A stretch of 64,000 nucleotides of DNA from Candidatus Latescibacterota bacterium (lineage in GTDB: Bacteria > Latescibacterota > UBA2968 > UBA8231): the NCBI GenBank assembly GCA_965203355.1, contig OZ241889.1, positions 2,752,001 through 2,816,000 on the forward strand. Direction: 5' to 3'. The notes under the pieces are model-generated. The model did no database searches. It was not told the DNA's origin and saw only the letters and a list, made by a program, of their open reading frames with translations. The position numbers were made by a program, and so were the translations under genes. Positions 1 to 64,000 of this stretch are shown piece by piece. Every line of letters begins with the position of its first letter. Within the stretch, counting starts at the first letter, position 1.

Positions 1-375
1 CAAGAGGGCTTGCCGCGTGTGGAAGCCGACGAGCGGATGTTGCGCGAAGCCATTACCAACCTCTGCCTAAACGCCTTAGAAAGCCTCGAAGAAGGAAACG
101 GCGGTCAAGTGATATTGGGGGCTGGCTACGACGAGGAGCAGTCGCTGGTCTTTATTGAGGTTGAGGACGATGGGCTAGGTATTGAGGAAGAGCATTTGGA
201 ATTGATATTCGAGCCTGGATTTACCACTCGAGAGCGGGGCAATGGCTATGGCTTGAGCATTGCGCGCCGTATCGCCCAGGCTCATCAGGGGGTGCTGCGC
301 GTCAAGAGTAGAAGGGGACATGGAACCGTTTTTCGGCTCGATCTGCCGCTCAGTTCTGCCGGCGGCGAGACCTAG
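1..375 (+). CDS. Sensor histidine kinase, C-terminal HATPase domain (5' truncated by window edge)
   Basis: N box ITNLCLNA, G1 DDGLGI, F box FEPGFTT, G2 GNGYGL; directly upstream of a response regulator. Confidence 0.9.
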   Translation, partial: QEGLPRVEADERMLREAITNLCLNALESLEEGNGGQVILGAGYDEEQSLVFIEVEDDGLGIEEEHLELIFEPGFTTRERGNGYGLSIARRIAQAHQGVLRVKSRRGHGTVFRLDLPLSSAGGET

Positions 376-402
376 CCTTTCAGTGATTGGACGAGGACGG
401 GT

Positions 403-1821
403 ATGGCAAGCAAAAAACAGAAAGCCGTCTTAATCGCCGATGACCAGCAGGCATTGCGCGAGATGTTGGCGGAGAAACTGCGCAGTTTGGGCAAGGAGGT
501 CATTTCTTTTTCTACTGGCCAGCGGTTACTCGGACATCTGGCCGCTAGGTCGACGGAAGTCGAGCTGGTGGTGCTGGATTTGGACTTTGGCTTTGGTCAG
601 CCCAATGGTCTCGAAGTGCTAAAAGAGATCAAAAAGCACTGGGCCGAGTTGCCGGTTATCATTCTCACGGGCAAGGGAAGCGTTGATTTGGCGGTCGAAG
701 CGGTACAAGCCGGGGCGGTGGATTTTATTGAAAAGGATTTGTACGTCGAGGACGAGCTAGAAGTTGAAATGGAAAAGGTCGAGCGGATGTTGGCGGTATT
801 GCGCGAAAACGCCCGTCTCAAAGCCGAGAATCAGGCCCTAGACCGCGACAACACCTTTTACCGGACTCAGTTAGGACAGCGCTATCAGATCATCAGTCGC
901 AGTCCTCTGATTCAGAGCCTGTTAAAGCAAGTTGAACTGATTGCTTCCATACCGCGGCCCGTATTGATCTGTGGCGAGCGCGGCACTGGCAAAGAGTTGA
1001 TTGCCGCGGCCTTGCACTCCGGTAGCAATCGCCGCGAGCGGGCCTTTGTCAAGATGAACTGCGCGGTGCTATCGGATACCCTGCTCGAAAGCGAGTTGTT
1101 TGGCCACGAGAAAGGGGCCTTTACGGGCGCGACCGAGATGCGCCGCGGTCGCTTTGAAGCCGCCGATGGTGGTACGCTCTTCCTCGACGAGATCGGCAAT
1201 ACTTCGCTGGACTTCCAAAAAAACGTATTGCGCGTGATAGAATACCAGGAGTTTGAACGCACGGGCGGGACGCAGACAATCCACGTCGACGTACGCGTCG
1301 TGGCGGCGACCAACGCGGATCTGGAGCGAGAAATAGCAAGTGGTCAATTCCGCGCCGATCTCTACGACCGCCTGCGGTTTAGCGTGTTCCAACTACCGCC
1401 CTTGCGGGAGCGGCCTGAGGACATCCGGCCCTTGGTTGCGTACTTTACACAGCAGCTATGCGACGAAGTGCCCGCAATTGAACGACGTCCGTTCGCCGAA
1501 GGTGTTTTGACTAGGCTAGAGAGCTACGCTTGGCCGGGCAATGTGCGCGAGCTCAAATTCGCGGTCGAGCGCGCGCTCTGCGTTGCACAAGAAGACGAAG
1601 TGAGCGTAGAGGACTTACCCCCGGAAGTGCTTGGCAGCAGTGGCGTTGCCCTTCCTGATGGAGGAAGTTTTGACGAACAAGTCGAGTGCGTCGCACGAGG
1701 CTTACTCGTCAGTGCGCTCTCCCAAGCGGGAGGGCGGCAGAAAGACGCAGCCCAGCAGTTGGGCTTGACCTACGACCGCTTTCGACACTTGCTCCGCAAA
1801 TACCAAATCATCGCCAAATGA
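403..1821 (+). CDS. Sigma-54-dependent response regulator, NtrC family (REC-AAA+-Fis HTH)
   Basis: REC (IADD, VVLD), Walker A GERGTGKE, GAFTGA loop, Walker B FLDEIG, WPGNVREL, C-terminal HTH. Confidence 0.95.
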   Translation: MASKKQKAVLIADDQQALREMLAEKLRSLGKEVISFSTGQRLLGHLAARSTEVELVVLDLDFGFGQPNGLEVLKEIKKHWAELPVIILTGKGSVDLAVEAVQAGAVDFIEKDLYVEDELEVEMEKVERMLAVLRENARLKAENQALDRDNTFYRTQLGQRYQIISRSPLIQSLLKQVELIASIPRPVLICGERGTGKELIAAALHSGSNRRERAFVKMNCAVLSDTLLESELFGHEKGAFTGATEMRRGRFEAADGGTLFLDEIGNTSLDFQKNVLRVIEYQEFERTGGTQTIHVDVRVVAATNADLEREIASGQFRADLYDRLRFSVFQLPPLRERPEDIRPLVAYFTQQLCDEVPAIERRPFAEGVLTRLESYAWPGNVRELKFAVERALCVAQEDEVSVEDLPPEVLGSSGVALPDGGSFDEQVECVARGLLVSALSQAGGRQKDAAQQLGLTYDRFRHLLRKYQIIAK

Positions 1822-1849
1822 CCCATCGCGTCCTCTCGGCCATGGCTTG

Positions 1850-1877
1850 TTGACAGTGGGAACGCGCCGGGTATATT
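1850..1877 (+). promoter_or_regulatory. Sigma-70-type promoter
   Basis: TTGACA-N16-TATATT upstream of GGAGG RBS and ATG 1917. Confidence 0.6.
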
Positions 1878-1916
1878 AGCCTTAACCGCTAATGTTCCCA
1901 TACGGGCGGGAGGCAC

Positions 1917-2240
1917 ATGGAAAAAATTTACAAAGTCGAGACCACACTTTCCCACAGCTTGGCCGAACTCTATGCTGGCCTCGAAGAGGAGTTCGCCAAC
2001 AAAAGCAGTATCCCCCTCTCGGACATGAACCGCACGTTGTTGCAAACGGGCTTGATCCACCACCTGACAATGATGAGCGGATTGGGGCTGATCGAGTCTG
2101 AGAAAGCCAAAAAGTTGCACAAGTTGATCGACCAAGTCGCGAAGGATACCATACTCTGGGACCTATTGCAGATGGTGCGGACCTACTGGCGGGATTGCGG
2201 TGCTGGTGGTCCGGGTAACTCCGGTGGCCTCAACGCTTGA
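1917..2240 (+). CDS. Hypothetical protein, possible N-terminal ribbon-helix-helix
   Basis: 107-aa ORF with GGAGG RBS and its own promoter; beta-alpha-alpha-like pattern at the N-terminus. Confidence 0.7.
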   Translation: MEKIYKVETTLSHSLAELYAGLEEEFANKSSIPLSDMNRTLLQTGLIHHLTMMSGLGLIESEKAKKLHKLIDQVAKDTILWDLLQMVRTYWRDCGAGGPGNSGGLNA

Positions 2241-2290
2241 TGTGGTGCTTATAACTCGTTGTACAGATTGTAGTTCAGAGGGATGTGTGG

Positions 2291-2319
2291 TTGACAACCC
2301 CCGCGGCCACAAGTATTAT
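2291..2319 (+). promoter_or_regulatory. Sigma-70-type promoter for iscU-sod-prx
   Basis: TTGACA-N17-TATTAT, near consensus. Confidence 0.75.
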
Positions 2320-2366
2320 ACAACCCGTTCTTCGGCCCTCTTTAACTAGGCTTTTGAAGCGAGCAG

Positions 2367-2744
2367 ATGACCTCCTTTAGTGCAGCCGTCTTCGACCATT
2401 ATCGGCACCCTCGCAACGCCGGGCAAATCGGCGATGCCAATGCCTCGGGGCAAGCTGAAAATCAGGCGTGTGGCGACGCGATGCAGCTTTTTGCCCGCGT
2501 CGAAGACGGTCGGATCGTCCGCGCTAGCTGCAAGACCTTTGGCTGTGCGCCTTCGGTCGCGGCTGGCTCGGTGCTCACCGAGTTGCTGGCAGACTCACTG
2601 CTAGTGGATGCAGCCGAGCTAACGTCGGCAACTATTGAAGAGGCGCTAGGAGGGCTGCCGCCCATGAAGCGCCACGCCGCCCAACTAGCTGCTGACGCGG
2701 CTCGGGCCCTAGTAAAAAGTTATCAGGCCAATACGGCCGTCTAA
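2367..2744 (+). CDS. IscU/NifU_N-family Fe-S scaffold-like protein
   Basis: DHYRHPRNAG, ACGD, TFGC, LPPMKRH motifs; third Cys replaced by Ala. Confidence 0.85.
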   Translation: MTSFSAAVFDHYRHPRNAGQIGDANASGQAENQACGDAMQLFARVEDGRIVRASCKTFGCAPSVAAGSVLTELLADSLLVDAAELTSATIEEALGGLPPMKRHAAQLAADAARALVKSYQANTAV

Positions 2745-2779
2745 AGCATCTTTAAATCTCAAACCGAAAGGATTGCACC

Positions 2780-3400
2780 ATGGCTCACTCTCTTCCCGAT
2801 CTCCCCTACGCCTATGACGCGCTAGCGCCTGTCATAGATGCCCGCACCATGGAGATTCACCACACCAAGCATCACAACACCTATGTGACCAGTCTCAATA
2901 CCGCGCTCGAAGGGTACGACGACTTGGCCGCCAAAAGCACTGAAGACCTCATCAGCGACCTCGACGCCGTCCCCGAGGGTATCCGCACAGCGGTGCGCAA
3001 CCACGGCGGCGGTCATGCCAATCACAGCCTATTTTGGCAGATCATGGCACCAGCGGGGGAGCGCGGCGAGCCTTCGGCTGAGATCCTCGCCGCTGCCGCC
3101 GCCAAATTTGGCAGTCAAGACGCAGCCCGCGCAGCCTTCGTGGATGCCGCAACCAAGCGATTCGGCAGCGGTTGGGCTTGGGTTGTGGTCAAGGATGGCG
3201 CACTTGATATCCTCAGCACTGCCAATCAGGACAATCCCCTAATGGACGGCAGCGGAGTTCCCGTCCTTGGTATCGATGTTTGGGAACACGCCTATTATCT
3301 CAACTATCAAAACCGTCGGCCTGACTACATTGCCGCTTGGATTGAGACTGTCAACTGGAACGAAGTCAATCGCCGTTTTACCGAAGCGATGGGGAGTTAG
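2780..3400 (+). CDS. sodA: Superoxide dismutase, Fe/Mn family (probably Mn)
   Basis: [33 protein letters not shown]. Confidence 0.95.
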
Positions 3401-3403
3401 CAG

Positions 3404-3871
3404 ATGGCGATTCAAGTAGGAGATACAGCGCCCGCGTTCACCCTCAAGAATGTGGATATGGAGGACGTCAGTCTCGGCGATTTCGCTGGTAAAAACGTCG
3501 TCTTGCTCTTCGTGCCGCTGGCTTTCACCGGCGTTTGTACACGGGAATTGTGTGAGATTTCCGCGGGAATCAATGCGTACCAAGATCTTGATGCCGAGGT
3601 TTTGGGAATCAGCGTCGATAGCCCGTTTAGCCTCAGCGCTTGGGCCGAAAAGGAAGGTATCGAGATCCCATTGCTCAGCGATTTCAACAAGGAAGTCTCC
3701 GCTGAGTACGGTGCCCAACACGAAGACCTGTTGGGCTTTAAAGGCGTTGCCAAACGCTCGGCCTTTGTCGTCGATGGGCAAGGCATTATCCGCTACGTTT
3801 GGGTGTCCGACAATCCCAAGGTCCTGCCGGATTTTGCGGCCATTCGGGCCTGTTTGCAATCGCTCAACTGA
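3404..3871 (+). CDS. Peroxiredoxin (AhpE/BCP-like)
   Basis: PxxxTxxC motif PLAFTGVCTRELC, GISVDS, LLSDFN, RSAFVVD. Confidence 0.9.
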   Translation: MAIQVGDTAPAFTLKNVDMEDVSLGDFAGKNVVLLFVPLAFTGVCTRELCEISAGINAYQDLDAEVLGISVDSPFSLSAWAEKEGIEIPLLSDFNKEVSAEYGAQHEDLLGFKGVAKRSAFVVDGQGIIRYVWVSDNPKVLPDFAAIRACLQSLN

Positions 3872-3892
3872 AGCACTTCGTTTTCGCAGTAG

Positions 3893-3930
3893 AGTGGGGC
3901 AAGGCACAGAAGGCTTTGCCCCACTGTTTT
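3893..3930 (+). terminator. Rho-independent terminator
   Basis: AGTGGGGCAAGG/CTTTGCCCCACT stem followed by GTTTT. Confidence 0.65.
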
Positions 3931-3955
3931 AGTACCCGCAAAGGAAAGTAGCCCA

Positions 3956-4573
3956 ATGGAAGATGCGACGCTTAGCGAGCGAGATACCCCAAGCTGGCTC
4001 CAGGGCCAGAACAAGGCCAAGGCTGCCGAAATAGCCGGTTACTTCGCCCAGATCATGCAGGTTTTGGGACTCGACTTGAGCGACCCGCACTTGCGGCGCA
4101 CCCCAGACCGCGTCGGGCGGATGTACATGGAGATCTTTCGGGAACTAGACGCCCAAGGCGAACCGGAGATTACTTGTTTTCCCAATAGCGATGGCTATGA
4201 CAACATGGTGATTGTCAAGGACATTGAGTTCTTTTCGGTTTGTTCCCATCACATGATTCCGTTCTTTGGCAAGGCGCACATAGCCTACATACCAGGAGAC
4301 GCGATCGTTGGTTTGAGCAAAATCGTGCGCATTGTCGAATTTTACGCCCGCCGGCCCCAGCTCCAAGAGCGTCTCACCCAGCAAATCGTGGACTTCCTCG
4401 AGGCCAAGCTGGCCCCCCAAGGCTCCATCGTCGTGATGGAGGCTCGGCATTTGTGCATGGAGATGCGGGGCGTGGAAAGGCCCGGGGCCGTGACGACTAC
4501 TTCAGCACTCCGGGGCCGTTTTGCCGAGCCGATAGTGCGCGAGGAATTTTTTAACTTAATCAAGAAAAATTAA
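3956..4573 (+). CDS. folE: GTP cyclohydrolase I
   Basis: TPDRV, CSHHMIPFFG, GLSK, RPQLQERLT, HLCMEMRG. Confidence 0.95.
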   Translation: MEDATLSERDTPSWLQGQNKAKAAEIAGYFAQIMQVLGLDLSDPHLRRTPDRVGRMYMEIFRELDAQGEPEITCFPNSDGYDNMVIVKDIEFFSVCSHHMIPFFGKAHIAYIPGDAIVGLSKIVRIVEFYARRPQLQERLTQQIVDFLEAKLAPQGSIVVMEARHLCMEMRGVERPGAVTTTSALRGRFAEPIVREEFFNLIKKN

Positions 4574-4592
4574 AGCAGCACGGGACCAACCC

Positions 4593-5954
4593 ATGTCTGA
4601 GATTCAAGAGCAGGTGCTGACATCGCCCACCAACGCGGTATTCGATACCTCCCACCGGGACTTGCGAGACGACGAGTATTGGCGCGCCATTCCCGCCTAT
4701 GCCGATTTGTGCGCCGATGAGTTTCACGAGCACCGCTTTCAGAGTCGCAATAGCGTGACGAGCCTGAAGAAACTGCGGGAGGTGCTCGGCGGACTCGTTT
4801 CAGAAGCGTTTTATCGCGATGTCGAGCAAGGGCTTTTGCGCTCACCGATGAGCCTGCGGATTTCTCCATATCTACTGAGCCTGATTGACTGGTCGGGGCC
4901 CGCTGAGGATCCCCTGCGCATTCAGTTTCTGCCCATGGGGTCTCGGATGCGACCCGACCATCCAGAACTCGCCCTAGATTCGCTGCACGAGCAAGTGGAT
5001 TCCCCCGTGCCGGGCCTGACGCACCGCTATGCCGACCGGGCGCTGTTTCTGACGCTCGACACTTGTCCAGTGTATTGCCGTTTCTGCACTCGTTCCTATG
5101 CGGTAGGGTTGGATACCGAGGACGTGGAAAAAGTGCATTTTGGGGCCATTGCCCAGCGGTGGGAGCAGGTTTTTGCCTATGTCGCTTCGCGGCCCGAGTT
5201 AGAAGACATCGTCATCAGCGGCGGCGATGTGGCCAACCTCAAGGCCGAACACATCGAATACATCGGCACTCGCTTGCTCAACATCGAACACGTGCGGCGG
5301 ATGCGCTACGCGACAAAAGCGCCGGCGATTATGCCGCAGAAACTCGTCACAGACCGCGAGTGGGTTGATGCCCTTGCGCGGGTTGTCGAGGCAGGACGCA
5401 AGATCCACAAGGAAGTCGCGTTGCACACGCATTTCAACCATCCGCGCGAAATCACGGCCATCAGCGGCCGCGCACTCGACGAATTGATGGAGCGCGGCAT
5501 CTGGGTGCGCAACCAAACCGTCTTGCAAAGGGGTGTCAACGACGACGTCAACACCATGCAGCATCTCGTGCGGCAACTCAGTTACCTCAATGTGCATCCG
5601 TATTACACTTTTGTGCACGATATGGTGCGTGGGGTCGAAGAGCTGCGCACGACTTTGGCGACGGCTATTTCCCTAGAGAAGGCGGTGCGCGGGCGAACCG
5701 CGGGCTTCAATACGCCGTCCTTTGTGCTCGACACTATGGGGGGCGGGGGGAAGCGCGATGTCCACTCCTACGAACACTATGATCGCCAGACGGGCATCGC
5801 CGTATTTACTAGCCCAGCCGTGCGGCCCGGCGAATTCTTCTTTTACTACGATCCCTTAGACGCGCTCGATCCGTTGACCATCCAGCGCTGGAGCGATCCG
5901 GCCGAGCGTACGGCTATGCGGCAAGCGGCGTTAGAAGCTGCCTACCAGACGTAG
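4593..5954 (+). CDS. KamA-family radical SAM/PLP amino-acid 2,3-aminomutase
   Basis: GLTHRY, CPVYCRFC (CX3CX2C), SGGD, HFNHPREIT, NQTVLQRGVND, GGGGK (PLP lysine). Confidence 0.9.
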   Translation: MSEIQEQVLTSPTNAVFDTSHRDLRDDEYWRAIPAYADLCADEFHEHRFQSRNSVTSLKKLREVLGGLVSEAFYRDVEQGLLRSPMSLRISPYLLSLIDWSGPAEDPLRIQFLPMGSRMRPDHPELALDSLHEQVDSPVPGLTHRYADRALFLTLDTCPVYCRFCTRSYAVGLDTEDVEKVHFGAIAQRWEQVFAYVASRPELEDIVISGGDVANLKAEHIEYIGTRLLNIEHVRRMRYATKAPAIMPQKLVTDREWVDALARVVEAGRKIHKEVALHTHFNHPREITAISGRALDELMERGIWVRNQTVLQRGVNDDVNTMQHLVRQLSYLNVHPYYTFVHDMVRGVEELRTTLATAISLEKAVRGRTAGFNTPSFVLDTMGGGGKRDVHSYEHYDRQTGIAVFTSPAVRPGEFFFYYDPLDALDPLTIQRWSDPAERTAMRQAALEAAYQT

Positions 5955-6051
5955 CGAACGGGCAGTCGCAAGGACCGGCATTTGCCCTTGTGGACTCGTA
6001 TGTCTTATCTATTAGCAAAATCGAACCTTAAGACCATCAGGGTGTACAGCA

Positions 6052-7710
6052 ATGGAATATCCAGATATGCTCCAAACATTAATGGGTTTGGGCCTGCTCG
6101 CTTTGGGCGGTGGTCTGGGTTTTCTGCTGAGTTATCAATTAAAAAGGGGCGCCCTGCCCCAAGTGGAGAAAGAAGCAGAAGACCGAGTTCGGCAGCAGCT
6201 AGCCGAAGAGGAGCGCACAATGCGGCTGAGTTTGCTCGAAGAACGGGATGACTGGCATAAAACCAAAGTCCACCAAGAGGCCGAGTTAGAAGGTCAACTG
6301 GCCGATTTGAACCGCCGCGACAAGAGCCTGACGAAGCTCGTGCGCGACCTCAATAGCCAGAAAGAAGAGCAGAGCCGGGCGTGGAACCGCCTCAAAAATC
6401 AAGAGCAACGGCTTGGCCAGCGCGAACGGACCTTAAAAAAAGAAGAAGAGGAACTGGGCCAAATGCGCGTCGAGTACCAGCAACGTCTAGAATTGGCCAG
6501 TGGGCTGCCCGCAGACGAGGCCCGCGAACAGATGATGGAGCATCTGGCCGGCGAGGTCCGCGGACGGGCTGCGGCCCTGATCCGCAGCGAGCGCACCAAG
6601 GCTAAGGAAGAGTCGGACCGAGAAGCCAAAAAAATCATCGCCCAAGCTATTCAGCGTTGTGCGGTTGAAGAGACCACCCACTTGGTCACCTCGGCCGTGC
6701 CCTTGCCCAACGAGGGAATAAAAAGTCGCATCATTGGCAAGGAAGGACGCAACGTGCGTGCCTTTGAGATGGCGACCGGAGTCAAAGTCGTGGTTGATGA
6801 CACACCCGACGCGGTGTTGCTTTCGTCCTACGATCCAGCGCGGCGCGAAGTGGCTAGCCGCGCCATGCAGCAGCTAATCAGCAGCGGCGGTTTCACGCCA
6901 ACCAAGATTGAGGAAGTAGTAGAGGAGTGCCGCAAGACCCTAAACCAAGACATGGTCGCGGTCGGTAAGAGTGCCCTCAGCGAGATTGGGGCTAGTCAGT
7001 ACCACACTGATTTGCCCTATTATGTGGGTATGCTCAAATATCGCGCTAGTTTGGGACAAAACCTTTTACAGCACTGTCTAGAGGTCGCCCATTTAGCCGG
7101 TGGGATGGCTGCCGAGGTCGGATTGGATGTGTCGTTGGCCAAGCGGGCCGGCCTCTTGCACGATATCGGTAAGACCGTCAGCAAGGAGCTAGAAGGAGGC
7201 CACGTCGAATTGGGTATCAAGCTAGGCGAGCAATTCGCCGAGCATGAGACCGTTAAGGAAGTCATCGCCGAGCACCACGAGGACCACGATCGTCTTTCGC
7301 CGATCTGCTTCTTGGTCAAGGCGGCTGATACTATATCGTCGATACGGCCTGGCGGACGGCGCGAGGACCTCGAAGGGTACACCCGCCGCATTATGCGTTT
7401 GGAAGAAATCGCGACTTCATTTGCGGGCGTCACAGACGTGTACGCCATCAATGCCGGCCGCGAGGTCCGCGTCATGGTCTGCGGCGAACAGATCGGGGAT
7501 GAAGACGCCGAGATGCTGGCATTCGACATCGCCGAGCGGGTCAAGACCGAGTTGACTTTTGCCGGCCAAGTCAAGGTCGTGGTCGTGCGCCAGACGCAGG
7601 TGGTGCGCCATACCGAGCGGAGCCGTTTTGATCGGCGCAACAACGGGCCGCGCAATAGGAATGGTCGTCGGCCGCGCAACGAAGACCGCAAAGGGAGTAC
7701 CGGCCGCTAA
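6052..7710 (+). CDS. rny: Ribonuclease Y
   Basis: N-terminal TM helix, coiled coil, KH domain IIGKEGRN, HD motif LLHDIGK, AGREVRV. Confidence 0.93.
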   Translation: MEYPDMLQTLMGLGLLALGGGLGFLLSYQLKRGALPQVEKEAEDRVRQQLAEEERTMRLSLLEERDDWHKTKVHQEAELEGQLADLNRRDKSLTKLVRDLNSQKEEQSRAWNRLKNQEQRLGQRERTLKKEEEELGQMRVEYQQRLELASGLPADEAREQMMEHLAGEVRGRAAALIRSERTKAKEESDREAKKIIAQAIQRCAVEETTHLVTSAVPLPNEGIKSRIIGKEGRNVRAFEMATGVKVVVDDTPDAVLLSSYDPARREVASRAMQQLISSGGFTPTKIEEVVEECRKTLNQDMVAVGKSALSEIGASQYHTDLPYYVGMLKYRASLGQNLLQHCLEVAHLAGGMAAEVGLDVSLAKRAGLLHDIGKTVSKELEGGHVELGIKLGEQFAEHETVKEVIAEHHEDHDRLSPICFLVKAADTISSIRPGGRREDLEGYTRRIMRLEEIATSFAGVTDVYAINAGREVRVMVCGEQIGDEDAEMLAFDIAERVKTELTFAGQVKVVVVRQTQVVRHTERSRFDRRNNGPRNRNGRRPRNEDRKGSTGR

Positions 7711-7726
7711 ATTCGCCTCCGCTGAA

Positions 7727-8893
7727 ATGGTTGACGACCCTAAAAAAATCGTCGTCCTCGGCTGCACCGGGTCTATTGGCGACACGTGTTTCAAAGTTCT
7801 CGAAAACTTGGGAGATGGGTACGAGATTGTGGGCTTGTCAGGGGGGGCCAAGGTCGAAAAACTAATCGCGTCCGCACGCTGCTGGCAGCCGCAAAAAATC
7901 TGCGTTCTAGAAACCGAGGCCAGAAAGTGGGTGCAGAGTGCAGTGCCGCAGGTCGAGGTAGTTTGCGGTGCAGAGGGATTGTGTGAACTGGCTACCATGC
8001 CGGAAGCAGATTTGGTGCTCAACGGGCTGGTCGGGGCTGTCGGCCTCGCTCCGACGCTGGCGGCGTTAGCACAGGGCAAGACCGTGGCCATGGCTAACAA
8101 AGAACCGCTGGTCATGGCAGGCGGTCTGATCTTGCAGCAAGCCGAGCGCGGTGGAGGGACTGTGCTGCCATTGGACAGTGAGCCTAACGCCATTTGGCAG
8201 TGCCTGAAAGGCGAAGATCGCAAAAGCCTGAAGCGGATAATCCTCACGGCCTCAGGAGGGCCGTTTTGGGGGCGCAGTCGCGAGCAGATGCGCAACATTA
8301 CCCCAGAGCAGGCCATTGATCACCCCACCTGGAAAATGGGTGCCAAGATCAGCGTGGATTCGGCAACCCTGATGAATAAAGGCTTCGAAGTCATCGAGGC
8401 GGCTTGGCTATTTGGCGTGGCGGTCGAGCAAGTGGATGTGGTCGTCCACCGTCAATCCGTTGTGCATGCGCTGGTTGAATTCGCCGATGGATCGCTGTTA
8501 GCGCACATGGGCAAGACCGATATGATGCTGCCGATCCAATACGCGCTGACTCACCCAGAGCGGCGGGCGGTTCCGCTCGACAATCTCGACCTCAAACAAG
8601 TGGGTCAACTCAGTTTCGCCGCGCCAGACAGAGCGAATTTTCCCTGTTTGGATCTGTGCTACGAAGCAGGCCGGCGTGGCGGGACCTTTCCAGCCGTTCT
8701 CAACGCGGCCAACGAGGAGGCGGTGAGGGCTTTTTTAATGCGGAGAATCGGATTTCTCGACATCGCCGACCTGAACTGCGACGTGTTGGCACACTGCGGC
8801 ACACAGGAGGCGGTTTCGCTCGAATCCATACTATACGAGGATCGCCGCGCCCGGCGACTGGCCCAAGAGTGGGTCGCCGGGCGGGCCGGATAA
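7727..8893 (+). CDS. dxr: 1-deoxy-D-xylulose 5-phosphate reductoisomerase
   Basis: LGCTGSIG, ANKE, PLDSE, LTASGGPF, HPTWKMGAKISVDSATLMNKG; start moved to ATG 7727. Confidence 0.95.
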   Translation: MVDDPKKIVVLGCTGSIGDTCFKVLENLGDGYEIVGLSGGAKVEKLIASARCWQPQKICVLETEARKWVQSAVPQVEVVCGAEGLCELATMPEADLVLNGLVGAVGLAPTLAALAQGKTVAMANKEPLVMAGGLILQQAERGGGTVLPLDSEPNAIWQCLKGEDRKSLKRIILTASGGPFWGRSREQMRNITPEQAIDHPTWKMGAKISVDSATLMNKGFEVIEAAWLFGVAVEQVDVVVHRQSVVHALVEFADGSLLAHMGKTDMMLPIQYALTHPERRAVPLDNLDLKQVGQLSFAAPDRANFPCLDLCYEAGRRGGTFPAVLNAANEEAVRAFLMRRIGFLDIADLNCDVLAHCGTQEAVSLESILYEDRRARRLAQEWVAGRAG

Positions 8894-8897
8894 ACTT

Positions 8898-9170
8898 ATG
8901 ACGCAAAACACCGACGCAGCCCTACACAAAGCACTGGCGCTATGCCAGAAAATAATCCGCATTAACACCGGGATCATACTCGTGGCTTTTGCGCTGATTA
9001 TCATCCTAACTACGGTCTCGACAGCCGAGTGGGTGCGTGCCGCTGGCAAAGCGCTCTACTATGTCATTGCGTTACAGGCTCTCACGTCGGTAGGGACTTG
9101 GTACTACCGCACTCGCTTGGAGAAAGCGTTGGCAAGGATCAAGGGGGATAGCCCGCATGGAGACGATTAA
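8898..9170 (+). CDS. Small two-TM membrane protein, unknown function
   Basis: 90 aa with two hydrophobic segments, packed between dxr and queD. Confidence 0.6.
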   Translation: MTQNTDAALHKALALCQKIIRINTGIILVAFALIIILTTVSTAEWVRAAGKALYYVIALQALTSVGTWYYRTRLEKALARIKGDSPHGDD

Positions 9171-9597
9171 GGCCCGAGGTAAATTCCATGCCGCCCATCG
9201 GCAGCTAGACTACGACGGCAAATGCGCCTACGTCCACGGGCATACTTGGCACGGAGCATTCGTCATCCGCACCGAGCGTTTTCCGCGGCTGGAAAAACTG
9301 GATATGTCCGTTGACTTCGGCGCGCTCAAGGACATCTTCAAATTCTTGGATCACAAGATGTTGATTTCCGGGCGGGATGCGACCTTTCTCGACGCCAAGC
9401 TCTTCGATCCACAGGGCGTCGTGGTCATGCCAGGCGAAAATCCGAGTGTGGAAAACGTGGCCGAGTACTGCCTCGGCCAAGCGGTCGAGGTATTGCAGGG
9501 GCTATTCCCACAGCGTGGCTATCAGTACCACATTGAAGTTTCCATTCAGGAGACTGACAACAATTTCTTTGTAGCTGACCGCCTTATCCGTTGCTGA
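9157..9597 (+). CDS. queD: 6-carboxytetrahydropterin synthase / PTPS family
   Basis: FHAAH, CxxxHGH (CAYVHGH), DFG, LDH, PSVENVA, ET motifs. Confidence 0.85.
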   Translation: METIKARGKFHAAHRQLDYDGKCAYVHGHTWHGAFVIRTERFPRLEKLDMSVDFGALKDIFKFLDHKMLISGRDATFLDAKLFDPQGVVVMPGENPSVENVAEYCLGQAVEVLQGLFPQRGYQYHIEVSIQETDNNFFVADRLIRC

Positions 9598-9615
9598 GCA
9601 ATGGGATGCAGCGCT

Positions 9616-9870
9616 ATGGTACAGGAAAAGATGATGATCGCCGGAGAGGTCGCCTCCTATCTCCGCTGTTCGACCTCTACGGTGCGTCGGATGGTCCGTC
9701 GTGGCCAGATTCCTCATTATAGATTTGGCAAGCTAGTGCGGTTTCGCCTGAGTGAGATAGAGCGCTGGTTAGCTTTGCACTACGAAGGAAGCGGGCTCTG
9801 GCGGGGAAGGGTGGTGGCGTCCAATTCAGATCAACTCTTCCTCTTTCCTATGGGGGAAGAAAATGGCTGA
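9616..9870 (+). CDS. Excisionase-like HTH_17 DNA-binding protein
   Basis: EVASYLRCSTSTVRRMVRRGQIPHYRFGKLVRF pattern; start uncertain (9601/9616/9631). Confidence 0.8.
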   Translation: MVQEKMMIAGEVASYLRCSTSTVRRMVRRGQIPHYRFGKLVRFRLSEIERWLALHYEGSGLWRGRVVASNSDQLFLFPMGEENG

Positions 9871-12139
9871 AGAAGCGAAAAATGTGGTGGTACTCGGCGC
9901 TGGAGTCATGGGAGGGCAAATCGCGGCTCTGCTCGCCTGTGCGGGCCACAAGGTGCATCTCCTCGACTTGCCACTGGCCGGCGATGAAGCGGGCCGGTCG
10001 CGTCAGGGGCTGGAGAAAACGCTCGCGAGCCGACCTCCCGCTTTCTATCTAGCGGAGATGGCCCAACACATCCAGCTAGGCAACTTGGAGGATTTAGCCT
10101 GCGTTGGCGAGGCCGATTGGGTCATTGAAGCGGTTGTAGAAGCAAGTGCGCCCAAGCGGGCGTTGCTGGCCCGACTGGAGCCGTACCTGCACGACAGATT
10201 AGTCATCAGTAGCAATACCTCGGGTTTATCTATCGCTGAGTTGGCACGCGGCCGGTCGCCGGAGTTTTGCCATCGCTTTCTCGGGGTCCATTTCTTTAAT
10301 CCACCGCGTTACATGAAGTTGGTCGAAGTCATCCCCGGGCCGGACACCGACCCAGCCATCGTTCAGCAGATAGTGGATTTTCTCACGGAGGAATTGGGCA
10401 AGGGCGTAGTCTGTGGCCGGGACACGCCTAATTTCATCGGCAATCGCCTGTGGATTTTTGCTGTCTGCGACATGCTGCAGCGGATGGAGCGGGACGGGCT
10501 GAGCGTGGCCGAAGTGGATGCGCTGACGGGTCCCCTGATGGGGCGGCCCCCAAGCGCGACCTTGCGCGTCTGCGATATCGTGGGCTTGGACACGGTCGCG
10601 CACGTGGCCGAGACCAGTTACGCGGGATTGCCGGAGGACCCGTGGCGGTCGCTTTTTGCCCTGCCGGCATTTTATCGGCGCATGTTGGCAGAGAACGCAC
10701 TCGGGGCCAAGGTCAATGCCGGGTTTTACCGCAAGGCCGAGATGGGCATTGAGGCCCTCGATTTGGATACCTTCACCTATCAACCCGTGCAAAAGGTGGA
10801 GCTGGGCACCTTGGAATCGGCCCTGAGCGATAGTTCACCGGAACGCCGCCTCTGCGCCTTATGGGACGATTCAGGCCCGTGGGGCCAACTCGGGCGGGCG
10901 CATCTCGCGGCGGTGCTGGCCTACGCCGCCGAGCACGCCGCCGACATAGCTGGCGATGTCGGCCAAATTGACCAAGCAATGCGCTGGGGATTTAACTGGG
11001 CACTAGGGCCTTTTGAGTTGTGGGATCTCTTCGGCGTCGAAGAAGTCATCAGGGAGCTGACAACCAACCAGCAGCGCGTACCCGATCTCGCCAGTCAATT
11101 GCTCGACGCGGGGGAGACGCACTTTTACCGCGGACCAGGCGCGTTCTCGCCAACTCGGTTGCGGCGCGAAAGCTGGCAACCGCCAGCCGACGATTGGGAT
11201 GCGCTAGCGGCCGAGCGAGCCATCTGGTCCAATGACGGAGCCTACTTGGTCGAGTGGGGCGAGGATTTGGGGGCCTTGGTTTTCCGCGGCAAGATGAATG
11301 CCTTGGGCCCAGCTGCGTTGGAAGCCGTCCATCACGCGGTGGATACAGCCTCCTTGGCCGGCTTGGTGATCGCCGGTGCTGGTTCCCTGTTCTCAGTCGG
11401 TGCCGACTTGAAGCACGTGGCCAAGCTCGTCAATGCGCGCGACTGGGCAGGGCTAGACGCATTTGTTGCGGCCTTCCAAGAGGCCGTGCAAGTGCTGCGC
11501 TACGCGCCTTTTCCGGTCGTCGCGGCCCTCCGTGGCTTGGTGCTGGGCGGCGGGTGCGAGTTTGCCTTGAGTGCTGATAGGCGCGTGGCGGCGGCTGAAT
11601 TAGGCATGGGTTTGGTAGAGACCAAGGTCGGCTTGATCCCCGGCAGCGGCGGCTGTATGGAGATGGCGCGGCGGGGAGCAAGCGACATCGAATCCGCGTT
11701 TGCGACGATTTTTGCCGGAAATTTCAGCGACAACGCCTTCGAAGCGCAGGCATGGGGCCTGCTCGCCGCCAAGGATGAGATTGTCTTTGCCGAGGGACAA
11801 CTCTTAAAGCGGGCCGTAGCCAAACTGCGCCGCTTGCTCGCCGCAGGCTACTGTGCTAGCGCACCAGATGGAGTGGAGGTCACTGGAGACGAAGGGTTGA
11901 TGCTTTTGCACGAGCGCATAGATGCAGACCGGGCTACAGGGCAGATCAGCGAGCACGACGTAGTCGTAGGGCATGGTCTGGCGCGGGTGCTTACCGGGGG
12001 GGGTGGAGCGCGCCGTCAAGTAGAGGAGCGCGACTTACTCGATTTGGAACGCGAGGTCTTTCTACAGTTGTGCGGCACCGAGCGTACGCGAGAGCGCATC
12101 GCGCACATGCTGCACACAGGTAAACCATTGAGAAATTAA
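9863..12139 (+). CDS. fadN: 3-hydroxyacyl-CoA dehydrogenase / enoyl-CoA hydratase fusion (FadN type)
   Basis: GAGVMG, SNTSG, HFFNPPRYMKLVE, C-terminal crotonase GGGCE and ETKVGLIP, ends TGKPLRN. Confidence 0.88.
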   Translation: MAEEAKNVVVLGAGVMGGQIAALLACAGHKVHLLDLPLAGDEAGRSRQGLEKTLASRPPAFYLAEMAQHIQLGNLEDLACVGEADWVIEAVVEASAPKRALLARLEPYLHDRLVISSNTSGLSIAELARGRSPEFCHRFLGVHFFNPPRYMKLVEVIPGPDTDPAIVQQIVDFLTEELGKGVVCGRDTPNFIGNRLWIFAVCDMLQRMERDGLSVAEVDALTGPLMGRPPSATLRVCDIVGLDTVAHVAETSYAGLPEDPWRSLFALPAFYRRMLAENALGAKVNAGFYRKAEMGIEALDLDTFTYQPVQKVELGTLESALSDSSPERRLCALWDDSGPWGQLGRAHLAAVLAYAAEHAADIAGDVGQIDQAMRWGFNWALGPFELWDLFGVEEVIRELTTNQQRVPDLASQLLDAGETHFYRGPGAFSPTRLRRESWQPPADDWDALAAERAIWSNDGAYLVEWGEDLGALVFRGKMNALGPAALEAVHHAVDTASLAGLVIAGAGSLFSVGADLKHVAKLVNARDWAGLDAFVAAFQEAVQVLRYAPFPVVAALRGLVLGGGCEFALSADRRVAAAELGMGLVETKVGLIPGSGGCMEMARRGASDIESAFATIFAGNFSDNAFEAQAWGLLAAKDEIVFAEGQLLKRAVAKLRRLLAAGYCASAPDGVEVTGDEGLMLLHERIDADRATGQISEHDVVVGHGLARVLTGGGGARRQVEERDLLDLEREVFLQLCGTERTRERIAHMLHTGKPLRN

Positions 12140-12155
12140 ACGAGAAGGGGCTTCT

Positions 12156-13598
12156 ATGGGCTTGCGTAGTGCCGCCGAATTTAAAGAGGGCTTGCGCGAC
12201 GGGCGCGAAGTGTATCATCGGGGAGAGCGGATCGAGGACGTAACCGCGCACGACGATTTGGGAATTGGGGTGGAGCACGTTGCCTTGGATTTTGAACTGG
12301 CCGAGGATCCGGAACACCGCGATCTGATGACTTGGATGGATGAAGAACTGGGCGAACCCGTCAGTCGCTATTTTAAGATTCCGCTAGATGCCACAGATTT
12401 GCTCAACCGACGCGAGATGATTGAGCGTTCGACGCGGCTGGGCAACAGCGTGGTGCTGCTAATCAAGGAAATTGGCACCGACGCGCTTTTCGCCCTCGAC
12501 TTAGTATCCGACCATTTGGATAAAAATGCCGGTGGACAATACAAGGCGCGCGTACAAGCCTTCCACCGCACGTGCAAGCAGCGCGACCTGAGTTTGGCCG
12601 TGGCCCAAACCGACGTAAAAGGCGACCGCAGCCTCTTGCCGTCGCAGCAAGTGCATCCCGACTACTATGTCCACATTGTCGAGGAGCGAAGCGATGGAAT
12701 CGTGGTGCGGGGGGCCAAAGCCCATACGACATGCGCTCCGTATGTTGATGAACTCATCGTCTTGCCGACCCGTGCGCTCAAGCAGGAGGACGCAGCCTAT
12801 GCGGTTGCCTTTGCCACGCCAGTCAATGCGCCAGGGATCAAGCTAATCGCCAGCCCCTTTGGCTCGCCGCCGGTGAGCCACTTCCACCACCCGGTCAGTT
12901 CCGAGCACCGCATGATCGACACGCTGACGATCTTCGACGATGTCTTTATTCCCAACGAGCGCGTTTTTCTCAAAGGGGAATGGCAATACGCCGGGCCGCT
13001 GGCCAACGCCTTCGTCGAATTTCATCGCTTTACGGCCGCCTCGTACAAACCGCCGCTGTGCGACCTCTTTATCGGAGCAGCAGCGCTCTTGGCCCACTAT
13101 AACGGCATCGCCAAGGCTGGCCACGTGCGCGAGAAGTTGACCCAGCTCATCACCTATGCCGAGACGGTCCGCGGGCTGACCTTGGCCGCGGCCCATGATT
13201 GCCGCATCGCGGCAAACGGCACGGCCGTGCCCAATATCGTCTTTACCAACTTGGCCAAGTTTCACTTTGCCAATAACTATCACCAAGCCGTGTCTTGGGT
13301 CCAGGATATTGCCGGAGGGTTGGTGGTCACCGGGCCGTCGGAAGAAGACTTAGCCAATCCCGAAACCAAAGGCTATATCGAACACTTCTTGGGCGGTGGA
13401 AGCGGCGTCGATGCTGAGACGCGGCTGAAGGCAATCAACTTGGTGCGCGACCTGACGGCTTCAACCTTTGGTGGTTACAACGAGCTACTGGCCATCCACG
13501 CCGAAGGCTCATTGGAAACCCAGAAAATCACCATTTTGCGCGATTACGATGTCGAGCGCTGTGTCCAGCTGGCCAAAGAAGCTATCGGCCTAGATTGA
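12156..13598 (+). CDS. 4-hydroxybutyryl-CoA dehydratase / HpaB-family flavoprotein lacking the Fe-S cysteines
   Basis: TDVKGDRS, DGIVVRGAKAH, FDDVFIPNERVF, QDIAGG, HAEGS. Confidence 0.85.
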   Translation: MGLRSAAEFKEGLRDGREVYHRGERIEDVTAHDDLGIGVEHVALDFELAEDPEHRDLMTWMDEELGEPVSRYFKIPLDATDLLNRREMIERSTRLGNSVVLLIKEIGTDALFALDLVSDHLDKNAGGQYKARVQAFHRTCKQRDLSLAVAQTDVKGDRSLLPSQQVHPDYYVHIVEERSDGIVVRGAKAHTTCAPYVDELIVLPTRALKQEDAAYAVAFATPVNAPGIKLIASPFGSPPVSHFHHPVSSEHRMIDTLTIFDDVFIPNERVFLKGEWQYAGPLANAFVEFHRFTAASYKPPLCDLFIGAAALLAHYNGIAKAGHVREKLTQLITYAETVRGLTLAAAHDCRIAANGTAVPNIVFTNLAKFHFANNYHQAVSWVQDIAGGLVVTGPSEEDLANPETKGYIEHFLGGGSGVDAETRLKAINLVRDLTASTFGGYNELLAIHAEGSLETQKITILRDYDVERCVQLAKEAIGLD

Positions 13599-13833
13599 AC
13601 TAACCCCAAATCGTCAAGCGTCTAAAAAATCAAGGAATTAAAAAAACAGTTGATTATAGAACATTAACCCCTATATTATTCCAAATCCTCTTTAGGTTTA
13701 TTCCAAACCGCTTTACTCTCGGATGTATTTCCCCCACATCTGAACTCCCTGCTCGTCCATATTAGGTACCATCATAGCTTAATGCAGCCAAGAGTCCCCA
13801 TACTGGCTCATTAGCAACAGGAGGCGTCAAGTT

Positions 13834-14679
13834 ATGACTACCTTGCAGACCGATTCTATCGTCGATCAGTACTTTCACGAGATTGAAGATGCCGTCGGGC
13901 TATCGTCCGAGGATGAAGTGGCTATCGCTGAGCAAATAAAACAGGGCGATGAAGAAGCCTTATCTGATTTGGTCAAAGCCAACCTGCGCTTTGTCGTAAG
14001 CGTGGCGAAACAATATCAGAATTTGGGCCTGCCGCTTTCAGACCTGATCAACGAAGGGAACTTGGGGCTTATCATCGCTGCCAAGCGCTTTGACGGCACT
14101 AAAGGATTCAAATTCATTTCCTATGCCGTGTGGTGGATCCGCCAGTCAATTCTGCAAGCGTTGGCCAATCAGTCGCGCATCGTGCGGTTGCCGCTGAATC
14201 GCATCGGCGAGTTAACGCGCGTCAACAGGGTGCTCAACAAGCTCGAACAGGGGCTAGGTCGTCCCCCGGAAGTAGAGGAAATAGCCGAAGAACTAGAGGT
14301 CGAACCTAGCGACATGGATCTCCTGTTGCGATTGGCCCAAAGGCCGGTTTCGCTGGAGATGCCCTGCGATGAATCCGAACCAGATCGTTGTTTCGGCGAT
14401 CTGATTCCCGATGTGAGTCAGCCGCCCAGCGACGAGGCCGTCTCCAGCGACGCGCTCAAGGCGGAAATCTACAACGCCATGCACTCCCTGACCGAGGGTG
14501 AGGCGCGCGTCTTGAAGATGTACTACGGATTGGATGGGCACGAGCCGATGACCTTGGAGAAGATCGGGGCCTATGTTGGGCGTACGCGGGAGCGGGTGCG
14601 GCAAATCAAGGAAAAGGCCCTGCAGAAGCTCCGACATCCTGCTCGCTGCGACTCTCTCAAAGAGTATTACGCGGACTAA
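13834..14679 (+). CDS. RNA polymerase sigma-70 factor, RpoD/SigA family, no region 1.1
   Basis: NLRFVVSVAK, DLINEGNLGL, KFISYAVWWIRQ, TRERVRQI; GGAGG RBS. Confidence 0.95.
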   Translation: MTTLQTDSIVDQYFHEIEDAVGLSSEDEVAIAEQIKQGDEEALSDLVKANLRFVVSVAKQYQNLGLPLSDLINEGNLGLIIAAKRFDGTKGFKFISYAVWWIRQSILQALANQSRIVRLPLNRIGELTRVNRVLNKLEQGLGRPPEVEEIAEELEVEPSDMDLLLRLAQRPVSLEMPCDESEPDRCFGDLIPDVSQPPSDEAVSSDALKAEIYNAMHSLTEGEARVLKMYYGLDGHEPMTLEKIGAYVGRTRERVRQIKEKALQKLRHPARCDSLKEYYAD

Positions 14680-14740
14680 TTATCCGCTGCTGCGGAGCGA
14701 AAAAGGTGGGCGCACAAGGCCGCTGGCGGCTGGGTCTTAT

Positions 14741-14769
14741 TTGATTTTTGCCCGATTTTTCGTTAATAT
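14741..14769 (+). promoter_or_regulatory. Promoter for tRNA-Asn
   Basis: TTGATT-N17-TAATAT ending about 10 nt before the tRNA. Confidence 0.55.
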
Positions 14770-14779
14770 ATTTGTCTAT

Positions 14780-14855
14780 TCCGCGGTAGCTCAGCTGGCA
14801 GAGCGGGTGGCTGTTAACCACTTGGTCGTAGGTTCGAATCCTACCCGCGGAGCCA
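14780..14855 (+). tRNA. tRNA-Asn (GTT)
   Basis: Acceptor stem TCCGCGG/CCGCGGA, anticodon loop CTGTTAA, T loop GTTCGAATC, encoded CCA, 76 nt. Confidence 0.97.
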
Positions 14856-14860
14856 CTTAA

Positions 14861-14911
14861 AAACAGCCGGACCAACCGATCCCGATTCTGGGTAAGGTCG
14901 TCCGGCTGTTT
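14861..14911. terminator. Bidirectional hairpin terminator between tRNA-Asn and msrAB
   Basis: AAACAGCCGGAC ... GTCCGGCTGTTT inverted repeat. Confidence 0.65.
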
Positions 14912-14942
14912 GCGTTTTTGCCGTGCCGCAAGGCCCTCGCGT

Positions 14943-15998
14943 TTATTCAAACAGGGCCGCGTACTCGCCATAGCCTTCCTTGGCCAGATTTTCGACGGGA
15001 ATAAAGCGCAGGGCCGCCGAGTTAATACAGTAGCGCAGCCCAGTGGGAGGTGGGCCGTCCGCAAAGACGTGCCCGAGATGCGAGTCGGCGTGTTTGCTGC
15101 GCACCTCGACGCGGGTCATAAACAGCGAATTGTCGGTGTGCTCGACGATGTGATCCGGCGCTAGGGGCTGGGTAAAGCTGGGCCAGCCGGTGCCGGATTT
15201 GAACTTGTGCTGCGAGCTGAAGAGGGGTTCGCCGGAAACAATATCGACGTAAATGCCCGCGACCTTGTTGTCCCAATACAGGTTGTGGAAAGGCCGCTCG
15301 GTGGCGTCTTCTTGCGTGACCCGAAATTGCAAGTCCGTGAGTTTGGCGCGTAAGGTGTCGATGGGCGGTTTGGTGTATTGGACGCTAGCCGTTGGAGCCG
15401 GGCGGTCTTTGCCCCAAATCTCTTCGATAAAGCGGTCGCGGCCCGATCCCCGGCGATAGCGCTTGTAGTGCTGGGGATTCTTTAGGTAGTAGTCTTGGTG
15501 GTACTCCTCGGCTGGATAAAAGGTAGTGGCTGGGCGGATGGGCGTGACGATGAGTTTGTCAAAGCGGCCCGACGCGCCGAGGGTTTGTTTGCTGGCTTGG
15601 GCTAAGGCGCGTTGCTCTTCGTCGTGGTAAAATATGGCCGAGGTATATTGATGGCCGCGATCGTAAAAGGACCCCCCTCGATCGGTAGGGTCGAATTGAC
15701 GCCAGTAGATGTCGAGGAGCTGGCGATAAGAGACGACCTCGGGATCAAAGGTGACCAGCACGGATTCTATGTGCTTGGTCGCGCCGGAGCTGACCTGCTT
15801 GTACGTCGGGTTTTCGCGTGCGCCGCCCGTGTAGCCAGAAACGGCTGAAACGACTCCCGCGACCTTGTCAAAGGGGGCTTCGATGCACCAGAAGCACCCC
15901 CCGGCAAACGTCGCTTGGGCGTAGTTTTGGGCGCGACTGGTTTGCATGTTAAGCACACACAAGGCCGCACCGAGTAGCATGAGTAGCTGGGCGTTCAT
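14943..15998 (-). CDS. msrAB: Exported peptide methionine sulfoxide reductase MsrA-MsrB fusion
   Basis: Signal peptide, [35 protein letters not shown]. Confidence 0.95.
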
Positions 15999-16323
15999 CG
16001 CTCCTCCTTTTGCGTTGATTTTTTTACAGACGCTTCAAGTATGCCAAAAGGTTCGCACTATCAAAAGTGCTGTCCTAATCCTACGACCACTCGTAAGGAC
16101 CTTCTGCCGCTCATCGTTTGAAAAAGTACGCTGAGAGCAAGTTGACAGTACGTGCGAGAACGGCCTTATTCTCGCGCTCTAAGTTCGCAGTCGGGCGATG
16201 AACGAATTCTCTGCTATCCCATTACATCCAACACAAATCGCCGACGATAGCAACGGCGCACGCAAAACAAGTTTTGGTCGCGCTAGTGCCTATCGCCGGC
16301 TTCATTGCTTGGGGAAATTTTTG

Positions 16324-16971
16324 ATGCTAAAGAACATTCTTCGCTCTCGGGGCCGATCTATGTGGCTCTTCTCTGGGCTGCTCGGGGCCATCGGGTGTAG
16401 CCAAAATTTCAGCGACCAAGAACCAGCCGAGGCCATGGCCGAGCGAGGATTCACCGCCCGCTCCACCACGCCAGCGCATTCATTGGGCCAGGCGAGCGGC
16501 CGACAAGCGCTGGGGCCGCTCAGCGCGGTGGCTCCCGGAGGTTGGGTGGCGCAACAGCCGTCTAGCTCCATGCGGGTGGCCCAATACGGCCTGCCCGGCC
16601 CGGCCGGCGAAGCGACGCTGGGCATATTTTTCTTTGGCCCGGGGCAAGGCGGCAGCGTCGAGGCCAACATCGAGCGCTGGCATGGCCAGTTCACACAGGA
16701 GGACGGCCAATCGGCCCAAGGGCGGCGTTGGACGCGACAAGTAGGAGACATCGAAATAACTGGAATGGATGTCAGCGGCACCTTCTCCGCCGGCATGGGA
16801 ATGGGGGGCTCAGAGCCGCAACCCGGCTACCGGATGCTCGGGGCCATTGCTGTCCACCGCTCGGGCACGGTGTTTTTCAAGATGACTGGCCCGGCCCAAA
16901 CTATCGCGCAATGGGCCGCCAGCTTTGATGAGTTCTTAGGCAGTTTGCAAGCCGACTCAGGCGCGCCTTAG
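16324..16971 (+). CDS. Putative lipoprotein, unknown function
   Basis: Lipobox AIGC at residue 25 from ATG 16324; GGSVEANIERW and FFKMTGP segments. Confidence 0.7.
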   Translation: MLKNILRSRGRSMWLFSGLLGAIGCSQNFSDQEPAEAMAERGFTARSTTPAHSLGQASGRQALGPLSAVAPGGWVAQQPSSSMRVAQYGLPGPAGEATLGIFFFGPGQGGSVEANIERWHGQFTQEDGQSAQGRRWTRQVGDIEITGMDVSGTFSAGMGMGGSEPQPGYRMLGAIAVHRSGTVFFKMTGPAQTIAQWAASFDEFLGSLQADSGAP

Positions 16972-16984
16972 ATGCTGGAGGACC

Positions 16985-17827
16985 ATGTACACACAACTAG
17001 AGGATGAATTTGGCGACGTCGTCGCCAAGGCCCGTCGGGGGCAGGAGATGGCGGTCGCAGCACTCGCGGCCCAAGTAGAATTGACTGTCGAGGATATGGC
17101 CCAGATCGAAGGCTGCGAACTGGTGCCGGACGCCGACATCATCGAGCGGCTGGCCCAAGTGCTCGGCTTGCACCCGGGCAAATTGCAGGCGAGCGCGGCG
17201 CAGGCATTTTTCCCGCGCCATCCAACAGGCCGTTCGATGGCCGGGGCGCAGGTGGAGATGCTGGTGCTCGGCAGCGGCTTTCTGATGAATGGCTACATCG
17301 TCGGCTGTGCGGCAACGGGCCGAGCCGCGATCATCGACCCGGGATTCGACGCGGATAAAATTCTCCAGCACTTGGCCGCCTCTGGGCTAACAGTCGAACA
17401 GATTTTGCTGACGCATGGCCACCCCGATCACCTCAGTGCCCTCGCCGAGATCGGTCGCGCCACGGCCGCGCCAGCGCGGATTCACCGCGGCGACTTGGTG
17501 CTAACGGGCCGTTTGGCCGGCCAAATCGAAGGCGAACTAGCAGAAGGCGATGTCGTCGACATCGGCCAACTGCGCTTTGAGGTTCGCTCCACGCCCGGAC
17601 ATACGGTGGGCGGTATCAGCTTAGTCCACGAGGAAATGGCCTTTGTTGGGGACGCACTTTTCGCGGGTTCACTTGGGGGCACTCGCAGCGTGGGCAACTA
17701 CCGGATGCAGTGCCAAGCAGTGGCCGAGAAACTGCTCTCGCTAGACGCGAATGTCGCGCTCTTTCCTGGCCATGGACCGGCGACTACTGTGGGGGAAGAA
17801 CGGGAGAACAATCCGTTCTTTTCGTAA
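16985..17827 (+). CDS. XRE-type HTH fused to MBL-fold (glyoxalase II-like) hydrolase
   Basis: N-terminal HTH-like helices, THGHPDH, TPGHT, GDALF, PGHG. Confidence 0.85.
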   Translation: MYTQLEDEFGDVVAKARRGQEMAVAALAAQVELTVEDMAQIEGCELVPDADIIERLAQVLGLHPGKLQASAAQAFFPRHPTGRSMAGAQVEMLVLGSGFLMNGYIVGCAATGRAAIIDPGFDADKILQHLAASGLTVEQILLTHGHPDHLSALAEIGRATAAPARIHRGDLVLTGRLAGQIEGELAEGDVVDIGQLRFEVRSTPGHTVGGISLVHEEMAFVGDALFAGSLGGTRSVGNYRMQCQAVAEKLLSLDANVALFPGHGPATTVGEERENNPFFS

Positions 17828-17851
17828 AATTCCCCAATGGCGTTGGGGCGA

Positions 17852-18667
17852 TTACGGGGAGTCTGCCGCTGGGCCGGGGCTTCCCGTTTCTTTGTTCTCG
17901 TTAAGCGTCCAGTCGTAGTCGTTGTATTCGATGGTTATATCTTCGGTCAGCCCAACGGCTAGGTCCGAGGGAAGATAGGGGCGCAGGTAGTTGACGATAG
18001 TGGGCATGTTTTCGGGATTGGGGCGGTCTGGCGGGAACCAAACCGAGAAATCTGCTCCGTACCAGTCGAGAATTTTGGACAGGAAGAGCTGTTTCCCTTG
18101 CAGGCGCACGTGGTTGGGGTCTTGGGCAAAGCGCGTTAGTGCCCTTTCCAAGCGGGCGTCGAGATCGGAGCCGGTAAAGGCCCGGTTTTCCAGTTGCGGG
18201 CAGCTCAGGGCCGCGCAGTTGACCGCAAAGTGAATGCGCGGATCTTGGTAGGTCGGGCGGATGATTTGGTTTTCAACGTGATCCAGCGTCATTTCGCGTC
18301 CCCCAGCGACAAAGGTCTGGCGGTTGAAAAAGCCGCTGAACGCAAAGGCGTCCTTGACGCTGGCGATGGGATAGGCGTCGATGACGCCCCGCAGGGTAAA
18401 AGCGTTGTACGCATTGATCCAGTAGGCTAGTTCATGTGCGCGGGTGGGGAAGCGGTCGGGATGCGTTTCGGGGCTGGAGTGGCCGAGGCTATCGACGTAG
18501 GCATCGAGCTGGGCGCGGTTTTCGGCGAGGGCCGCGTAGCGGACCAAACCTTGGTCATCCACGTATTCTTGCAGCACTTGGTCGAAGGGGCTATGGTCAA
18601 AGGGAGGGGCGGCGCAAAGGGGGGCCGGGACGAGGAGCCACAAGGATAGGAAGTAAAGTGAGTGCAT
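17852..18667 (-). CDS. Secreted DUF547-domain protein
   Basis: Signal peptide, AYWINAYNA, DPRIHFAVNCAALSCP, YDWTLN. Confidence 0.88.
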   Translation of the reverse strand: MHSLYFLSLWLLVPAPLCAAPPFDHSPFDQVLQEYVDDQGLVRYAALAENRAQLDAYVDSLGHSSPETHPDRFPTRAHELAYWINAYNAFTLRGVIDAYPIASVKDAFAFSGFFNRQTFVAGGREMTLDHVENQIIRPTYQDPRIHFAVNCAALSCPQLENRAFTGSDLDARLERALTRFAQDPNHVRLQGKQLFLSKILDWYGADFSVWFPPDRPNPENMPTIVNYLRPYLPSDLAVGLTEDITIEYNDYDWTLNENKETGSPGPAADSP

Positions 18668-18823
18668 GGTTCTTCCAATGGATTAGAATGGGATGAGTAG
18701 GCCTCGGCTAGGGACAATCTATATTATACTTGACGCTGTGCAATAGCTCCACCCGCCTTTCCAATCCTCCATGTACGCCTTTGTGAATAGACCCAATTTC
18801 GCGCTCATTACAGCAGACGATCG

Positions 18824-20875
18824 GTGATGAATGCCATTCGACGAGAGTGGGCCATTATTTGGGGCGTGGCCCTGTTGTGGCTCTTGGTCTTTGCGGCCTC
18901 CATGCTCTACCACACGGGTGGCCGCTTGGCCCTGCCGCTGGACGATTCCTTCATCTATTTCCAATACGCGCGGCAAGCGGCCCAAGGGCACTTCCTCGAA
19001 TACAATACCGGTGCTGAGCCAACAGCCGGCGCGACTAGTCTGCTGTACACCTTGCTGCTGGTGCCGGGCTTTTGGCTGGGGCTGGATGGGATGGGGATTG
19101 CGCTGTACGCGTTGGCATTGGGGGCTGTGTGGCTTGGGTTGAGCGCTTGGTTGCTCCTGTTGCTGGGCCGCAAATTGAGTGGTTCTTTCAGCGGCTGGCT
19201 GGCCGCGTTGATGTTTCTGTTGTGCGGTCCGCTGCTGTGGGGCTACTACAGTGGCATGGCGATCGGCTTGTTTGCCTGCGCCATCTTACTGACCTTGCAT
19301 CTGTACCTAGCAGAAGACCGGCGCACTCCACTGGCGGCGGTCCTGTTGGTGTTGGCCCGGCCTGAGGGGATCGCCTTGGTCTTGTTCTTGCTGCTAATAG
19401 TTGCCTATCGCCGAGCGTGGCATTGGCCGTGGGGGATGCCTTTGGGGGCATACGTGCTACAAGCCCTGCTGTTGGCTTGGTGTACGGGAGAGGCTGGGGC
19501 GTCTGGGGTCGAGGCCAAATGGCGTTTTGCCGAACCGTACGGCTCGTTGCCCGAGCAGATCCGAGCCGTCTTTTTCGACTTCGCCGAATTTGTCAAAGGG
19601 ATCCTCACCGGGTCATTGGGCCATCAGACCAGCGTCAATTTATACGCGTACGACGGCAATTACCGCCGCATGGTGTTTGCTCCGTTTGTCGCGCTCTTTG
19701 TTTTGGCGGAGCTAAGCTATCGGCTCTGGGACGAGCTATCCGAGAGGCGGTTTGGGATGGCGGCGTTGGGGGGAACCTGGTTGATCGGAGGCGTTCTCCT
19801 AACCTGTACCCTCGTCGAATACGACGCCCATTTCAATCGCTATCAGCAGCCCTTTCTGCCGCTCTATATTCTCTTTGCGGCCTTGGGCTTGGGGCGATTG
19901 GCCGCAGCCGGGGGGGAATGGGGTAGCAAGTTGGCGCGGGGATTAGCTTGCTTTTTCGGCTTGTGGGGGTTGATGTCGGTGGGGTTTTTCGCGGTTGCGT
20001 ACGGGGAAAATTGCAGCGATATCCGCAACCAGCAGGTCGAGATGGCGCGCTTTATAGACGCTGAATTGCCGCCTGACGCGCGCGTTGCCGTCAACGACGC
20101 TGGCGCCCTGCGCTACTTCAGCCGCCGCCAAACTATCGACTTAGTTGGGTTGACCTCGGCCGGGAACAGCGCACCTTGGCGGCACGGGAGCGGGTCGCTA
20201 TTTGAACGGCTGGAAGCTATGCCACCGGACCAGCGGCCGCAGTACTTCGCGATTTTCCCCAATTGGTTTAATTTTCCCGAGGGCCTCTTTTTACAGCCGC
20301 TGCATCGCATCCGCGTCTTTGAGCCGTCGATTATAGACGCGGAGAAGGTGTTGTATCAGGCGCGTTGGGCCGCAGACCTCAGCGGTGAAGCCATACGCAA
20401 TCGGACGTTGTTAGCAGAGAACTGGCGGGTGGTTGACAAAGTGGATGTGGCCGATTTGGCAAGTGAACGTCGGCACGGCTACCAATCTAAAGTGTGGGTG
20501 CCCGGCAGCGGGGAGGCGAATCTGTTGATGGCACTGAGCGCGACCGACGATCCCCAAGCCGTGTACATCGACGGGGGGCGGACGGTAACGGGAGGGGAGC
20601 GGATGGAAGTGGTGCTGAACGCTGGGCGACCGGCGACGGTCATCATGCGCACGGTTACGGGCATTGCTCAGCGCTTTGCGGTGATCGCGAATGGAAAGAA
20701 AATTGCCAACGTGGAACTGCCGGGGGGGCCGGGCCGCCAGTGGCTCGAACTGGCCGTCGGCCAGATACCGGCTTCGGCGGTGAGCAGCCGCGTCGAGATT
20801 GAGACGCAGCCGATCCACTTTGGCGGCGATTGGCGGCCGATTGTTTCGTTTCACTATTGGATTTTGCAGCAATAG
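18824..20875 (+). CDS. GT-C-fold integral membrane glycosyltransferase with C-terminal extracytoplasmic domain
   Basis: DDSFIYFQYA after TM1, GATS, RPEG, many TM helices, DAGA/DLVGL. Confidence 0.75.
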   Translation: MMNAIRREWAIIWGVALLWLLVFAASMLYHTGGRLALPLDDSFIYFQYARQAAQGHFLEYNTGAEPTAGATSLLYTLLLVPGFWLGLDGMGIALYALALGAVWLGLSAWLLLLLGRKLSGSFSGWLAALMFLLCGPLLWGYYSGMAIGLFACAILLTLHLYLAEDRRTPLAAVLLVLARPEGIALVLFLLLIVAYRRAWHWPWGMPLGAYVLQALLLAWCTGEAGASGVEAKWRFAEPYGSLPEQIRAVFFDFAEFVKGILTGSLGHQTSVNLYAYDGNYRRMVFAPFVALFVLAELSYRLWDELSERRFGMAALGGTWLIGGVLLTCTLVEYDAHFNRYQQPFLPLYILFAALGLGRLAAAGGEWGSKLARGLACFFGLWGLMSVGFFAVAYGENCSDIRNQQVEMARFIDAELPPDARVAVNDAGALRYFSRRQTIDLVGLTSAGNSAPWRHGSGSLFERLEAMPPDQRPQYFAIFPNWFNFPEGLFLQPLHRIRVFEPSIIDAEKVLYQARWAADLSGEAIRNRTLLAENWRVVDKVDVADLASERRHGYQSKVWVPGSGEANLLMALSATDDPQAVYIDGGRTVTGGERMEVVLNAGRPATVIMRTVTGIAQRFAVIANGKKIANVELPGGPGRQWLELAVGQIPASAVSSRVEIETQPIHFGGDWRPIVSFHYWILQQ

Positions 20876-20971
20876 CAGTGCGAAACAAGGCCCTAGCTTG
20901 AGGCCACATAGCGGCCAAGTCAAGGGAGCGGGTACCATGTCAGGGCCGGGGATTCCGGCTATATTGATAGT

Positions 20972-22912
20972 ATGCAGACTATAGGTGTCGGCTCGGTGCA
21001 GCTAAGGCGAGAAGAAGCCATCCTCTGGGCTATTCTAATCGCGGCTCTCGGTGTGCGCTTAGCTTATCTCTACCAAGCGGTTGATACGCCGCTGTTCGAC
21101 GTCCTCCTGATCGACTCTGAGTTTTACGACCGCCGTGCCCGCGCCATTGGCGCCGGTGATTGGCTGGGCGACCGTCCGTTCTTTATGAACCCGTTTTACC
21201 CCTACTTTTTGGCCGCCATTTACGCGCTGTTGGGTGCTGAATACGGGTGGGTTGGCTTGGTGCAGGCGGTGCTGGGGACGGGTAGCTGCTATTTGACCTA
21301 CGCGCTGGGCCGGAAATTGTGGCGGCCGGAAATTGGCCTGTTGGCCGCGGGCTTGGCGGCGATTTACCAGCCGTATGTGTTCTACGACGGGGCACTGCTG
21401 ACCGCCGCGCCCATCACCTTTTTGAATCTCGCGGCTTTGTATTGCTTGGCACACGCGCAAGGTGCAGCGCGTTGGCTGCTGGGCGCGGGCCTGCTGTTGG
21501 GGCTTTCGGCTACGGCGCGGCCCATGGTCTTGCTATTTGTCGCGGCAGTCGCGGGCTGGTTTGTCGCGCAGGGAGGATGGCGCGGTTGGCGGCAGTGGGG
21601 GTTGGTGGTCGCGGGCTGCGGCCTCGTGGTAGGCACCGTGGCTTGCCGCAACTATCTCGTCGGGGGTGAGTGGTTGCTGACCACGTCCTCAGCCGGCATG
21701 AACTTCTACGTGGGGAACCATCCCGAGGCCAACGGTATCTACGCACAAGTCGACTTCTTGCCCAGTGCCGAGCCGGATTTGGAGCGCGAGGCGTTTATCC
21801 GCGAAGCCGAGGTACGCACGGGCGAGGAACTGACCCCGGCGCAGGCCTCTAGATACTGGCTGGTGGCCGGCTTGCGCTTTGCCGTAGAAAACCCCCTCGC
21901 GTATCTGGCGTTGCAAGGCCGCAAACTCTACATGTTCTGGAACGGAGTCGAGGCGCAAAACAACTTGAGTTTGTACTTGGCGCGGGATTTTGTGCCCCTG
22001 TTGCGCTGGTGCGTTTTGGGGTGGGGATTGGTGGCTCCGTTGGCGGTAGCAGGTTGGGGCACTAGTCGTCGCTCGGGGCTGCTGGACCTGTATGTGGCAA
22101 GCTATCTGGCCGCGTGTCTGCTGTTTTTCACGTCCTCGGAATATCGCTTGCCCGTCGTGCCAGTGATTTTGCTTTACGCCGCTTGTTGGATTGCCAACGC
22201 GGCGGCTTGGACGACGGACCGGGCGCATCGTCGGCTGATGGGGTCGTGTTTGTTGGTGGCCTTAGTCGCGCTGCCGATCAACTACCGGGACGCCGGGGCC
22301 GAGCGGCTGACCCGCAAGCGCGTTGATTACTACAATTTCGGAACGTTGTACCAACGCCGAGGAGCTTGGGCATCGGCTGAGAACATGTTCCGCCAAGCAC
22401 TGCGCATTGATCCGTCGTTTGCGCCCGCCGCCTCTGGTCTGGCGGCTGTGTTGGCGCAGCAAGAAGGCGGTGATTTAGATGTCCAACGCGGATTAGACTA
22501 CTTCGGCGCGGGAGAGTACGAGGCGGCGATTGCAGCCTTTAGCCGGGCCCAGCCCTCACCCGGCTTGTACAACAATCTCGGCCTGTGCTACTATCGCCTC
22601 GGTCAATGGAGCGCGGCGGCCGCGTATTTCCACCAGGCTCTCGCACTCGACCCTGGCTATGCCCGGGCGCATTTCAATCTCGGCTTGGTCCGGGTCAAGC
22701 AGGGGGATGACCAAGCCGCGGCCGATGATTTTGCCCGGGCCCTCGCACTCGACCCGGACCACGCCCAAGCGCACTATCGGCGCGGGGAAGTGCTGTTGCG
22801 CTTAGGGGCGCCCGGCGCAGCAGCAGCCCACTGGGCATTTTTGCGTACGCGCAGCCCCGACGACGCGCACTTACAGGCGAAAATCGATTCCATGACGCAG
22901 GCTAACCTTTGA
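20972..22912 (+). CDS. ArnT/PMT-like GT-C glycosyltransferase with C-terminal TPR repeats
   Basis: DSEFY, PFYPYFLA, RP, RN, NFYVGN, YRLP; several TPRs (YNNLG, HFNLG). Confidence 0.8.
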   Translation: MQTIGVGSVQLRREEAILWAILIAALGVRLAYLYQAVDTPLFDVLLIDSEFYDRRARAIGAGDWLGDRPFFMNPFYPYFLAAIYALLGAEYGWVGLVQAVLGTGSCYLTYALGRKLWRPEIGLLAAGLAAIYQPYVFYDGALLTAAPITFLNLAALYCLAHAQGAARWLLGAGLLLGLSATARPMVLLFVAAVAGWFVAQGGWRGWRQWGLVVAGCGLVVGTVACRNYLVGGEWLLTTSSAGMNFYVGNHPEANGIYAQVDFLPSAEPDLEREAFIREAEVRTGEELTPAQASRYWLVAGLRFAVENPLAYLALQGRKLYMFWNGVEAQNNLSLYLARDFVPLLRWCVLGWGLVAPLAVAGWGTSRRSGLLDLYVASYLAACLLFFTSSEYRLPVVPVILLYAACWIANAAAWTTDRAHRRLMGSCLLVALVALPINYRDAGAERLTRKRVDYYNFGTLYQRRGAWASAENMFRQALRIDPSFAPAASGLAAVLAQQEGGDLDVQRGLDYFGAGEYEAAIAAFSRAQPSPGLYNNLGLCYYRLGQWSAAAAYFHQALALDPGYARAHFNLGLVRVKQGDDQAAADDFARALALDPDHAQAHYRRGEVLLRLGAPGAAAAHWAFLRTRSPDDAHLQAKIDSMTQANL

Positions 22913-25026
22913 AAGCTAGGCTCTGCGTACGCGGTGCTCAGGCCGGCGGTCTGGCCCATGTCGATATGGACTTGCCGTTGGGCCGGATTGTTTGCTTTAC
23001 CGGCCGCAGTAGCAGCGGCCGCCGCGCTATGGCCTTAGACATCCTGTACGCGGAGAGCCGGCGGCGCTACATGCAGGCTTTGTCCCCGACCGAACGCGAA
23101 AGCGTCAGCGGGACAGTACGCGCCGATGTGGAAGAAATTTCAGGCCTGCCGCCGGCCATTTACTTAGGAGCACCGCGCCGTGGGCGCACGGTCGGAGACT
23201 ACTTGCAGCTAGACGGAATGTTGGCGCAGATCATGCTGGAAGAGGGGCAGATGCACTGCCTCGAATGCGGCGGTCGCTGTCGCAGCTATGCGGCCGATGA
23301 GGTCGAGCGCGCAGTCGCCCGCGTCCATACAGACACCCGCTGTTTGGTGCTGGCCCCGTTGGCTTTGCGGAACGAGGGTATGTGGCAACAACTGGTGCGG
23401 GCCGGGTTTACGCGGGTTGTAATCAACGGCCAGATCCGGCGGTTGGAAGGCGATGACCCGGCCCTACCGAGCGATGGAAGCGAAGTACACGTCGTGGTGG
23501 ATCGCTTAGTGCCAGACCCCAATGCCAGCGTGCGCTTCTTGGAAGCCGTGCGCGTGAGCCGCTCTATTTCCTCCGGGCAGACGGTGATTTTGGTGGATGG
23601 GACCAGCGGGATGATGCACTTGAACCAGCAGCCTACTTGCGGCGAATGTGGCCGTCAGTACGAGCCGCTAATCGCGGCTGACTTGGGCGCCGGCCAGCCC
23701 TGGGCCGCTCAGGTGACCTTAAACGGTCGCACCATGAACGAACTGATGGACGCTCCCCTCGGCTCGTTGCGCGATTGGCTGGACGCGGCTCAGGGGTACG
23801 CCAAAGTAGAGCCTGCGCTCGCCGAGGTCTGCGGCTTGGGGTTGGGGCACTTGCCGTTGGGCCGTCGGCTTGAATCGCTGGGGGCTGGCGAGTGGCAGCG
23901 ACTGCAACTGGCGTCCTGTCTCAGCAGCGGCCTGACGGGCATCCTCTACATTTTAGAAGGGTTGGGGAGCCAGTTGGCCGGGGAGATGCTGGCTGTGGTC
24001 GCCGCGGGGCTGCGTCGGCTGGTTGCTGGCGGCAATACGGCGCTGTTGTTGGATCACACGCCTGAACTCGTGGCCGTTGCGGACGAAGTCTGGACTTTTG
24101 CTGAAGGGCACGTGCAGGCAGGAGAAGCGCCGGAGGTAGAGCGGGATGGAGCGGCTGAAAAACGGGCCACCGAGCAGGCTAAGCCGATGTTAGCCATTCG
24201 CGGGGAGGGGGTGGTCGGGCCGCTTGCCATTGAACTGCCGCACGGGAATCTGACCTGCGTATGTGGGCCTTCCGGTAGCGGCAAAACCCGCTTACTACAC
24301 GAGGTCTTGCTGCCGCTGCTCAAGGGGCGGTCCGTCCAATACGCCGCTGTGGGTATGCCGAGGAACAGCCGAGTTGTAACGGTGGAAACCCCAAGCGGCA
24401 AGGCTACGGTTTTGGCGGGGTTGGGCCTTTTCGCCCGCGTCGCCGACTTGTATGCCGCGTCGCCCGCCGCCGTCGCGTGCGGTTGGGGCCGGGAGGCGTT
24501 CTTGTTGGACCGGCCAGGGGGCCGTTGTCCTCGCTGCGAGGGCCGCGGCCAATGCTATTTCGATTTGGAGTTTCTGGAGGATATCGCGCTGGTGTGCGCC
24601 GCTTGCGAAGGGCGCAGGTACCGAGACGAGATCTGCGAGGTGACCCTGCGCGGCGCGAGCATCGCCGATGTGTTGGGCATGACCTTGGAACAGGCTTGTG
24701 CCCACTTTGCCCGGCTCGAGCCAATTCGCCCGCGTCTGGAGGCCGCTGTCTGCTGCGGCCTCGGCTACCTTCTTTTAGGGCAGGAGGTGCAAGGGCTGGA
24801 GTGGGGGGAGTGGCTGCGGTTGCGGTTGGCACTCGAATCGACGCGGGCTTCCCAGCGCACCTGGGTGCTAGTGGACGACCCAGCCAGCGGCGATCATCCA
24901 GAAGATGTACGCGCCATGGTTGGGGTCTTGCGGGAGTTGGTGGATCGGGGGGGCACGGTCGTCGTCGCCGACCAGCATCCGATGGTGTGCGCCGCCGCGG
25001 ATTGGGTGGTGGATTTGGCGCGGTAA
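22909..25026 (+). CDS. Divergent UvrA paralogue with degenerate ATPase motifs
   Basis: LYAESRRRY, GLPPAI, CLECG, HVVVDRL, GLGHLPLGR, CPRCEG/CAACEG, HPEDV, ADWVVDL. Confidence 0.85.
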   Translation: MKARLCVRGAQAGGLAHVDMDLPLGRIVCFTGRSSSGRRAMALDILYAESRRRYMQALSPTERESVSGTVRADVEEISGLPPAIYLGAPRRGRTVGDYLQLDGMLAQIMLEEGQMHCLECGGRCRSYAADEVERAVARVHTDTRCLVLAPLALRNEGMWQQLVRAGFTRVVINGQIRRLEGDDPALPSDGSEVHVVVDRLVPDPNASVRFLEAVRVSRSISSGQTVILVDGTSGMMHLNQQPTCGECGRQYEPLIAADLGAGQPWAAQVTLNGRTMNELMDAPLGSLRDWLDAAQGYAKVEPALAEVCGLGLGHLPLGRRLESLGAGEWQRLQLASCLSSGLTGILYILEGLGSQLAGEMLAVVAAGLRRLVAGGNTALLLDHTPELVAVADEVWTFAEGHVQAGEAPEVERDGAAEKRATEQAKPMLAIRGEGVVGPLAIELPHGNLTCVCGPSGSGKTRLLHEVLLPLLKGRSVQYAAVGMPRNSRVVTVETPSGKATVLAGLGLFARVADLYAASPAAVACGWGREAFLLDRPGGRCPRCEGRGQCYFDLEFLEDIALVCAACEGRRYRDEICEVTLRGASIADVLGMTLEQACAHFARLEPIRPRLEAAVCCGLGYLLLGQEVQGLEWGEWLRLRLALESTRASQRTWVLVDDPASGDHPEDVRAMVGVLRELVDRGGTVVVADQHPMVCAAADWVVDLAR

Positions 25027-25156
25027 GGATCGCAATCTCGTTGCGACATATTACCTTGCGGGATATATCACTCCTATTTAATTTAATCTTGCTATAGATA
25101 ATTGAGTAAACGAGGTGAAGAGTGCGGTATCTAGGCCCCGAGAAAGGGGCTTTTTA

Positions 25157-25624
25157 ATGAAGGTCGTCGAGAAGTTACAAGAAGAGGCCATCGTCCATTT
25201 AGACTTGGACGGATATGCCCGGTGCGCGCCGCAGGAGTTGGTGCTTGATGTGCTCAAGAAAATGCGCCACCAGCGCGTCAGTGCCGTGCTAGTGGAAGAG
25301 GATGGCCGCTTGGCGGGGATCTTTACTGAGCGCGATGTGCTCACCAAGGTAACGGATCAACCCGCGACGTGGATGCGGCCCGTGGCCGAATTGATGACCT
25401 GCGCTCCGCATAGTTTGGATGCCCAGCAGCCGATTAGCAGTGCCCTGCGGCTGATGAATGCTGGCGACTACCGCAATGTGCCGATCGTAGATGAAAACGG
25501 CCGCATAAAGGGCAATTTGTCCCAGCACGAGGTCATCCGCTTTCTCACCGATCAATTCCCCGAAGACATCTACAATTTGCCACCGGACCCCGAGCGCATC
25601 GCTCGCACCAAAGAGGGCGCTTGA
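25157..25624 (+). CDS. CBS-pair (Bateman module) protein
   Basis: GIFTERD, LMT, RNVPIVD; AAGGGG RBS before ATG 25157. Confidence 0.88.
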   Translation: MKVVEKLQEEAIVHLDLDGYARCAPQELVLDVLKKMRHQRVSAVLVEEDGRLAGIFTERDVLTKVTDQPATWMRPVAELMTCAPHSLDAQQPISSALRLMNAGDYRNVPIVDENGRIKGNLSQHEVIRFLTDQFPEDIYNLPPDPERIARTKEGA

Positions 25625-25672
25625 GCATGCGTTGCGGGTTGCGCTTTTTTTCTTTTTAAGGAGGTCGTGTGC

Positions 25673-27547
25673 ATGGCCGAAATCGGGGCCCCAGCGGCGC
25701 CTAGGATTAGGCGAGAATACTCGCAAGAAGAACGCCAAGCCGTCGTTATCGCATTTTCCGGCGATTCGGGCGATGGAATGCAGCTAACCGGCGGTCAGTT
25801 TACCAATACTTCGGCTGTGATGGGCAACGACGTCAGTACCTTTCCCGACATTCCCGCTGAAATCCGCGCCCCAGCCGGGACGATCCCCGGGCTGAGCGGC
25901 TATCAGGTCAACTTTGCCGCTAACGATCTCTACACGGCGGGCGATTCGCCCCAGGTGCTGGTGGCGATGAATCCGGCTGCGCTCAAAGCCAACTTGCCCG
26001 ATCTCGATCCGGGCGGGACCATAATCGTCAATACCGATCCGTTCAACCGCCATGGTCTGCGCAAAGCTGGATACGAGAAAAACCCGCTCGAAGACGGCAG
26101 CCTCAGCGGCTACGATGTGCATAGGGTCCCTTTGACGACCCTGACCCGCAATGCCCTCGCCGATATCGAGGGCATGAGCAACCAAGCGAAGGACATGTGC
26201 AAGAATGCCTTTGTCTTGGGCTTGGTATTCTGGATGTTCGACCGCCCGCTCGACTACACGCTCAAGTTCTACCAGACCAAATTCGCCGGTCGGCCCGAAG
26301 TGGTTGAGGCCAATACGAGGGCCTTGAAAGCGGGCTACTACTACGGCGAAACGGCTGAAACCTTTCAGACCCAGATCTCGGTGCCAAAGCGAGAGATTGT
26401 CGAACCGGGAGTGTACAAGCGGATCACCGGCAATGAGGCGCTCGTCTTGGGGCTGGTCACGGCCGCGCAAAAGGCCAGCAAACCGCTCTTTTACGGCTCG
26501 TATCCCATCACACCGGCCAGCACCATTCTAGAGGGCTTGGCCGCGCTGAAGAATTTCGACGTGCGCACGTTCCAAGCCGAGGACGAAATCGCGGCCATGG
26601 GGTCGGTGATTGGCGCGTCTTTTGCCGGTAGCCTCGCCGCTACGGCCAGCAGCGGCCCGGGGATCGCACTCAAGAGCGAGGCGATCAACTTAGCCGTAGT
26701 TATGGAACTGCCGCTGGTAATAGTTGACGTCCAGCGCGGCGGCCCCAGCACGGGCTTGCCGACCAAGACCGAGCAGGCCGATTTGCTGGAGGTGCTCTAC
26801 GGGCGCAACGGCGAAAGCCCGATCCCAGTCCTGGCCGCGGCCACCCCGGGCGAATGCTTCGACATGGCCATAGCAGCCTTCCGCATTGCCGTTCGCTATA
26901 TGACGCCGGTTTTTCTCCTATCCGATGGGTACGTGGCCAATAATTCCGAGCCGTGGAAAATCCCGGACCCGGATTTAATCGCCGCCATTGATGCCGAGCC
27001 GTACACCGATCCCGAAGGCTACCAACCTTACATGCGCGATCCGCAGACCTTGGCCCGTCCTTGGGTCGTGCCGGGGACGCCGGGGATGGAGCATCGGATC
27101 GGCGGTTTGGGCAAGCAGGATGTGACGGGCAATGTCTCCTACGCGCCCCAAGACCACGAGCGCATCGTCCGCGTCCGGGCCGACAAAATCCGCGGAGTGG
27201 CCGATTTTATTCCCGAGCTGGAAGTGACCGGCCCCGACCAAGGAGACCTGCTGGTCTTGGGCTGGGGGGGGACTTACGGGGCCATTCGCGCCGCCGTTGA
27301 GCAGGTTCAAGACGCGGGCTTCGAAGTAGCCTACGCGCACCTGCGCTACTTGAATCCGTTTCCGCGCAATCTTGGCAACGTACTCGGCCGCTACAGGCAA
27401 GTGTTGGTGCCCGAGCTAAATCTCGGCCAATTGGCCTTGTTGCTTCAAGCGCACTTTCCCGTGCGCGTCGTCAAGCTGAACAAGGTCCAAGGGTGCCCCT
27501 TCCAAATTCGGGAAGTGGCCGACAAAATTCGCCAAGTGCTAAGCTGA
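25673..27547 (+). CDS. korA: 2-oxoacid:ferredoxin oxidoreductase alpha subunit (gamma-alpha fusion)
   Basis: GDSGDGMQLTG, PAEIRAP, YPITPAS, QAEDEIAA, QRGGPSTGLPTKTEQ. Confidence 0.93.
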   Translation: MAEIGAPAAPRIRREYSQEERQAVVIAFSGDSGDGMQLTGGQFTNTSAVMGNDVSTFPDIPAEIRAPAGTIPGLSGYQVNFAANDLYTAGDSPQVLVAMNPAALKANLPDLDPGGTIIVNTDPFNRHGLRKAGYEKNPLEDGSLSGYDVHRVPLTTLTRNALADIEGMSNQAKDMCKNAFVLGLVFWMFDRPLDYTLKFYQTKFAGRPEVVEANTRALKAGYYYGETAETFQTQISVPKREIVEPGVYKRITGNEALVLGLVTAAQKASKPLFYGSYPITPASTILEGLAALKNFDVRTFQAEDEIAAMGSVIGASFAGSLAATASSGPGIALKSEAINLAVVMELPLVIVDVQRGGPSTGLPTKTEQADLLEVLYGRNGESPIPVLAAATPGECFDMAIAAFRIAVRYMTPVFLLSDGYVANNSEPWKIPDPDLIAAIDAEPYTDPEGYQPYMRDPQTLARPWVVPGTPGMEHRIGGLGKQDVTGNVSYAPQDHERIVRVRADKIRGVADFIPELEVTGPDQGDLLVLGWGGTYGAIRAAVEQVQDAGFEVAYAHLRYLNPFPRNLGNVLGRYRQVLVPELNLGQLALLLQAHFPVRVVKLNKVQGCPFQIREVADKIRQVLS

Positions 27548-27561
27548 ACAGGGAGATTGAG

Positions 27562-28581
27562 ATGGCCGAAGCAGTTGTAGAAACTGGGCTGAGCCGCAAG
27601 GATTTCGTTTCCGACCAAGAGGTCCGCTGGTGCCCCGGGTGCGGCGACTACGCGATCTTGGCCCAAATGCAAAAGATGCTGCCCGAAGTGGGGATCCCGC
27701 GGGAGAACCTCGTATTCGTCTCTGGAATCGGCTGTTCTAGTCGCTTCCCCTATTACATGAATACATACGGCATTCACTCGATCCACGGGCGGGCGCCCAC
27801 AATCGCCACGGGCATCAAGACGGCCAACCCGGATTTGAGCGTCTGGGTCATAACCGGCGATGGCGATGGACTCTCGATCGGCGGGAATCACCTCCTGCAC
27901 AGCCTCCGGCGCAATGTCGATCTAAAAATCATTCTGTTCAACAACCGCATCTATGGGCTTACTAAAGGTCAGTACTCGCCGACCTCGCTGCTAGGGCACC
28001 GCACTACGTCCACGCCTATGGGGTCGATCGACTATCCGCTTAATCCCATCTCGGTGGCACTGAGTGCCGAAGCCACCTTTGTCGCCCGCTCGCAGGACAC
28101 CAATACCAAGCACCTGAGCTACGTGCTCAGACGAGCGGCCGAGCACAAGGGAGCCGCTTTTGTTGAGATCTACCAGAACTGCGTTGTGCTCAATCCCACG
28201 GCTTGGGAACACACCACAAGTTCGGACGTGCGCGACGACAATATCGTGTTCCTAGAAGAGGGGCAGCCCCTCATCTTTGGCAAGGAGCGGGACCGAGGCA
28301 TCCGCATGAACGGTACCGAGCCTGAGATCGTCGCACTCAGCGACGTGGCCCCAGACGAGCTGGTCGTGCATCGCGAAGGGCGCGAAAATGCCAGCTATGC
28401 CTATATGCTCAGCCGAATGGAATACCCGTCGCTGCCATTGCCCTTTGGCGTGCTGCACGCCCTCGACCGGCCCACCTACACTGCGTTGCTATTCGACCAA
28501 ATCGACGCGATGACCCAACAACGGGGCACCGGCGACCTCGCGGCTCTGTTTAGTTCGGGTGATACCTGGGTCGTCGAATAG
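27562..28581 (+). CDS. korB: 2-oxoacid:ferredoxin oxidoreductase beta subunit
   Basis: WCPGCGD, SGIGCSS, HGR, TPP motif GDGD...NN, YGLTKGQYSPT. Confidence 0.93.
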   Translation: MAEAVVETGLSRKDFVSDQEVRWCPGCGDYAILAQMQKMLPEVGIPRENLVFVSGIGCSSRFPYYMNTYGIHSIHGRAPTIATGIKTANPDLSVWVITGDGDGLSIGGNHLLHSLRRNVDLKIILFNNRIYGLTKGQYSPTSLLGHRTTSTPMGSIDYPLNPISVALSAEATFVARSQDTNTKHLSYVLRRAAEHKGAAFVEIYQNCVVLNPTAWEHTTSSDVRDDNIVFLEEGQPLIFGKERDRGIRMNGTEPEIVALSDVAPDELVVHREGRENASYAYMLSRMEYPSLPLPFGVLHALDRPTYTALLFDQIDAMTQQRGTGDLAALFSSGDTWVVE

Positions 28582-28592
28582 GAGAAGAGCCA

Positions 28593-29111
28593 TTGATTTG
28601 TCCTTCGTGTTCGCACGACAATATCTCAGGAGTTGATCTCTGCGGAGAGTGCGGCCAGAGCCTGAGCGAAGCGTACCAAAATTGGGGGAGCGAGGAGTAC
28701 AAGGAAATTTTCACCGCGCCGCTTTCCGCGCTCAATTCGCAGGAGATGGTCTGCGTGTCGCCGACTACTTCGTTGGCCAAGGTCATCTCATTGCTCAAGG
28801 ATCGGCACGTCGGTTGCGTGTTAATAACCAGTGAGGACGGGCAGCTAATTGGCATATTTACCGAGCGCGACATCCTCTACCGGGTGGCGGGTTTGATCCG
28901 CAATCTGGAACAGATCGCGGTCGAGAGCCTGATGACCCCGCGGCCTACCGCGCTCAAGGCGGATGCGGCCGTACAGCACGCGCTGCATTTGATGAGTATC
29001 CACGGCTTTCGCCATGTGCCGCTGTTGGACGATGACGACCGCCCGGTTGGCTTGGTCTCGTTTCGGTACATCGTTCGTTTTATCGAAGAGAACTTTTTCT
29101 CCACAGCTTGA
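28593..29111 (+). CDS. Zinc-ribbon + CBS-pair protein
   Basis: CPSC-x10-CGEC at the N-terminus, GIFTERD, FRHVP. Confidence 0.88.
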   Translation: MICPSCSHDNISGVDLCGECGQSLSEAYQNWGSEEYKEIFTAPLSALNSQEMVCVSPTTSLAKVISLLKDRHVGCVLITSEDGQLIGIFTERDILYRVAGLIRNLEQIAVESLMTPRPTALKADAAVQHALHLMSIHGFRHVPLLDDDDRPVGLVSFRYIVRFIEENFFSTA

Positions 29112-29114
29112 GCG

Positions 29115-29142
29115 AGTCAGCCGCTAGGCTGGCTTCAGTTTT
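29115..29142 (+). terminator. Probable terminator of the CBS-korAB-CBS operon
   Basis: AGTCAGCC-GCTA-GGCTGGCT hairpin followed by TCAGTTTT. Confidence 0.45.
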
Positions 29143-29161
29143 CTTGAAAGGTGGTTGTACT

Positions 29162-29644
29162 ATGTCGTTGAGCCACAAGGCGATATGTTCACTTCTCGCA
29201 TTGGCCCTTTTGAGTCCCCTAAAGGGTAGGGCTGAACTAGACTGGGCCATCTTGAACAGTACGCGCGAAGTCACCGAAGCCGAGTGGTTGCGGTTGCAAC
29301 TGTCCGTATTGGGGTTAAAACTGAGCTATCCAGCCTATCGCATCGACCTAAAACTGACCGAAGATTCCGCGATTGAATTTACCTTTGTCGCCAGTAGTGG
29401 GATGGCCGAGCATTTGACCGAAGACTTGGATAAGAGCGAAGCCAACGAGGTTGTTTCCTACCACGCGCAAGGCATAAGCGACCAAGTAGAAACATTGATC
29501 CGCGATGAGTTCCCGAACTTGTGGTCGAGCTTTGATCCGCGCCAAGACTTTCGCGGGCAATTTCTCGGCCCAAGCGAGAAGTGGAACGACCCGCCGCGAG
29601 AAATCGGCACTTGGTTGGAAAACAAATTCTCTTGGGGCCGCTAA
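29162..29644 (+). CDS. Secreted hypothetical protein
   Basis: Signal-peptide-like N-terminus (MSLSHKAICSLLALALLSPLKGRA); AAGGTGG RBS. Confidence 0.65.
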   Translation: MSLSHKAICSLLALALLSPLKGRAELDWAILNSTREVTEAEWLRLQLSVLGLKLSYPAYRIDLKLTEDSAIEFTFVASSGMAEHLTEDLDKSEANEVVSYHAQGISDQVETLIRDEFPNLWSSFDPRQDFRGQFLGPSEKWNDPPREIGTWLENKFSWGR

Positions 29645-29656
29645 GGGCTAGTGCCC

Positions 29657-29893
29657 TTATTCCGGGTCGCGTTGGATCATGGCTCTATGCGTTGATTCGT
29701 CGAGGAAGATGTCCTTGTCGATGACCGGCTCTTCGGTGGTCACGATCCAGCCGCGCACTTGCCGACCGAAGACCTTAATCTCCTTGCGCTCGGCGTTGAT
29801 GACCCTGGACGAAGCGGTGTGCCGCTCTTTGTTGATACAGAAAAAAGTGTGCCGGCGCGTCGTGCCTTTTTCCTTGCCTTCCATGCGTTCCAT
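29657..29893 (-). CDS. Small hypothetical protein
   Basis: 78 aa, AAGG RBS, starts 12 nt after the hemE stop. Confidence 0.6.
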   Translation of the reverse strand: MERMEGKEKGTTRRHTFFCINKERHTASSRVINAERKEIKVFGRQVRGWIVTTEEPVIDKDIFLDESTHRAMIQRDPE

Positions 29894-29905
29894 CCGCTAT
29901 ACCTT

Positions 29906-30937
29906 TCAAGTGGGCGCGAACTGGTGGACCACATCCACTAGCAATTTGACCTTTTCATAGGGCGTGTCTGGATAGACGCCGTGCCCCAAGTTGAAGATGT
30001 GCGGGCGGCCCCGACCCTGCTTTAGAATGTGCCGAGCGGCCTTGGCAATGCTCGCCTCTGAGCCGTAGAGGGCGCAGGGGTCTAGATTGCCTTGTAAAGG
30101 CATGGTATCTCCGAACAATCCGTAAGCGGCTTCGAGCTCAATTCGCCAATCGAGGCTTAGGACCTGGGCACCGACGCGGCCCAAGCTGGACAGGTGTTGC
30201 GCCCCGGCAAGTGGGAAGTAAATGACCGGAGCATCCAGCGCGGCGAGGCGGCGGCAGACTCGCCGCACATAGGGCAGAGCGAATTCGTTGAACTGCGCTG
30301 GCGACAGCAAACCGATGGAAGTGTCGAAAATCTGGACAGCTTGGGCACCGGCCGCGACCTGGGCGCATAAGAAGCGGCCGGCGAGGTCGGTGAGCAGATC
30401 GAGCAGCCGATGGGCGAGAGCGGGGTCGCTGTGGATCATGCGGCGAAAGGCCGGAAAGTCTTTGGCATGGCTCCCTTCCACTAGCCAAGTGGCTAAGGTG
30501 AAAGGCCCGCCGGTATACCCGATGAGTGGGATCGCGGGAGGCAGAGCGTTGCGTACCAGGCGTGCCGCTTCTAAGACGTAAGCGAGGTCGTCCTCGGGGA
30601 CGGGGCTGCGGAGGCCGTCCACGTCGGCGGCTGAGCGGATTGGGCGGGCGAAAACAGGGCCAGGTGCGTAGGTCAACTCGCGGCCGAGTGCCTCTAAGGG
30701 CGTCACTAGGTCGGTAAAGAGAATAGCCGCATCCACCCCGAGCAGATCGACCGGCATGAGGGTAATTTCAGCGGCGAGTTCCGGGGTTTTGAAAAGTTTG
30801 AGCAGCGAACCGTGCCGCTGGCGCAGATCTCGGTACGGCTTGAGGATTCGGCCAGCTTGACGCATGATCCAGATGGGAGGCGTTGTCGGTTGTTGGCCCC
30901 GACAGGCTTGGAGAAAGGGAGCGGTTGAATCGGACAA
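29906..30937 (-). CDS. hemE: Uroporphyrinogen decarboxylase
   Basis: PIWIMRQAGR, DAAILFTD, QIFD, QGNLDP, IFNLGHG. Confidence 0.95.
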   Translation of the reverse strand: MSDSTAPFLQACRGQQPTTPPIWIMRQAGRILKPYRDLRQRHGSLLKLFKTPELAAEITLMPVDLLGVDAAILFTDLVTPLEALGRELTYAPGPVFARPIRSAADVDGLRSPVPEDDLAYVLEAARLVRNALPPAIPLIGYTGGPFTLATWLVEGSHAKDFPAFRRMIHSDPALAHRLLDLLTDLAGRFLCAQVAAGAQAVQIFDTSIGLLSPAQFNEFALPYVRRVCRRLAALDAPVIYFPLAGAQHLSSLGRVGAQVLSLDWRIELEAAYGLFGDTMPLQGNLDPCALYGSEASIAKAARHILKQGRGRPHIFNLGHGVYPDTPYEKVKLLVDVVHQFAPT

Positions 30938-30941
30938 AGTG

Positions 30942-33272
30942 CTAGCGACCCGGTTCGACCATCCACTCGGGCAAGGCGATGCGATAGGTAACTACGTCCT
31001 CCAGCGGCTTGAAGCGGACGCGGTCGCCTTCCATATCGGCCCGATAGACGTCGGGATCCTCGCCGCCGGACTTGAAGGCCAACAGGCGCAACCGGGGTAG
31101 TTTGCGATCTGGCCAGTACTGGCCCACGTCAATTACTATATCGGTTTGGCACCCAAAGGGCACGACGTCAATTTCCCATTTGCGCTCTTTAATGGCGACA
31201 GCACCGTCGAGTTCTACCGGACCAAGTCGCCTCCGTTGCCCTCGGGTATCAACGAACAAATAGTCCGCGCAAGAAGCGTAGTCTAGGTGCCCTGAGCCAG
31301 CGTCGGCTGAATAGACCAACAGCGATGAGTCCTGCCAAGCGCAAAACGAGCCTGGGGAAAGGAGATAGGCCACATCACCTTGGTGGACGGACCAAGGCTG
31401 CTCCCAACCGAGGTTGGCATAGACTTCGAGGCCATTGTCGTACGTCACCCGCACCTGTCCGTGGGCAAACGCACCGGAAAGCAACGCGTCATTCGTCGTC
31501 AAAAACTGGTCGTTGTGACAGTAGGCAATAGCGCGTACCGGGACGCGGAGGTAGTGCTTTTGCAGTTCGCGCAGCATGTAGTAGGATTTGACCGTAGAGG
31601 CGATGCCCCACTCCAACTGGTCCGGGAGCAAACAGGCGTGGCCAAAGGCCGCGGTCGCGGCGAGATAGCGGTCGAGATAGGCACTGTGACTGTGTTTTTC
31701 GCCTTGGGGGATGTGCCCGGCAAAGTACTGGTCGATGGTCCCCAGCCCCGCATCGGTTTCAATGGGATGGAGATTTTGCAGATCAAAGTCCACCAGCGGC
31801 GGAATGCGGCTGGGATCGTTGCCGGCCATGCGAGCAAGATAGCCGGTCAGGAGGCCAGCGTAGAACCAGTGATTGCCGCCATTCCCGATGGCCAAGCCCG
31901 CTTGGGCTTGGGAGCGGAGGATGCTCTGTTGCCGAGAATAGCTACTCGCCAAGTGGCCGGTTGCCACTGCATCGTCGCTGAAGTCGTTGAATTCCCAAGG
32001 AGGGACTTCGGCGTGTTCACTTACGTACAGAGCGTCGCAGGGATATTTGTCGATAATGGTGCGCGCGTGTTCGGGTGCGCGGGCTAGCGCTTCCGATGGC
32101 TTGAGCAAATAGATATCGGGTCCGGTCGGGGCTGGGCTACCGTCGGCGAGTTGGGCTGCCAATTCGGGCTGCCAACAGGAACTGGTAGAGGCGATATGGC
32201 GATAGTTGACCAAGAGGCTGGTTTGGTAGCCCAACTCGGACAGGGCATCGAGGTACTCGTCGAGGGCGTCTTCGCCGCCTTTAGCCTCGGCTCCTTCCAC
32301 CACGAGCGTGGCGTCGCCGTCGCCATCGTGCCAAGTTTCGCTGGGGTGGTTGATCAGCAACTGATCAAGGCCCATCCGTTTGAGCTGGCACATGCTTTCG
32401 TATAACTCGACGTAACTTTCTTGGGTTGCGTCGATATAGGGAATGTTGTACCAGACCCAATCGGCGAGTGCTTCGCCTGACTCGGCCTCGGCCGTGGAAA
32501 AAGTGGGGAGGACTTCTTCGTATTGAGTGGAGACCGTTATGAGCCAGCGCTCTTGAAAATCGCTGCGCTTGCCGTCGCTTTGGCTAGCGTAGCGACAGCC
32601 GCCGTTGAGTTGGACGAGGTGCTGAGATTCTGCTTCGGGCAGGGCGTACAGAGAGGAAGCATGCGAGTAGTGCCAATCCACAAAGCTAGACAGGAAGTAG
32701 CCCGAGGTACAGAGGATTTGCGGGTAATTATCGCCGAAGTTGAAATAGGGAATGGTGATCAGGCGTGGGTGCAAGGCCCCGGAGACTCGGCCGAGCGCGA
32801 GACCGGTGCCTTTGCCTTGCCCGCCCTCGATTTCTACGACGAGCGACTTGCCGAGGATGCGGATGCGGTAGAGGAAGTTGGCTTGTTCCTCTCCTAGTTT
32901 CCACTGCCAGCGGGCCTCGACGCAATCGCCGACTTGCTCGCAGGAGGTGAAGTGTCGCTCTACTTCTTCACTGTCAGGCCGCCAAATCGCACCGCCCATT
33001 TCTACGGCAATCCCGCCGTCTTCGGCCGGTGTGATTGGGTCGCTATTGTTGACTTCTACCTCGATATCGGCGAAGGTCCCATCAATGGGCGTGTAGATGA
33101 AGCGGACGACGGCCGAGACGGAGCGGCTTTCAAAGACAAAGGAAATACCTTCTTTGCGAATGGAGGTTTCGACTTCTTCGTGGAGCGTGGGAAAAATCGA
33201 GGGTTGGCTTTGGTTAGCGGATGTGGGCTGTTGCTCACCCTGAACCGTCGCCACCCTTGTTTGGTCTGCCAT
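30942..33272 (-). CDS. Large acidic hypothetical protein, possible GH101/GH129-like TIM barrel with altered catalytic positions
   Basis: 776-aa ORF with RBS and promoter; segments LLVNY, LYVSEH, GNGGNHWFYAG, VDFDL. Confidence 0.6.
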   Translation of the reverse strand: MADQTRVATVQGEQQPTSANQSQPSIFPTLHEEVETSIRKEGISFVFESRSVSAVVRFIYTPIDGTFADIEVEVNNSDPITPAEDGGIAVEMGGAIWRPDSEEVERHFTSCEQVGDCVEARWQWKLGEEQANFLYRIRILGKSLVVEIEGGQGKGTGLALGRVSGALHPRLITIPYFNFGDNYPQILCTSGYFLSSFVDWHYSHASSLYALPEAESQHLVQLNGGCRYASQSDGKRSDFQERWLITVSTQYEEVLPTFSTAEAESGEALADWVWYNIPYIDATQESYVELYESMCQLKRMGLDQLLINHPSETWHDGDGDATLVVEGAEAKGGEDALDEYLDALSELGYQTSLLVNYRHIASTSSCWQPELAAQLADGSPAPTGPDIYLLKPSEALARAPEHARTIIDKYPCDALYVSEHAEVPPWEFNDFSDDAVATGHLASSYSRQQSILRSQAQAGLAIGNGGNHWFYAGLLTGYLARMAGNDPSRIPPLVDFDLQNLHPIETDAGLGTIDQYFAGHIPQGEKHSHSAYLDRYLAATAAFGHACLLPDQLEWGIASTVKSYYMLRELQKHYLRVPVRAIAYCHNDQFLTTNDALLSGAFAHGQVRVTYDNGLEVYANLGWEQPWSVHQGDVAYLLSPGSFCAWQDSSLLVYSADAGSGHLDYASCADYLFVDTRGQRRRLGPVELDGAVAIKERKWEIDVVPFGCQTDIVIDVGQYWPDRKLPRLRLLAFKSGGEDPDVYRADMEGDRVRFKPLEDVVTYRIALPEWMVEPGR

Positions 33273-33317
33273 GGAACGTCCTGACTCAGCTTGTTTTTAC
33301 CATTGCCAAAGTAAAAT

Positions 33318-33346
33318 AACATAGAGAATAAACGAGGGTGTGTCAA
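33318..33346 (-). promoter_or_regulatory. Promoter for the 776-aa gene/hemE operon
   Basis: Minus strand TTGACA-N17-TATGTT. Confidence 0.6.
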
Positions 33347-33362
33347 GCTGAAGGCGTTTGGT

Positions 33363-33391
33363 TTGACCGGGTGATAAAACCGTTCTATATT
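33363..33391 (+). promoter_or_regulatory. Divergent promoter for the HI0933-mocA-xdhC-nitrilase operon
   Basis: TTGACC-N17-TATATT. Confidence 0.6.
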
Positions 33392-33427
33392 ATTGTTTTT
33401 AATAATTTTAGTGGTGTGTAAACCAGC

Positions 33428-34663
33428 TTGGAATCAAGGAATTGCATAGTGGTCGGCGGTGGGGCCGCCGGGATGTTGGCGGCCATTGTCGCCGCCGAGG
33501 CGGGTGAGCGGGTGACTCTGCTCGAAGGCCGTGAGAAATTGGGGCGGAAGATATTGATTTCGGGCAATGGGCGCTGCAACCTGACGAATAGGGCGGCCGA
33601 CGACCTCAGCCACTACCACGGCGCGCATCCGCGCTTTGTCCGCAGTGCGCTGGACCAATTCCGCCTAGACGAAACCTTGGCGTTTTTTGCCGATCTGGGG
33701 ATCGAGTTCCGCGAGGAGAAGCGGCAGCGCCTCTTTCCGGTGTCGGATCAAGCGCAGTCGGTCGTCGATTTGCTCGCGGACCGCATGAACTGTCTAGGGG
33801 TTCGCGTCGAAACCAATGCCAAGGTGGTCGGCATGGGTCGCGCCTCCGGCGCGGCGCGCTTTGAACTGCGCGATGCCGAGGGGCAGTGCTACACCGGGGG
33901 ACGGGTGATATTGGCCAGCGGCGGCGTCAGCCTCGCCCGCTTGGGCACCGATCGCTCGGGCCTGGATTTAGCCGTGGCCATGGGGCATCAGCTCACCGAG
34001 CTCAAGCCCGGATTGGTGCCGCTAATCAGCCCGGAGAAATACCTCGCTCGCCTGCAAGGGCTTAAGGTGAGGGCCGAAGTGCGCGTCGGACTCAAAGGAG
34101 GACGCGAGGCCGTTGATACAGATGACGTACTCTTTACAAAATACGGGGTTTCCGGGTTTGCCATATTAAATCTCAGTGCCCGTTTGGTGCCCGAGTTGGG
34201 GGCGCAGCAAGTCGTACTGCGGGTCAATTTCTTTCCCGGTCGCCGCCCGGAAGCAATCAGCCAATTGCTCAAAGAGCGCTGGCAGCGCCATCCCCACCGC
34301 TCGCTCGAGCTGAGTTTCGCCGGTCTGCTTTCCGGCAAATTGGTGCGGCCTCTCTTGGATCATTTGGGGTTTGACGCGGCACAGCGGGTCGATCAGCTTG
34401 GCAAGGGGGCGCGCTGGCAACTTGCCCAGCGTCTGACGGATTGGCCGATTGCGGTCAGCGGCCCGAGGCCCTTTGACTACGCCGAAGTGACCATCGGGGG
34501 CGTGCGCACTGAAGACATCAATCCCGACACGCTCGAATCCTTTTTGGTGCCCGGCCTGTACTTTGCCGGTGAGATGGTCGATGTCCACGCTGATTTGGGA
34601 GGATTCAACTTCCAATGGGCTTGGGCCAGCGGCGTTCTCGCTGGTCGTCGGTTGGGTTCGTGA
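33428..34663 (+). CDS. HI0933/BaiN-family flavoprotein
   Basis: GGGAAG, GRKILISGNGRCNLTN, VTIGGV, YFAGE, GGFNFQWAWASG. Confidence 0.93.
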   Translation: MESRNCIVVGGGAAGMLAAIVAAEAGERVTLLEGREKLGRKILISGNGRCNLTNRAADDLSHYHGAHPRFVRSALDQFRLDETLAFFADLGIEFREEKRQRLFPVSDQAQSVVDLLADRMNCLGVRVETNAKVVGMGRASGAARFELRDAEGQCYTGGRVILASGGVSLARLGTDRSGLDLAVAMGHQLTELKPGLVPLISPEKYLARLQGLKVRAEVRVGLKGGREAVDTDDVLFTKYGVSGFAILNLSARLVPELGAQQVVLRVNFFPGRRPEAISQLLKERWQRHPHRSLELSFAGLLSGKLVRPLLDHLGFDAAQRVDQLGKGARWQLAQRLTDWPIAVSGPRPFDYAEVTIGGVRTEDINPDTLESFLVPGLYFAGEMVDVHADLGGFNFQWAWASGVLAGRRLGS

Positions 34664-34702
34664 GAACTGGCGCGATGGGGCGGTGGCCGTAGATTGAAAA
34701 AG

Positions 34703-35308
34703 ATGAAAGCCGATGAAACAAGCCGGGTGGCCGGCATCATTTTGGCGGCGGGCGCGTCCACCCGCATGGGGCCGCTCAAACAGCTCTTGCCCTTGGGCGA
34801 GCGGGCGGCCATTGAATGGATCGCCGAAGTGGTGGGGCAGCGGTTAGATGAGGTAGTGGTCGTACTGGGCCACCGCGCCGAGGATATTGCCCCAGTCCTC
34901 GCTGGTTATCCAGTCCGCTGCGTTGTGAATTCCGCGTACCGCACGGGCATGCTTTCTTCCGTGCAGTGCGGATTGCGGGCGGTGGAGCCAGCAGCCGATT
35001 ACTTGATTTGCCTCGGCGATCAACCTCGGTTGAGTGGAGTCGTAGTAGAGCAGGTTTTGCAGGCGAGAAAAGAGGTCAGCGCCGGCATCATCATACCTAC
35101 CGCCAACCGGAAAAGGGGCCATCCTGTATTGATTCGCAACGCCTACCGGGCGGAAATTTTGGGCTTGCCGATAGATGCGGGATTGAACGCGGTGACGCGG
35201 GGCCATCCCGAGGATACGTGCGAATTACCTGTGGCCGAGGTCGCGATTTTGACTGACATGGATACGCCAGCCGACTACCAGCGCGAACTGGAGCAGTGGC
35301 CAGAGTAA
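34703..35308 (+). CDS. mocA: Molybdenum cofactor cytidylyltransferase-like (MocA)
   Basis: LAAGASTRMG, KQLLP, GMLSS, LGDQP, GHP, DMDTPADY; next to xdhC. Confidence 0.8.
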   Translation: MKADETSRVAGIILAAGASTRMGPLKQLLPLGERAAIEWIAEVVGQRLDEVVVVLGHRAEDIAPVLAGYPVRCVVNSAYRTGMLSSVQCGLRAVEPAADYLICLGDQPRLSGVVVEQVLQARKEVSAGIIIPTANRKRGHPVLIRNAYRAEILGLPIDAGLNAVTRGHPEDTCELPVAEVAILTDMDTPADYQRELEQWPE

Positions 35309-35311
35309 ATT

Positions 35312-36412
35312 ATGGACGACATACTCACAGAAATTGTCCGGCGCAAGGAGCAAGGCGAGCGCATGGCGTTGGCCTCGCTCGTGTGGAGTACTGGCTCGAT
35401 TCCCATGAGCGAGCGGGCCAAGATGATCGTCGCCGAGGAAGGCGATGTCGTCGGCACCATCGGCGGTGGATGCCTCGAAGCCGAGGTCCTGAGTGCCGGC
35501 CGCATCGCGCTGGCGACCGGAGAAAATCAACTCATGCGCTACACCATGACGGAAAAACAAGCGGGGGAGAGCGGCTTAAATTGCGGCGGCAGTGTGCGGA
35601 TTTACACCGAGGTCATCGAGCCAGCCGCGTCCGCCGACTTTTACAGCCGTGTGCTAGCGGCCCGTCAGGAGCGCAGCCGTTGTGTGCTGGCGACCCTGCT
35701 CAAGCGTCGTTTTGACGCTACCAGAGAGGGGCGATTGTGGTTAGGGGCCGATGGCAGCACCTGCGGTTCGCTGGGTACGCCCGCCGCCGACCGCGAGGTG
35801 GAGCAGCGCTTGCCCGAAGTGATTGCATGCGAGCGCGGCCTAGTGTGGATGCTGGATCCGAATGCCGAATTAGGCGAGGCCGCGGAAGTATTTATCGAGC
35901 CGTTTCTGCCCGAACCGGTGCTTTACGTCTTCGGCGGTGGCCATGTGGGCGGGCAGATTTGCACACTGGCCAAAAACGTGGGCTTCCGCGTCGTTCTCGT
36001 CGACGACCGACCGGCGTTTGCCAATCCCGAGCGGCATCCCCAAGCCGACGAGTGCCTAGTCTCCGGCATGGAGGAGGTGTTCGCCGAGTTGCCCATTGAC
36101 GACCAGTCCTATATCGTCGCAGCCACGCGCGGCCACCAGCACGACGAAATCGTCGTCGAAGCGGCGATCAAGACGCCAGCACGCTATATCGGAATGCTGG
36201 GCAGCGAGCGCAAGAAGCTCATTTTGTGGCGGCGGATCGCCGAGCGCGGCGGTGACCCACAACGCTTGGCCGCTGTCTTTGCGCCAGTTGGGTTCAACAT
36301 CGGGGCGGACACGCCGGCCGAGATCGCGGTCAGCGTCGTCGCCGAACTGATCGAGCAGCGGCGCGGAACGCCCAAAGTGTGGAAGACGAAAAGAAAAACC
36401 CATGGAAGATGA
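35312..36412 (+). CDS. xdhC: XdhC/CoxI-family molybdoenzyme maturation factor
   Basis: GTIGGGCLE, NCGG, FGGGHV, DDR, TRGH, YIGMLGS, TPAEIAVS. Confidence 0.9.
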   Translation: MDDILTEIVRRKEQGERMALASLVWSTGSIPMSERAKMIVAEEGDVVGTIGGGCLEAEVLSAGRIALATGENQLMRYTMTEKQAGESGLNCGGSVRIYTEVIEPAASADFYSRVLAARQERSRCVLATLLKRRFDATREGRLWLGADGSTCGSLGTPAADREVEQRLPEVIACERGLVWMLDPNAELGEAAEVFIEPFLPEPVLYVFGGGHVGGQICTLAKNVGFRVVLVDDRPAFANPERHPQADECLVSGMEEVFAELPIDDQSYIVAATRGHQHDEIVVEAAIKTPARYIGMLGSERKKLILWRRIAERGGDPQRLAAVFAPVGFNIGADTPAEIAVSVVAELIEQRRGTPKVWKTKRKTHGR

Positions 36413-37406
36413 ACTGCGCTACGGGGTAGCGGCCTGTCAGGTGGCCCAACCCAACCCCATTGACCGCGCTGAAATGGCGCGCAACACGGCGCGCATGGTC
36501 GAAATGGTCGATATGGCTGTTGAAGGATATGGGCCGTTTATGGATGTCAAGCTGCTGGCCTTTCCCGAGTTTGGGCACGCCGCGCCGATCTATCCCACCG
36601 CCCAGAGCTTGCTAGCCAAATTGGCCGTTCCCGTTCCCAACGAGCATACGGCCCGCTTGGAAGACAAGGCGCGCGAATTGGGCGTGTACATCCAAACAGC
36701 CACTTTTCTCGAAGCGGATCCTCAGTGGCCTAATAAGGTGTTCAACACGACCTGCCTGCTCGGGCCGGAAGGGCTTTGGTACAAGTACCGCAAGGTAAAC
36801 CCTTGGATCCCTTGGGAAGTTCACGCTAGCCCCCACGACTTGACCGACTACGAGGACGAACTGTTCCCGGTGGCCCAGACGCCCATCGGCTGTATTGGCG
36901 CGGCGATTTGCTACGACTGGCTCTTTCCCGAACCCCTGCGCCAACTCACAGCCCACGGTGCAGAAATCCTCGTCCGCGTCTCGGCCTATATGGACCCTTG
37001 GGGGGCGTCGCCGCCGCTGGATTGGTGGACGACGGTCAATCGCTGCCGTGCTTTGGAAAATACGGCGTACGTGCTCGCCGCCAATCAAGGGGCCGAGCTG
37101 AGGCACTATCCTCCCTTTTCTTGGCCGGGCGGCTCAATGGTGGTTGATTTCGACGGCCGCATCCTCGCCCAAGCCGACCCGGGGCCAGGGGAAAAAATCG
37201 TCGTCGCGGAAGTCGATATCGGGGCCTTGCGGCACATCCGCCAGCGGCGCGCCGGCCACCACACCTTGGCCCACCTGCGCAGTGAGGCTTACCCTGTGTA
37301 CGGACAGCCTTACTATCCGCAGGGCAGTTTCTCGGCCGAGGATAATCACACCGTCGCCATGAACCAAGATCGCATCGCCAAAGTTAAGCAGCGGATGGTT
37401 GACTAG
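36402..37406 (+). CDS. Nitrilase-superfamily carbon-nitrogen hydrolase
   Basis: Glu-Lys-Cys triad in FPEF, YRKV, ICYD; RALEN. Confidence 0.9.
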   Translation: MEDELRYGVAACQVAQPNPIDRAEMARNTARMVEMVDMAVEGYGPFMDVKLLAFPEFGHAAPIYPTAQSLLAKLAVPVPNEHTARLEDKARELGVYIQTATFLEADPQWPNKVFNTTCLLGPEGLWYKYRKVNPWIPWEVHASPHDLTDYEDELFPVAQTPIGCIGAAICYDWLFPEPLRQLTAHGAEILVRVSAYMDPWGASPPLDWWTTVNRCRALENTAYVLAANQGAELRHYPPFSWPGGSMVVDFDGRILAQADPGPGEKIVVAEVDIGALRHIRQRRAGHHTLAHLRSEAYPVYGQPYYPQGSFSAEDNHTVAMNQDRIAKVKQRMVD

Positions 37407-37508
37407 TGTCTCGCAAGCGCGTCGCCGACGCCACTCGAGGCCGCCAATAATAGGATTGGGTTGGGATAATTCACAACGCTATCGCTAGCTAAAGGAGTTG
37501 CAGCCTCT

Positions 37509-38474
37509 ATGGCAGAATTTGACGCGATTTCCAAAGACCTGATTCAGACCTATCCGCAGGACTTCGCCCGCTTCGCGCTGGCTCAAGACGACGTCGAAGT
37601 GCTCGAAGTGCTCGACACCGAGCAACCCACCATAGAGACGCATCGGATGGACAGCCTCATGCGCGTGCGCCTCGACGGCACCGAAGTGCTGGTACATAGC
37701 GAATTTCAAACGACTGATAGTACGCACTCGGCCATGCCACTGCGGATGGCTGGGTACATTGGGCGGGCCTTGGCGCAGCATGGCCTGCCGATCTATTCCC
37801 ATGTCATCTACCTGAGACCGGACGCCGGACGCGACGACCGCGGCGAATACGTGCAAGACCGTTTGGGCTATCGCGTGGTTATCCAATACAAGGTGATTCA
37901 CCTGAGTCAACTGGCCGGGCAGGCCATTCTCGACGGTGGCTATACGGGCTTGTTGCCCTTTGCGCCGTTGATGCAGCCGCCGGTCGGGCGGACGGCCGAG
38001 CAGTGGTTGCAACAGTGTGTGCAGCGAGCCGAAACCCTGCCGATGGCCGCGGCGACCAAGGCCAATTTTTTGACGGATTTGGCCATTTTGAGTGGTTTAG
38101 TGTATGATTATCAAATCATTCAACGCATCATACCGGAGGACATCATGTACGAATCGTCCGTTATTCAGCACTTTGCCGAGCAAGGCCGGGAAGAAGGCCG
38201 GGAAGAAGGCCGGGAAGAAGGCCGGGAAGAAGGCCGGGAAGAAGGCCGGGAAGAAGGCCGGGAAGAAGGCCGGGAAGAAGGCCGGGAGCGAATGCTGCGG
38301 GAGGACGTCCAAGAGGTGTTGGAGCTTCGCTTTGGGGTGGAGCAGACGCGGCCGTTGGTGAACCGTATTGCGGCAGTGGACCGGGTGGAGAAGCTCAGGT
38401 ACTTGCATCAGGCGGCGGTGCAAGTGGCGGATATGGCGGAGTTTTGCGCGGCGTTAGACAGCAACACGGCGTAA
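37509..38474 (+). CDS. Rpn-family PD-(D/E)XK recombination-promoting nuclease / putative transposase
   Basis: FDAISK, RMDSL, HSEFQT, MPLRM..Y, VIYL, LLPFAPLM, ESS followed by EGRE repeats, LELRFG. Confidence 0.8.
   Translation: MAEFDAISKDLIQTYPQDFARFALAQDDVEVLEVLDTEQPTIETHRMDSLMRVRLDGTEVLVHSEFQTTDSTHSAMPLRMAGYIGRALAQHGLPIYSHVIYLRPDAGRDDRGEYVQDRLGYRVVIQYKVIHLSQLAGQAILDGGYTGLLPFAPLMQPPVGRTAEQWLQQCVQRAETLPMAAATKANFLTDLAILSGLVYDYQIIQRIIPEDIMYESSVIQHFAEQGREEGREEGREEGREEGREEGREEGREEGREEGRERMLREDVQEVLELRFGVEQTRPLVNRIAAVDRVEKLRYLHQAAVQVADMAEFCAALDSNTA
38184..38287 (+). repeat. Perfect 12-bp tandem repeat (GGCCGGGAAGAA)x8 plus a partial copy, encoding GREE
   Basis: Read directly from the sequence; in frame inside the Rpn-like gene. 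Confidence 0.97.
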
Positions 38475-38499
38475 GCGGCAGCCCCGATCCTGTCTATCC

Positions 38500-39228
38500 G
38501 TGTTGCAGGCTACATCGGCAGTCGTGAGGCACTATGGCGACCGGCAGATTCGACGCACCCTGAGCAAGTACAACACTCGGGCGGTACGGCACACCTTGGC
38601 AGCCGGCCGCGATCTACACCTGATCGAAGTCAGCGATGTAGATGCCTTGGTGGACCGCATGATTGAGCGCGAAGGACGGCTCCAGCGGGTTGAGCGCTTT
38701 CCCTATTGGGCCGAGCTGTGGCCGACGGCGTTGGCCATGGCCCGGTGGTTTTGCCATGCCAAAGAGCCAATTCCCAGCGGTTGGACTTGTGAATTAGGCT
38801 GTGGTTTGGGGCTTTTGGGCATTGCCTTAGTCAAGTTAGGTTGGTGCGTCGAAGCGACCGATTTCGTGGAGGACGCGCTGATTTTTGCCGCCCACAATGC
38901 CCGAATCAACCGAGTCCAGCACAATCACCGGGTAGCCTATTTGGACTGGCGAAATCCCGGGGGCGCGCCGTGCGAGTGCTTGGTGGGGTCGGACATTATT
39001 TACGAAAAAAAGAATCACCGCTATCTCGAACGCATTCTGCACAAGCTACTGCTGCCCGGCGGCCGCTTTTACCTCGGGGATCCGCAGCGCAAAGACGCCG
39101 ATGATTTCGTCGCTCGGCTCGTCGCCCAAGGCTATAGTCGGCGGCGCGAAACGCACGTCGAGACGTGCCATTCAGTCACTATCCACGTGTTTACCAAGCC
39201 TCAAGCCGCCAGCAGGGCACGTAGGTGA
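38500..39228 (+). CDS. SAM-dependent methyltransferase, Methyltransf_16 (protein-lysine MTase-like)
   Basis: PYWAELWP, ELGCGLG, ATD, LDW, GSDIIY; start uncertain. Confidence 0.85.
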   Translation: MLQATSAVVRHYGDRQIRRTLSKYNTRAVRHTLAAGRDLHLIEVSDVDALVDRMIEREGRLQRVERFPYWAELWPTALAMARWFCHAKEPIPSGWTCELGCGLGLLGIALVKLGWCVEATDFVEDALIFAAHNARINRVQHNHRVAYLDWRNPGGAPCECLVGSDIIYEKKNHRYLERILHKLLLPGGRFYLGDPQRKDADDFVARLVAQGYSRRRETHVETCHSVTIHVFTKPQAASRARR

Positions 39229-40145
39229 GCAGCCACCGAAGCGGCGGTCCCCTCTAAGTCATATCCACCCTCTAGCAGGGAGACGAAGCGGCCCTCGCAG
39301 TGGCGGATGGCTAGCTGGAGCACTAACTCGGTTAGCTGACCATAGCCCTCTGCGCTAAGTAGGATTTGCCCTAGGGGGTCGCTGCGATGGGCATCAAAAC
39401 CGGCCGACAGGAGGATAAAGTCGGGTTGGAACTGGTCGATGGCTGGAATGATGGTGTCGGTGAAGTGGCGGAGGTAATCGGCGTCGGTGCTGCCAGCCGG
39501 GACTGGGATATTCAAGGTTTGGCCGCGTCCTGCTCCGATCCCGCGCTCGTCGGCTGCACCAGTGCCCGGATAGAGGGGAGATTGGTGAATGCTAGCAAAA
39601 AACACCGAGCCGTCGGCCTCAAAAATGTGCTGTGTGCCATTGCCGTGATGGACGTCCCAGTCGATAATCGCCACTTTGTCACAGCCGCATTCGGCCCGCA
39701 AGTAGTGAGCGGCCACGGCCGCGTTGTTGAAAAAGCAAAAGCCCATGATTTCCTCAGCTTCGGCGTGATGGCCCGGGGGTCTCATGCAGCAGAAAGCATG
39801 GTCGGCGTGGCCGGCGAGTAGGGCGTCGATGGCGGTTAAGGGGGCGCCAGCCGCTAAGACAGCGGCACGGTACGTGCCTGGAGAGAATGCGGTGTCTTGA
39901 CTCACATAGACGGACTGCTCGACCTGGGCGAGGGCCGCTACTCGGTCCAAGTGGACGGGCGAGTGGGCTCTGAGCAGGGCGCGACGCGGTGCTGGCTGCG
40001 GCTGAAGGTGCAGCACTTCGTCCCACAGCGAACGGTCTTTTAAGTGTTGGACAATGGATTCCAAGCGGGCGCGGCACTCTGGATGTCCTTCGCTCGTGTC
40101 GTGCAACAAGGCGTCGGAGTGATAGATCAAAGCGGTCCTAGCCAC
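39201..40145 (-). CDS. Histone-deacetylase-family (HDAC/AcuC/AphA) Zn amidohydrolase
   Basis: HPE, RPPGHHA, GFCFFNN, DWDVHHGNGTQ, SAGFDAH, LEGGY. Confidence 0.93.
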   Translation of the reverse strand: MARTALIYHSDALLHDTSEGHPECRARLESIVQHLKDRSLWDEVLHLQPQPAPRRALLRAHSPVHLDRVAALAQVEQSVYVSQDTAFSPGTYRAAVLAAGAPLTAIDALLAGHADHAFCCMRPPGHHAEAEEIMGFCFFNNAAVAAHYLRAECGCDKVAIIDWDVHHGNGTQHIFEADGSVFFASIHQSPLYPGTGAADERGIGAGRGQTLNIPVPAGSTDADYLRHFTDTIIPAIDQFQPDFILLSAGFDAHRSDPLGQILLSAEGYGQLTELVLQLAIRHCEGRFVSLLEGGYDLEGTAASVAAHLRALLAA

Positions 40146-40599
40146 AGTTTATCATCTCGCCGGCGTTGATGGATGCAATGGCGCGGCGTCCGAGGATGCG
40201 GATGTCCTCGGCGATCGCCGCATCGCCCAAGGCAGCGTGGTCGCACCAGCGCAATTGCGTGGATTCACGAGGATTGACGCGGGCCTGCCCACTTACTACG
40301 CGGCTAAAGTAAATAAGATCTATGTGCTGATGGCCCGGTTCAATGTGCTCTAGGAGGATACACGCGGGTTGGTACAGGACGGCGACCTGGCCCCATTGCT
40401 CTTGGCGACCTAACAACTCAACGGTCAGGCCGGTTTCTTCGCGCACTTCGCGGAGGGCGGCTTCTTCGGGCAGTTCGCCCGGATCAATGTGGCCACCCGG
40501 GGGCAACCAAGCCTGCATTTTCTTGTGCCACAGCAAGAGGGTGGCTCCCTCGTGGACGACAAAGGTCGTCGCAGTAAAGTCGCGGGTGATTGCCGCCAA
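40138..40599 (-). CDS. NUDIX hydrolase
   Basis: Nudix box GGHIDPGELPEEAALREVREETGL; HIDLIY. Confidence 0.9.
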   Translation of the reverse strand: MAAITRDFTATTFVVHEGATLLLWHKKMQAWLPPGGHIDPGELPEEAALREVREETGLTVELLGRQEQWGQVAVLYQPACILLEHIEPGHQHIDLIYFSRVVSGQARVNPRESTQLRWCDHAALGDAAIAEDIRILGRRAIASINAGEMINCG

Positions 40600-40784
40600 G
40601 GTTTGCTCGTTGTGCGTTTAATCAAAAGAGGAAAAGCCAAGGGCGTTTGCGGTGCGTCGGCGAGTCAATATAGCCGGTCGCTTGGCGGAACGAAAGCCCG
40701 CGGTCGATGCGTACGCATTGACCAACTCTGCTCGCTAATTATTTTAACAAGTTTTGCTTTGCATCCTTTCAGACTGAGAGAAAT

Positions 40785-41984
40785 ATGGCTACTGAGATCG
40801 TCATGCCCAAGTTGGGGTTGACCATGGAAAGCGGCGCAATCAGCGCTTGGTTGGTAGAAGAAGGCCAGGAAGTACAAAAGGGCCAAGCCCTGTTGGAAAT
40901 CGCCACCGACAAGGTGACGATGGAAGTCGAGGCTCAGGCCAATGGAGTCTTGCGCAAAATTCTGGTGCAGGCTGGCCAAGAAGTACCCGTATCGACGACG
41001 ATCGGCGTCATCGCAGCTGCGGACGAAGACATCGGCTCGTACGGTGCCACCGATCCCTTGACGCCGCCCGCTCTGGTGGCAGCTCCCTCGCCAGCTCCGG
41101 TCGCGTCAGGCCCGGCTCCCTCGGCGGCTTCCGATGGACGGCGACCGCATAAGACTTCGCCCAAAGCGCGCAAAATAGCTGCCGAGCACGGCCTCGACCT
41201 GTCCGGCGTCAACGGCCGTGGCCCGGGAGGCCGGATCGTCAGTGCCGATGTACTGGCCTTGGTTGAGCAGGCGCGGCTAACCTCGGTTCCGGCACCGGCC
41301 GCCTCGGTCGCCGAAGGGCTGGTTGAGCTGAGTCGGGCCGAGCAAGTGGCCGCCGAGCGGTTGACGGCCAGCTACCAACAGATCCCCCATATTCACCTCA
41401 GCATGGACGTGTCGGCGGTGTGGTTGCAGCAATTCCGCACCGGCTACCAACTCGAAGGCAAAAAAATCTCCTTCAACGATCTGATCGTCAAAGCCACCGC
41501 CCGCACCCTCAGCGAGTTTCCCCGCGTCAACAGCTTGGCCGAGGGAGGGCATTTCCGCTACGCTTCCCCAATCAACGTCGGCGTTGCGGTAGCGGCCGAA
41601 CAGGGCTTAGTGGTTCCAGTCATTCGCGATGCCGCCGAAAAGACGATCGAAGAAATCGCCTTAGAAGGGACGCGATTGATCGACGCGGCGCGCCGCGGCC
41701 AGCTGCATCCCGACGACATGCTGGGCGGTACCTTTACCATCTCGAATTTGGGCATGTTCGGCGTATCTCGCTTTACTGCGATCATCAATCCCCCCCAAGT
41801 GGCGATCTTGGCCGTTGGGGCTATAGAGAACAGGGTAGTAGCTGCGGGAGCAGACGCATTTGCCGTGCGTCCGCAACTGACCTTGACGCTGGCCGCCGAT
41901 CATCGCGTCGTCGATGGTGCGCTGGCTGCTCGCTTCCTCGCGCGGCTCAAAGAGGTACTAGAAACGCCCGGCTTGCTCGGTTAG
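40785..41984 (+). CDS. Dihydrolipoamide acyltransferase (E2) of a 2-oxoacid/acetoin dehydrogenase complex
   Basis: Lipoyl TDKV, E3-binding SPKARKIA...GPGGRI, TFTISNLG, DHRVVDG. Confidence 0.93.
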   Translation: MATEIVMPKLGLTMESGAISAWLVEEGQEVQKGQALLEIATDKVTMEVEAQANGVLRKILVQAGQEVPVSTTIGVIAAADEDIGSYGATDPLTPPALVAAPSPAPVASGPAPSAASDGRRPHKTSPKARKIAAEHGLDLSGVNGRGPGGRIVSADVLALVEQARLTSVPAPAASVAEGLVELSRAEQVAAERLTASYQQIPHIHLSMDVSAVWLQQFRTGYQLEGKKISFNDLIVKATARTLSEFPRVNSLAEGGHFRYASPINVGVAVAAEQGLVVPVIRDAAEKTIEEIALEGTRLIDAARRGQLHPDDMLGGTFTISNLGMFGVSRFTAIINPPQVAILAVGAIENRVVAAGADAFAVRPQLTLTLAADHRVVDGALAARFLARLKEVLETPGLLG

Positions 41985-42104
41985 CAGCTATTCACCTTGA
42001 CCCCATCTAGGCCGCCTTCTATCTTCAAAACCACAAAAGTCAAGCCCTTTTATCCTGAGTGTACCGAGGGTAGAAAAGAGCGTCTTGGCATTGGAAAATA
42101 ACGC

Positions 42105-44000
42105 ATGAAACTCGAGAAAAAGACTCAGCTTTCCATTGCGTACGCCGTCCTTACGCTGCTCCTGCTCCTGAGTCTGCAAAACTACTTCGCCGGCCAAGTT
42201 GAAACGCTTCCGTACAACCAATTTCGGCAATGGGTCGAAAGCGGGCAGGTCATTGAGTGTACCTTCAGCGGCGAGTTTATCCACGGTCGCGCCCAGGTCG
42301 ATGGCCGGGAGATTAGCTTTCGCACTGCGTCCGTCGACGATCCCGAGCTCATTGGCCTGCTCGTAGAACATCAAGTCGAGTTTACCCGCGAGCCCAGCAA
42401 CAATTGGTTCACCCAACTTCTGTCGTGGATCTTGCCCGCGCTGATCTTCGTGGGGATCTGGCTATTTATCATCCGGCGCATGAGCGGCGGTAGCGGTGGT
42501 CTGATGTCCATCGGCAAGAGCAAGGCCAAGGTGTACATGGAGAAGGGAACGGGCATTACCTTCGACGACGTGGCTGGCATTGAAGAAGCCAAAGAAGAAC
42601 TGCTGGAGATCGTCGAGTTTTTGCGCACCCCCGAGCGGTTTCAAGCCCTCGGTGGCCGGATCCCACGCGGCGTCTTGCTCGTGGGGCCGCCGGGTACGGG
42701 TAAGACGCTGTTGGCCAAGGCCGTTGCCGGCGAGGCGAGCGTACCTTTTTTCTCGCTCAGCGGCTCGGATTTTGTCGAGATGTTTGTCGGCGTCGGGGCC
42801 GCACGCGTACGCGACCTTTTTGAACAGGCCAAAAAACACGCCCCGGCCATTATCTTCATCGACGAACTCGACGCCTTGGGCAAGGCCCGGGGGGCCGGCT
42901 CGTTGGGCGGGCACGACGAGCGCGAGCAGACGCTCAATCAGCTTCTCACCGAGCTCGACGGTTTTGACACCAACGCCGGCGTAATCCTCATGGCCGCGAC
43001 CAACCGACCGGAAATCCTCGACCCGGCCTTGCTGCGCCCCGGCCGCTTCGACCGCACTGTGGCCGTGGATCGGCCCGATGTCAAGGAGCGTGCGGCCATC
43101 CTCCAGATCCACGCCAAGGAAGTCAAGCTGGCCGCGGATGTAGATCTATACAAACTGGCCGTGCGCACGCCGGGTTTCGCCGGCGCGGACTTGGCCAATG
43201 TCGTCAACGAAGCGGCTCTCTTGGCAGCGCGGCGAGATAAAAATTCCATCACCATGTCCGAATTGGAAGAGGCCATAGAGCGCTCGGTGGCTGGGCTGGA
43301 GCGCAAAAGCCGCGTACTCAACGAAAAGGAGCGCCGGATCGTTGCGTACCACGAGGCCGGACATGCCATCGTCGGCGAGATTTTGCCCGAAGCCAATCCC
43401 GTGCAGAAAATCTCCATTGTATCGCGAGGCATTGCGGCCTTGGGCTACACCCTGAATATGCCGCTGGAAGATCGCTATCTAATGACCAAGGCGGAATTGC
43501 GGGATACCTTGGCGGCGATTGTGGGAGGTCGGGCGGCCGAGGAGATCGTCTTTGGCGAAATATCTACTGGTGCGGCCAACGACTTGCAGCAGGCCACGCA
43601 AATGGCCGAGCGGATGGTCAAAGAGTTCGGCATGAGCCAGCGCATCGGCTTGGTATCCCACCGGGCTGACCGATCGCAACCGTTGCTGAGCATGACCCCG
43701 GCCGATCGCCCGTACAGCGACGAGACCGCCAAGCTCATCGACGAAGAGGTCAAGGCCATCATCGACGCGGAGTACGCGCGGTCTAAGGCCCTGCTCGCTC
43801 AGCATCGTCAGGCGTTGGAGGATGTCGTCGAGATTCTCTTTGAGAACGAGGTGATGGACGGCGACCAACTGCGCAACGTACTCGCAGAGAACGGAATAGA
43901 CCTGCCACCGAGGCCCAAGCAAGAGGCTGCGCCCGCCCACCCCCCCGAGCCGCCGACCAACGGCAATGCTCCGAAGTCGGAAGAGCGAGAGGTCTCCTAG
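42105..44000 (+). CDS. ftsH: ATP-dependent zinc metalloprotease FtsH
   Basis: Two TMs, [39 protein letters not shown]. Confidence 0.96.
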
Positions 44001-44452
44001 CCTACGGCGGCGATGACTTCCAATTCGACGGCGGCACCCAGTGGCAGGCTGGCGACGCCGACGGCCAAGCGCGCGTGTATCCCCTTATCTCCCAAGACGG
44101 AGGCCAGCAAATCGGAAGCACCGTTGACCACGCTGGCGTGGGCCGTAAAACCGGGGGTTGCCGCTACATATCCTCCCAAGCGGACTAGGGAGACCGCGTC
44201 GAGGTCGCCGGTTTCGGCTTTGAGAACACTCAAGGCGTTCAGGGCGCACAACTTGGCGGCCGCATATCCCGCTTCGACATCCAAATCCTCGCCCACGATT
44301 CCCGCATATTGGATCTGGCCGGCTAGCAGGGGCAACTGGCCTGAGACGAAGATCAAAGGACCGCTTTGCACGGCGCGGGTATAGGTACCGGCCGGTGATG
44401 GCGGCGGGGGAAGTTGCAGGTTGAGGTCTCTTAGTTTTTCCTCTACAACCAT
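43997..44452 (-). CDS. RidA/YjgF-family protein
   Basis: [30 protein letters not shown]. Confidence 0.9.
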
Positions 44453-44522
44453 GTTGAATTTCCCATAGCTTAGGGTGGGTTGGCACTAATATAGGACGCC
44501 TGATGACGCCAGCAAGAGAGCG

Positions 44523-45749
44523 ATGCGCAGCATAAAATTCGTCAAAGGGAGTCTCTTAGAGCCCTTGAGCAACAGCGATTTCGTGCGCCTGTGGCTGGCC
44601 AATGGCCTTTGGTGGCAGGCCATGTGGATGGAGATGCTGGCTCTGGGGTGGCTGGCTTTGGAGCTGACGAATTCTCCGTGGTGGGTACAAGTTATCGGCT
44701 TTTACCGAGCCATCCCGCTGCTGATTATGGGTTTGTTCGGCGCGGCGATTACCGATCGCTTTAAGCGGCGCTACATCGTTTGGACCCTTCAGTTGGTCAA
44801 TGTGCTGGGGACGGGGGTGTTGGCACTGCTGCTCTTTTGGGGGCGGCTTGAGCTGTGGCATTTGTCGGTGGTGTCGCTGGCGTTGGGAGCGTCTTGGGCG
44901 TTGGATTGGCCGACCCGGCGTAGCATGGTACCCGATCTAGTCGGCAAGGCTCGCACGGTGGATGCCATGGTGCTGGAGAACGTCATTCAGGGATTTACGC
45001 GCATTTCTGGCCCGATAGCGGCCGGCTATGTCACCGCGGCCTATGGCAGCTTGGGTGCGCTGTTGGTCTTGGTCGGCTTGGGCACTTTGGCGTTGGTCTT
45101 GTTGGCCGGCCTCAAGACAGACTCCAAAGCACCTAGTGCCGGTACGTGGGCGGCGGGATGGGGCGGGCGGCAGGGGTGGGCCAGGATGCGCGCTTCTGCG
45201 CCGATATTCGGCGTTTTTCTCATTACGATCTTTATGAACGTTTGGGCTTTTCCCTACATGAACCTGCTGCCGGTTTTCGCACGCGATGTATTCGGCCGCG
45301 GCCCCGAAGCTATGGGATGGTTGGGCGCGGCTAGTGGAGGCAGGGCGATTGTAGGTTTGGCTGCGGTCCAGCTAAGCCGCCGGAAGCTGAGCAACGAATG
45401 GCTCTTTGTCGCTGGCTCGCTGCTTGCGTGTACGGGCATCGCCGCCTTTGCCTTTAGCGGGACTTTTGGCCTCGCCTTGCTCATGCTGTTTTGCGCTGGG
45501 TTGGGGCAGGCCGGCTTCAGCATTATGCAGAGTAGCATCATCTTGGTCGAATCCTCAGATGAGATGCGGAGCCGGGCGATGAGCACCTTGGTCGTGGCCA
45601 TTGGCGTCGGTCCTTTTGGCCGCTTGCAGAGCGGGGCAATGGCTGAGGCTTGGGGCGCACAAGGCGCGGCCGGCGTCATGGCACTGCTAGCGGGAATAGG
45701 GACGGTGGGAACGGCGGTTTTGGTGCGGGGATTTTTGGGTAAGAGATAA
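44523..45749 (+). CDS. MFS transporter
   Basis: About 12 hydrophobic segments, motif A GAAITDRFKRR, PTRRSMVPDLV. Confidence 0.88.
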   Translation: MRSIKFVKGSLLEPLSNSDFVRLWLANGLWWQAMWMEMLALGWLALELTNSPWWVQVIGFYRAIPLLIMGLFGAAITDRFKRRYIVWTLQLVNVLGTGVLALLLFWGRLELWHLSVVSLALGASWALDWPTRRSMVPDLVGKARTVDAMVLENVIQGFTRISGPIAAGYVTAAYGSLGALLVLVGLGTLALVLLAGLKTDSKAPSAGTWAAGWGGRQGWARMRASAPIFGVFLITIFMNVWAFPYMNLLPVFARDVFGRGPEAMGWLGAASGGRAIVGLAAVQLSRRKLSNEWLFVAGSLLACTGIAAFAFSGTFGLALLMLFCAGLGQAGFSIMQSSIILVESSDEMRSRAMSTLVVAIGVGPFGRLQSGAMAEAWGAQGAAGVMALLAGIGTVGTAVLVRGFLGKR

Positions 45750-45836
45750 CGCTGGACAGATGCCCAATTGCCTGGTTCGGCTAGCGTATCTACCTTGCAC
45801 GTGCTTTGATCGAATCTCATTAGAGGAGAGTGTTCC

Positions 45837-47132
45837 ATGTCCGAATCTTTGCTTAGCGACGCCAGTCAACGGCTCGAGGAAGCGCTCGCGTATGCGTCCA
45901 TTTCCGACGACGCCATTGAGCGGCTCAAGTTGCCCAAGTCGAGTTTGAAAGTCTCCATCCCCGTGCGCATGGACGACGGTACGTTGTCCATTTTTCAGGG
46001 CTACCGGGTGCGCTACGACGACACCCGAGGCCCGACCAAAGGCGGCATTCGCTACCACCCAGACGTGTCCATCGACGAGGTGCAATCCTTGGCTTTCTGG
46101 ATGACCTTCAAATGCGCCGTGGCCAATTTGCCTTTTGGCGGCGGTAAAGGCGGTATCACGGTCAATCCCAAGGAACTGTCTCCTTTTGAACTGGAACGAC
46201 TCAGCCGGGGCTACATCGAAGCCGTGGCCGACTTCATCGGCCCGGACATCGACATTCCGGCGCCGGATGTTTATACCAATCCGATGATCATGGGCTGGAT
46301 GATGGATGAATACAGCATTATCAAGCGGCAGATTACACCTGCGGTCATCACGGGCAAGCCTTTGACCATGGGGGGCAGTCTAGGGCGCGATACAGCGACC
46401 GCGATGGGGGCCTTTTTCACTATCGAGGCGACTTGGCCCAAGCTCGGCTTGAGCGGTGGGCCGGCCGACACGACTGTGGCCGTGCAGGGCTTTGGCAATG
46501 CCGGGGCGATCATCGCCGAATTGCTCTTTAAGGCTGGGTATAAGGTCGTCGCCGTAAGCGACTCGAAAGGAGGTATTTACCGGCGCGAAGGACTCGATAT
46601 TCCCAGTGTGCGCCAGTTCAAGGATTCGACTCGCACCCTCAAGGCGGTGTACTGCGAAGGCACGGTGTGCAACATTGTCGAGCACGACACGATCACCAAC
46701 GAGGAATTGCTCGCGCTCGATGTCGATATTCTGGCTCCAGCGGCCCTGGAAAATCAGATCACCGAGGCCAATGCCCGCGACATTAAGGCCCAGGCCGTGT
46801 ACGAACTGGCCAACGGCCCCACCACGCCGGGGGCCGACGCGATTCTGCGTGCGCGGGACGTGATCGTATTTCCCGACATCTTGGTCAATGCCGGCGGCGT
46901 GACCGTGAGCTATTTCGAATGGGTGCAGAATCGCCAGGGGCTGTATTGGACGCTAGCAGAGGTCAACCGGCGGCTCAAGCAGATGATGGTCGCGGAGACC
47001 GAGCGCGTTTGGGCCATCGCCGAGGGGCAAGCAATCGCGCCGCGCACGGCCGCGTACGTTCATGCGCTAAACCGGATCGGCGACGCCGTCCAAGCCAAGG
47101 GCACCAAAGATTACTTCACAAATGGGCGGTGA
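45837..47132 (+). CDS. gdhA: Glutamate dehydrogenase (Glu/Leu/Phe/Val family)
   Basis: GPTKGGIRYHP, GGGKGG, PAPD, TGKP, QGFGNAG, NAGGVTVSYFEWVQN. Confidence 0.93.
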   Translation: MSESLLSDASQRLEEALAYASISDDAIERLKLPKSSLKVSIPVRMDDGTLSIFQGYRVRYDDTRGPTKGGIRYHPDVSIDEVQSLAFWMTFKCAVANLPFGGGKGGITVNPKELSPFELERLSRGYIEAVADFIGPDIDIPAPDVYTNPMIMGWMMDEYSIIKRQITPAVITGKPLTMGGSLGRDTATAMGAFFTIEATWPKLGLSGGPADTTVAVQGFGNAGAIIAELLFKAGYKVVAVSDSKGGIYRREGLDIPSVRQFKDSTRTLKAVYCEGTVCNIVEHDTITNEELLALDVDILAPAALENQITEANARDIKAQAVYELANGPTTPGADAILRARDVIVFPDILVNAGGVTVSYFEWVQNRQGLYWTLAEVNRRLKQMMVAETERVWAIAEGQAIAPRTAAYVHALNRIGDAVQAKGTKDYFTNGR

Positions 47133-47176
47133 CAAACGCCCCTTTCTTGCCACGACTCAATGCGGCTGCCCCTGAA

Positions 47177-47205
47177 TTGACGCTAGGGGGTACGGCGGCT
47201 ATATT
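47177..47205 (+). promoter_or_regulatory. Promoter for the isomerase-larA-SDR operon
   Basis: TTGACG-N17-TATATT, followed by AAGGAG RBS. Confidence 0.6.
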
Positions 47206-47235
47206 GCGCGGGGTTCAGCAACCAAAGGAGACGAC

Positions 47236-48000
47236 ATGCCCACTTCAGCGATTGGCGCACAATTGTTCACCGTGCGCAATTATACCAAAACCCCGGATGA
47301 CATTCGCCAAACCTTTGCTAAGGTGCGAGCCCTCGGCTATGAGGCCGTGCAGGCCTCGGCCTTTGGATCGATCACGCCAGCCGAACTGGCCGCGATAAGC
47401 AAGGCCGAAGGAGTGCAGATCGCGGCTACGCACACCAGTTACCAGCGCATCTGCGACGAGCCACAAGCTGTCGTCGAGGAGCATCAGATGTGGGGGTGTC
47501 GCCACGTGGCCATTGGCGGCTTGCCCGAGGAATACCGCAACCGCGAAGGGTTTGTCCGCTTTGCCGCCGAGGCTTCGGCGGCCGCGGGTCCGCTCATTGA
47601 CGCGGGTTTGACCTTTAGCTACCACAACCACAGCTTCGAACTGGAGCGTTTCGCCGGATGCACCGGACTAGACATCCTCCGCCAAGAGAGCGACCCAGCC
47701 GTTTTTTCCTTTGAAATAGACACCTATTGGATTCAACACGGCGGCGGCAACCCAGTTTCGTGGTTGGACAAGTTCCGCGACCGCATGCACATCGTCCATC
47801 TCAAAGACCTGAGCATGGCGGGCTCCAAGCAGTGCTTCGCCGAAGTAGGGGAGGGGAACTTGGAATGGGAACCTATTCTCGCCGCCTGTAAAAGAGCCCA
47901 GATTGAATGGTACTTGGTCGAACAAGATACCTGCCCGGGCGACCCGTTTGATAGCTTGGGTCTGAGCCTGCGCAACCTGCGGGCCATGGGCTTGGATTAG
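47236..48000 (+). CDS. Sugar phosphate isomerase/epimerase (xylose-isomerase-like TIM barrel)
   Basis: QLFTVR, YHNHSFE, EIDTYW, HLKD, VGEG, VEQD. Confidence 0.9.
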   Translation: MPTSAIGAQLFTVRNYTKTPDDIRQTFAKVRALGYEAVQASAFGSITPAELAAISKAEGVQIAATHTSYQRICDEPQAVVEEHQMWGCRHVAIGGLPEEYRNREGFVRFAAEASAAAGPLIDAGLTFSYHNHSFELERFAGCTGLDILRQESDPAVFSFEIDTYWIQHGGGNPVSWLDKFRDRMHIVHLKDLSMAGSKQCFAEVGEGNLEWEPILAACKRAQIEWYLVEQDTCPGDPFDSLGLSLRNLRAMGLD

Positions 48001-48010
48001 GAGGAAAGTC

Positions 48011-49192
48011 ATGCAGGAAATTTTCGTCCCGTGGGCCGCTTGGTACGGCAAGGACCCGTTCAAAATGGAATTTCCCGAGCACTGGGACGTGGCGGTGCAT
48101 CCCCTGCGGGGTGGGCCGGACATCGGCGACGCTGGCATTCGCCGGGCACTGCAAGAAGCCATTGGTGCCCCGCCCCTGCGCGAATTCGCCCGCGGCCGGT
48201 CTTCGGCGGCCATCCTGGTCGACGATCTCTCACGCCCCACGCCGGCTTTTCGGCTCTTGCCCTATGTCCTGGAGGAATTGGCGGCGGCCGGGATCCGGGC
48301 CGATGCCGTAAAGATCATCTGCGCGCTGGCCGCCCACCGCCCGATGACGCGCGACGATTTGGTCAAGAAGGTCGGATTGGACATCGTCGATACCATGCAG
48401 GTGCTCAACCACAATGCCTATGAGAACTTGGAATTCCTCGGTTATTCCAGCCGCGGGATTCCGATTTGGGTCAACCGCGATATGACCTCTTGCGAGGTCC
48501 GCATCGCCTTGGGCATGATCACGCCGCGTGGGGGGATGTTTGGCGGCGGAGCCAAATTGCTCATCCCCGGTGCTTGTGGGCAGCAGACCATTTTGCTCAA
48601 CCACCGCCACGTGCGCGAAAATTTTCGCGCCCATCTGTCCGAAGTGGCGAAAATGGCCGGGGTCGCGTATATCGTCAATCCGCTGCTCAACGCGGACTTG
48701 CAGATTACCGGCTTGGTCGCTGGGGACGTGGACGCGGCCTTTGCGCGGGGCTGTGAGTTGGGGCGCGAGCAGTACGCTACTCAAGTTCCCGATGCTTTCG
48801 ACATTGGCGTGTTCAACGCCTTCCCCAAGGATACGGAACTGTGCCAAGCCGGGTTGGCGATGACGCCGTTGAGCGGCACCCAGAAAAATCCCTTCAACGA
48901 AAACTCGACTACTGTCCTGTGCTCGGCTAGCCCGGAGGGGCTGGGCTGGCACTCGGTGTTGGGGCCAGGTACCGCCCTGAGAGGAAAGGCCGGGCCGCCT
49001 GCCCGGCGCACCATTCTATTTTCGCCTGGGGTCAATAAGTGGGATGCGGCTTCGCTTTTTGGCGAGGGGGTTATTTTTTGTAAAACTTGGGCGGCCGTAT
49101 TGAGCGAATTAGAAAAATACCACGGGGCCAGCGCAAAAGTTTCGGTCTTTCCGGCTGGCGTGCTACAACGGGCGGCCGACGCCAACTACTAA
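48011..49192 (+). CDS. LarA-family (nickel-pincer) 2-hydroxyacid racemase/epimerase homologue
   Basis: DDLSRPTP, AHRPM, NHN, GGGAKLLIPG, NH, CSASPEG. Confidence 0.8.
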   Translation: MQEIFVPWAAWYGKDPFKMEFPEHWDVAVHPLRGGPDIGDAGIRRALQEAIGAPPLREFARGRSSAAILVDDLSRPTPAFRLLPYVLEELAAAGIRADAVKIICALAAHRPMTRDDLVKKVGLDIVDTMQVLNHNAYENLEFLGYSSRGIPIWVNRDMTSCEVRIALGMITPRGGMFGGGAKLLIPGACGQQTILLNHRHVRENFRAHLSEVAKMAGVAYIVNPLLNADLQITGLVAGDVDAAFARGCELGREQYATQVPDAFDIGVFNAFPKDTELCQAGLAMTPLSGTQKNPFNENSTTVLCSASPEGLGWHSVLGPGTALRGKAGPPARRTILFSPGVNKWDAASLFGEGVIFCKTWAAVLSELEKYHGASAKVSVFPAGVLQRAADANY

Positions 49193-49203
49193 AGAGGAAA
49201 AAG

Positions 49204-49980
49204 ATGCCACCGCTCGTGCGTTTTGGTCTAGAGGGCAAAATTGTCCTTGTAACTGGGGCTGGCCGGGGGATTGGCCGGACGATTGCTTTAGAATGCGCCC
49301 AGTCCGGGGCAAACGTCGCCGTTGGCAGCCGCACCCCGGCCGAGCTGGAAACGCTGGCTGCGGAGATTGAGGCCACCGGCCGGGCGTGTTTCTACCACCA
49401 CCTCGACGTGACGGACGTACGCTCTATCGAGCGTTTTATGGCGGCGGTAGTAGCGCACTGCGGGCGGATTGACGTGCTGATCAACAACGCCGGCTACAAC
49501 AAGGTCGGCAAAATCCTCGACTACGACGAAGCGCTTTACGACTTGATCGTCGATGCCAACCTGAAGAATGTGTTTTTTTGTAGCCAGATTGCCGCGCGGC
49601 AGATGATCGCCCAAGGCGGGGGAGGCAATATCATCAATATCTCGTCTCAAGCTGGCGTAGTCGGCGCGCCCGAGCGCGGTCCTTATTCAGGTGCCAAAGC
49701 AGGCGTAAACAACCTAACGCGGACTATGGCCGCCGAATGGGCCGAATACCAGATACGGGTCAACGCGGTGGCCCCAACCGTGACCCGCTCGCCACTGGCC
49801 GAGACCGCCATGCGGGAAAGCCAAACCTTCGCCAATGCGGTGAAGACCAAGAATTTGCTGCGCGGTGCCTTGGCCGAACCAGAGGAAATGTCAGCACCGG
49901 TGATCTTTTTGGCGTCGGATGCCGCGTCGATGATCACCGGGCACACGCTGGTGGTGGATGGGGGATGGACCATCGTCTAG
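49204..49980 (+). CDS. Short-chain dehydrogenase/reductase
   Basis: TGAGRGIG, NNAG, ISS, YSGAK, VNAVAP, VDGG; GAGG RBS before ATG 49204. Confidence 0.93.
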   Translation: MPPLVRFGLEGKIVLVTGAGRGIGRTIALECAQSGANVAVGSRTPAELETLAAEIEATGRACFYHHLDVTDVRSIERFMAAVVAHCGRIDVLINNAGYNKVGKILDYDEALYDLIVDANLKNVFFCSQIAARQMIAQGGGGNIINISSQAGVVGAPERGPYSGAKAGVNNLTRTMAAEWAEYQIRVNAVAPTVTRSPLAETAMRESQTFANAVKTKNLLRGALAEPEEMSAPVIFLASDAASMITGHTLVVDGGWTIV

Positions 49981-50274
49981 CGATCCGGCGAAACGCCGCG
50001 GCCGACTGAGACTGGCTGATCGTCTATCGCTCGTCCGCTCAAGCACCGACCTCGCACCCGAAAAGCCCCGCCCCTTGTAGCCTGCCGCGTACTGCGGATC
50101 TTTCAGCCCTTCTTCCACAAATTCGCGGAGAGCCTTTGGACTCTAGGCCGCTCAACTGCGAGTGTGCGCGATACCAAAAGGGCTGTGGGGCGCGAAGTAG
50201 CGGCTTGGCGATCGGGAGAAAGTCGAGTTCCGCACCCCAGAAAAAGCCCCCAATGCCCAGGCCGTCAACTCGCG

Positions 50275-50303
50275 TTGTCCCAATCGGTTAAGCTGCTTAT
50301 TAT
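50275..50303 (+). promoter_or_regulatory. Promoter for the three-gene membrane operon
   Basis: TTGTCC-N17-TATTAT, then AAAGGGA RBS and TTG 50325. Confidence 0.6.
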
Positions 50304-50324
50304 AACACGCCAAAGGGACGCTAC

Positions 50325-52481
50325 TTGCTAAGACGCTTGCCGACTCACTACCTAGACCACCTTGCCGGGCGCGATCAGGCTCTGCTGGCCCCGCCCGGTA
50401 CCCAGCAGCTAACCATGCGTGCGTTTTGGGTGGGCGCGTTCCTCAGCTTTTTTCTCGCCATCGGTGCTCCATATGGCAACATGATCATCCGCGGCTCCTA
50501 TATGGCCTTGGACTTCAGTACGCCAGGGGCCATTTTTTTGTTTCTCGTCCTCATTGGGCTGCTCAATGTGCTGTTCAAGATCGCCGCTAGCCCGGCGGGC
50601 GCGGTGGTTTGGGCCTTGGTCTCGGGTGCGCTCTATGGCTTCTATTATGGCTGGGAGGCTCCGCTCGATCTCTTTGCCCCGGGTTTTTTCTTTGCCTCCT
50701 TCATCGTCGCCTCGTCCCTGCTCAATATGGTATTGGTCTTTTGTGGGCGGAGTTTGGTCCTCAACCGGGCCGAGCTGATTCTCGTGTACGTCATGCTGTT
50801 GATCGTCTCGGCTTTGTGTACGATGGGTTTGAGCGAACAAATCCTGCCGATGATCACGGCGGTGTTTTACTTTGCCTCGCCGGAAAATAAGTGGCAGGAA
50901 ATGCTCTTTCCCCATTTTTCGGCCCGAGAAGTCCTAGTCAACGACGGGAGCGATAACAAGACCTTTTACGAAGGGTTGGCACCGGGGGAAGCGATTCCCT
51001 ACGCAGCATGGGTAGAGCCTTTGTGCTGGTGGGCGGTCTTTCTCTTGGCACTATACCTGACCATGGTGTCGGTCGCGGTTATCATCCGCCGGCAGTGGAT
51101 GGAGCGCGAGCGATTGCCCTATCCGATCACGCAGGTGGGACTGGCGATGGTGCGGGGCGAGGAACGCGAGTTTAAGATCAATACCTTTTTTCGCCAGCCG
51201 ACCATGTGGGCCGGTTTTATGTTGCCGATTTTCTTTGGCAGCTTGAAGGCCCTGCATTTCTACAACCCGGCTTTTCCGGTTTTCGCGCTGACTTGGTGGA
51301 TACCCTTAGTGGGCAAGCAGACCTTGCAAATGACCGTCAGCTTCGCCATAGTCGGCTTTTCGTACTTCATCAATGCTAATATCGCGGCTGGCATCTGGTT
51401 CTTTCACCTTTTGGCCAAGTTTGAAAAGGAGTTCTTCGCGGTCGCTGGCGTGACGTCCGAGCAGAAGGTCACCTTTGGCGTGGCCGATTTTCCCCTGATG
51501 GCCTACCAAGGGGTTGGCGCCTTGCTGGCAATGGTTGTGGTTGGCTTGTGGGTGGGCCGGGAACACTTTGGCAATGTGTGCAAAAAGGCCCTCGGCTTGG
51601 CCCCAGCGGTGGAGGACGGGGATGAAATCATGTCCTATCGCTGGTCTTTTTTTGGCGCGTTGGGCGGGATTTTGGTCATGTCGTGTTGGCTGTGGATCAT
51701 GGGGACGCCGCTGTGGGTGGCGTTTGCTTTTGTCGTCTTGGCTTTGCTCATCTTCCTCGGTGTGACGCGAATCGTCGCCGAAGCCGGTCTAGCGGCCGTG
51801 CGCGCCCCGATGACGGCTCCAGACTTGGTAATTTTGGGGTTGGGGACCGACTTGGTGACGCGGGCTGGGGTGTGGAACTTGTCGTTGGCTTATATGTGGG
51901 GTGCGGACGTGCGGGTGTTCGTCCTGGCCACCTGCACCAACGCCCTCAAGCTAATTGAAGAGATGGAGCCGAGGCTGCGGCGGCTGGTGTTTTGGGCCAT
52001 TATCCTCGCGCTTTTCATTGGGGTCCTCGGTGCGTTTTGGATGATTTTCCATATGGCCTATCAGCACGGCGGTGTGAATCTCAATAGTTGGTTTTTTAAG
52101 GGCGCACCCGAAACCGCGTACAATAATGCGCTCCGCAATATAGAGCCGACGGGCATCCATTGGCCGGGGCTGGGGTTTTTGTCCGGCGGTGCCCTGGTGA
52201 TGGGGGCGATGATGTGGGCGCGGCAGCGCCTGCCGTGGTGGCCGGTGCATCCCATCGGCTTTCCCATTGGGGCCAATGGCTTGCTCAACTACGTGTGGTT
52301 TAGCGTGTTCTTGGCTTGGTTTATCAAGAAGCTGATCATGCGCTTTGGCGGGGTAGCCTTGTATCGCCGCAGTCAGATGTTCTTTTTGGGGCTGATCTGC
52401 GGGCAGGTTTCGTGTAATGGACTGTGGTTGGTCCTAGATTACTTCACCGGCAAAGTGGGGAATTCCATTTTTTGGGCATGA
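50325..52481 (+). CDS. Polytopic membrane protein, DUF6785/DUF6784 (OPT-like) family
   Basis: Many TM helices, RRQWMERERLPYPI, RIVAEAG, WWPVHPIG, KKLIMRFGG..LY; family recalled from motifs. Confidence 0.7.
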   Translation: MLRRLPTHYLDHLAGRDQALLAPPGTQQLTMRAFWVGAFLSFFLAIGAPYGNMIIRGSYMALDFSTPGAIFLFLVLIGLLNVLFKIAASPAGAVVWALVSGALYGFYYGWEAPLDLFAPGFFFASFIVASSLLNMVLVFCGRSLVLNRAELILVYVMLLIVSALCTMGLSEQILPMITAVFYFASPENKWQEMLFPHFSAREVLVNDGSDNKTFYEGLAPGEAIPYAAWVEPLCWWAVFLLALYLTMVSVAVIIRRQWMERERLPYPITQVGLAMVRGEEREFKINTFFRQPTMWAGFMLPIFFGSLKALHFYNPAFPVFALTWWIPLVGKQTLQMTVSFAIVGFSYFINANIAAGIWFFHLLAKFEKEFFAVAGVTSEQKVTFGVADFPLMAYQGVGALLAMVVVGLWVGREHFGNVCKKALGLAPAVEDGDEIMSYRWSFFGALGGILVMSCWLWIMGTPLWVAFAFVVLALLIFLGVTRIVAEAGLAAVRAPMTAPDLVILGLGTDLVTRAGVWNLSLAYMWGADVRVFVLATCTNALKLIEEMEPRLRRLVFWAIILALFIGVLGAFWMIFHMAYQHGGVNLNSWFFKGAPETAYNNALRNIEPTGIHWPGLGFLSGGALVMGAMMWARQRLPWWPVHPIGFPIGANGLLNYVWFSVFLAWFIKKLIMRFGGVALYRRSQMFFLGLICGQVSCNGLWLVLDYFTGKVGNSIFWA

Positions 52482-55400
52482 AGCACTCGGTTTACTGCAT
52501 CCTCGGCATGCTCGCGCTGGCCGCCGATAGCGGTTGGGCGCGCGAGGACGGTTTGCGCGAAACCGTTGCTTATCTGTCGTCGCTCGGCTCTCGGGTCAGC
52601 GGCTATCCTGGGGCCGCGGTCGCCGCAGAGTACGTTGAGCAGCGCCTGCGTGCGATCGGCTTGCCCGAGCTGACCCGCGAATCCTTTGAAGTCACTGTGC
52701 CCATCGACCAAGGCGGCGAACTGCTGCTCACCGAGAGCGGGGAGCGCTACGCCCTCTACGGCCTGTGGCCCAACTTGGTCCGCACCTCGACCTTGCCCGA
52801 GTACGAGGGCGAGATGATCTACGGCGGGGACGGCGAGTGGGAGGATTTCGCGGGCTTTGAACTCGCGGGCCGGGTGGTGCTGATGGAATTCAATAGCTGG
52901 AGCCGGTGGTTGCAGGCCGCTTCGCTGGGGGCGCGTGCCATCGTCTTCATCGCTCCGGAGGAGACCACGGCCAACCAAGCTATGACCAAGTATTCCACTG
53001 CGCCGTTGGACATCCCGCGCTTTTGGCTTGAAAGAGCGGCCGGATTACAACTCAAAGAGCGGCTGCGCCAACACCCGACTGCTGTGGTGCTCAAGGGGCG
53101 GATGGACTGGCAGCGCAAGCAGGCTTGGAATATCTGGGGCCGGCTTCCCGGCACCGACCCGGCGCTGGCCGACGAGACCATTGTCATCGAAAGCTACTAC
53201 GACGGCATGTCGGTGGTTCCGGCCTTGGCGCCGGCCGCCGAAGCGACCAGCGGCATGGCTGCGTTGCTGGCGTTGGCCGAGCACCTAGTGCGGCACCCGC
53301 CGCGCCGGCCGGTCGTGCTGGTGGCCACGGGCGCGCATTTCCAAGCCCAGCAGGGGATCGTCCACTTCCTCGAGCGCCACGCCCGCCGCCATCCCTACTA
53401 TGCCGAGCGGATGGCCGAGCCGCTCAAGCCCAAGCTCTTCATCTGCATTGACCTGACGAGTCAGTCCGACGGACTGGGAATTTGGAACAATACCGCTAGC
53501 TATGATCTCAAGCGATTCTTCGTGCCTTTTGGCCGGCGTTTTACGGCCTATGCCGAGGAGGAGTCCGCGCGGTTGGGGCTACAGCAGCAACGACCGCTGG
53601 CCAATGGGATTAGCCCGATTCGCGGCATGGACTGGTCGACCTTCGTGCCGGGTGGGGTCTCGGTCAGTGGGGTGCAGGCCCTGACCGCGGGGATTGTCTC
53701 GCTGTCGTTGGCGACCGTCAACGACGCCCGCTACATCGTCGATACCCCGCTCGATACGCCCGAGCGGATGAATATCGACAATGTGTCCCGCCAAAGCCGC
53801 CTGCTCAACGCCATGCTGTCGCGGGCCGTCAACGACGAGGAGCTGTTTGCCGATCTCGAAGATTTTGGCCCGGTGCTCAAGGACAAATTGCGCTCCCTGC
53901 GGGTCAAGGTCCGTTCGTTTCCGCGCCACAGCCAAGTGCCGGACCGGCCCATCGCCGACGCCCTCGTCGTAGTGAATCCTTGGTTCAAGTCGCACAAAGG
54001 CGTGCGCTGGGCGCAGTACCACCTCACGGACGACCAAGGCATCGCCGATATCGCTGGATTGCGCACCGGGGCCTATCCGGTGGTAGCCTATCAAGTCAAG
54101 TCGGAAACTGGGGCGATCGCGTTTGCGCCCGACCTTTCGGAACGGGCGCAAAAATTCAGTGGCGCGGTCGTGAACGGGTGGATGATCGACAGCAAAATTC
54201 GCTGGAATATCAACGAAAAGACCATCGTCGTCTTTCCCGCCATTTCGCGGCCCTTCTACAGCATGATTGACCCGCGCTATCTCCGGTCGTTCAAGGGGAT
54301 CAAGATCGTCGATCACAGCGGAGTGGCCCCCCGCCAGTTCGGACTGGCGCGGGGGATTGACGAAGGCGAGGCCGTCGGTGTGGTGTTCGGAGCGCAGGAC
54401 GCCGACGAGGACGACGGCATCAAAATGATCATCGACAACCGCCTACTCCTGCTCAATAGCGAGGGCGACGAAAACGAGACGCAGGCTCGAGGGCGGGGCT
54501 ACGCGCTCAGAGAGGACTCGCTCGTCCGCACCGGGATGTTGGCGGTCGAGGACATGTGGCAGCTTAATGAGGCGCGGCTGCGCACCCTGCGCGAACACGC
54601 CATTGAAAATCAACGCCTAGCCCGGCTACACCAGCGCGGCAAGGCCCTGATCGAAAAGGCGCGGCAGGCCGAAGAGACCAAGGATTGGGCGCGCTATGTC
54701 GAGCACGTCCGGGCCGCGCTAGGCGTGACGTCTCGCGCGTACCCCGAAGTGCTACAGACGCTCAACGACGTCATCAGAGGAATGGTGTTTTTTCTCGCCT
54801 TGGTCATCCCGACGGCCTTTCTGGGGGAGCGGTTGCTGTTTGCAGCAGCCGATATTCGCCGACAGCTAGCTGGGTTTGGGGTGTTGCTGCTGTTGATTTG
54901 GCTTGCCATCTCTCAGGTTCACCCGGCCTTTGCCATCGCCCATCCACTGGTGATTTTGCTGGCCTTTGCCATCATGGCGATGGCGGCGTTTGTCTTGGCC
55001 ATGATCAGCGCCCGCTTCAACCGCTATATGAAAGCCTATCAGGCGCGGGAGGCCCACGTCCACGAGACGGATATCAGCCGCGCCAGTGCCAGTTACGCGG
55101 CCTTCATGCTCGGTATTTCCAACATGCGGCGGCGCAAGCTGCGCACCGGGCTGACCTTGCTGACCTTGGTCCTGCTCACCTTTACCGTGCTCTCCTTCAC
55201 CTCGTTCAATACCCAAGTTCGCTACATGGCCTTTGCCATGGACCACGAGGGGACCTACGAAGGTGTGCTGATCCGCGACCGCAACTGGAATGTGCTGAAT
55301 CGCCCGACGCTCGACTACGCCCACTCGCACTTCGCTGCCGAGGGCGTGGTCGTGCCGCGCAACTGGTATGTCGCCTTTGACGACGAGCAGAAGAAGTACA

Positions 55401-56881
55401 TCGAGGTCTTCGGCGATACCGCGGTGGTGCGGGCGACCGGGATGCTGGGGCTGATGCCGGAAGAAGCGCGCGTCACTGGCATCGACCAAGCCCTGGTGGG
55501 CGGGCGTTTCTTTGCGAGCGAGGACGAGGCGTCCTGCCTGATGGCCGAGGGCATGGCCGAGGCGCTGGGCATTGGTCTGGCGGAGTTGGGCACGGCAACG
55601 GTGCGGGTGTTCGGCCGGGACTTGGTGGTGCGGGGCGTGTTCGATCCCGAGCGCTTTGAGGATATTCGCGATCTCGACGACGAGCCGCTGACGCCGGCAG
55701 ATTTCCAGCTGTCGAGTGCCCAAGCCCTCGGGCCGGTAGCTCAAGACAATATGAGCATCGCCCTAGAGGAAGCCGCGCTCGACATTCGTCCCTTCATCCA
55801 CCTAGAATCCGACAACGTGCTGGTCTTGCCCTATGGAACGCTACAGGAGGCCGGGGGCACGTTGCGCTCCGTGGCGGTGCGAATGGAGGATGGAGTGCGC
55901 GGGCAGGCCATGATCGAGGATTTTCTCCTGCGTCTGGCCATTACGCTTTTTGCTGGCCTGCAAGAACCGGGCGAATCCGCCATTAAGGTGTTTTCCTATA
56001 CCTCAATTGGGTTGACCGATGTCGAGGGCTTGGGGGCCTTGGTGATACCGATGTTTATCGCCGCGCTGATTGTGCTCAATGCAATGATGGGGGCCGTCTA
56101 TGAGCGCTTCCGCGAGATCGGCATTTATTCGTCGGTGGGATTAGCGCCGCTGCACATTGCCCTGCTTTTCGTGGCCGAGGCCTGTGTCTATGCGATTATT
56201 GGCGTTACCTTGGGCTATATCCTCGGCCAGAGTTTGGGCAAAGTGCTCATCGCACTGGACCTGCTACAGGGAATAAGCCTCAATTACTCGTCGATGGCGG
56301 CGATTGTCTCGTCGCTGATCGTGATGGCCGTGGTCTTGCTTTCGACTATCTATCCGGCCAGGGTAGCGGCCCGCACGGCCGTGCCCGATACGGTCCGGCG
56401 CTGGACGCCGCCGGATCCTGACGGAGACCGCTGGGAAATGGAATTTCCCTTTATGGTCAGCGAGGGGGAAGTGCGGGGCTTGTGCGGATTCTTAGCCAGT
56501 TATTTCAGTGCCTATAGCGAGGAGTCCATCGGCGACTTCTACGCCGAGAAGGTCCAGTTGGTCGAGGAAGCCGGCGCGCGCGGGCCGGAGTACGCGGTGC
56601 AGCTTTTGCTGTGGCTGGCGCCATTCGACATGGGGGTGAGCCAGTTCATGCAGCTCGAATTTTTGCCCACCGAAGTCAAATCAGTCTATACCGTAGAAAT
56701 CTACATTGAGCGGATCAGTGGGCAGGACACCTTCTGGCAGCGGGTCAACTACCGATTTATCAATGGGTTGCGGAAAGAGTTCCTGCTCTGGCACACCCTC
56801 GCCGCCGAGTCCAAGGCCCACCATCTCGGGGTCGCTGAGCAGCTATTGGCCGCGGCAGCCGAAGCCGAGCAAGTGGAATGA
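52478..56881 (+). CDS. Signal peptide + M28/PA pseudo-peptidase ectodomain + TM bundle + MacB/FtsX-like permease fusion
   Basis: ATGA overlap with the upstream stop; SRVSGYPG, PA-like segment, YYDG..PAAEATSG, NMRRRKLRTGLT, VYERFREIGIYSSVG..FVAEA. Confidence 0.8.
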   Translation: MKHSVYCILGMLALAADSGWAREDGLRETVAYLSSLGSRVSGYPGAAVAAEYVEQRLRAIGLPELTRESFEVTVPIDQGGELLLTESGERYALYGLWPNLVRTSTLPEYEGEMIYGGDGEWEDFAGFELAGRVVLMEFNSWSRWLQAASLGARAIVFIAPEETTANQAMTKYSTAPLDIPRFWLERAAGLQLKERLRQHPTAVVLKGRMDWQRKQAWNIWGRLPGTDPALADETIVIESYYDGMSVVPALAPAAEATSGMAALLALAEHLVRHPPRRPVVLVATGAHFQAQQGIVHFLERHARRHPYYAERMAEPLKPKLFICIDLTSQSDGLGIWNNTASYDLKRFFVPFGRRFTAYAEEESARLGLQQQRPLANGISPIRGMDWSTFVPGGVSVSGVQALTAGIVSLSLATVNDARYIVDTPLDTPERMNIDNVSRQSRLLNAMLSRAVNDEELFADLEDFGPVLKDKLRSLRVKVRSFPRHSQVPDRPIADALVVVNPWFKSHKGVRWAQYHLTDDQGIADIAGLRTGAYPVVAYQVKSETGAIAFAPDLSERAQKFSGAVVNGWMIDSKIRWNINEKTIVVFPAISRPFYSMIDPRYLRSFKGIKIVDHSGVAPRQFGLARGIDEGEAVGVVFGAQDADEDDGIKMIIDNRLLLLNSEGDENETQARGRGYALREDSLVRTGMLAVEDMWQLNEARLRTLREHAIENQRLARLHQRGKALIEKARQAEETKDWARYVEHVRAALGVTSRAYPEVLQTLNDVIRGMVFFLALVIPTAFLGERLLFAAADIRRQLAGFGVLLLLIWLAISQVHPAFAIAHPLVILLAFAIMAMAAFVLAMISARFNRYMKAYQAREAHVHETDISRASASYAAFMLGISNMRRRKLRTGLTLLTLVLLTFTVLSFTSFNTQVRYMAFAMDHEGTYEGVLIRDRNWNVLNRPTLDYAHSHFAAEGVVVPRNWYVAFDDEQKKYIEVFGDTAVVRATGMLGLMPEEARVTGIDQALVGGRFFASEDEASCLMAEGMAEALGIGLAELGTATVRVFGRDLVVRGVFDPERFEDIRDLDDEPLTPADFQLSSAQALGPVAQDNMSIALEEAALDIRPFIHLESDNVLVLPYGTLQEAGGTLRSVAVRMEDGVRGQAMIEDFLLRLAITLFAGLQEPGESAIKVFSYTSIGLTDVEGLGALVIPMFIAALIVLNAMMGAVYERFREIGIYSSVGLAPLHIALLFVAEACVYAIIGVTLGYILGQSLGKVLIALDLLQGISLNYSSMAAIVSSLIVMAVVLLSTIYPARVAARTAVPDTVRRWTPPDPDGDRWEMEFPFMVSEGEVRGLCGFLASYFSAYSEESIGDFYAEKVQLVEEAGARGPEYAVQLLLWLAPFDMGVSQFMQLEFLPTEVKSVYTVEIYIERISGQDTFWQRVNYRFINGLRKEFLLWHTLAAESKAHHLGVAEQLLAAAAEAEQVE

Positions 56882-59800
56882 TGGAAGCGTTTTTTCAGAG
56901 ACTGTCTGGGTCTTTGCAGCAGCTGTTTGGCCGCGAGCAAAAGCACAAGCGCCAGTGGGCCGAGGTCGATGAATACCGCGCTTTGCTCGAACCCCCCAAT
57001 CGCTTTGACGAAGGTTTTACGATCCGCACCATTATCGGCGTACTCTTCATCTCGCTGATTATGACCCCGGGCGAGATGTTCCTCGGGCTCTATACGGGAG
57101 GCAGCGTTGGCCCAGCAGCGCAATGGGTGACGGTGATCCTCTTTTTGGAAGTCGCCAAACGCTCGTTTACCTCGCTCAAGCGCCAAGAGATTTACCTGCT
57201 GGTGTACGTGGCCTCGGCCTTGGTCGCCCGCGAGGAAGGCGCGTTCCTCGATTTGCTTTGGCGTCAGTACTTCGTGCGTTCCGCCGAGGCTGAACAGTTT
57301 GGGATTTCGCGCATTTTGCCGTGGTGGTGGGTGCCCTCACCCGATTCGGAGGCCATTGCCGAGCGGACCTTTATCCACCGCGATTGGTTGGCGCCCATCC
57401 TGTTGTTGGTGATCGGGACGATCATGGGCCGCATCGCTTGGTTCACGTCCGGCTACATGCTCTTCCGGCTCACCTCCGACCGCGAGCAATTGCCCTTTCC
57501 GACCGCGCCGATGTCGGCGTTGAGCGCCATGGCACTGGCCGAGGATTCCGGGGCCGAGCAGGAGACGTGGAAGTGGCCGGTGTTCAGTATTGGTGCGGCC
57601 ATCGGTGCGTCATTCGGGGTCGTCTATGTAGGGATCCCGGTCATCACGGAACTTTGGGGTTCCAAAGTGACTATCTTGCCGATTCCTTTCTGGGATTTGA
57701 CCCCCTATTTCGGCAATATCATACAGGCTGCGCCGCTGGGGATCGCCACGAGTCTGGGGTCGGTGTTCGCGGGGTTGTTCATGCCCTTCTGGTCGGTGAT
57801 CGGCTCCTTTGCCGGCGTGATGCTGCACACGGCCATCAGCCCCTTTCTATATACGTGGGGCTATCTGCCGCGCTGGGAAGTCGGCATGGACACCATCCAA
57901 ACCTCCATCGTCACTGGAATCGACTTTTGGATAGCCTTTTCCATTGGCATTACCATCGCAGTTACCATCGTCAGTTTTTACCAGCTTTTTTCCACTGGCC
58001 GAGAAAAGCAGGCCGAATTGCGGGAGAAGCTCCAGATCCAAGGGGACGATCCGTCGAGGATGTGCAAGCACTCGGACTGCCTCCGCCCGGCCGAAGTGAG
58101 GGGATATTGCTTAAAACACCTCGGCCGCGGCGATTTTAACATGTGGATTTGCGCTTCGCTGTTTTGCGTAGCGGCGATTTATCCGATCGTCTTGGCCAAG
58201 ACCTTATTCCCCACTTTGGTCAGCACCGGCCTGTTGGTGCTTTTCGTGCTCATCGCCTTTGTCTATGCGCCGATCATGTCCTTTGTCAGCGCCCGGCTCG
58301 ACGGCTTGGTCGGGCGAGAGATTTCGATTCCCTATGTCAATGAGGCCATCCGCTTTATGACGGGCTTTCGCGGGGTTGAAATCTGGTTCGTGCCCTTTCC
58401 AGCCCGCAACTTCGGCGGCCACGCCGAGGGGTTTAGGATAGTAGAGTTGACCGGGATGAAGTTTACCAGCCTGCTCAAGGCCGAGCTCTTTATGTTGCCC
58501 ATCGTCTTTGGGGTGAGTCTGATGTACTGGACCTTTCTCTGGCGCTTGGCTCCCATCCCCTCGGAGAGCTACCCATACGCGCAAATCATGTGGCCGCGCC
58601 AGGCTTTTGACCAAGCACTCGTACTATCCAGTACGATGTACAACAAAATGTGGCACGCCGGCGAGGAGTTGGAAGGGGATATTGTGCCCCGCGGCCAAGT
58701 CGGGTGGAGCCCGAGCAATTTGCAGGACGGTCGTTGGTGGTACTGGCGGGTGAGTACCACCAGGGATTTAGCGGTGCCCGATCCGGTAAAGCGCACCTAT
58801 GGTCCTTGGTCGCAGACCGGCTACTTCTACACGGACTTCAGCGGCGGGGACGCACCACCGCCTCCGGAGGTCGCCCAAAGGATCGACGCTGCCGCGGGTA
58901 CGCCATCGGACCGCCCCCAGCTCCTGTGGCCGCCCAACGGCATGGCCCTTGCCACGCCCAATCCCAACTTCCGGGCGGCGGTCGAGCTAGCCCTAGGCGA
59001 TTCGGTTGACTTCTATTTTGAAGTAGATCTCCTGCCCAGCTTTGACGGCGAATTTTTGCAGCGCTCCTCGGATGTACCCTTGCTCTTTAAGGTCCTGTGG
59101 CATGACATGCGCTTTACGGGCAACCGCAAAGACGACGACGGCGACCGCAATGTCGCGGCTATAGTCGAGCGGGTGGAGCCGGAGGGGTTGGGCGATCAAC
59201 TCGGACTGGTGGAAGGCGACCGGCTCCGCGTGGTAAACGGCGTCGAACTCCGCGTCCCGCAATGGGATGCTGAGCGGATCGATCGGTATTTTACCCAAGG
59301 AGCGGACTCGGTGTTTGTCGCTTGGGCACGGGATGAGCAGACCATGCGTCGAGCGGTGGTGCGCCGACCGGGGGAAGCACTGGGGCTTGAGTTTGCAGCG
59401 GACACGTCATTCGTCGAGCGTTGGACCGAATACGACGCGGTGCGCGTCGCGGCCGTAGCCGAAGCCGGGCTAGGCCACCGTTTGGGCTTGCAAGCTGGCG
59501 ACCATCTTATGGCGATCAACGGCCAAAGCATTGAGCAGGATACGTGGCGCAGCGAGGAGGTAAGGGCCGCCTTTTCCGCGGTCGTGGAAGAGACCGCGAC
59601 CACCGTGCTAGTCGAGTGGGAACGGGATGGAGACCGGCTTCGAGGTTGGGTGGCCGATGCGTCGTCTCGCCCGCTAGGCCTGACCTATCGGGCCGGGGCC
59701 ATCGAGGGCATTGACGAAGAGCTGGTCAACAACCGCGACGACGATGGCGACGGCCTGATCGACGAGGATACGCACCATCCCCTCGGCGGTAAGAAGTGGC

Positions 59801-60105
59801 CCATCATCATGGGCGCGGCGGGCTTCGGCTTGGCCGCGTACTTTGCCATGGCCTTTTTGGGAATGCCGATCTTTATGATCTTTGGCTACGTCCAAAGCGT
59901 CAACGGCATTCCGCATTTTCTCATTCCGCAAATCATTGGTGCCCTGATCGCCAGACATTACTTCTGGAAGCGGTACGGCAAGCAGCAATGGCGGCAATAC
60001 GCCATGGTCTTGAGCGTGGGCTTCGGGGTTGGCATGTCGCTGATCGGCATGTTCAGCGCAGCCTTGTTGATGATTAAAAAAGCCGTTTCTTCCCTCGCCT
60101 ATTGA
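56878..60105 (+). CDS. OPT-like (oligopeptide transporter superfamily) membrane protein with inserted zinc finger, FN3-like, Ca-binding-repeat and PDZ domains
   Basis: ATGA overlap; GFTIRT, EQLPFPTAP, APIPSESYPYA, GFGVG; large hydrophilic insert at about 58650-59790. Confidence 0.75.
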   Translation: MMEAFFQRLSGSLQQLFGREQKHKRQWAEVDEYRALLEPPNRFDEGFTIRTIIGVLFISLIMTPGEMFLGLYTGGSVGPAAQWVTVILFLEVAKRSFTSLKRQEIYLLVYVASALVAREEGAFLDLLWRQYFVRSAEAEQFGISRILPWWWVPSPDSEAIAERTFIHRDWLAPILLLVIGTIMGRIAWFTSGYMLFRLTSDREQLPFPTAPMSALSAMALAEDSGAEQETWKWPVFSIGAAIGASFGVVYVGIPVITELWGSKVTILPIPFWDLTPYFGNIIQAAPLGIATSLGSVFAGLFMPFWSVIGSFAGVMLHTAISPFLYTWGYLPRWEVGMDTIQTSIVTGIDFWIAFSIGITIAVTIVSFYQLFSTGREKQAELREKLQIQGDDPSRMCKHSDCLRPAEVRGYCLKHLGRGDFNMWICASLFCVAAIYPIVLAKTLFPTLVSTGLLVLFVLIAFVYAPIMSFVSARLDGLVGREISIPYVNEAIRFMTGFRGVEIWFVPFPARNFGGHAEGFRIVELTGMKFTSLLKAELFMLPIVFGVSLMYWTFLWRLAPIPSESYPYAQIMWPRQAFDQALVLSSTMYNKMWHAGEELEGDIVPRGQVGWSPSNLQDGRWWYWRVSTTRDLAVPDPVKRTYGPWSQTGYFYTDFSGGDAPPPPEVAQRIDAAAGTPSDRPQLLWPPNGMALATPNPNFRAAVELALGDSVDFYFEVDLLPSFDGEFLQRSSDVPLLFKVLWHDMRFTGNRKDDDGDRNVAAIVERVEPEGLGDQLGLVEGDRLRVVNGVELRVPQWDAERIDRYFTQGADSVFVAWARDEQTMRRAVVRRPGEALGLEFAADTSFVERWTEYDAVRVAAVAEAGLGHRLGLQAGDHLMAINGQSIEQDTWRSEEVRAAFSAVVEETATTVLVEWERDGDRLRGWVADASSRPLGLTYRAGAIEGIDEELVNNRDDDGDGLIDEDTHHPLGGKKWPIIMGAAGFGLAAYFAMAFLGMPIFMIFGYVQSVNGIPHFLIPQIIGALIARHYFWKRYGKQQWRQYAMVLSVGFGVGMSLIGMFSAALLMIKKAVSSLAY

Positions 60106-60109
60106 GGGG

Positions 60110-60138
60110 TGGACAAAGGCCACGATCCCCTGTATTTT
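60110..60138 (+). promoter_or_regulatory. Promoter (extended -10) for the J-domain/PspA operon
   Basis: TGGACA-N17-TATTTT with TG just before the -10; ATG follows 8 nt later. Confidence 0.45.
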
Positions 60139-60146
60139 CGCCACTT

Positions 60147-60452
60147 ATGGACTTACTTGGGCGCCTATTCCGCGTCGTGCAGGCGCACACTGCGGCCAGC
60201 GAGCCGAGCCGGCCCCCGGTGCCGCCGCCTGAACCGGCTGAAGACCCGGTCCTCGCCGAGTATTACGCCAATCTAGAGCTGCCCTATGGAGCCAGTCTGG
60301 AGGCGGTAAAGACGGCGTGGAAGCGGTTGATGAAGCAGTATCATCCCGACCGCCACGCCCAAGAGCCGGCCAAGCGCGAGGTTGCCAACGCGCTGTGTAC
60401 CCAGTTGACGCACGCCTATAAAGAGATAGAGAAGTCCCTAACTACCCATTAA
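60147..60452 (+). CDS. Small J-domain (DnaJ-type) protein
   Basis: YYANLEL, VKTAWKRLMKQYHPD, AY. Confidence 0.88.
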   Translation: MDLLGRLFRVVQAHTAASEPSRPPVPPPEPAEDPVLAEYYANLELPYGASLEAVKTAWKRLMKQYHPDRHAQEPAKREVANALCTQLTHAYKEIEKSLTTH

Positions 60453-60472
60453 ACTAGCATTGGAGGAAGCTT

Positions 60473-60865
60473 ATGGCAGATTTTACCACCGTAAAGGAGT
60501 ACGCCCTCGATCTTGGCTTGGCCATCGCCGAGGAAATACCCGACGAGGAAATCATCATCGTCAACGCCGAGGAACGGGGAGTGCAAAACTTAGTTATTGA
60601 TTGCGAAGATACGGTGCTCGTAATGGAGCAGCTTATCATCGAGATCGCTGCTGAAACCGCCGAGACCTACAAGCGGATCTTGCAGATGAACCGCGACTTG
60701 GTCTTTGGCGCCTTCGTCCTCAACGAGGCCGGCGATTCGCTGCTCTATCGCAATACGCTGGCACTGGAGAATTTGGACTTAAACGAACTCGAAAGCACGA
60801 TCAACTCCCTCGGGCTTGGCTTGGCCGAGCACGGGGAGGAATTACTGGGATTCGCCGCCCAATAA
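60473..60865 (+). CDS. YbjN/CesT-like (T3SS-chaperone fold) acidic protein
   Basis: LQMNRDLVFGAF, LENLDLNELE; GGAGG RBS; immediately upstream of pspA. Confidence 0.75.
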   Translation: MADFTTVKEYALDLGLAIAEEIPDEEIIIVNAEERGVQNLVIDCEDTVLVMEQLIIEIAAETAETYKRILQMNRDLVFGAFVLNEAGDSLLYRNTLALENLDLNELESTINSLGLGLAEHGEELLGFAAQ

Positions 60866-60877
60866 GGAGGATAGGAC

Positions 60878-61588
60878 ATGGCAGGTATATTTCAACGTTT
60901 GTTTAAAACGGGGCAGGCTGAAGCCCACGCCTTGGTGGATAAGCTCGAAGACCCGATCAAGATGAGCGAGCAAGCGATCCGCGACTTAAAAAAGGACTTG
61001 CAGGACAGTCTCAAAGCCCTCGCCGAGGTCAAGGCGATCGCCATCCGGCTCAGCCGCGAGTCCGAAGACCACCGGCGGCGCGCCGAAGACTACGAGCGCA
61101 AGACCATGCTGCTGTTGCAAAAGGCCGAATCCGGCCAGATGGACGAAGCCGAAGCCGACCGCTTGGCCCGCGAAGCCTTAACCCGCGTTGAGGAAGCCCA
61201 GAGCCGGCACGCAGAAACTTCCCAACAGGCCCAGGCCCAACAGGCGATGGCCAACAAGCTACAGAGCAATGTCAACGATCTGAAGTCGAAAATCGCTTCG
61301 TACGAAAACGATCTGATAACGCTCAAGGCGCGCACCAAAACCGCCAACGCCACCCGCAAGATCAACCAGCATTTGTCCAACATTGACTCAAAGGGGACTA
61401 CGGCCCTGCTCGAGCGGATGAAGGAAAAGGCCGAAGAGCAGGAAGCACTCGCCGAAGCCTATGGCGATATGGGGGATGCGGCGATAGCTATTGACGACGA
61501 GATCGACAAGGCCCTCGCCGACGGCAAAAAGGCCAAGGTCGATGATTCGCTGGCCCAGCTCAAGGCCAGAATGAAGGCGGCAAAATAA
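60878..61588 (+). CDS. pspA: PspA/IM30-family (bacterial ESCRT-III) protein
   Basis: Amphipathic MAGIFQRL, LEDPIKMSEQAIRDL, long coiled coils, LAQLKARM. Confidence 0.92.
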   Translation: MAGIFQRLFKTGQAEAHALVDKLEDPIKMSEQAIRDLKKDLQDSLKALAEVKAIAIRLSRESEDHRRRAEDYERKTMLLLQKAESGQMDEAEADRLAREALTRVEEAQSRHAETSQQAQAQQAMANKLQSNVNDLKSKIASYENDLITLKARTKTANATRKINQHLSNIDSKGTTALLERMKEKAEEQEALAEAYGDMGDAAIAIDDEIDKALADGKKAKVDDSLAQLKARMKAAK

Positions 61589-61612
61589 GGGCTGCCGCCC
61601 GTGGCGCGTGGG

Positions 61613-63265
61613 ATGAAGATCCTTAGCCGCCGGCAATTTTTCGGTGCGCTCGCCGCGGCTGGTAGCTGGGCCGCTTGGAGCGGTTGCTCTTCCGATCCCC
61701 ACCAGCGGACGGTCCCCGGGCGGATCGTCAACGAGGGACCGCCGCGTGGGCACCTGCTGCGCGATGTGCATTCTTGGGCGGATTTTGCCGCGGCAGACCA
61801 CGCCTGCGATGTCGCCATTGTCGGCGGGGGGATCTCTGGCTTGTCGGCGGCTTGGAAATTGCGTCGGTCCGGGATAGAGCGCATCCTCCTGCTCGATCTC
61901 GAAGACCAGCTAGGGGGCACTAGTCGCAGTGGCCAATGGGGCGACCGGGTGTTTCCTTGGGGTGCTCACTACATCAACATCCCGCCTGCCGAAGCCGACT
62001 GCATCCACGAAATACTGCGCGATCTAGGCGTCATCGACGGCTACGACGCGGCGAATAAGCCGATGGTTGCCGCTGGAGCAATGCTGCGCTGGCCGCACGA
62101 GCGGCTCTTTTACCGGGGTCGCTGGGTCGCCGAGCTGGACCCATTTGTCGACGCATCGGGCCGAGCGCGCGAAGCCTTGTTGCGCTTTGAAGACGAGATG
62201 CTGCGCTGGGCTTTACACCGCGGTCGGGACGGTCGCCGGGCCTTTGCCATGCCCTTGCGCTACAGCACGCGTGATGTCAAGGTGCGGCGCTTGGACCAAA
62301 TCAGCATGGCCCAGTACCTGCGCGAAGAAGGCTGGCACGACGACCGGCTTGGCTGGCTGGTCGACTATGCCTGTCGCGACGACTACGGCAGCACGGCAGC
62401 CCAAGTCTCGGCGTGGGCCGGGATTCACTACTATGCTTGTCGGTTCTACGACTACCGATTGCACGAAGCCTATCCAGCACACACGCTGACGTGGCCCGAG
62501 GGCAATGGGCACCTCGTTGCGAAACTCGCTAATAGGTTGGGGAAGAACGAGATAAAGCGACAGGCTATGGTGGCGCGTCTAGCCGAGGAGCGATCGCAGG
62601 TGCGGTTGGGATACATCGACTTGGCCACCGGAGAAAAGCGGCAATTGACCGCTCGGGCCGTGGTGTACGCCGGCAAGCTCCACACGGCTCCCTATGCGAT
62701 CGCGGGCCTGCCGGATGCCCAGGCTCAGGCTATGACAGCTATCGAATACAGCCCGTGGTTGGTGGCGGCGCTTTTTCTCAAAGCACCGCTCGCGGCCTCG
62801 CACACGACGTGGGACAACGTCTTGTACGACAGTCCGTCACTGGGATACGTGGTCGCGGACCACCAGCAGGGTACGGGAGGCCGCGTGTTGCTGTACTATT
62901 GGCCTTTTGTCGATCAACTCGCGGAAGCCCGGGAGGCTTTGCTCGCGCAAGACCATTCATTCTGGGCCGAACAGATCATGGCCGATTTGCGCCGAGTCCA
63001 CCCAGAACTCGACGACCTCGTCGAGCGCATTGACCTGTATCGCTGGGGGCACGGAATGATGCGGCCCAGTCCGGGGTCGCTATGGGGGCCGATGGCTGCT
63101 TGGCGGCAGCAGCCAATGGAGCGGATATTTTTTGCTTCGTGCGATGCGACGGGCCTGCCCTTATGCGAGGAAGCGATCTTTGCCGGTACGCTGGCGGCAG
63201 AGCAAGCCATGGACTGCCTCGGCGTGGCGTATTCTTCCTCGCTGGGGGGGCTTGCGGATGCCTAG
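61613..63265 (+). CDS. Tat-exported (lipo)protein, FAD-dependent amine oxidase family
   Basis: SRRQFF...WSGC, GGGISGL, WGAHY, YACRDDYG, SAWAGIHY, RWGHGM. Confidence 0.85.
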   Translation: MKILSRRQFFGALAAAGSWAAWSGCSSDPHQRTVPGRIVNEGPPRGHLLRDVHSWADFAAADHACDVAIVGGGISGLSAAWKLRRSGIERILLLDLEDQLGGTSRSGQWGDRVFPWGAHYINIPPAEADCIHEILRDLGVIDGYDAANKPMVAAGAMLRWPHERLFYRGRWVAELDPFVDASGRAREALLRFEDEMLRWALHRGRDGRRAFAMPLRYSTRDVKVRRLDQISMAQYLREEGWHDDRLGWLVDYACRDDYGSTAAQVSAWAGIHYYACRFYDYRLHEAYPAHTLTWPEGNGHLVAKLANRLGKNEIKRQAMVARLAEERSQVRLGYIDLATGEKRQLTARAVVYAGKLHTAPYAIAGLPDAQAQAMTAIEYSPWLVAALFLKAPLAASHTTWDNVLYDSPSLGYVVADHQQGTGGRVLLYYWPFVDQLAEAREALLAQDHSFWAEQIMADLRRVHPELDDLVERIDLYRWGHGMMRPSPGSLWGPMAAWRQQPMERIFFASCDATGLPLCEEAIFAGTLAAEQAMDCLGVAYSSSLGGLADA

Positions 63266-64000
63266 GCTGGGTGCGCTGTTTTTGCTGGTGGCCATTTTCT
63301 CGGCCGCGGTCTGCGCCATCGTCTATCAGCTCCTCATCGGCAGTGTTTCGTCCTACTTCCTCGGCAATAGCGTTGAGCAGTTTTCCCTGACGATTGGCTT
63401 TTTCCTCGCGGCGATGGGGCTTGGCTCTTGGCTTTCGCGCTTTGTCGCCGACGACTTGCTGTTGACGCGGCTAGCTCAACTGGAGATTTGGCTGGGGCTT
63501 TTGGGTGGAATTTCCGTTGTCGTACTCTATGTGCTCTACGGATACACCGATCACTTTAGGGTTGGTATGCTGGCGTTGAGCACGGCGATCGGCGCATTGA
63601 TCGGCCTAGAAGTGCCCCTAATTACCCGGCTTTTGCGCGGGCACGGTACGCTGCGGGCGGCCTTATCTACTGTTTTGTCCCTCGATTATTTAGGAGCCTT
63701 ATTGGCCTCGTTGCTCTTCCCGTACATCCTATTGCCTTTCCTCGGCAGTCTGCATACGGCGTTGGTCGCCGGTTTGGTCAATGCTGGTCTCGGGCTCGGC
63801 GTGGTGTTCGCGTTTAAGGGGACGTTGCTATCCTCGGGTGCCTTCCGCTCGCTAGGCGTGCAAGCGCTGATGGTTATTGCGGGGCTAGGAGTACTGGCTT
63901 GGCAAGGGGAAAGGCTGCGGGCGCGGTGGGAAAGCGATCTGTACGAAGACCGCATCGTCCACAGCGAGCAATCGACCTACCAGCAAATCGTCCTGACCCA
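63258..64000 (+). CDS. speE: Membrane-bound polyamine aminopropyltransferase (spermidine synthase), 3' truncated; absent from the ORF track
   Basis: Hand translation from ATG 63258: CAIVYQLLIGSVSSYFLGNSVEQFSLTIG..AMGLGS, GLEVPL, DYLGALLASLLFP, QSTYQQIVLT. Confidence 0.88.
   Translation, partial: MPRLGALFLLVAIFSAAVCAIVYQLLIGSVSSYFLGNSVEQFSLTIGFFLAAMGLGSWLSRFVADDLLLTRLAQLEIWLGLLGGISVVVLYVLYGYTDHFRVGMLALSTAIGALIGLEVPLITRLLRGHGTLRAALSTVLSLDYLGALLASLLFPYILLPFLGSLHTALVAGLVNAGLGLGVVFAFKGTLLSSGAFRSLGVQALMVIAGLGVLAWQGERLRARWESDLYEDRIVHSEQSTYQQIVLT

Follow-up and report, generated by a model that had tools for sequence, protein, structure and literature searches.

Does a domain with the fold of an M28 aminopeptidase, in which most of the catalytic centre has been altered, still cleave peptides, or does it bind them? 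The question is raised by a locus in the window, by which we mean the whole 64-kb stretch of DNA that was analysed, where the first-pass annotation had described an M28-like domain at 52478..53830. That observation was confirmed, the span covering only residues 1-451 of a 1467-residue protein encoded on the + strand by the open reading frame from the ATG at 52478 to 56881. As Pfam and PDB profile matches show, the domain is not the stand-alone receptor ectodomain first imagined but forms the head of a larger fusion protein of MacB/FtsX type. The reading frame, its translation and its homologues all support one gene (52478..56881) joining an M28/PA-like head to a MacB/FtsX-type permease: there are 472 homologues of about 1470 residues at E<=1e-3, and among representatives of clusters at 50% identity 2096 pass E<=1e-3 and 631 pass E<=1e-30. 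All features described below lie on the + strand.

An M28 head on a MacB/FtsX-type membrane protein

The protein opens with a short hydrophobic stretch which, judged by eye, resembles a signal peptide, as had been noted before (residues 1-21, 52478..52540); confidence of the structure model is low at residues 16-21, and the stretch was not called as a transmembrane helix in a 19-residue hydropathy scan. It is followed by the M28-like core (residues about 22-470, 52541..53887), interrupted by a PA insert at about residues 116-200 (52823-53077), where the Pfam PA model matches residues 122-192 with 21.4 bits, under its cut-off of 23.9. The proposal of an M28 fold with a PA insert is borne out by several lines of evidence. 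A phmmer search of the PDB with the single sequence finds 2ek8, an M28 aminopeptidase with a PA domain, at E 2e-4, and family profiles find 2ek8 at 6e-13 and 8e-22 and BSAP (6hc6) at 9e-10 and 7e-21; hhalign matches the family to three canonical M28 enzymes of the related genome G001 with a probability of 98.7% (E 1.5e-15). There is no match of Pfam Peptidase_M28 on this N-terminal domain even at E<=10. The AF2 model of residues 1-770 (pLDDT 91.9, pTM 0.90) has 2ek8 as its best Foldseek match (E 7.5e-24), followed by PaAP, BSAP, the transferrin receptor and GCPII. With VIA-align, the model superposes on the Aeromonas enzyme AAP (1amp) with Z 28.0 and an rmsd of 2.6 Å over 259/291 residues, on BSAP with Z 27.6 over 378 residues, PA domain included, and on the transferrin receptor with Z 24.8, which thus ranks below the bacterial aminopeptidases. 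The best matches in both sequence and structure are thus AAP and the bacterial PA-domain aminopeptidases from Aneurinibacillus (2ek8), Bacillus subtilis (BSAP/YwaD, 6hc6) and Pseudomonas (PaAP, 8acg), with which the head shares its fold and its domain order, the PA domain being inserted in the M28 core. Unlike these enzymes, the head is not secreted alone but is fused to a membrane part with seven helices.

Between head and membrane, the secondary structure of the model indicates one or more beta-rich periplasmic domains (residues about 471-680, 53888..54517), and at the equivalent place paralogues have a weak match to CarboxypepD_reg (E 7.5e-4). A stalk of three long helices (residues 685-767, 54530..54778; helices 685-706, 712-733 and 737-769 in the AF2 model) then leads into the membrane, where the hydropathy scan places three extra transmembrane helices at residues about 768-846 (54779..55015). 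This region bears an invariant motif, Q-V-H-P-A-F-A-I-A-H-P, of which Q813, H815, P816, A817, F818, I820, A821 and P823 are invariant in 49 sequences and H822 is kept in at least 90%. The MacB/FtsX-type module itself (55115..56377) consists of TM1 (888-910), a periplasmic core domain and TM2-4 (1185-1295); it is recognised by Pfam FtsX (46-48.6 bits, cut-off 25.5), by Pfam MacB_PCD below the cut-off (24.1 bits against 27), by partial NCBIfam matches to MacB, LolC and FtsX, and by the family profile, which finds MacB (5gko, 3.8e-9), YtrF (8.9e-9) and LolC (6e-6) in the PDB. The seven hydrophobic helices from the hydropathy scan fit a head on the outside. The protein ends in a cytoplasmic domain (residues about 1305-1467, 56390..56878) that is conserved, with many invariant columns, but has neither a Pfam match nor Walker motifs and falls into no known family.

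An E-R-x-R-E-I-G segment sits between TM2 and TM3, with E1209, R1210, I1214 and G1221 invariant in the 49 sequences; in known FtsX-type systems the segment at this place contacts the ATPase. FtsEX, one such system, uses a degenerate peptidase-fold partner. The type VII ABC transporters (MacB, LolCDE, FtsEX-EnvC, YtrEF and YbbAP-TesA, of which YbbAP carries a hydrolase according to PMC12646458) have in common with the window protein the match to Pfam FtsX, the core domain that lies in the periplasm between TM1 and TM2, the conserved TM2-TM3 loop and a large outer domain working outside the membrane. The window protein differs from them in having three extra helices, the novel cytoplasmic tail, OPT-fold secondary transporters as obligatory partners, and no fused or adjacent ATPase gene. 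There is no ABC ATPase gene in the 64-kb window, and none adjoins the M28-FtsX gene in 80 fetched loci or the seven paralogues of G001; in two of the 80 loci, genes with weak similarity to ABC ATPases lie some 2.5-4 kb upstream. Close relatives encode a solitary, highly conserved LolD-type ATPase, and a separately encoded ATPase of this kind is a candidate for the motor.

A remodelled active site

The motifs quoted in the first-pass annotation are all present, YYD at residues 240-242, AAEATSG at 253-259 and HF at 287-288, and four independent alignments (to 2ek8, BSAP, AAP and the M28 enzymes of G001) were used to map the substitutions. Y240-Y241-D242 (53195..53203) replaces the canonical H-x-D, the histidine that is the first metal ligand having become tyrosine; E255 (53240..53242) stands at the position of the metal-bridging aspartate; and H287-F288 (53336..53341) replaces the catalytic and the ligand glutamate of the "EE" motif. 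E255 pairs with the aspartate three residues before the serine of D-x-x-S-G in BSAP, 2ek8 and the canonical M28 enzyme L101, one AAP alignment being shifted by a single residue, and the change from Asp to Glu is a conservative one. The fourth ligand position is retained as D325 (53450..53452), which pairs with the aspartate of "NFDM" in L101 (hhalign) and of "CLDTVG" in nicalin (HMMER), and which we take to be Asp179 of the Aeromonas enzyme. D422 (53741..53743) most likely occupies the position of the last ligand, a histidine: in low-scoring second stretches HMMER aligned the family's "l-v-D-t-P-l-D-t" to the "w-y-H-t-P-x-D" of 2ek8 and BSAP, a register that is ambiguous in that hhalign placed a four-residue gap here. 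Compared with the M28 aminopeptidases, the head keeps the aspartate of H-x-D, the A-P-x-A loop and, where the M28 core approaches its C-terminal end, a D-T motif, whereas its set of ligands and base reads Y/E/H-F/D/D against H/D/E-E/D/H in the enzymes.

Hundreds of relatives show almost no variation at the replaced positions. In a close set of 121 sequences (the query and 120 listed of the 472 homologues), D242 and H287 are found in all 121, E255 and D325 in 120, and Y240 and F288 in 119; position 422 is more variable, with 81 aspartates and 34 asparagines. A distant set of 151 proteins with 33-60% identity retains D242 in 147, D325 in 131, and H287 in 142 of the 143 proteins with a residue in that column; position 240 holds Y115, H12, F9 and N5, position 255 E113 and D19, and position 288 F82, Y15, H15, G11 and C9. 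Even in a 26-row alignment with a mean column identity of 22%, D242, H287 and K171 of the PA insert are among the 10 of 480 columns that are invariant.

The claim that the zinc ligands are lost can be kept only in part. The canonical set is altered, and since of the five ligand positions three or four are changed (two to other acidic residues), as is the catalytic glutamate, the alignments support the view that a canonical co-catalytic di-zinc site cannot form. "Lost" is too strong a word, however, for a site with acidic residues at Glu255, Asp325 and Asp422, a histidine (His287) at the general-base position and Tyr240 in place of a histidine; because the site is not empty and its replacement residues are nearly invariant, "dead" is unproven. 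Judging from the aligned sequences, the di-zinc centre has been rebuilt into a different, strictly conserved polar cluster of Tyr240, Asp242, Glu255, His287, Asp325 and Asp422, while one ligand position is taken up by Phe288, the spatial clustering being deduced from equivalence to known M28 ligand positions and not from measured distances.

Partnership with OPT-fold permeases

The fusion gene is flanked by two permease genes, with an ATGA stop/start overlap at both junctions. Upstream (50325..52481) is a 718-residue polytopic membrane protein with the Pfam domains DUF6785 (E 4e-105) and DUF6784 (E 5.5e-29) and no Pfam OPT match even at E<=10; its AF2 model (pLDDT 81, pTM 0.84) has an OPT/Yellow-Stripe fold, the only PDB matches by Foldseek at E<1e-3 being barley YS1, 7wsr_A (3.6e-6, TMt 0.59) and 7wst_A (1.3e-5, TMt 0.62). 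Downstream (56878..60105) is a 1075-residue OPT-family permease with two PDZ-like inserts (PDZ_6, E 5.8e-12, two stretches), the last 200 residues of which match Pfam OPT (PF03169) with 30.1 bits, above the cut-off of 25.8 (E 2.7e-7). The two partners are thus related to the OPT/Yellow-Stripe-like transporters, such as barley HvYS1 (7wsr, 7wst), the upstream one by its fold and the downstream one by a Pfam-level match at its C-terminal part. A literature search found no paper on this widespread M28-FtsX/OPT-fold system, and none in which a known OPT transporter is described together with an accessory protein of FtsX type or peptidase-like form such as is encoded here.

The partnership was assessed in 61 loci, that is the window and those 60 of the 80 fetched loci whose flanks were complete. 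A DUF6785 gene is clustered with or fused to the M28-FtsX gene in 61/61: it is the immediate upstream neighbour in 47 and the immediate downstream neighbour in four, lies downstream past an OPT-type gene in two, and is fused in frame in eight; fused database proteins of 2105-2143 residues were also found. The family of the downstream, PDZ-bearing OPT permease is present in 35 loci, an M42 aminopeptidase gene is divergently upstream in 29, and a TonB-dependent receptor gene stands beside eight paralogue loci. Apart from the permeases, the neighbouring genes differ from locus to locus. With the TonB-dependent receptor gene, the PDZ inserts and the M42 aminopeptidase gene give these surroundings a theme of peptides and uptake.

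Possible roles of the head

We tentatively favour the possibility that the head is no longer a standard zinc aminopeptidase and captures substrate for the OPT-fold permeases within a peptide-handling membrane complex. In this reading the head is periplasmic, carried by the beta domain and the helical stalk on an inner-membrane protein in which the stalk leads into the three extra helices, the four-helix MacB/FtsX-type module and the novel cytoplasmic tail; this protein is made together with the OPT/Yellow-Stripe-fold permeases, to one of which it is fused in some relatives. The old active-site cleft may capture a periplasmic substrate, in all likelihood a peptide by its free end, and hand it to the permeases for import, while the FtsX-type module might either only anchor and dimerise the head or move it, the movement possibly being powered by the separately encoded LolD-type ATPase. 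That the head binds peptides or proteins, as first proposed, is suggested by its genomic context; against a peptide stands the fact that the protein to which the partner's structure is most similar carries an iron chelate. To our knowledge, the MacB/FtsX-type systems characterised so far all act outward or at the outer face and none in import, which counts against the import step.

Capture of substrate has to be weighed against the somewhat unlikely alternative that the head has remained an enzyme and works as a hydrolase through a re-tooled site for one or two metal ions, in which Glu255, Asp325, Asp422 and Tyr240 ligate a harder metal (Mn, Fe or Ca) and His287 is the general base, trimming periplasmic peptides for the permeases to import. 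Five of the six positions of the catalytic centre are still ionisable or polar and nearly invariant, and three acidic residues, a histidine and a tyrosine could bind metal; moreover, the Glu151-to-His Aeromonas enzyme, which the family profile scores better than the wild type (1.3e-10 against 2.4e-8), bears the PDB title "Functional Glutamate 151 to Histidine mutant" (2anp), so that hydrolysis with a histidine at the general base is conceivable. The change is reportedly made at a kinetic cost. Neither metal site is complete, site 1 having Phe for Glu and probably Asp for His and site 2 having Tyr for His, and there is no glutamate at either "EE" position in any of 272 family members examined. 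In favour of an enzyme, some paralogues pass Pfam Peptidase_M28, such as L068 (27 bits, cut-off 21.3), and G001 has seven giant paralogues of which four pass; a hydrolase carried by a type VII ABC transporter is, moreover, already known from YbbAP-TesA (PMC12646458).

It is very improbable that the system handles metal chelates, the oxygen-rich cluster of Tyr, Glu, two Asp and His passing a metal-metallophore complex to a Yellow-Stripe-like permease. Sets of tyrosine, histidine and carboxylates are typical of ferric-ion sites, the sole solved structures matching the partner are those of the barley Fe(III)-phytosiderophore transporter, and TonB-dependent receptor genes adjoin those 8/61 paralogue loci; but HvYS1 is the only OPT-family structure to match, so that the match tells of fold and not of substrate, the PDZ inserts and the M42 neighbour speak for peptides, and the 64-kb window showed no genes for making a metallophore. 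A little less remote, although we consider it improbable, is a regulatory pseudo-enzyme without substrate carriage, which the FtsX-type module would expose or hide so as to activate a periplasmic enzyme or gate the OPT-fold permease, much as FtsEX uses the degenerate peptidase domain of EnvC. The joining of a catalytically altered metallopeptidase fold to an FtsX-type module and the conserved TM2-TM3 segment are in its favour, as is nicalin, the nearest altered relative by sequence and, according to PMC7505659, a non-catalytic subunit of a membrane complex; the 61 loci hold no conserved candidate for a target enzyme, the M42 gene being found in 29 only, and the strongly conserved old pocket would argue for a small ligand over a protein-protein surface.

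The likeness to nicastrin and the transferrin receptor drawn in the first-pass annotation holds in spirit, in that nicalin, a subunit of a membrane complex, ranks third among the PDB families found with the diverse family profile (E 6e-12, profile positions 236-550), but the 50 top structural matches listed do not include nicastrin itself. As here, nicalin (a part of the BOS complex in the ER multipass translocon; 7tm3, 6w6l), nicastrin and the transferrin receptor have an M28-like outer or luminal domain with an altered catalytic centre in a membrane complex. Unlike the window head, nicalin keeps histidine and aspartate as the first two residues of the set, and in the alignment Gly-Lys stands where the enzymes have "EE"; since the residues differ, the changes are independent. 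All three have one membrane anchor and eukaryotic partners, whereas in the window head the old pocket is strongly conserved.

The M28-FtsX protein and the fold of its head

Window positions 52478-53830, singled out in the first-pass annotation, encode residues 1-451 of a longer product: a single open reading frame on the + strand runs from an ATG at 52478 to a stop at 56881 and specifies 1467 residues (the M28-FtsX protein, whose head lies at this N-terminal end). A GTG 54 bases 5' of the ATG is a possible alternative start; homologues start at the ATG position. ATGA overlaps join the stop of the upstream gene to the start of the M28-FtsX gene, and its own stop to the start of the downstream gene; because this is so at both junctions, the three genes (50325-60105) can be regarded as one tightly coupled unit.

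All parts of the protein are encoded on the + strand. The N-terminal M28/PA head, recognized by profile, fold and model matches, is followed by beta-rich domains (residues ~471-680), a place where paralogues have a weak CarboxypepD_reg match, and by three long helices in the AF2 model (residues 685-769). Three extra hydrophobic helices (residues ~768-846; window 54779-55015) then precede a MacB/FtsX-type module, identified by Pfam FtsX and PDB profile matches, and the C-terminal end is a conserved cytoplasmic tail of 160 residues which belongs to no family and has no Walker motifs. The Pfam FtsX domain, corresponding to TM2-4, scores 46 to 48.6 bits, above the cut-off of 25.5, and MacB_PCD, the Pfam domain for a periplasmic core between TM1 and TM2, stays below its own cut-off (24.1 against 27 bits); in the PDB, the family profile matches MacB (3.8e-9), YtrF (8.9e-9) and LolC (6e-6). 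The helix count predicts that the head lies outside the cytoplasmic membrane. At the outer end of the extra helices is an invariant Q-V-H-P-A-F-A-I-A-H-P motif, with most positions identical in 49/49 sequences; the motif could be where the OPT-fold partner is contacted, or else a site for protons or a metal.

The head has the M28 alpha/beta fold with a PA insert, as read in the first-pass annotation. The N-terminal 480 residues alone match the PA-containing aminopeptidase 2ek8 from Aneurinibacillus (E 2e-4, sequence search of the PDB); with a 79-row profile of the family the E-values are 6e-13 for 2ek8 and 9e-10 for the Bacillus subtilis PA-M28 aminopeptidase (BSAP), and with a 26-row profile made from diverse N-domains they are 8e-22 and 7e-21. 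Residues 1-770 were modelled by AF2 from 79 sequences (mean pLDDT 91.9, pTM 0.90); in Foldseek the best match of this model is 2ek8 (E 7.5e-24), followed by the Pseudomonas enzyme PaAP, BSAP, the transferrin receptor and glutamate carboxypeptidase II (GCPII). With VIA, the top match is the Aeromonas aminopeptidase (AAP, 1amp; Z 28.0, rmsd 2.6 A, 259/291 residues), and BSAP reaches Z 27.6 over 378 aligned residues, so that the PA insert must be matched too: 376-380 residues align to the insert-bearing BSAP and 2ek8, as against 259 to the insert-free AAP. Other M28 folds follow in the same comparison, with Z values of ~25 for glutaminyl cyclases, 24.8 for the transferrin receptor and 24.6 for GCPII. 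Nicastrin is not among the best 50 VIA matches, an absence that says nothing on whether the folds differ. Pfam alone would have missed the M28 fold: PA scores 21.4 bits, below its cut-off of 23.9, and there is no match to Peptidase_M28 (PF04389) on residues 1-480 at E<=10, nor on the whole protein at E<=0.1. Some paralogues do pass Peptidase_M28, with partial matches.

The altered catalytic centre

In M28 peptidases the canonical metal ligands are His, Asp, Glu, Asp and His, and the residue just before the ligand Glu is a second Glu, the general base. The corresponding motifs are visible in three canonical M28 sequences from G001, the 6.4-Mb genome of relative locus L001, in which our genome-level work was done and whose M28-FtsX orthologue is 90-92% identical. 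Positions in the head were mapped by HMMER alignment to 2ek8 and BSAP, to AAP and its Glu151His mutant, and to nicalin, and by hhalign, in which 121 N-domains of the family (that of the window and those of its best 120 homologues) were set against the three canonical enzymes of G001 (probability 98.7%, E 1.5e-15). In these alignments Tyr240 stands in place of the first His, and the Asp of H-x-D is kept as Asp242; Glu255 replaces the bridging Asp (three alignments agree, the one to AAP being shifted by one residue); His287 and Phe288 occupy the positions of the general-base Glu and the ligand Glu; and the second ligand Asp is kept as Asp325. The last His is most likely replaced by Asp422, as the HMMER register of D-T-P-L-D-T on H-x-P-x-D-T supports; hhalign puts a four-residue gap there.

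The three substitutions named in the first-pass annotation (YYD, AAEATSG and HF) are thus borne out, but its statement that the zinc ligands are lost holds only in part. The canonical five-ligand set is not kept (Tyr240, Glu255, Phe288, Asp325 and probably Asp422) and the general-base Glu is absent; ligand Asp325, however, is retained, another ligand is acidic, and the bridging Asp is merely lengthened to Glu.

The substitutions are kept in homologues. Among 121 close sequences (the query and the best 120 of 472 homologues), Asp242 and His287 are found in all 121, Glu255 and Asp325 in 120, Tyr240 and Phe288 in 119, and Tyr241 in 115. A distant set of 151 proteins, which are 33-60% identical to the query and represent 50%-identity clusters, retains Asp242 in 147, Asp325 in 131 and His287 in 142 of the 143 having a residue there; position 255 is Glu in 113 and Asp in 19, position 240 is Tyr in 115, His in 12, Phe in 9 and Asn in 5, and position 288 is Phe in 82, Tyr in 15 and His in 15. 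No sequence of either set has a Glu at 287 or 288. Ten of 480 columns are invariant in the 26-row alignment (22% mean column identity), and these include Asp242, Ser245, Pro248, His287 and Gly293 in the old active-site region, as well as Lys171, Pro176 and Pro180 in the PA insert. This pattern of conservation shows a redesign of the pocket under purifying selection rather than an abandoned active site: strong selection maintains the old pocket with a new set of residues, which may form a metal site or a site for the charged ends of a peptide.

A His at the general-base position is in principle compatible with catalysis, since a variant of the Aeromonas enzyme in the PDB, 2anp, has the title 'Functional Glutamate 151 to Histidine mutant' and the family profile fits it better than the wild type (1.3e-10 versus 2.4e-8).

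Bacterial PA-M28 aminopeptidases are closest to the head in fold and sequence, yet the features that define their catalysis are missing from it. The nearest altered M28 fold by sequence is nicalin (E 6e-12), which ranks below the active bacterial enzymes (~1e-21) and differs in its substitutions and membrane setting; the transferrin receptor matches at 1e-6, over the N-terminal part alone. Like nicalin, nicastrin and the transferrin receptor, the head is an M28-like ectodomain without the canonical catalytic set. Those proteins, however, have a single-pass anchor and act with TMEM147/NOMO, gamma-secretase and transferrin, respectively, none of which applies here: in this bacterial setting the head is carried by a membrane part of seven helices that includes the FtsX module. 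The domain is a third, independent reuse of the M28 fold, after the line of the transferrin receptor, nicastrin and nicalin and after the glutaminyl cyclases. The family is large, with 631 clusters (50% identity) at E<=1e-30 and seven paralogues in G001; in a sample of 150 genomes, single genomes have as many as nine matches, and even seven-fold paralogy is a large expansion for a membrane protein of 1500 residues. We found no papers on the family or on the pairing of FtsX-M28 with OPT proteins in the literature open to non-subscribers.

Partner permeases and a candidate ATPase

The upstream partner (50325..52481; 718 residues) carries DUF6785 and DUF6784 and has no match to Pfam OPT (PF03169). 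Its model, built from 64 sequences (pLDDT 81, pTM 0.84), shows an OPT/YSL-fold permease, because barley Yellow Stripe 1 provides the sole Foldseek matches at E<1e-3 (7wsr_A, 3.6e-6; 7wst_A, 1.3e-5), with TM scores of 0.51-0.62, and the next-ranked matches have TM scores of ~0.1. The downstream partner (56878..60105; 1075 residues) passes Pfam OPT over its last 200 residues (30.1 versus 25.8 bits) and has two PDZ-like inserts. Sequence kinship between the two permease families was considered and found no support, a profile-profile comparison giving a probability of 2.3% over a short R-E-R/Q-L-P-Y/F-P motif alone; profiles of both families matched nothing in the PDB at E<=1.

Neighbourhood counts were made in the 80 loci of highest similarity to the query, with open reading frames called in this analysis; the window and the 60 of these 80 fetched loci that have full flanks make up 61 loci, and the records of relative loci are metagenome-assembled genomes of Latescibacterota and Gemmatimonadota. 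A DUF6785-family gene lies directly upstream of the M28-FtsX gene in 47/61 loci, directly downstream in 4/61 and downstream past the OPT-type gene in 2/61; in the remaining 8/61 it is fused in frame behind the FtsX part (L065, L068, L070, L073 and L077-L080, of which L068 and L070 were confirmed by Pfam). The same FtsX-DUF6785 fusion is found in database proteins of 2105-2143 residues. Two further candidate fusions, L035 and L059, proved to be long open frames in high-GC DNA with separate genes, M28-FtsX then DUF6785 in L035 and two DUF6785 genes upstream in L059. The PDZ-bearing OPT gene is present in 35/61 loci. The union of M28-FtsX proteins with OPT-fold permeases is obligatory genetically and sometimes physical, and the non-permease neighbours vary, with HAD hydrolase, TonB-dependent receptor and sulfatase genes adjoining paralogues.

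Two loops of the downstream permease deserve description. At window 58060-58130 (~residues 394-418), C396, H398, C401, C411 and H414 are invariant in 18 sequences, and the loop looks like a small zinc-binding insert, the one match being a weak one to Zf_WRKY19 (E 0.075-0.15). The outer loop (window 59400-59800) has acidic D-x-D-x-D-G-type repeats and, in the window protein and those most closely related to it (1071-1075 residues), two PDZ-like units; relatives of ~880-900 residues may be without the PDZ part.

The carrier of the head shares its FtsX domain with type VII ABC permeases (MacB/LolC/FtsX), whereas no ATPase is encoded here in cis. Type VII permeases have their own ABC ATPase, either fused to them or encoded in the operon, and the M28-FtsX protein has neither: tblastn with a LolD-type ATPase gave no match at E<=1e-3 anywhere in the window (64 kb), and across the 80 M28-FtsX loci, at E<=1e-10, it gave weak matches in two alone (L063 and L066), to ABC ATPases of 30-38% identity lying ~2.5-4 kb upstream. 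Genome G001 encodes 11 ATPases of the LolD/MacB/FtsE type at 205 bits or more and 28 FtsX matches, seven of which lie in the giant frames of the M28-FtsX paralogues (1479-2143 residues). No ATPase gene adjoins any of these seven; ten of the ATPases lie within ~4 kb of ordinary FtsX permeases, and one is solitary.

The solitary ATPase gene (L081:6086-6832) follows uvrB and precedes an opposite-strand VIT/VWA gene, with no permease beside it; its Walker A and B motifs, Q-loop, signature and H-loop are intact. Orthologues 86-98% identical occur in 5/5 other genomes checked, where the M28-FtsX heads are 51-88% identical, and no recognized permease flanks them (of the adjoining frames, two at L086 and one at L085 are without a Pfam match). 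Among 150 sampled genomes of the phylum, 137 have the M28-FtsX family, and a copy of the ATPase at 82% identity or more is present in 60, all with M28-FtsX genes, the other 77 positives having copies at 61% identity or less alone; these counts, uncorrected for kinship, are a lead and not a correlation test, and the 13 genomes without the family may belong to a single clade. A distant paralogue cluster in G079, one of those 77 genomes (DUF6785, M28-FtsX and an 805-residue protein), has a 60%-identical ATPase ~1 kb upstream on the same strand. In a 20-row ATPase tree, read disregarding G001_1609293 and G001_1047251 (wrong frame, branch length 10), this cis copy groups with the solitary ATPase of G034 (support 97/97), and the oNBD group has support of 86/78; the solitary/cis, oNBD and FtsX-paired groups form a three-way split in which the relation of the G079 copy to the solitary group is not separated. 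Complex prediction for the G001 FtsX module (residues 850-1467) and the solitary ATPase gave 0.22 and 0.26 against a mark of 0.32. From its sequence and distribution, the solitary LolD-type ATPase is a plausible trans-encoded motor shared by the seven ATPase-less paralogues, and we put it no higher.

Function of the head and conserved flanking genes

The reading we favour, at a little short of even chances, is that the head captures a periplasmic substrate, most probably a peptide end, and delivers it to the permeases. We infer this because an outward head with a conserved, non-canonical polar pocket is linked to an FtsX module and united with OPT-fold permeases; a peptide end would offer a positive and a negative group, which could meet the acidic cluster and the invariant Lys/Arg. 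As a substrate receptor, the head would serve a secondary transporter as its tethered binding domain. The Glu-to-His mutant of the Aeromonas enzyme, titled functional, speaks for a re-tooled hydrolase that trims peptides, which would be new metal-site chemistry on the M28 scaffold; with neither canonical metal site keeping its full ligand set, we think this rather unlikely. That the head is an EnvC-like regulatory pseudo-enzyme, a reading which an altered peptidase fold joined to an FtsX module would suit, seems quite improbable. The Yellow-Stripe match suggests capture of metal chelates, which we consider very unlikely.

Substrate capture can be extended, as a speculation we consider unlikely as a whole, to a hybrid uptake machine of a trans-encoded LolD-type ATPase, ATPase-less MacB/FtsX-type proteins and OPT-fold permeases, in which ATP-driven work is coupled to proton-driven import. 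One solitary ATPase would drive several MacB/FtsX-type proteins (seven per genome in the close relative); mechanotransmission would open and close the rebuilt peptidase cleft, where peptides or metal chelates would be caught and then fed into the OPT-fold secondary permeases. To our knowledge such coupling is undescribed for either transporter class, and we know of no cooperation between MacB/FtsX-type mechanotransmission proteins and OPT/Yellow-Stripe permeases, two classes that the M28-FtsX system links.

Flanking genes are conserved in part. In 29/61 loci an M42 aminopeptidase gene is found upstream in divergent orientation; it is absent from the window, where a gap of 345 bp (49981-50324) separates the SDR gene from the DUF6785 gene. 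Those 29 loci have it at this place, on the opposite strand, and the window's lineage appears to be without it. On the 3' side of the membrane genes (window 60473-63265) are genes for a CesT/YbjN-like protein of 130 residues, for PspA/IM30 (60878-61588) and for a flavin amine-oxidase-like protein (61601-63265), an order kept in 25-27/61 loci; a membrane-stress module is retained beside the permease cluster. Upstream (window 47236-49980) are genes for a xylose-isomerase-like TIM barrel, a LarA-like nickel-pincer racemase homologue and an SDR, syntenic with the cluster in 25-29/61 loci. The Pfam family of this TIM barrel recurs in G079 and G034, in a gene that is divergent from the adjoining LolD-type ATPase gene.
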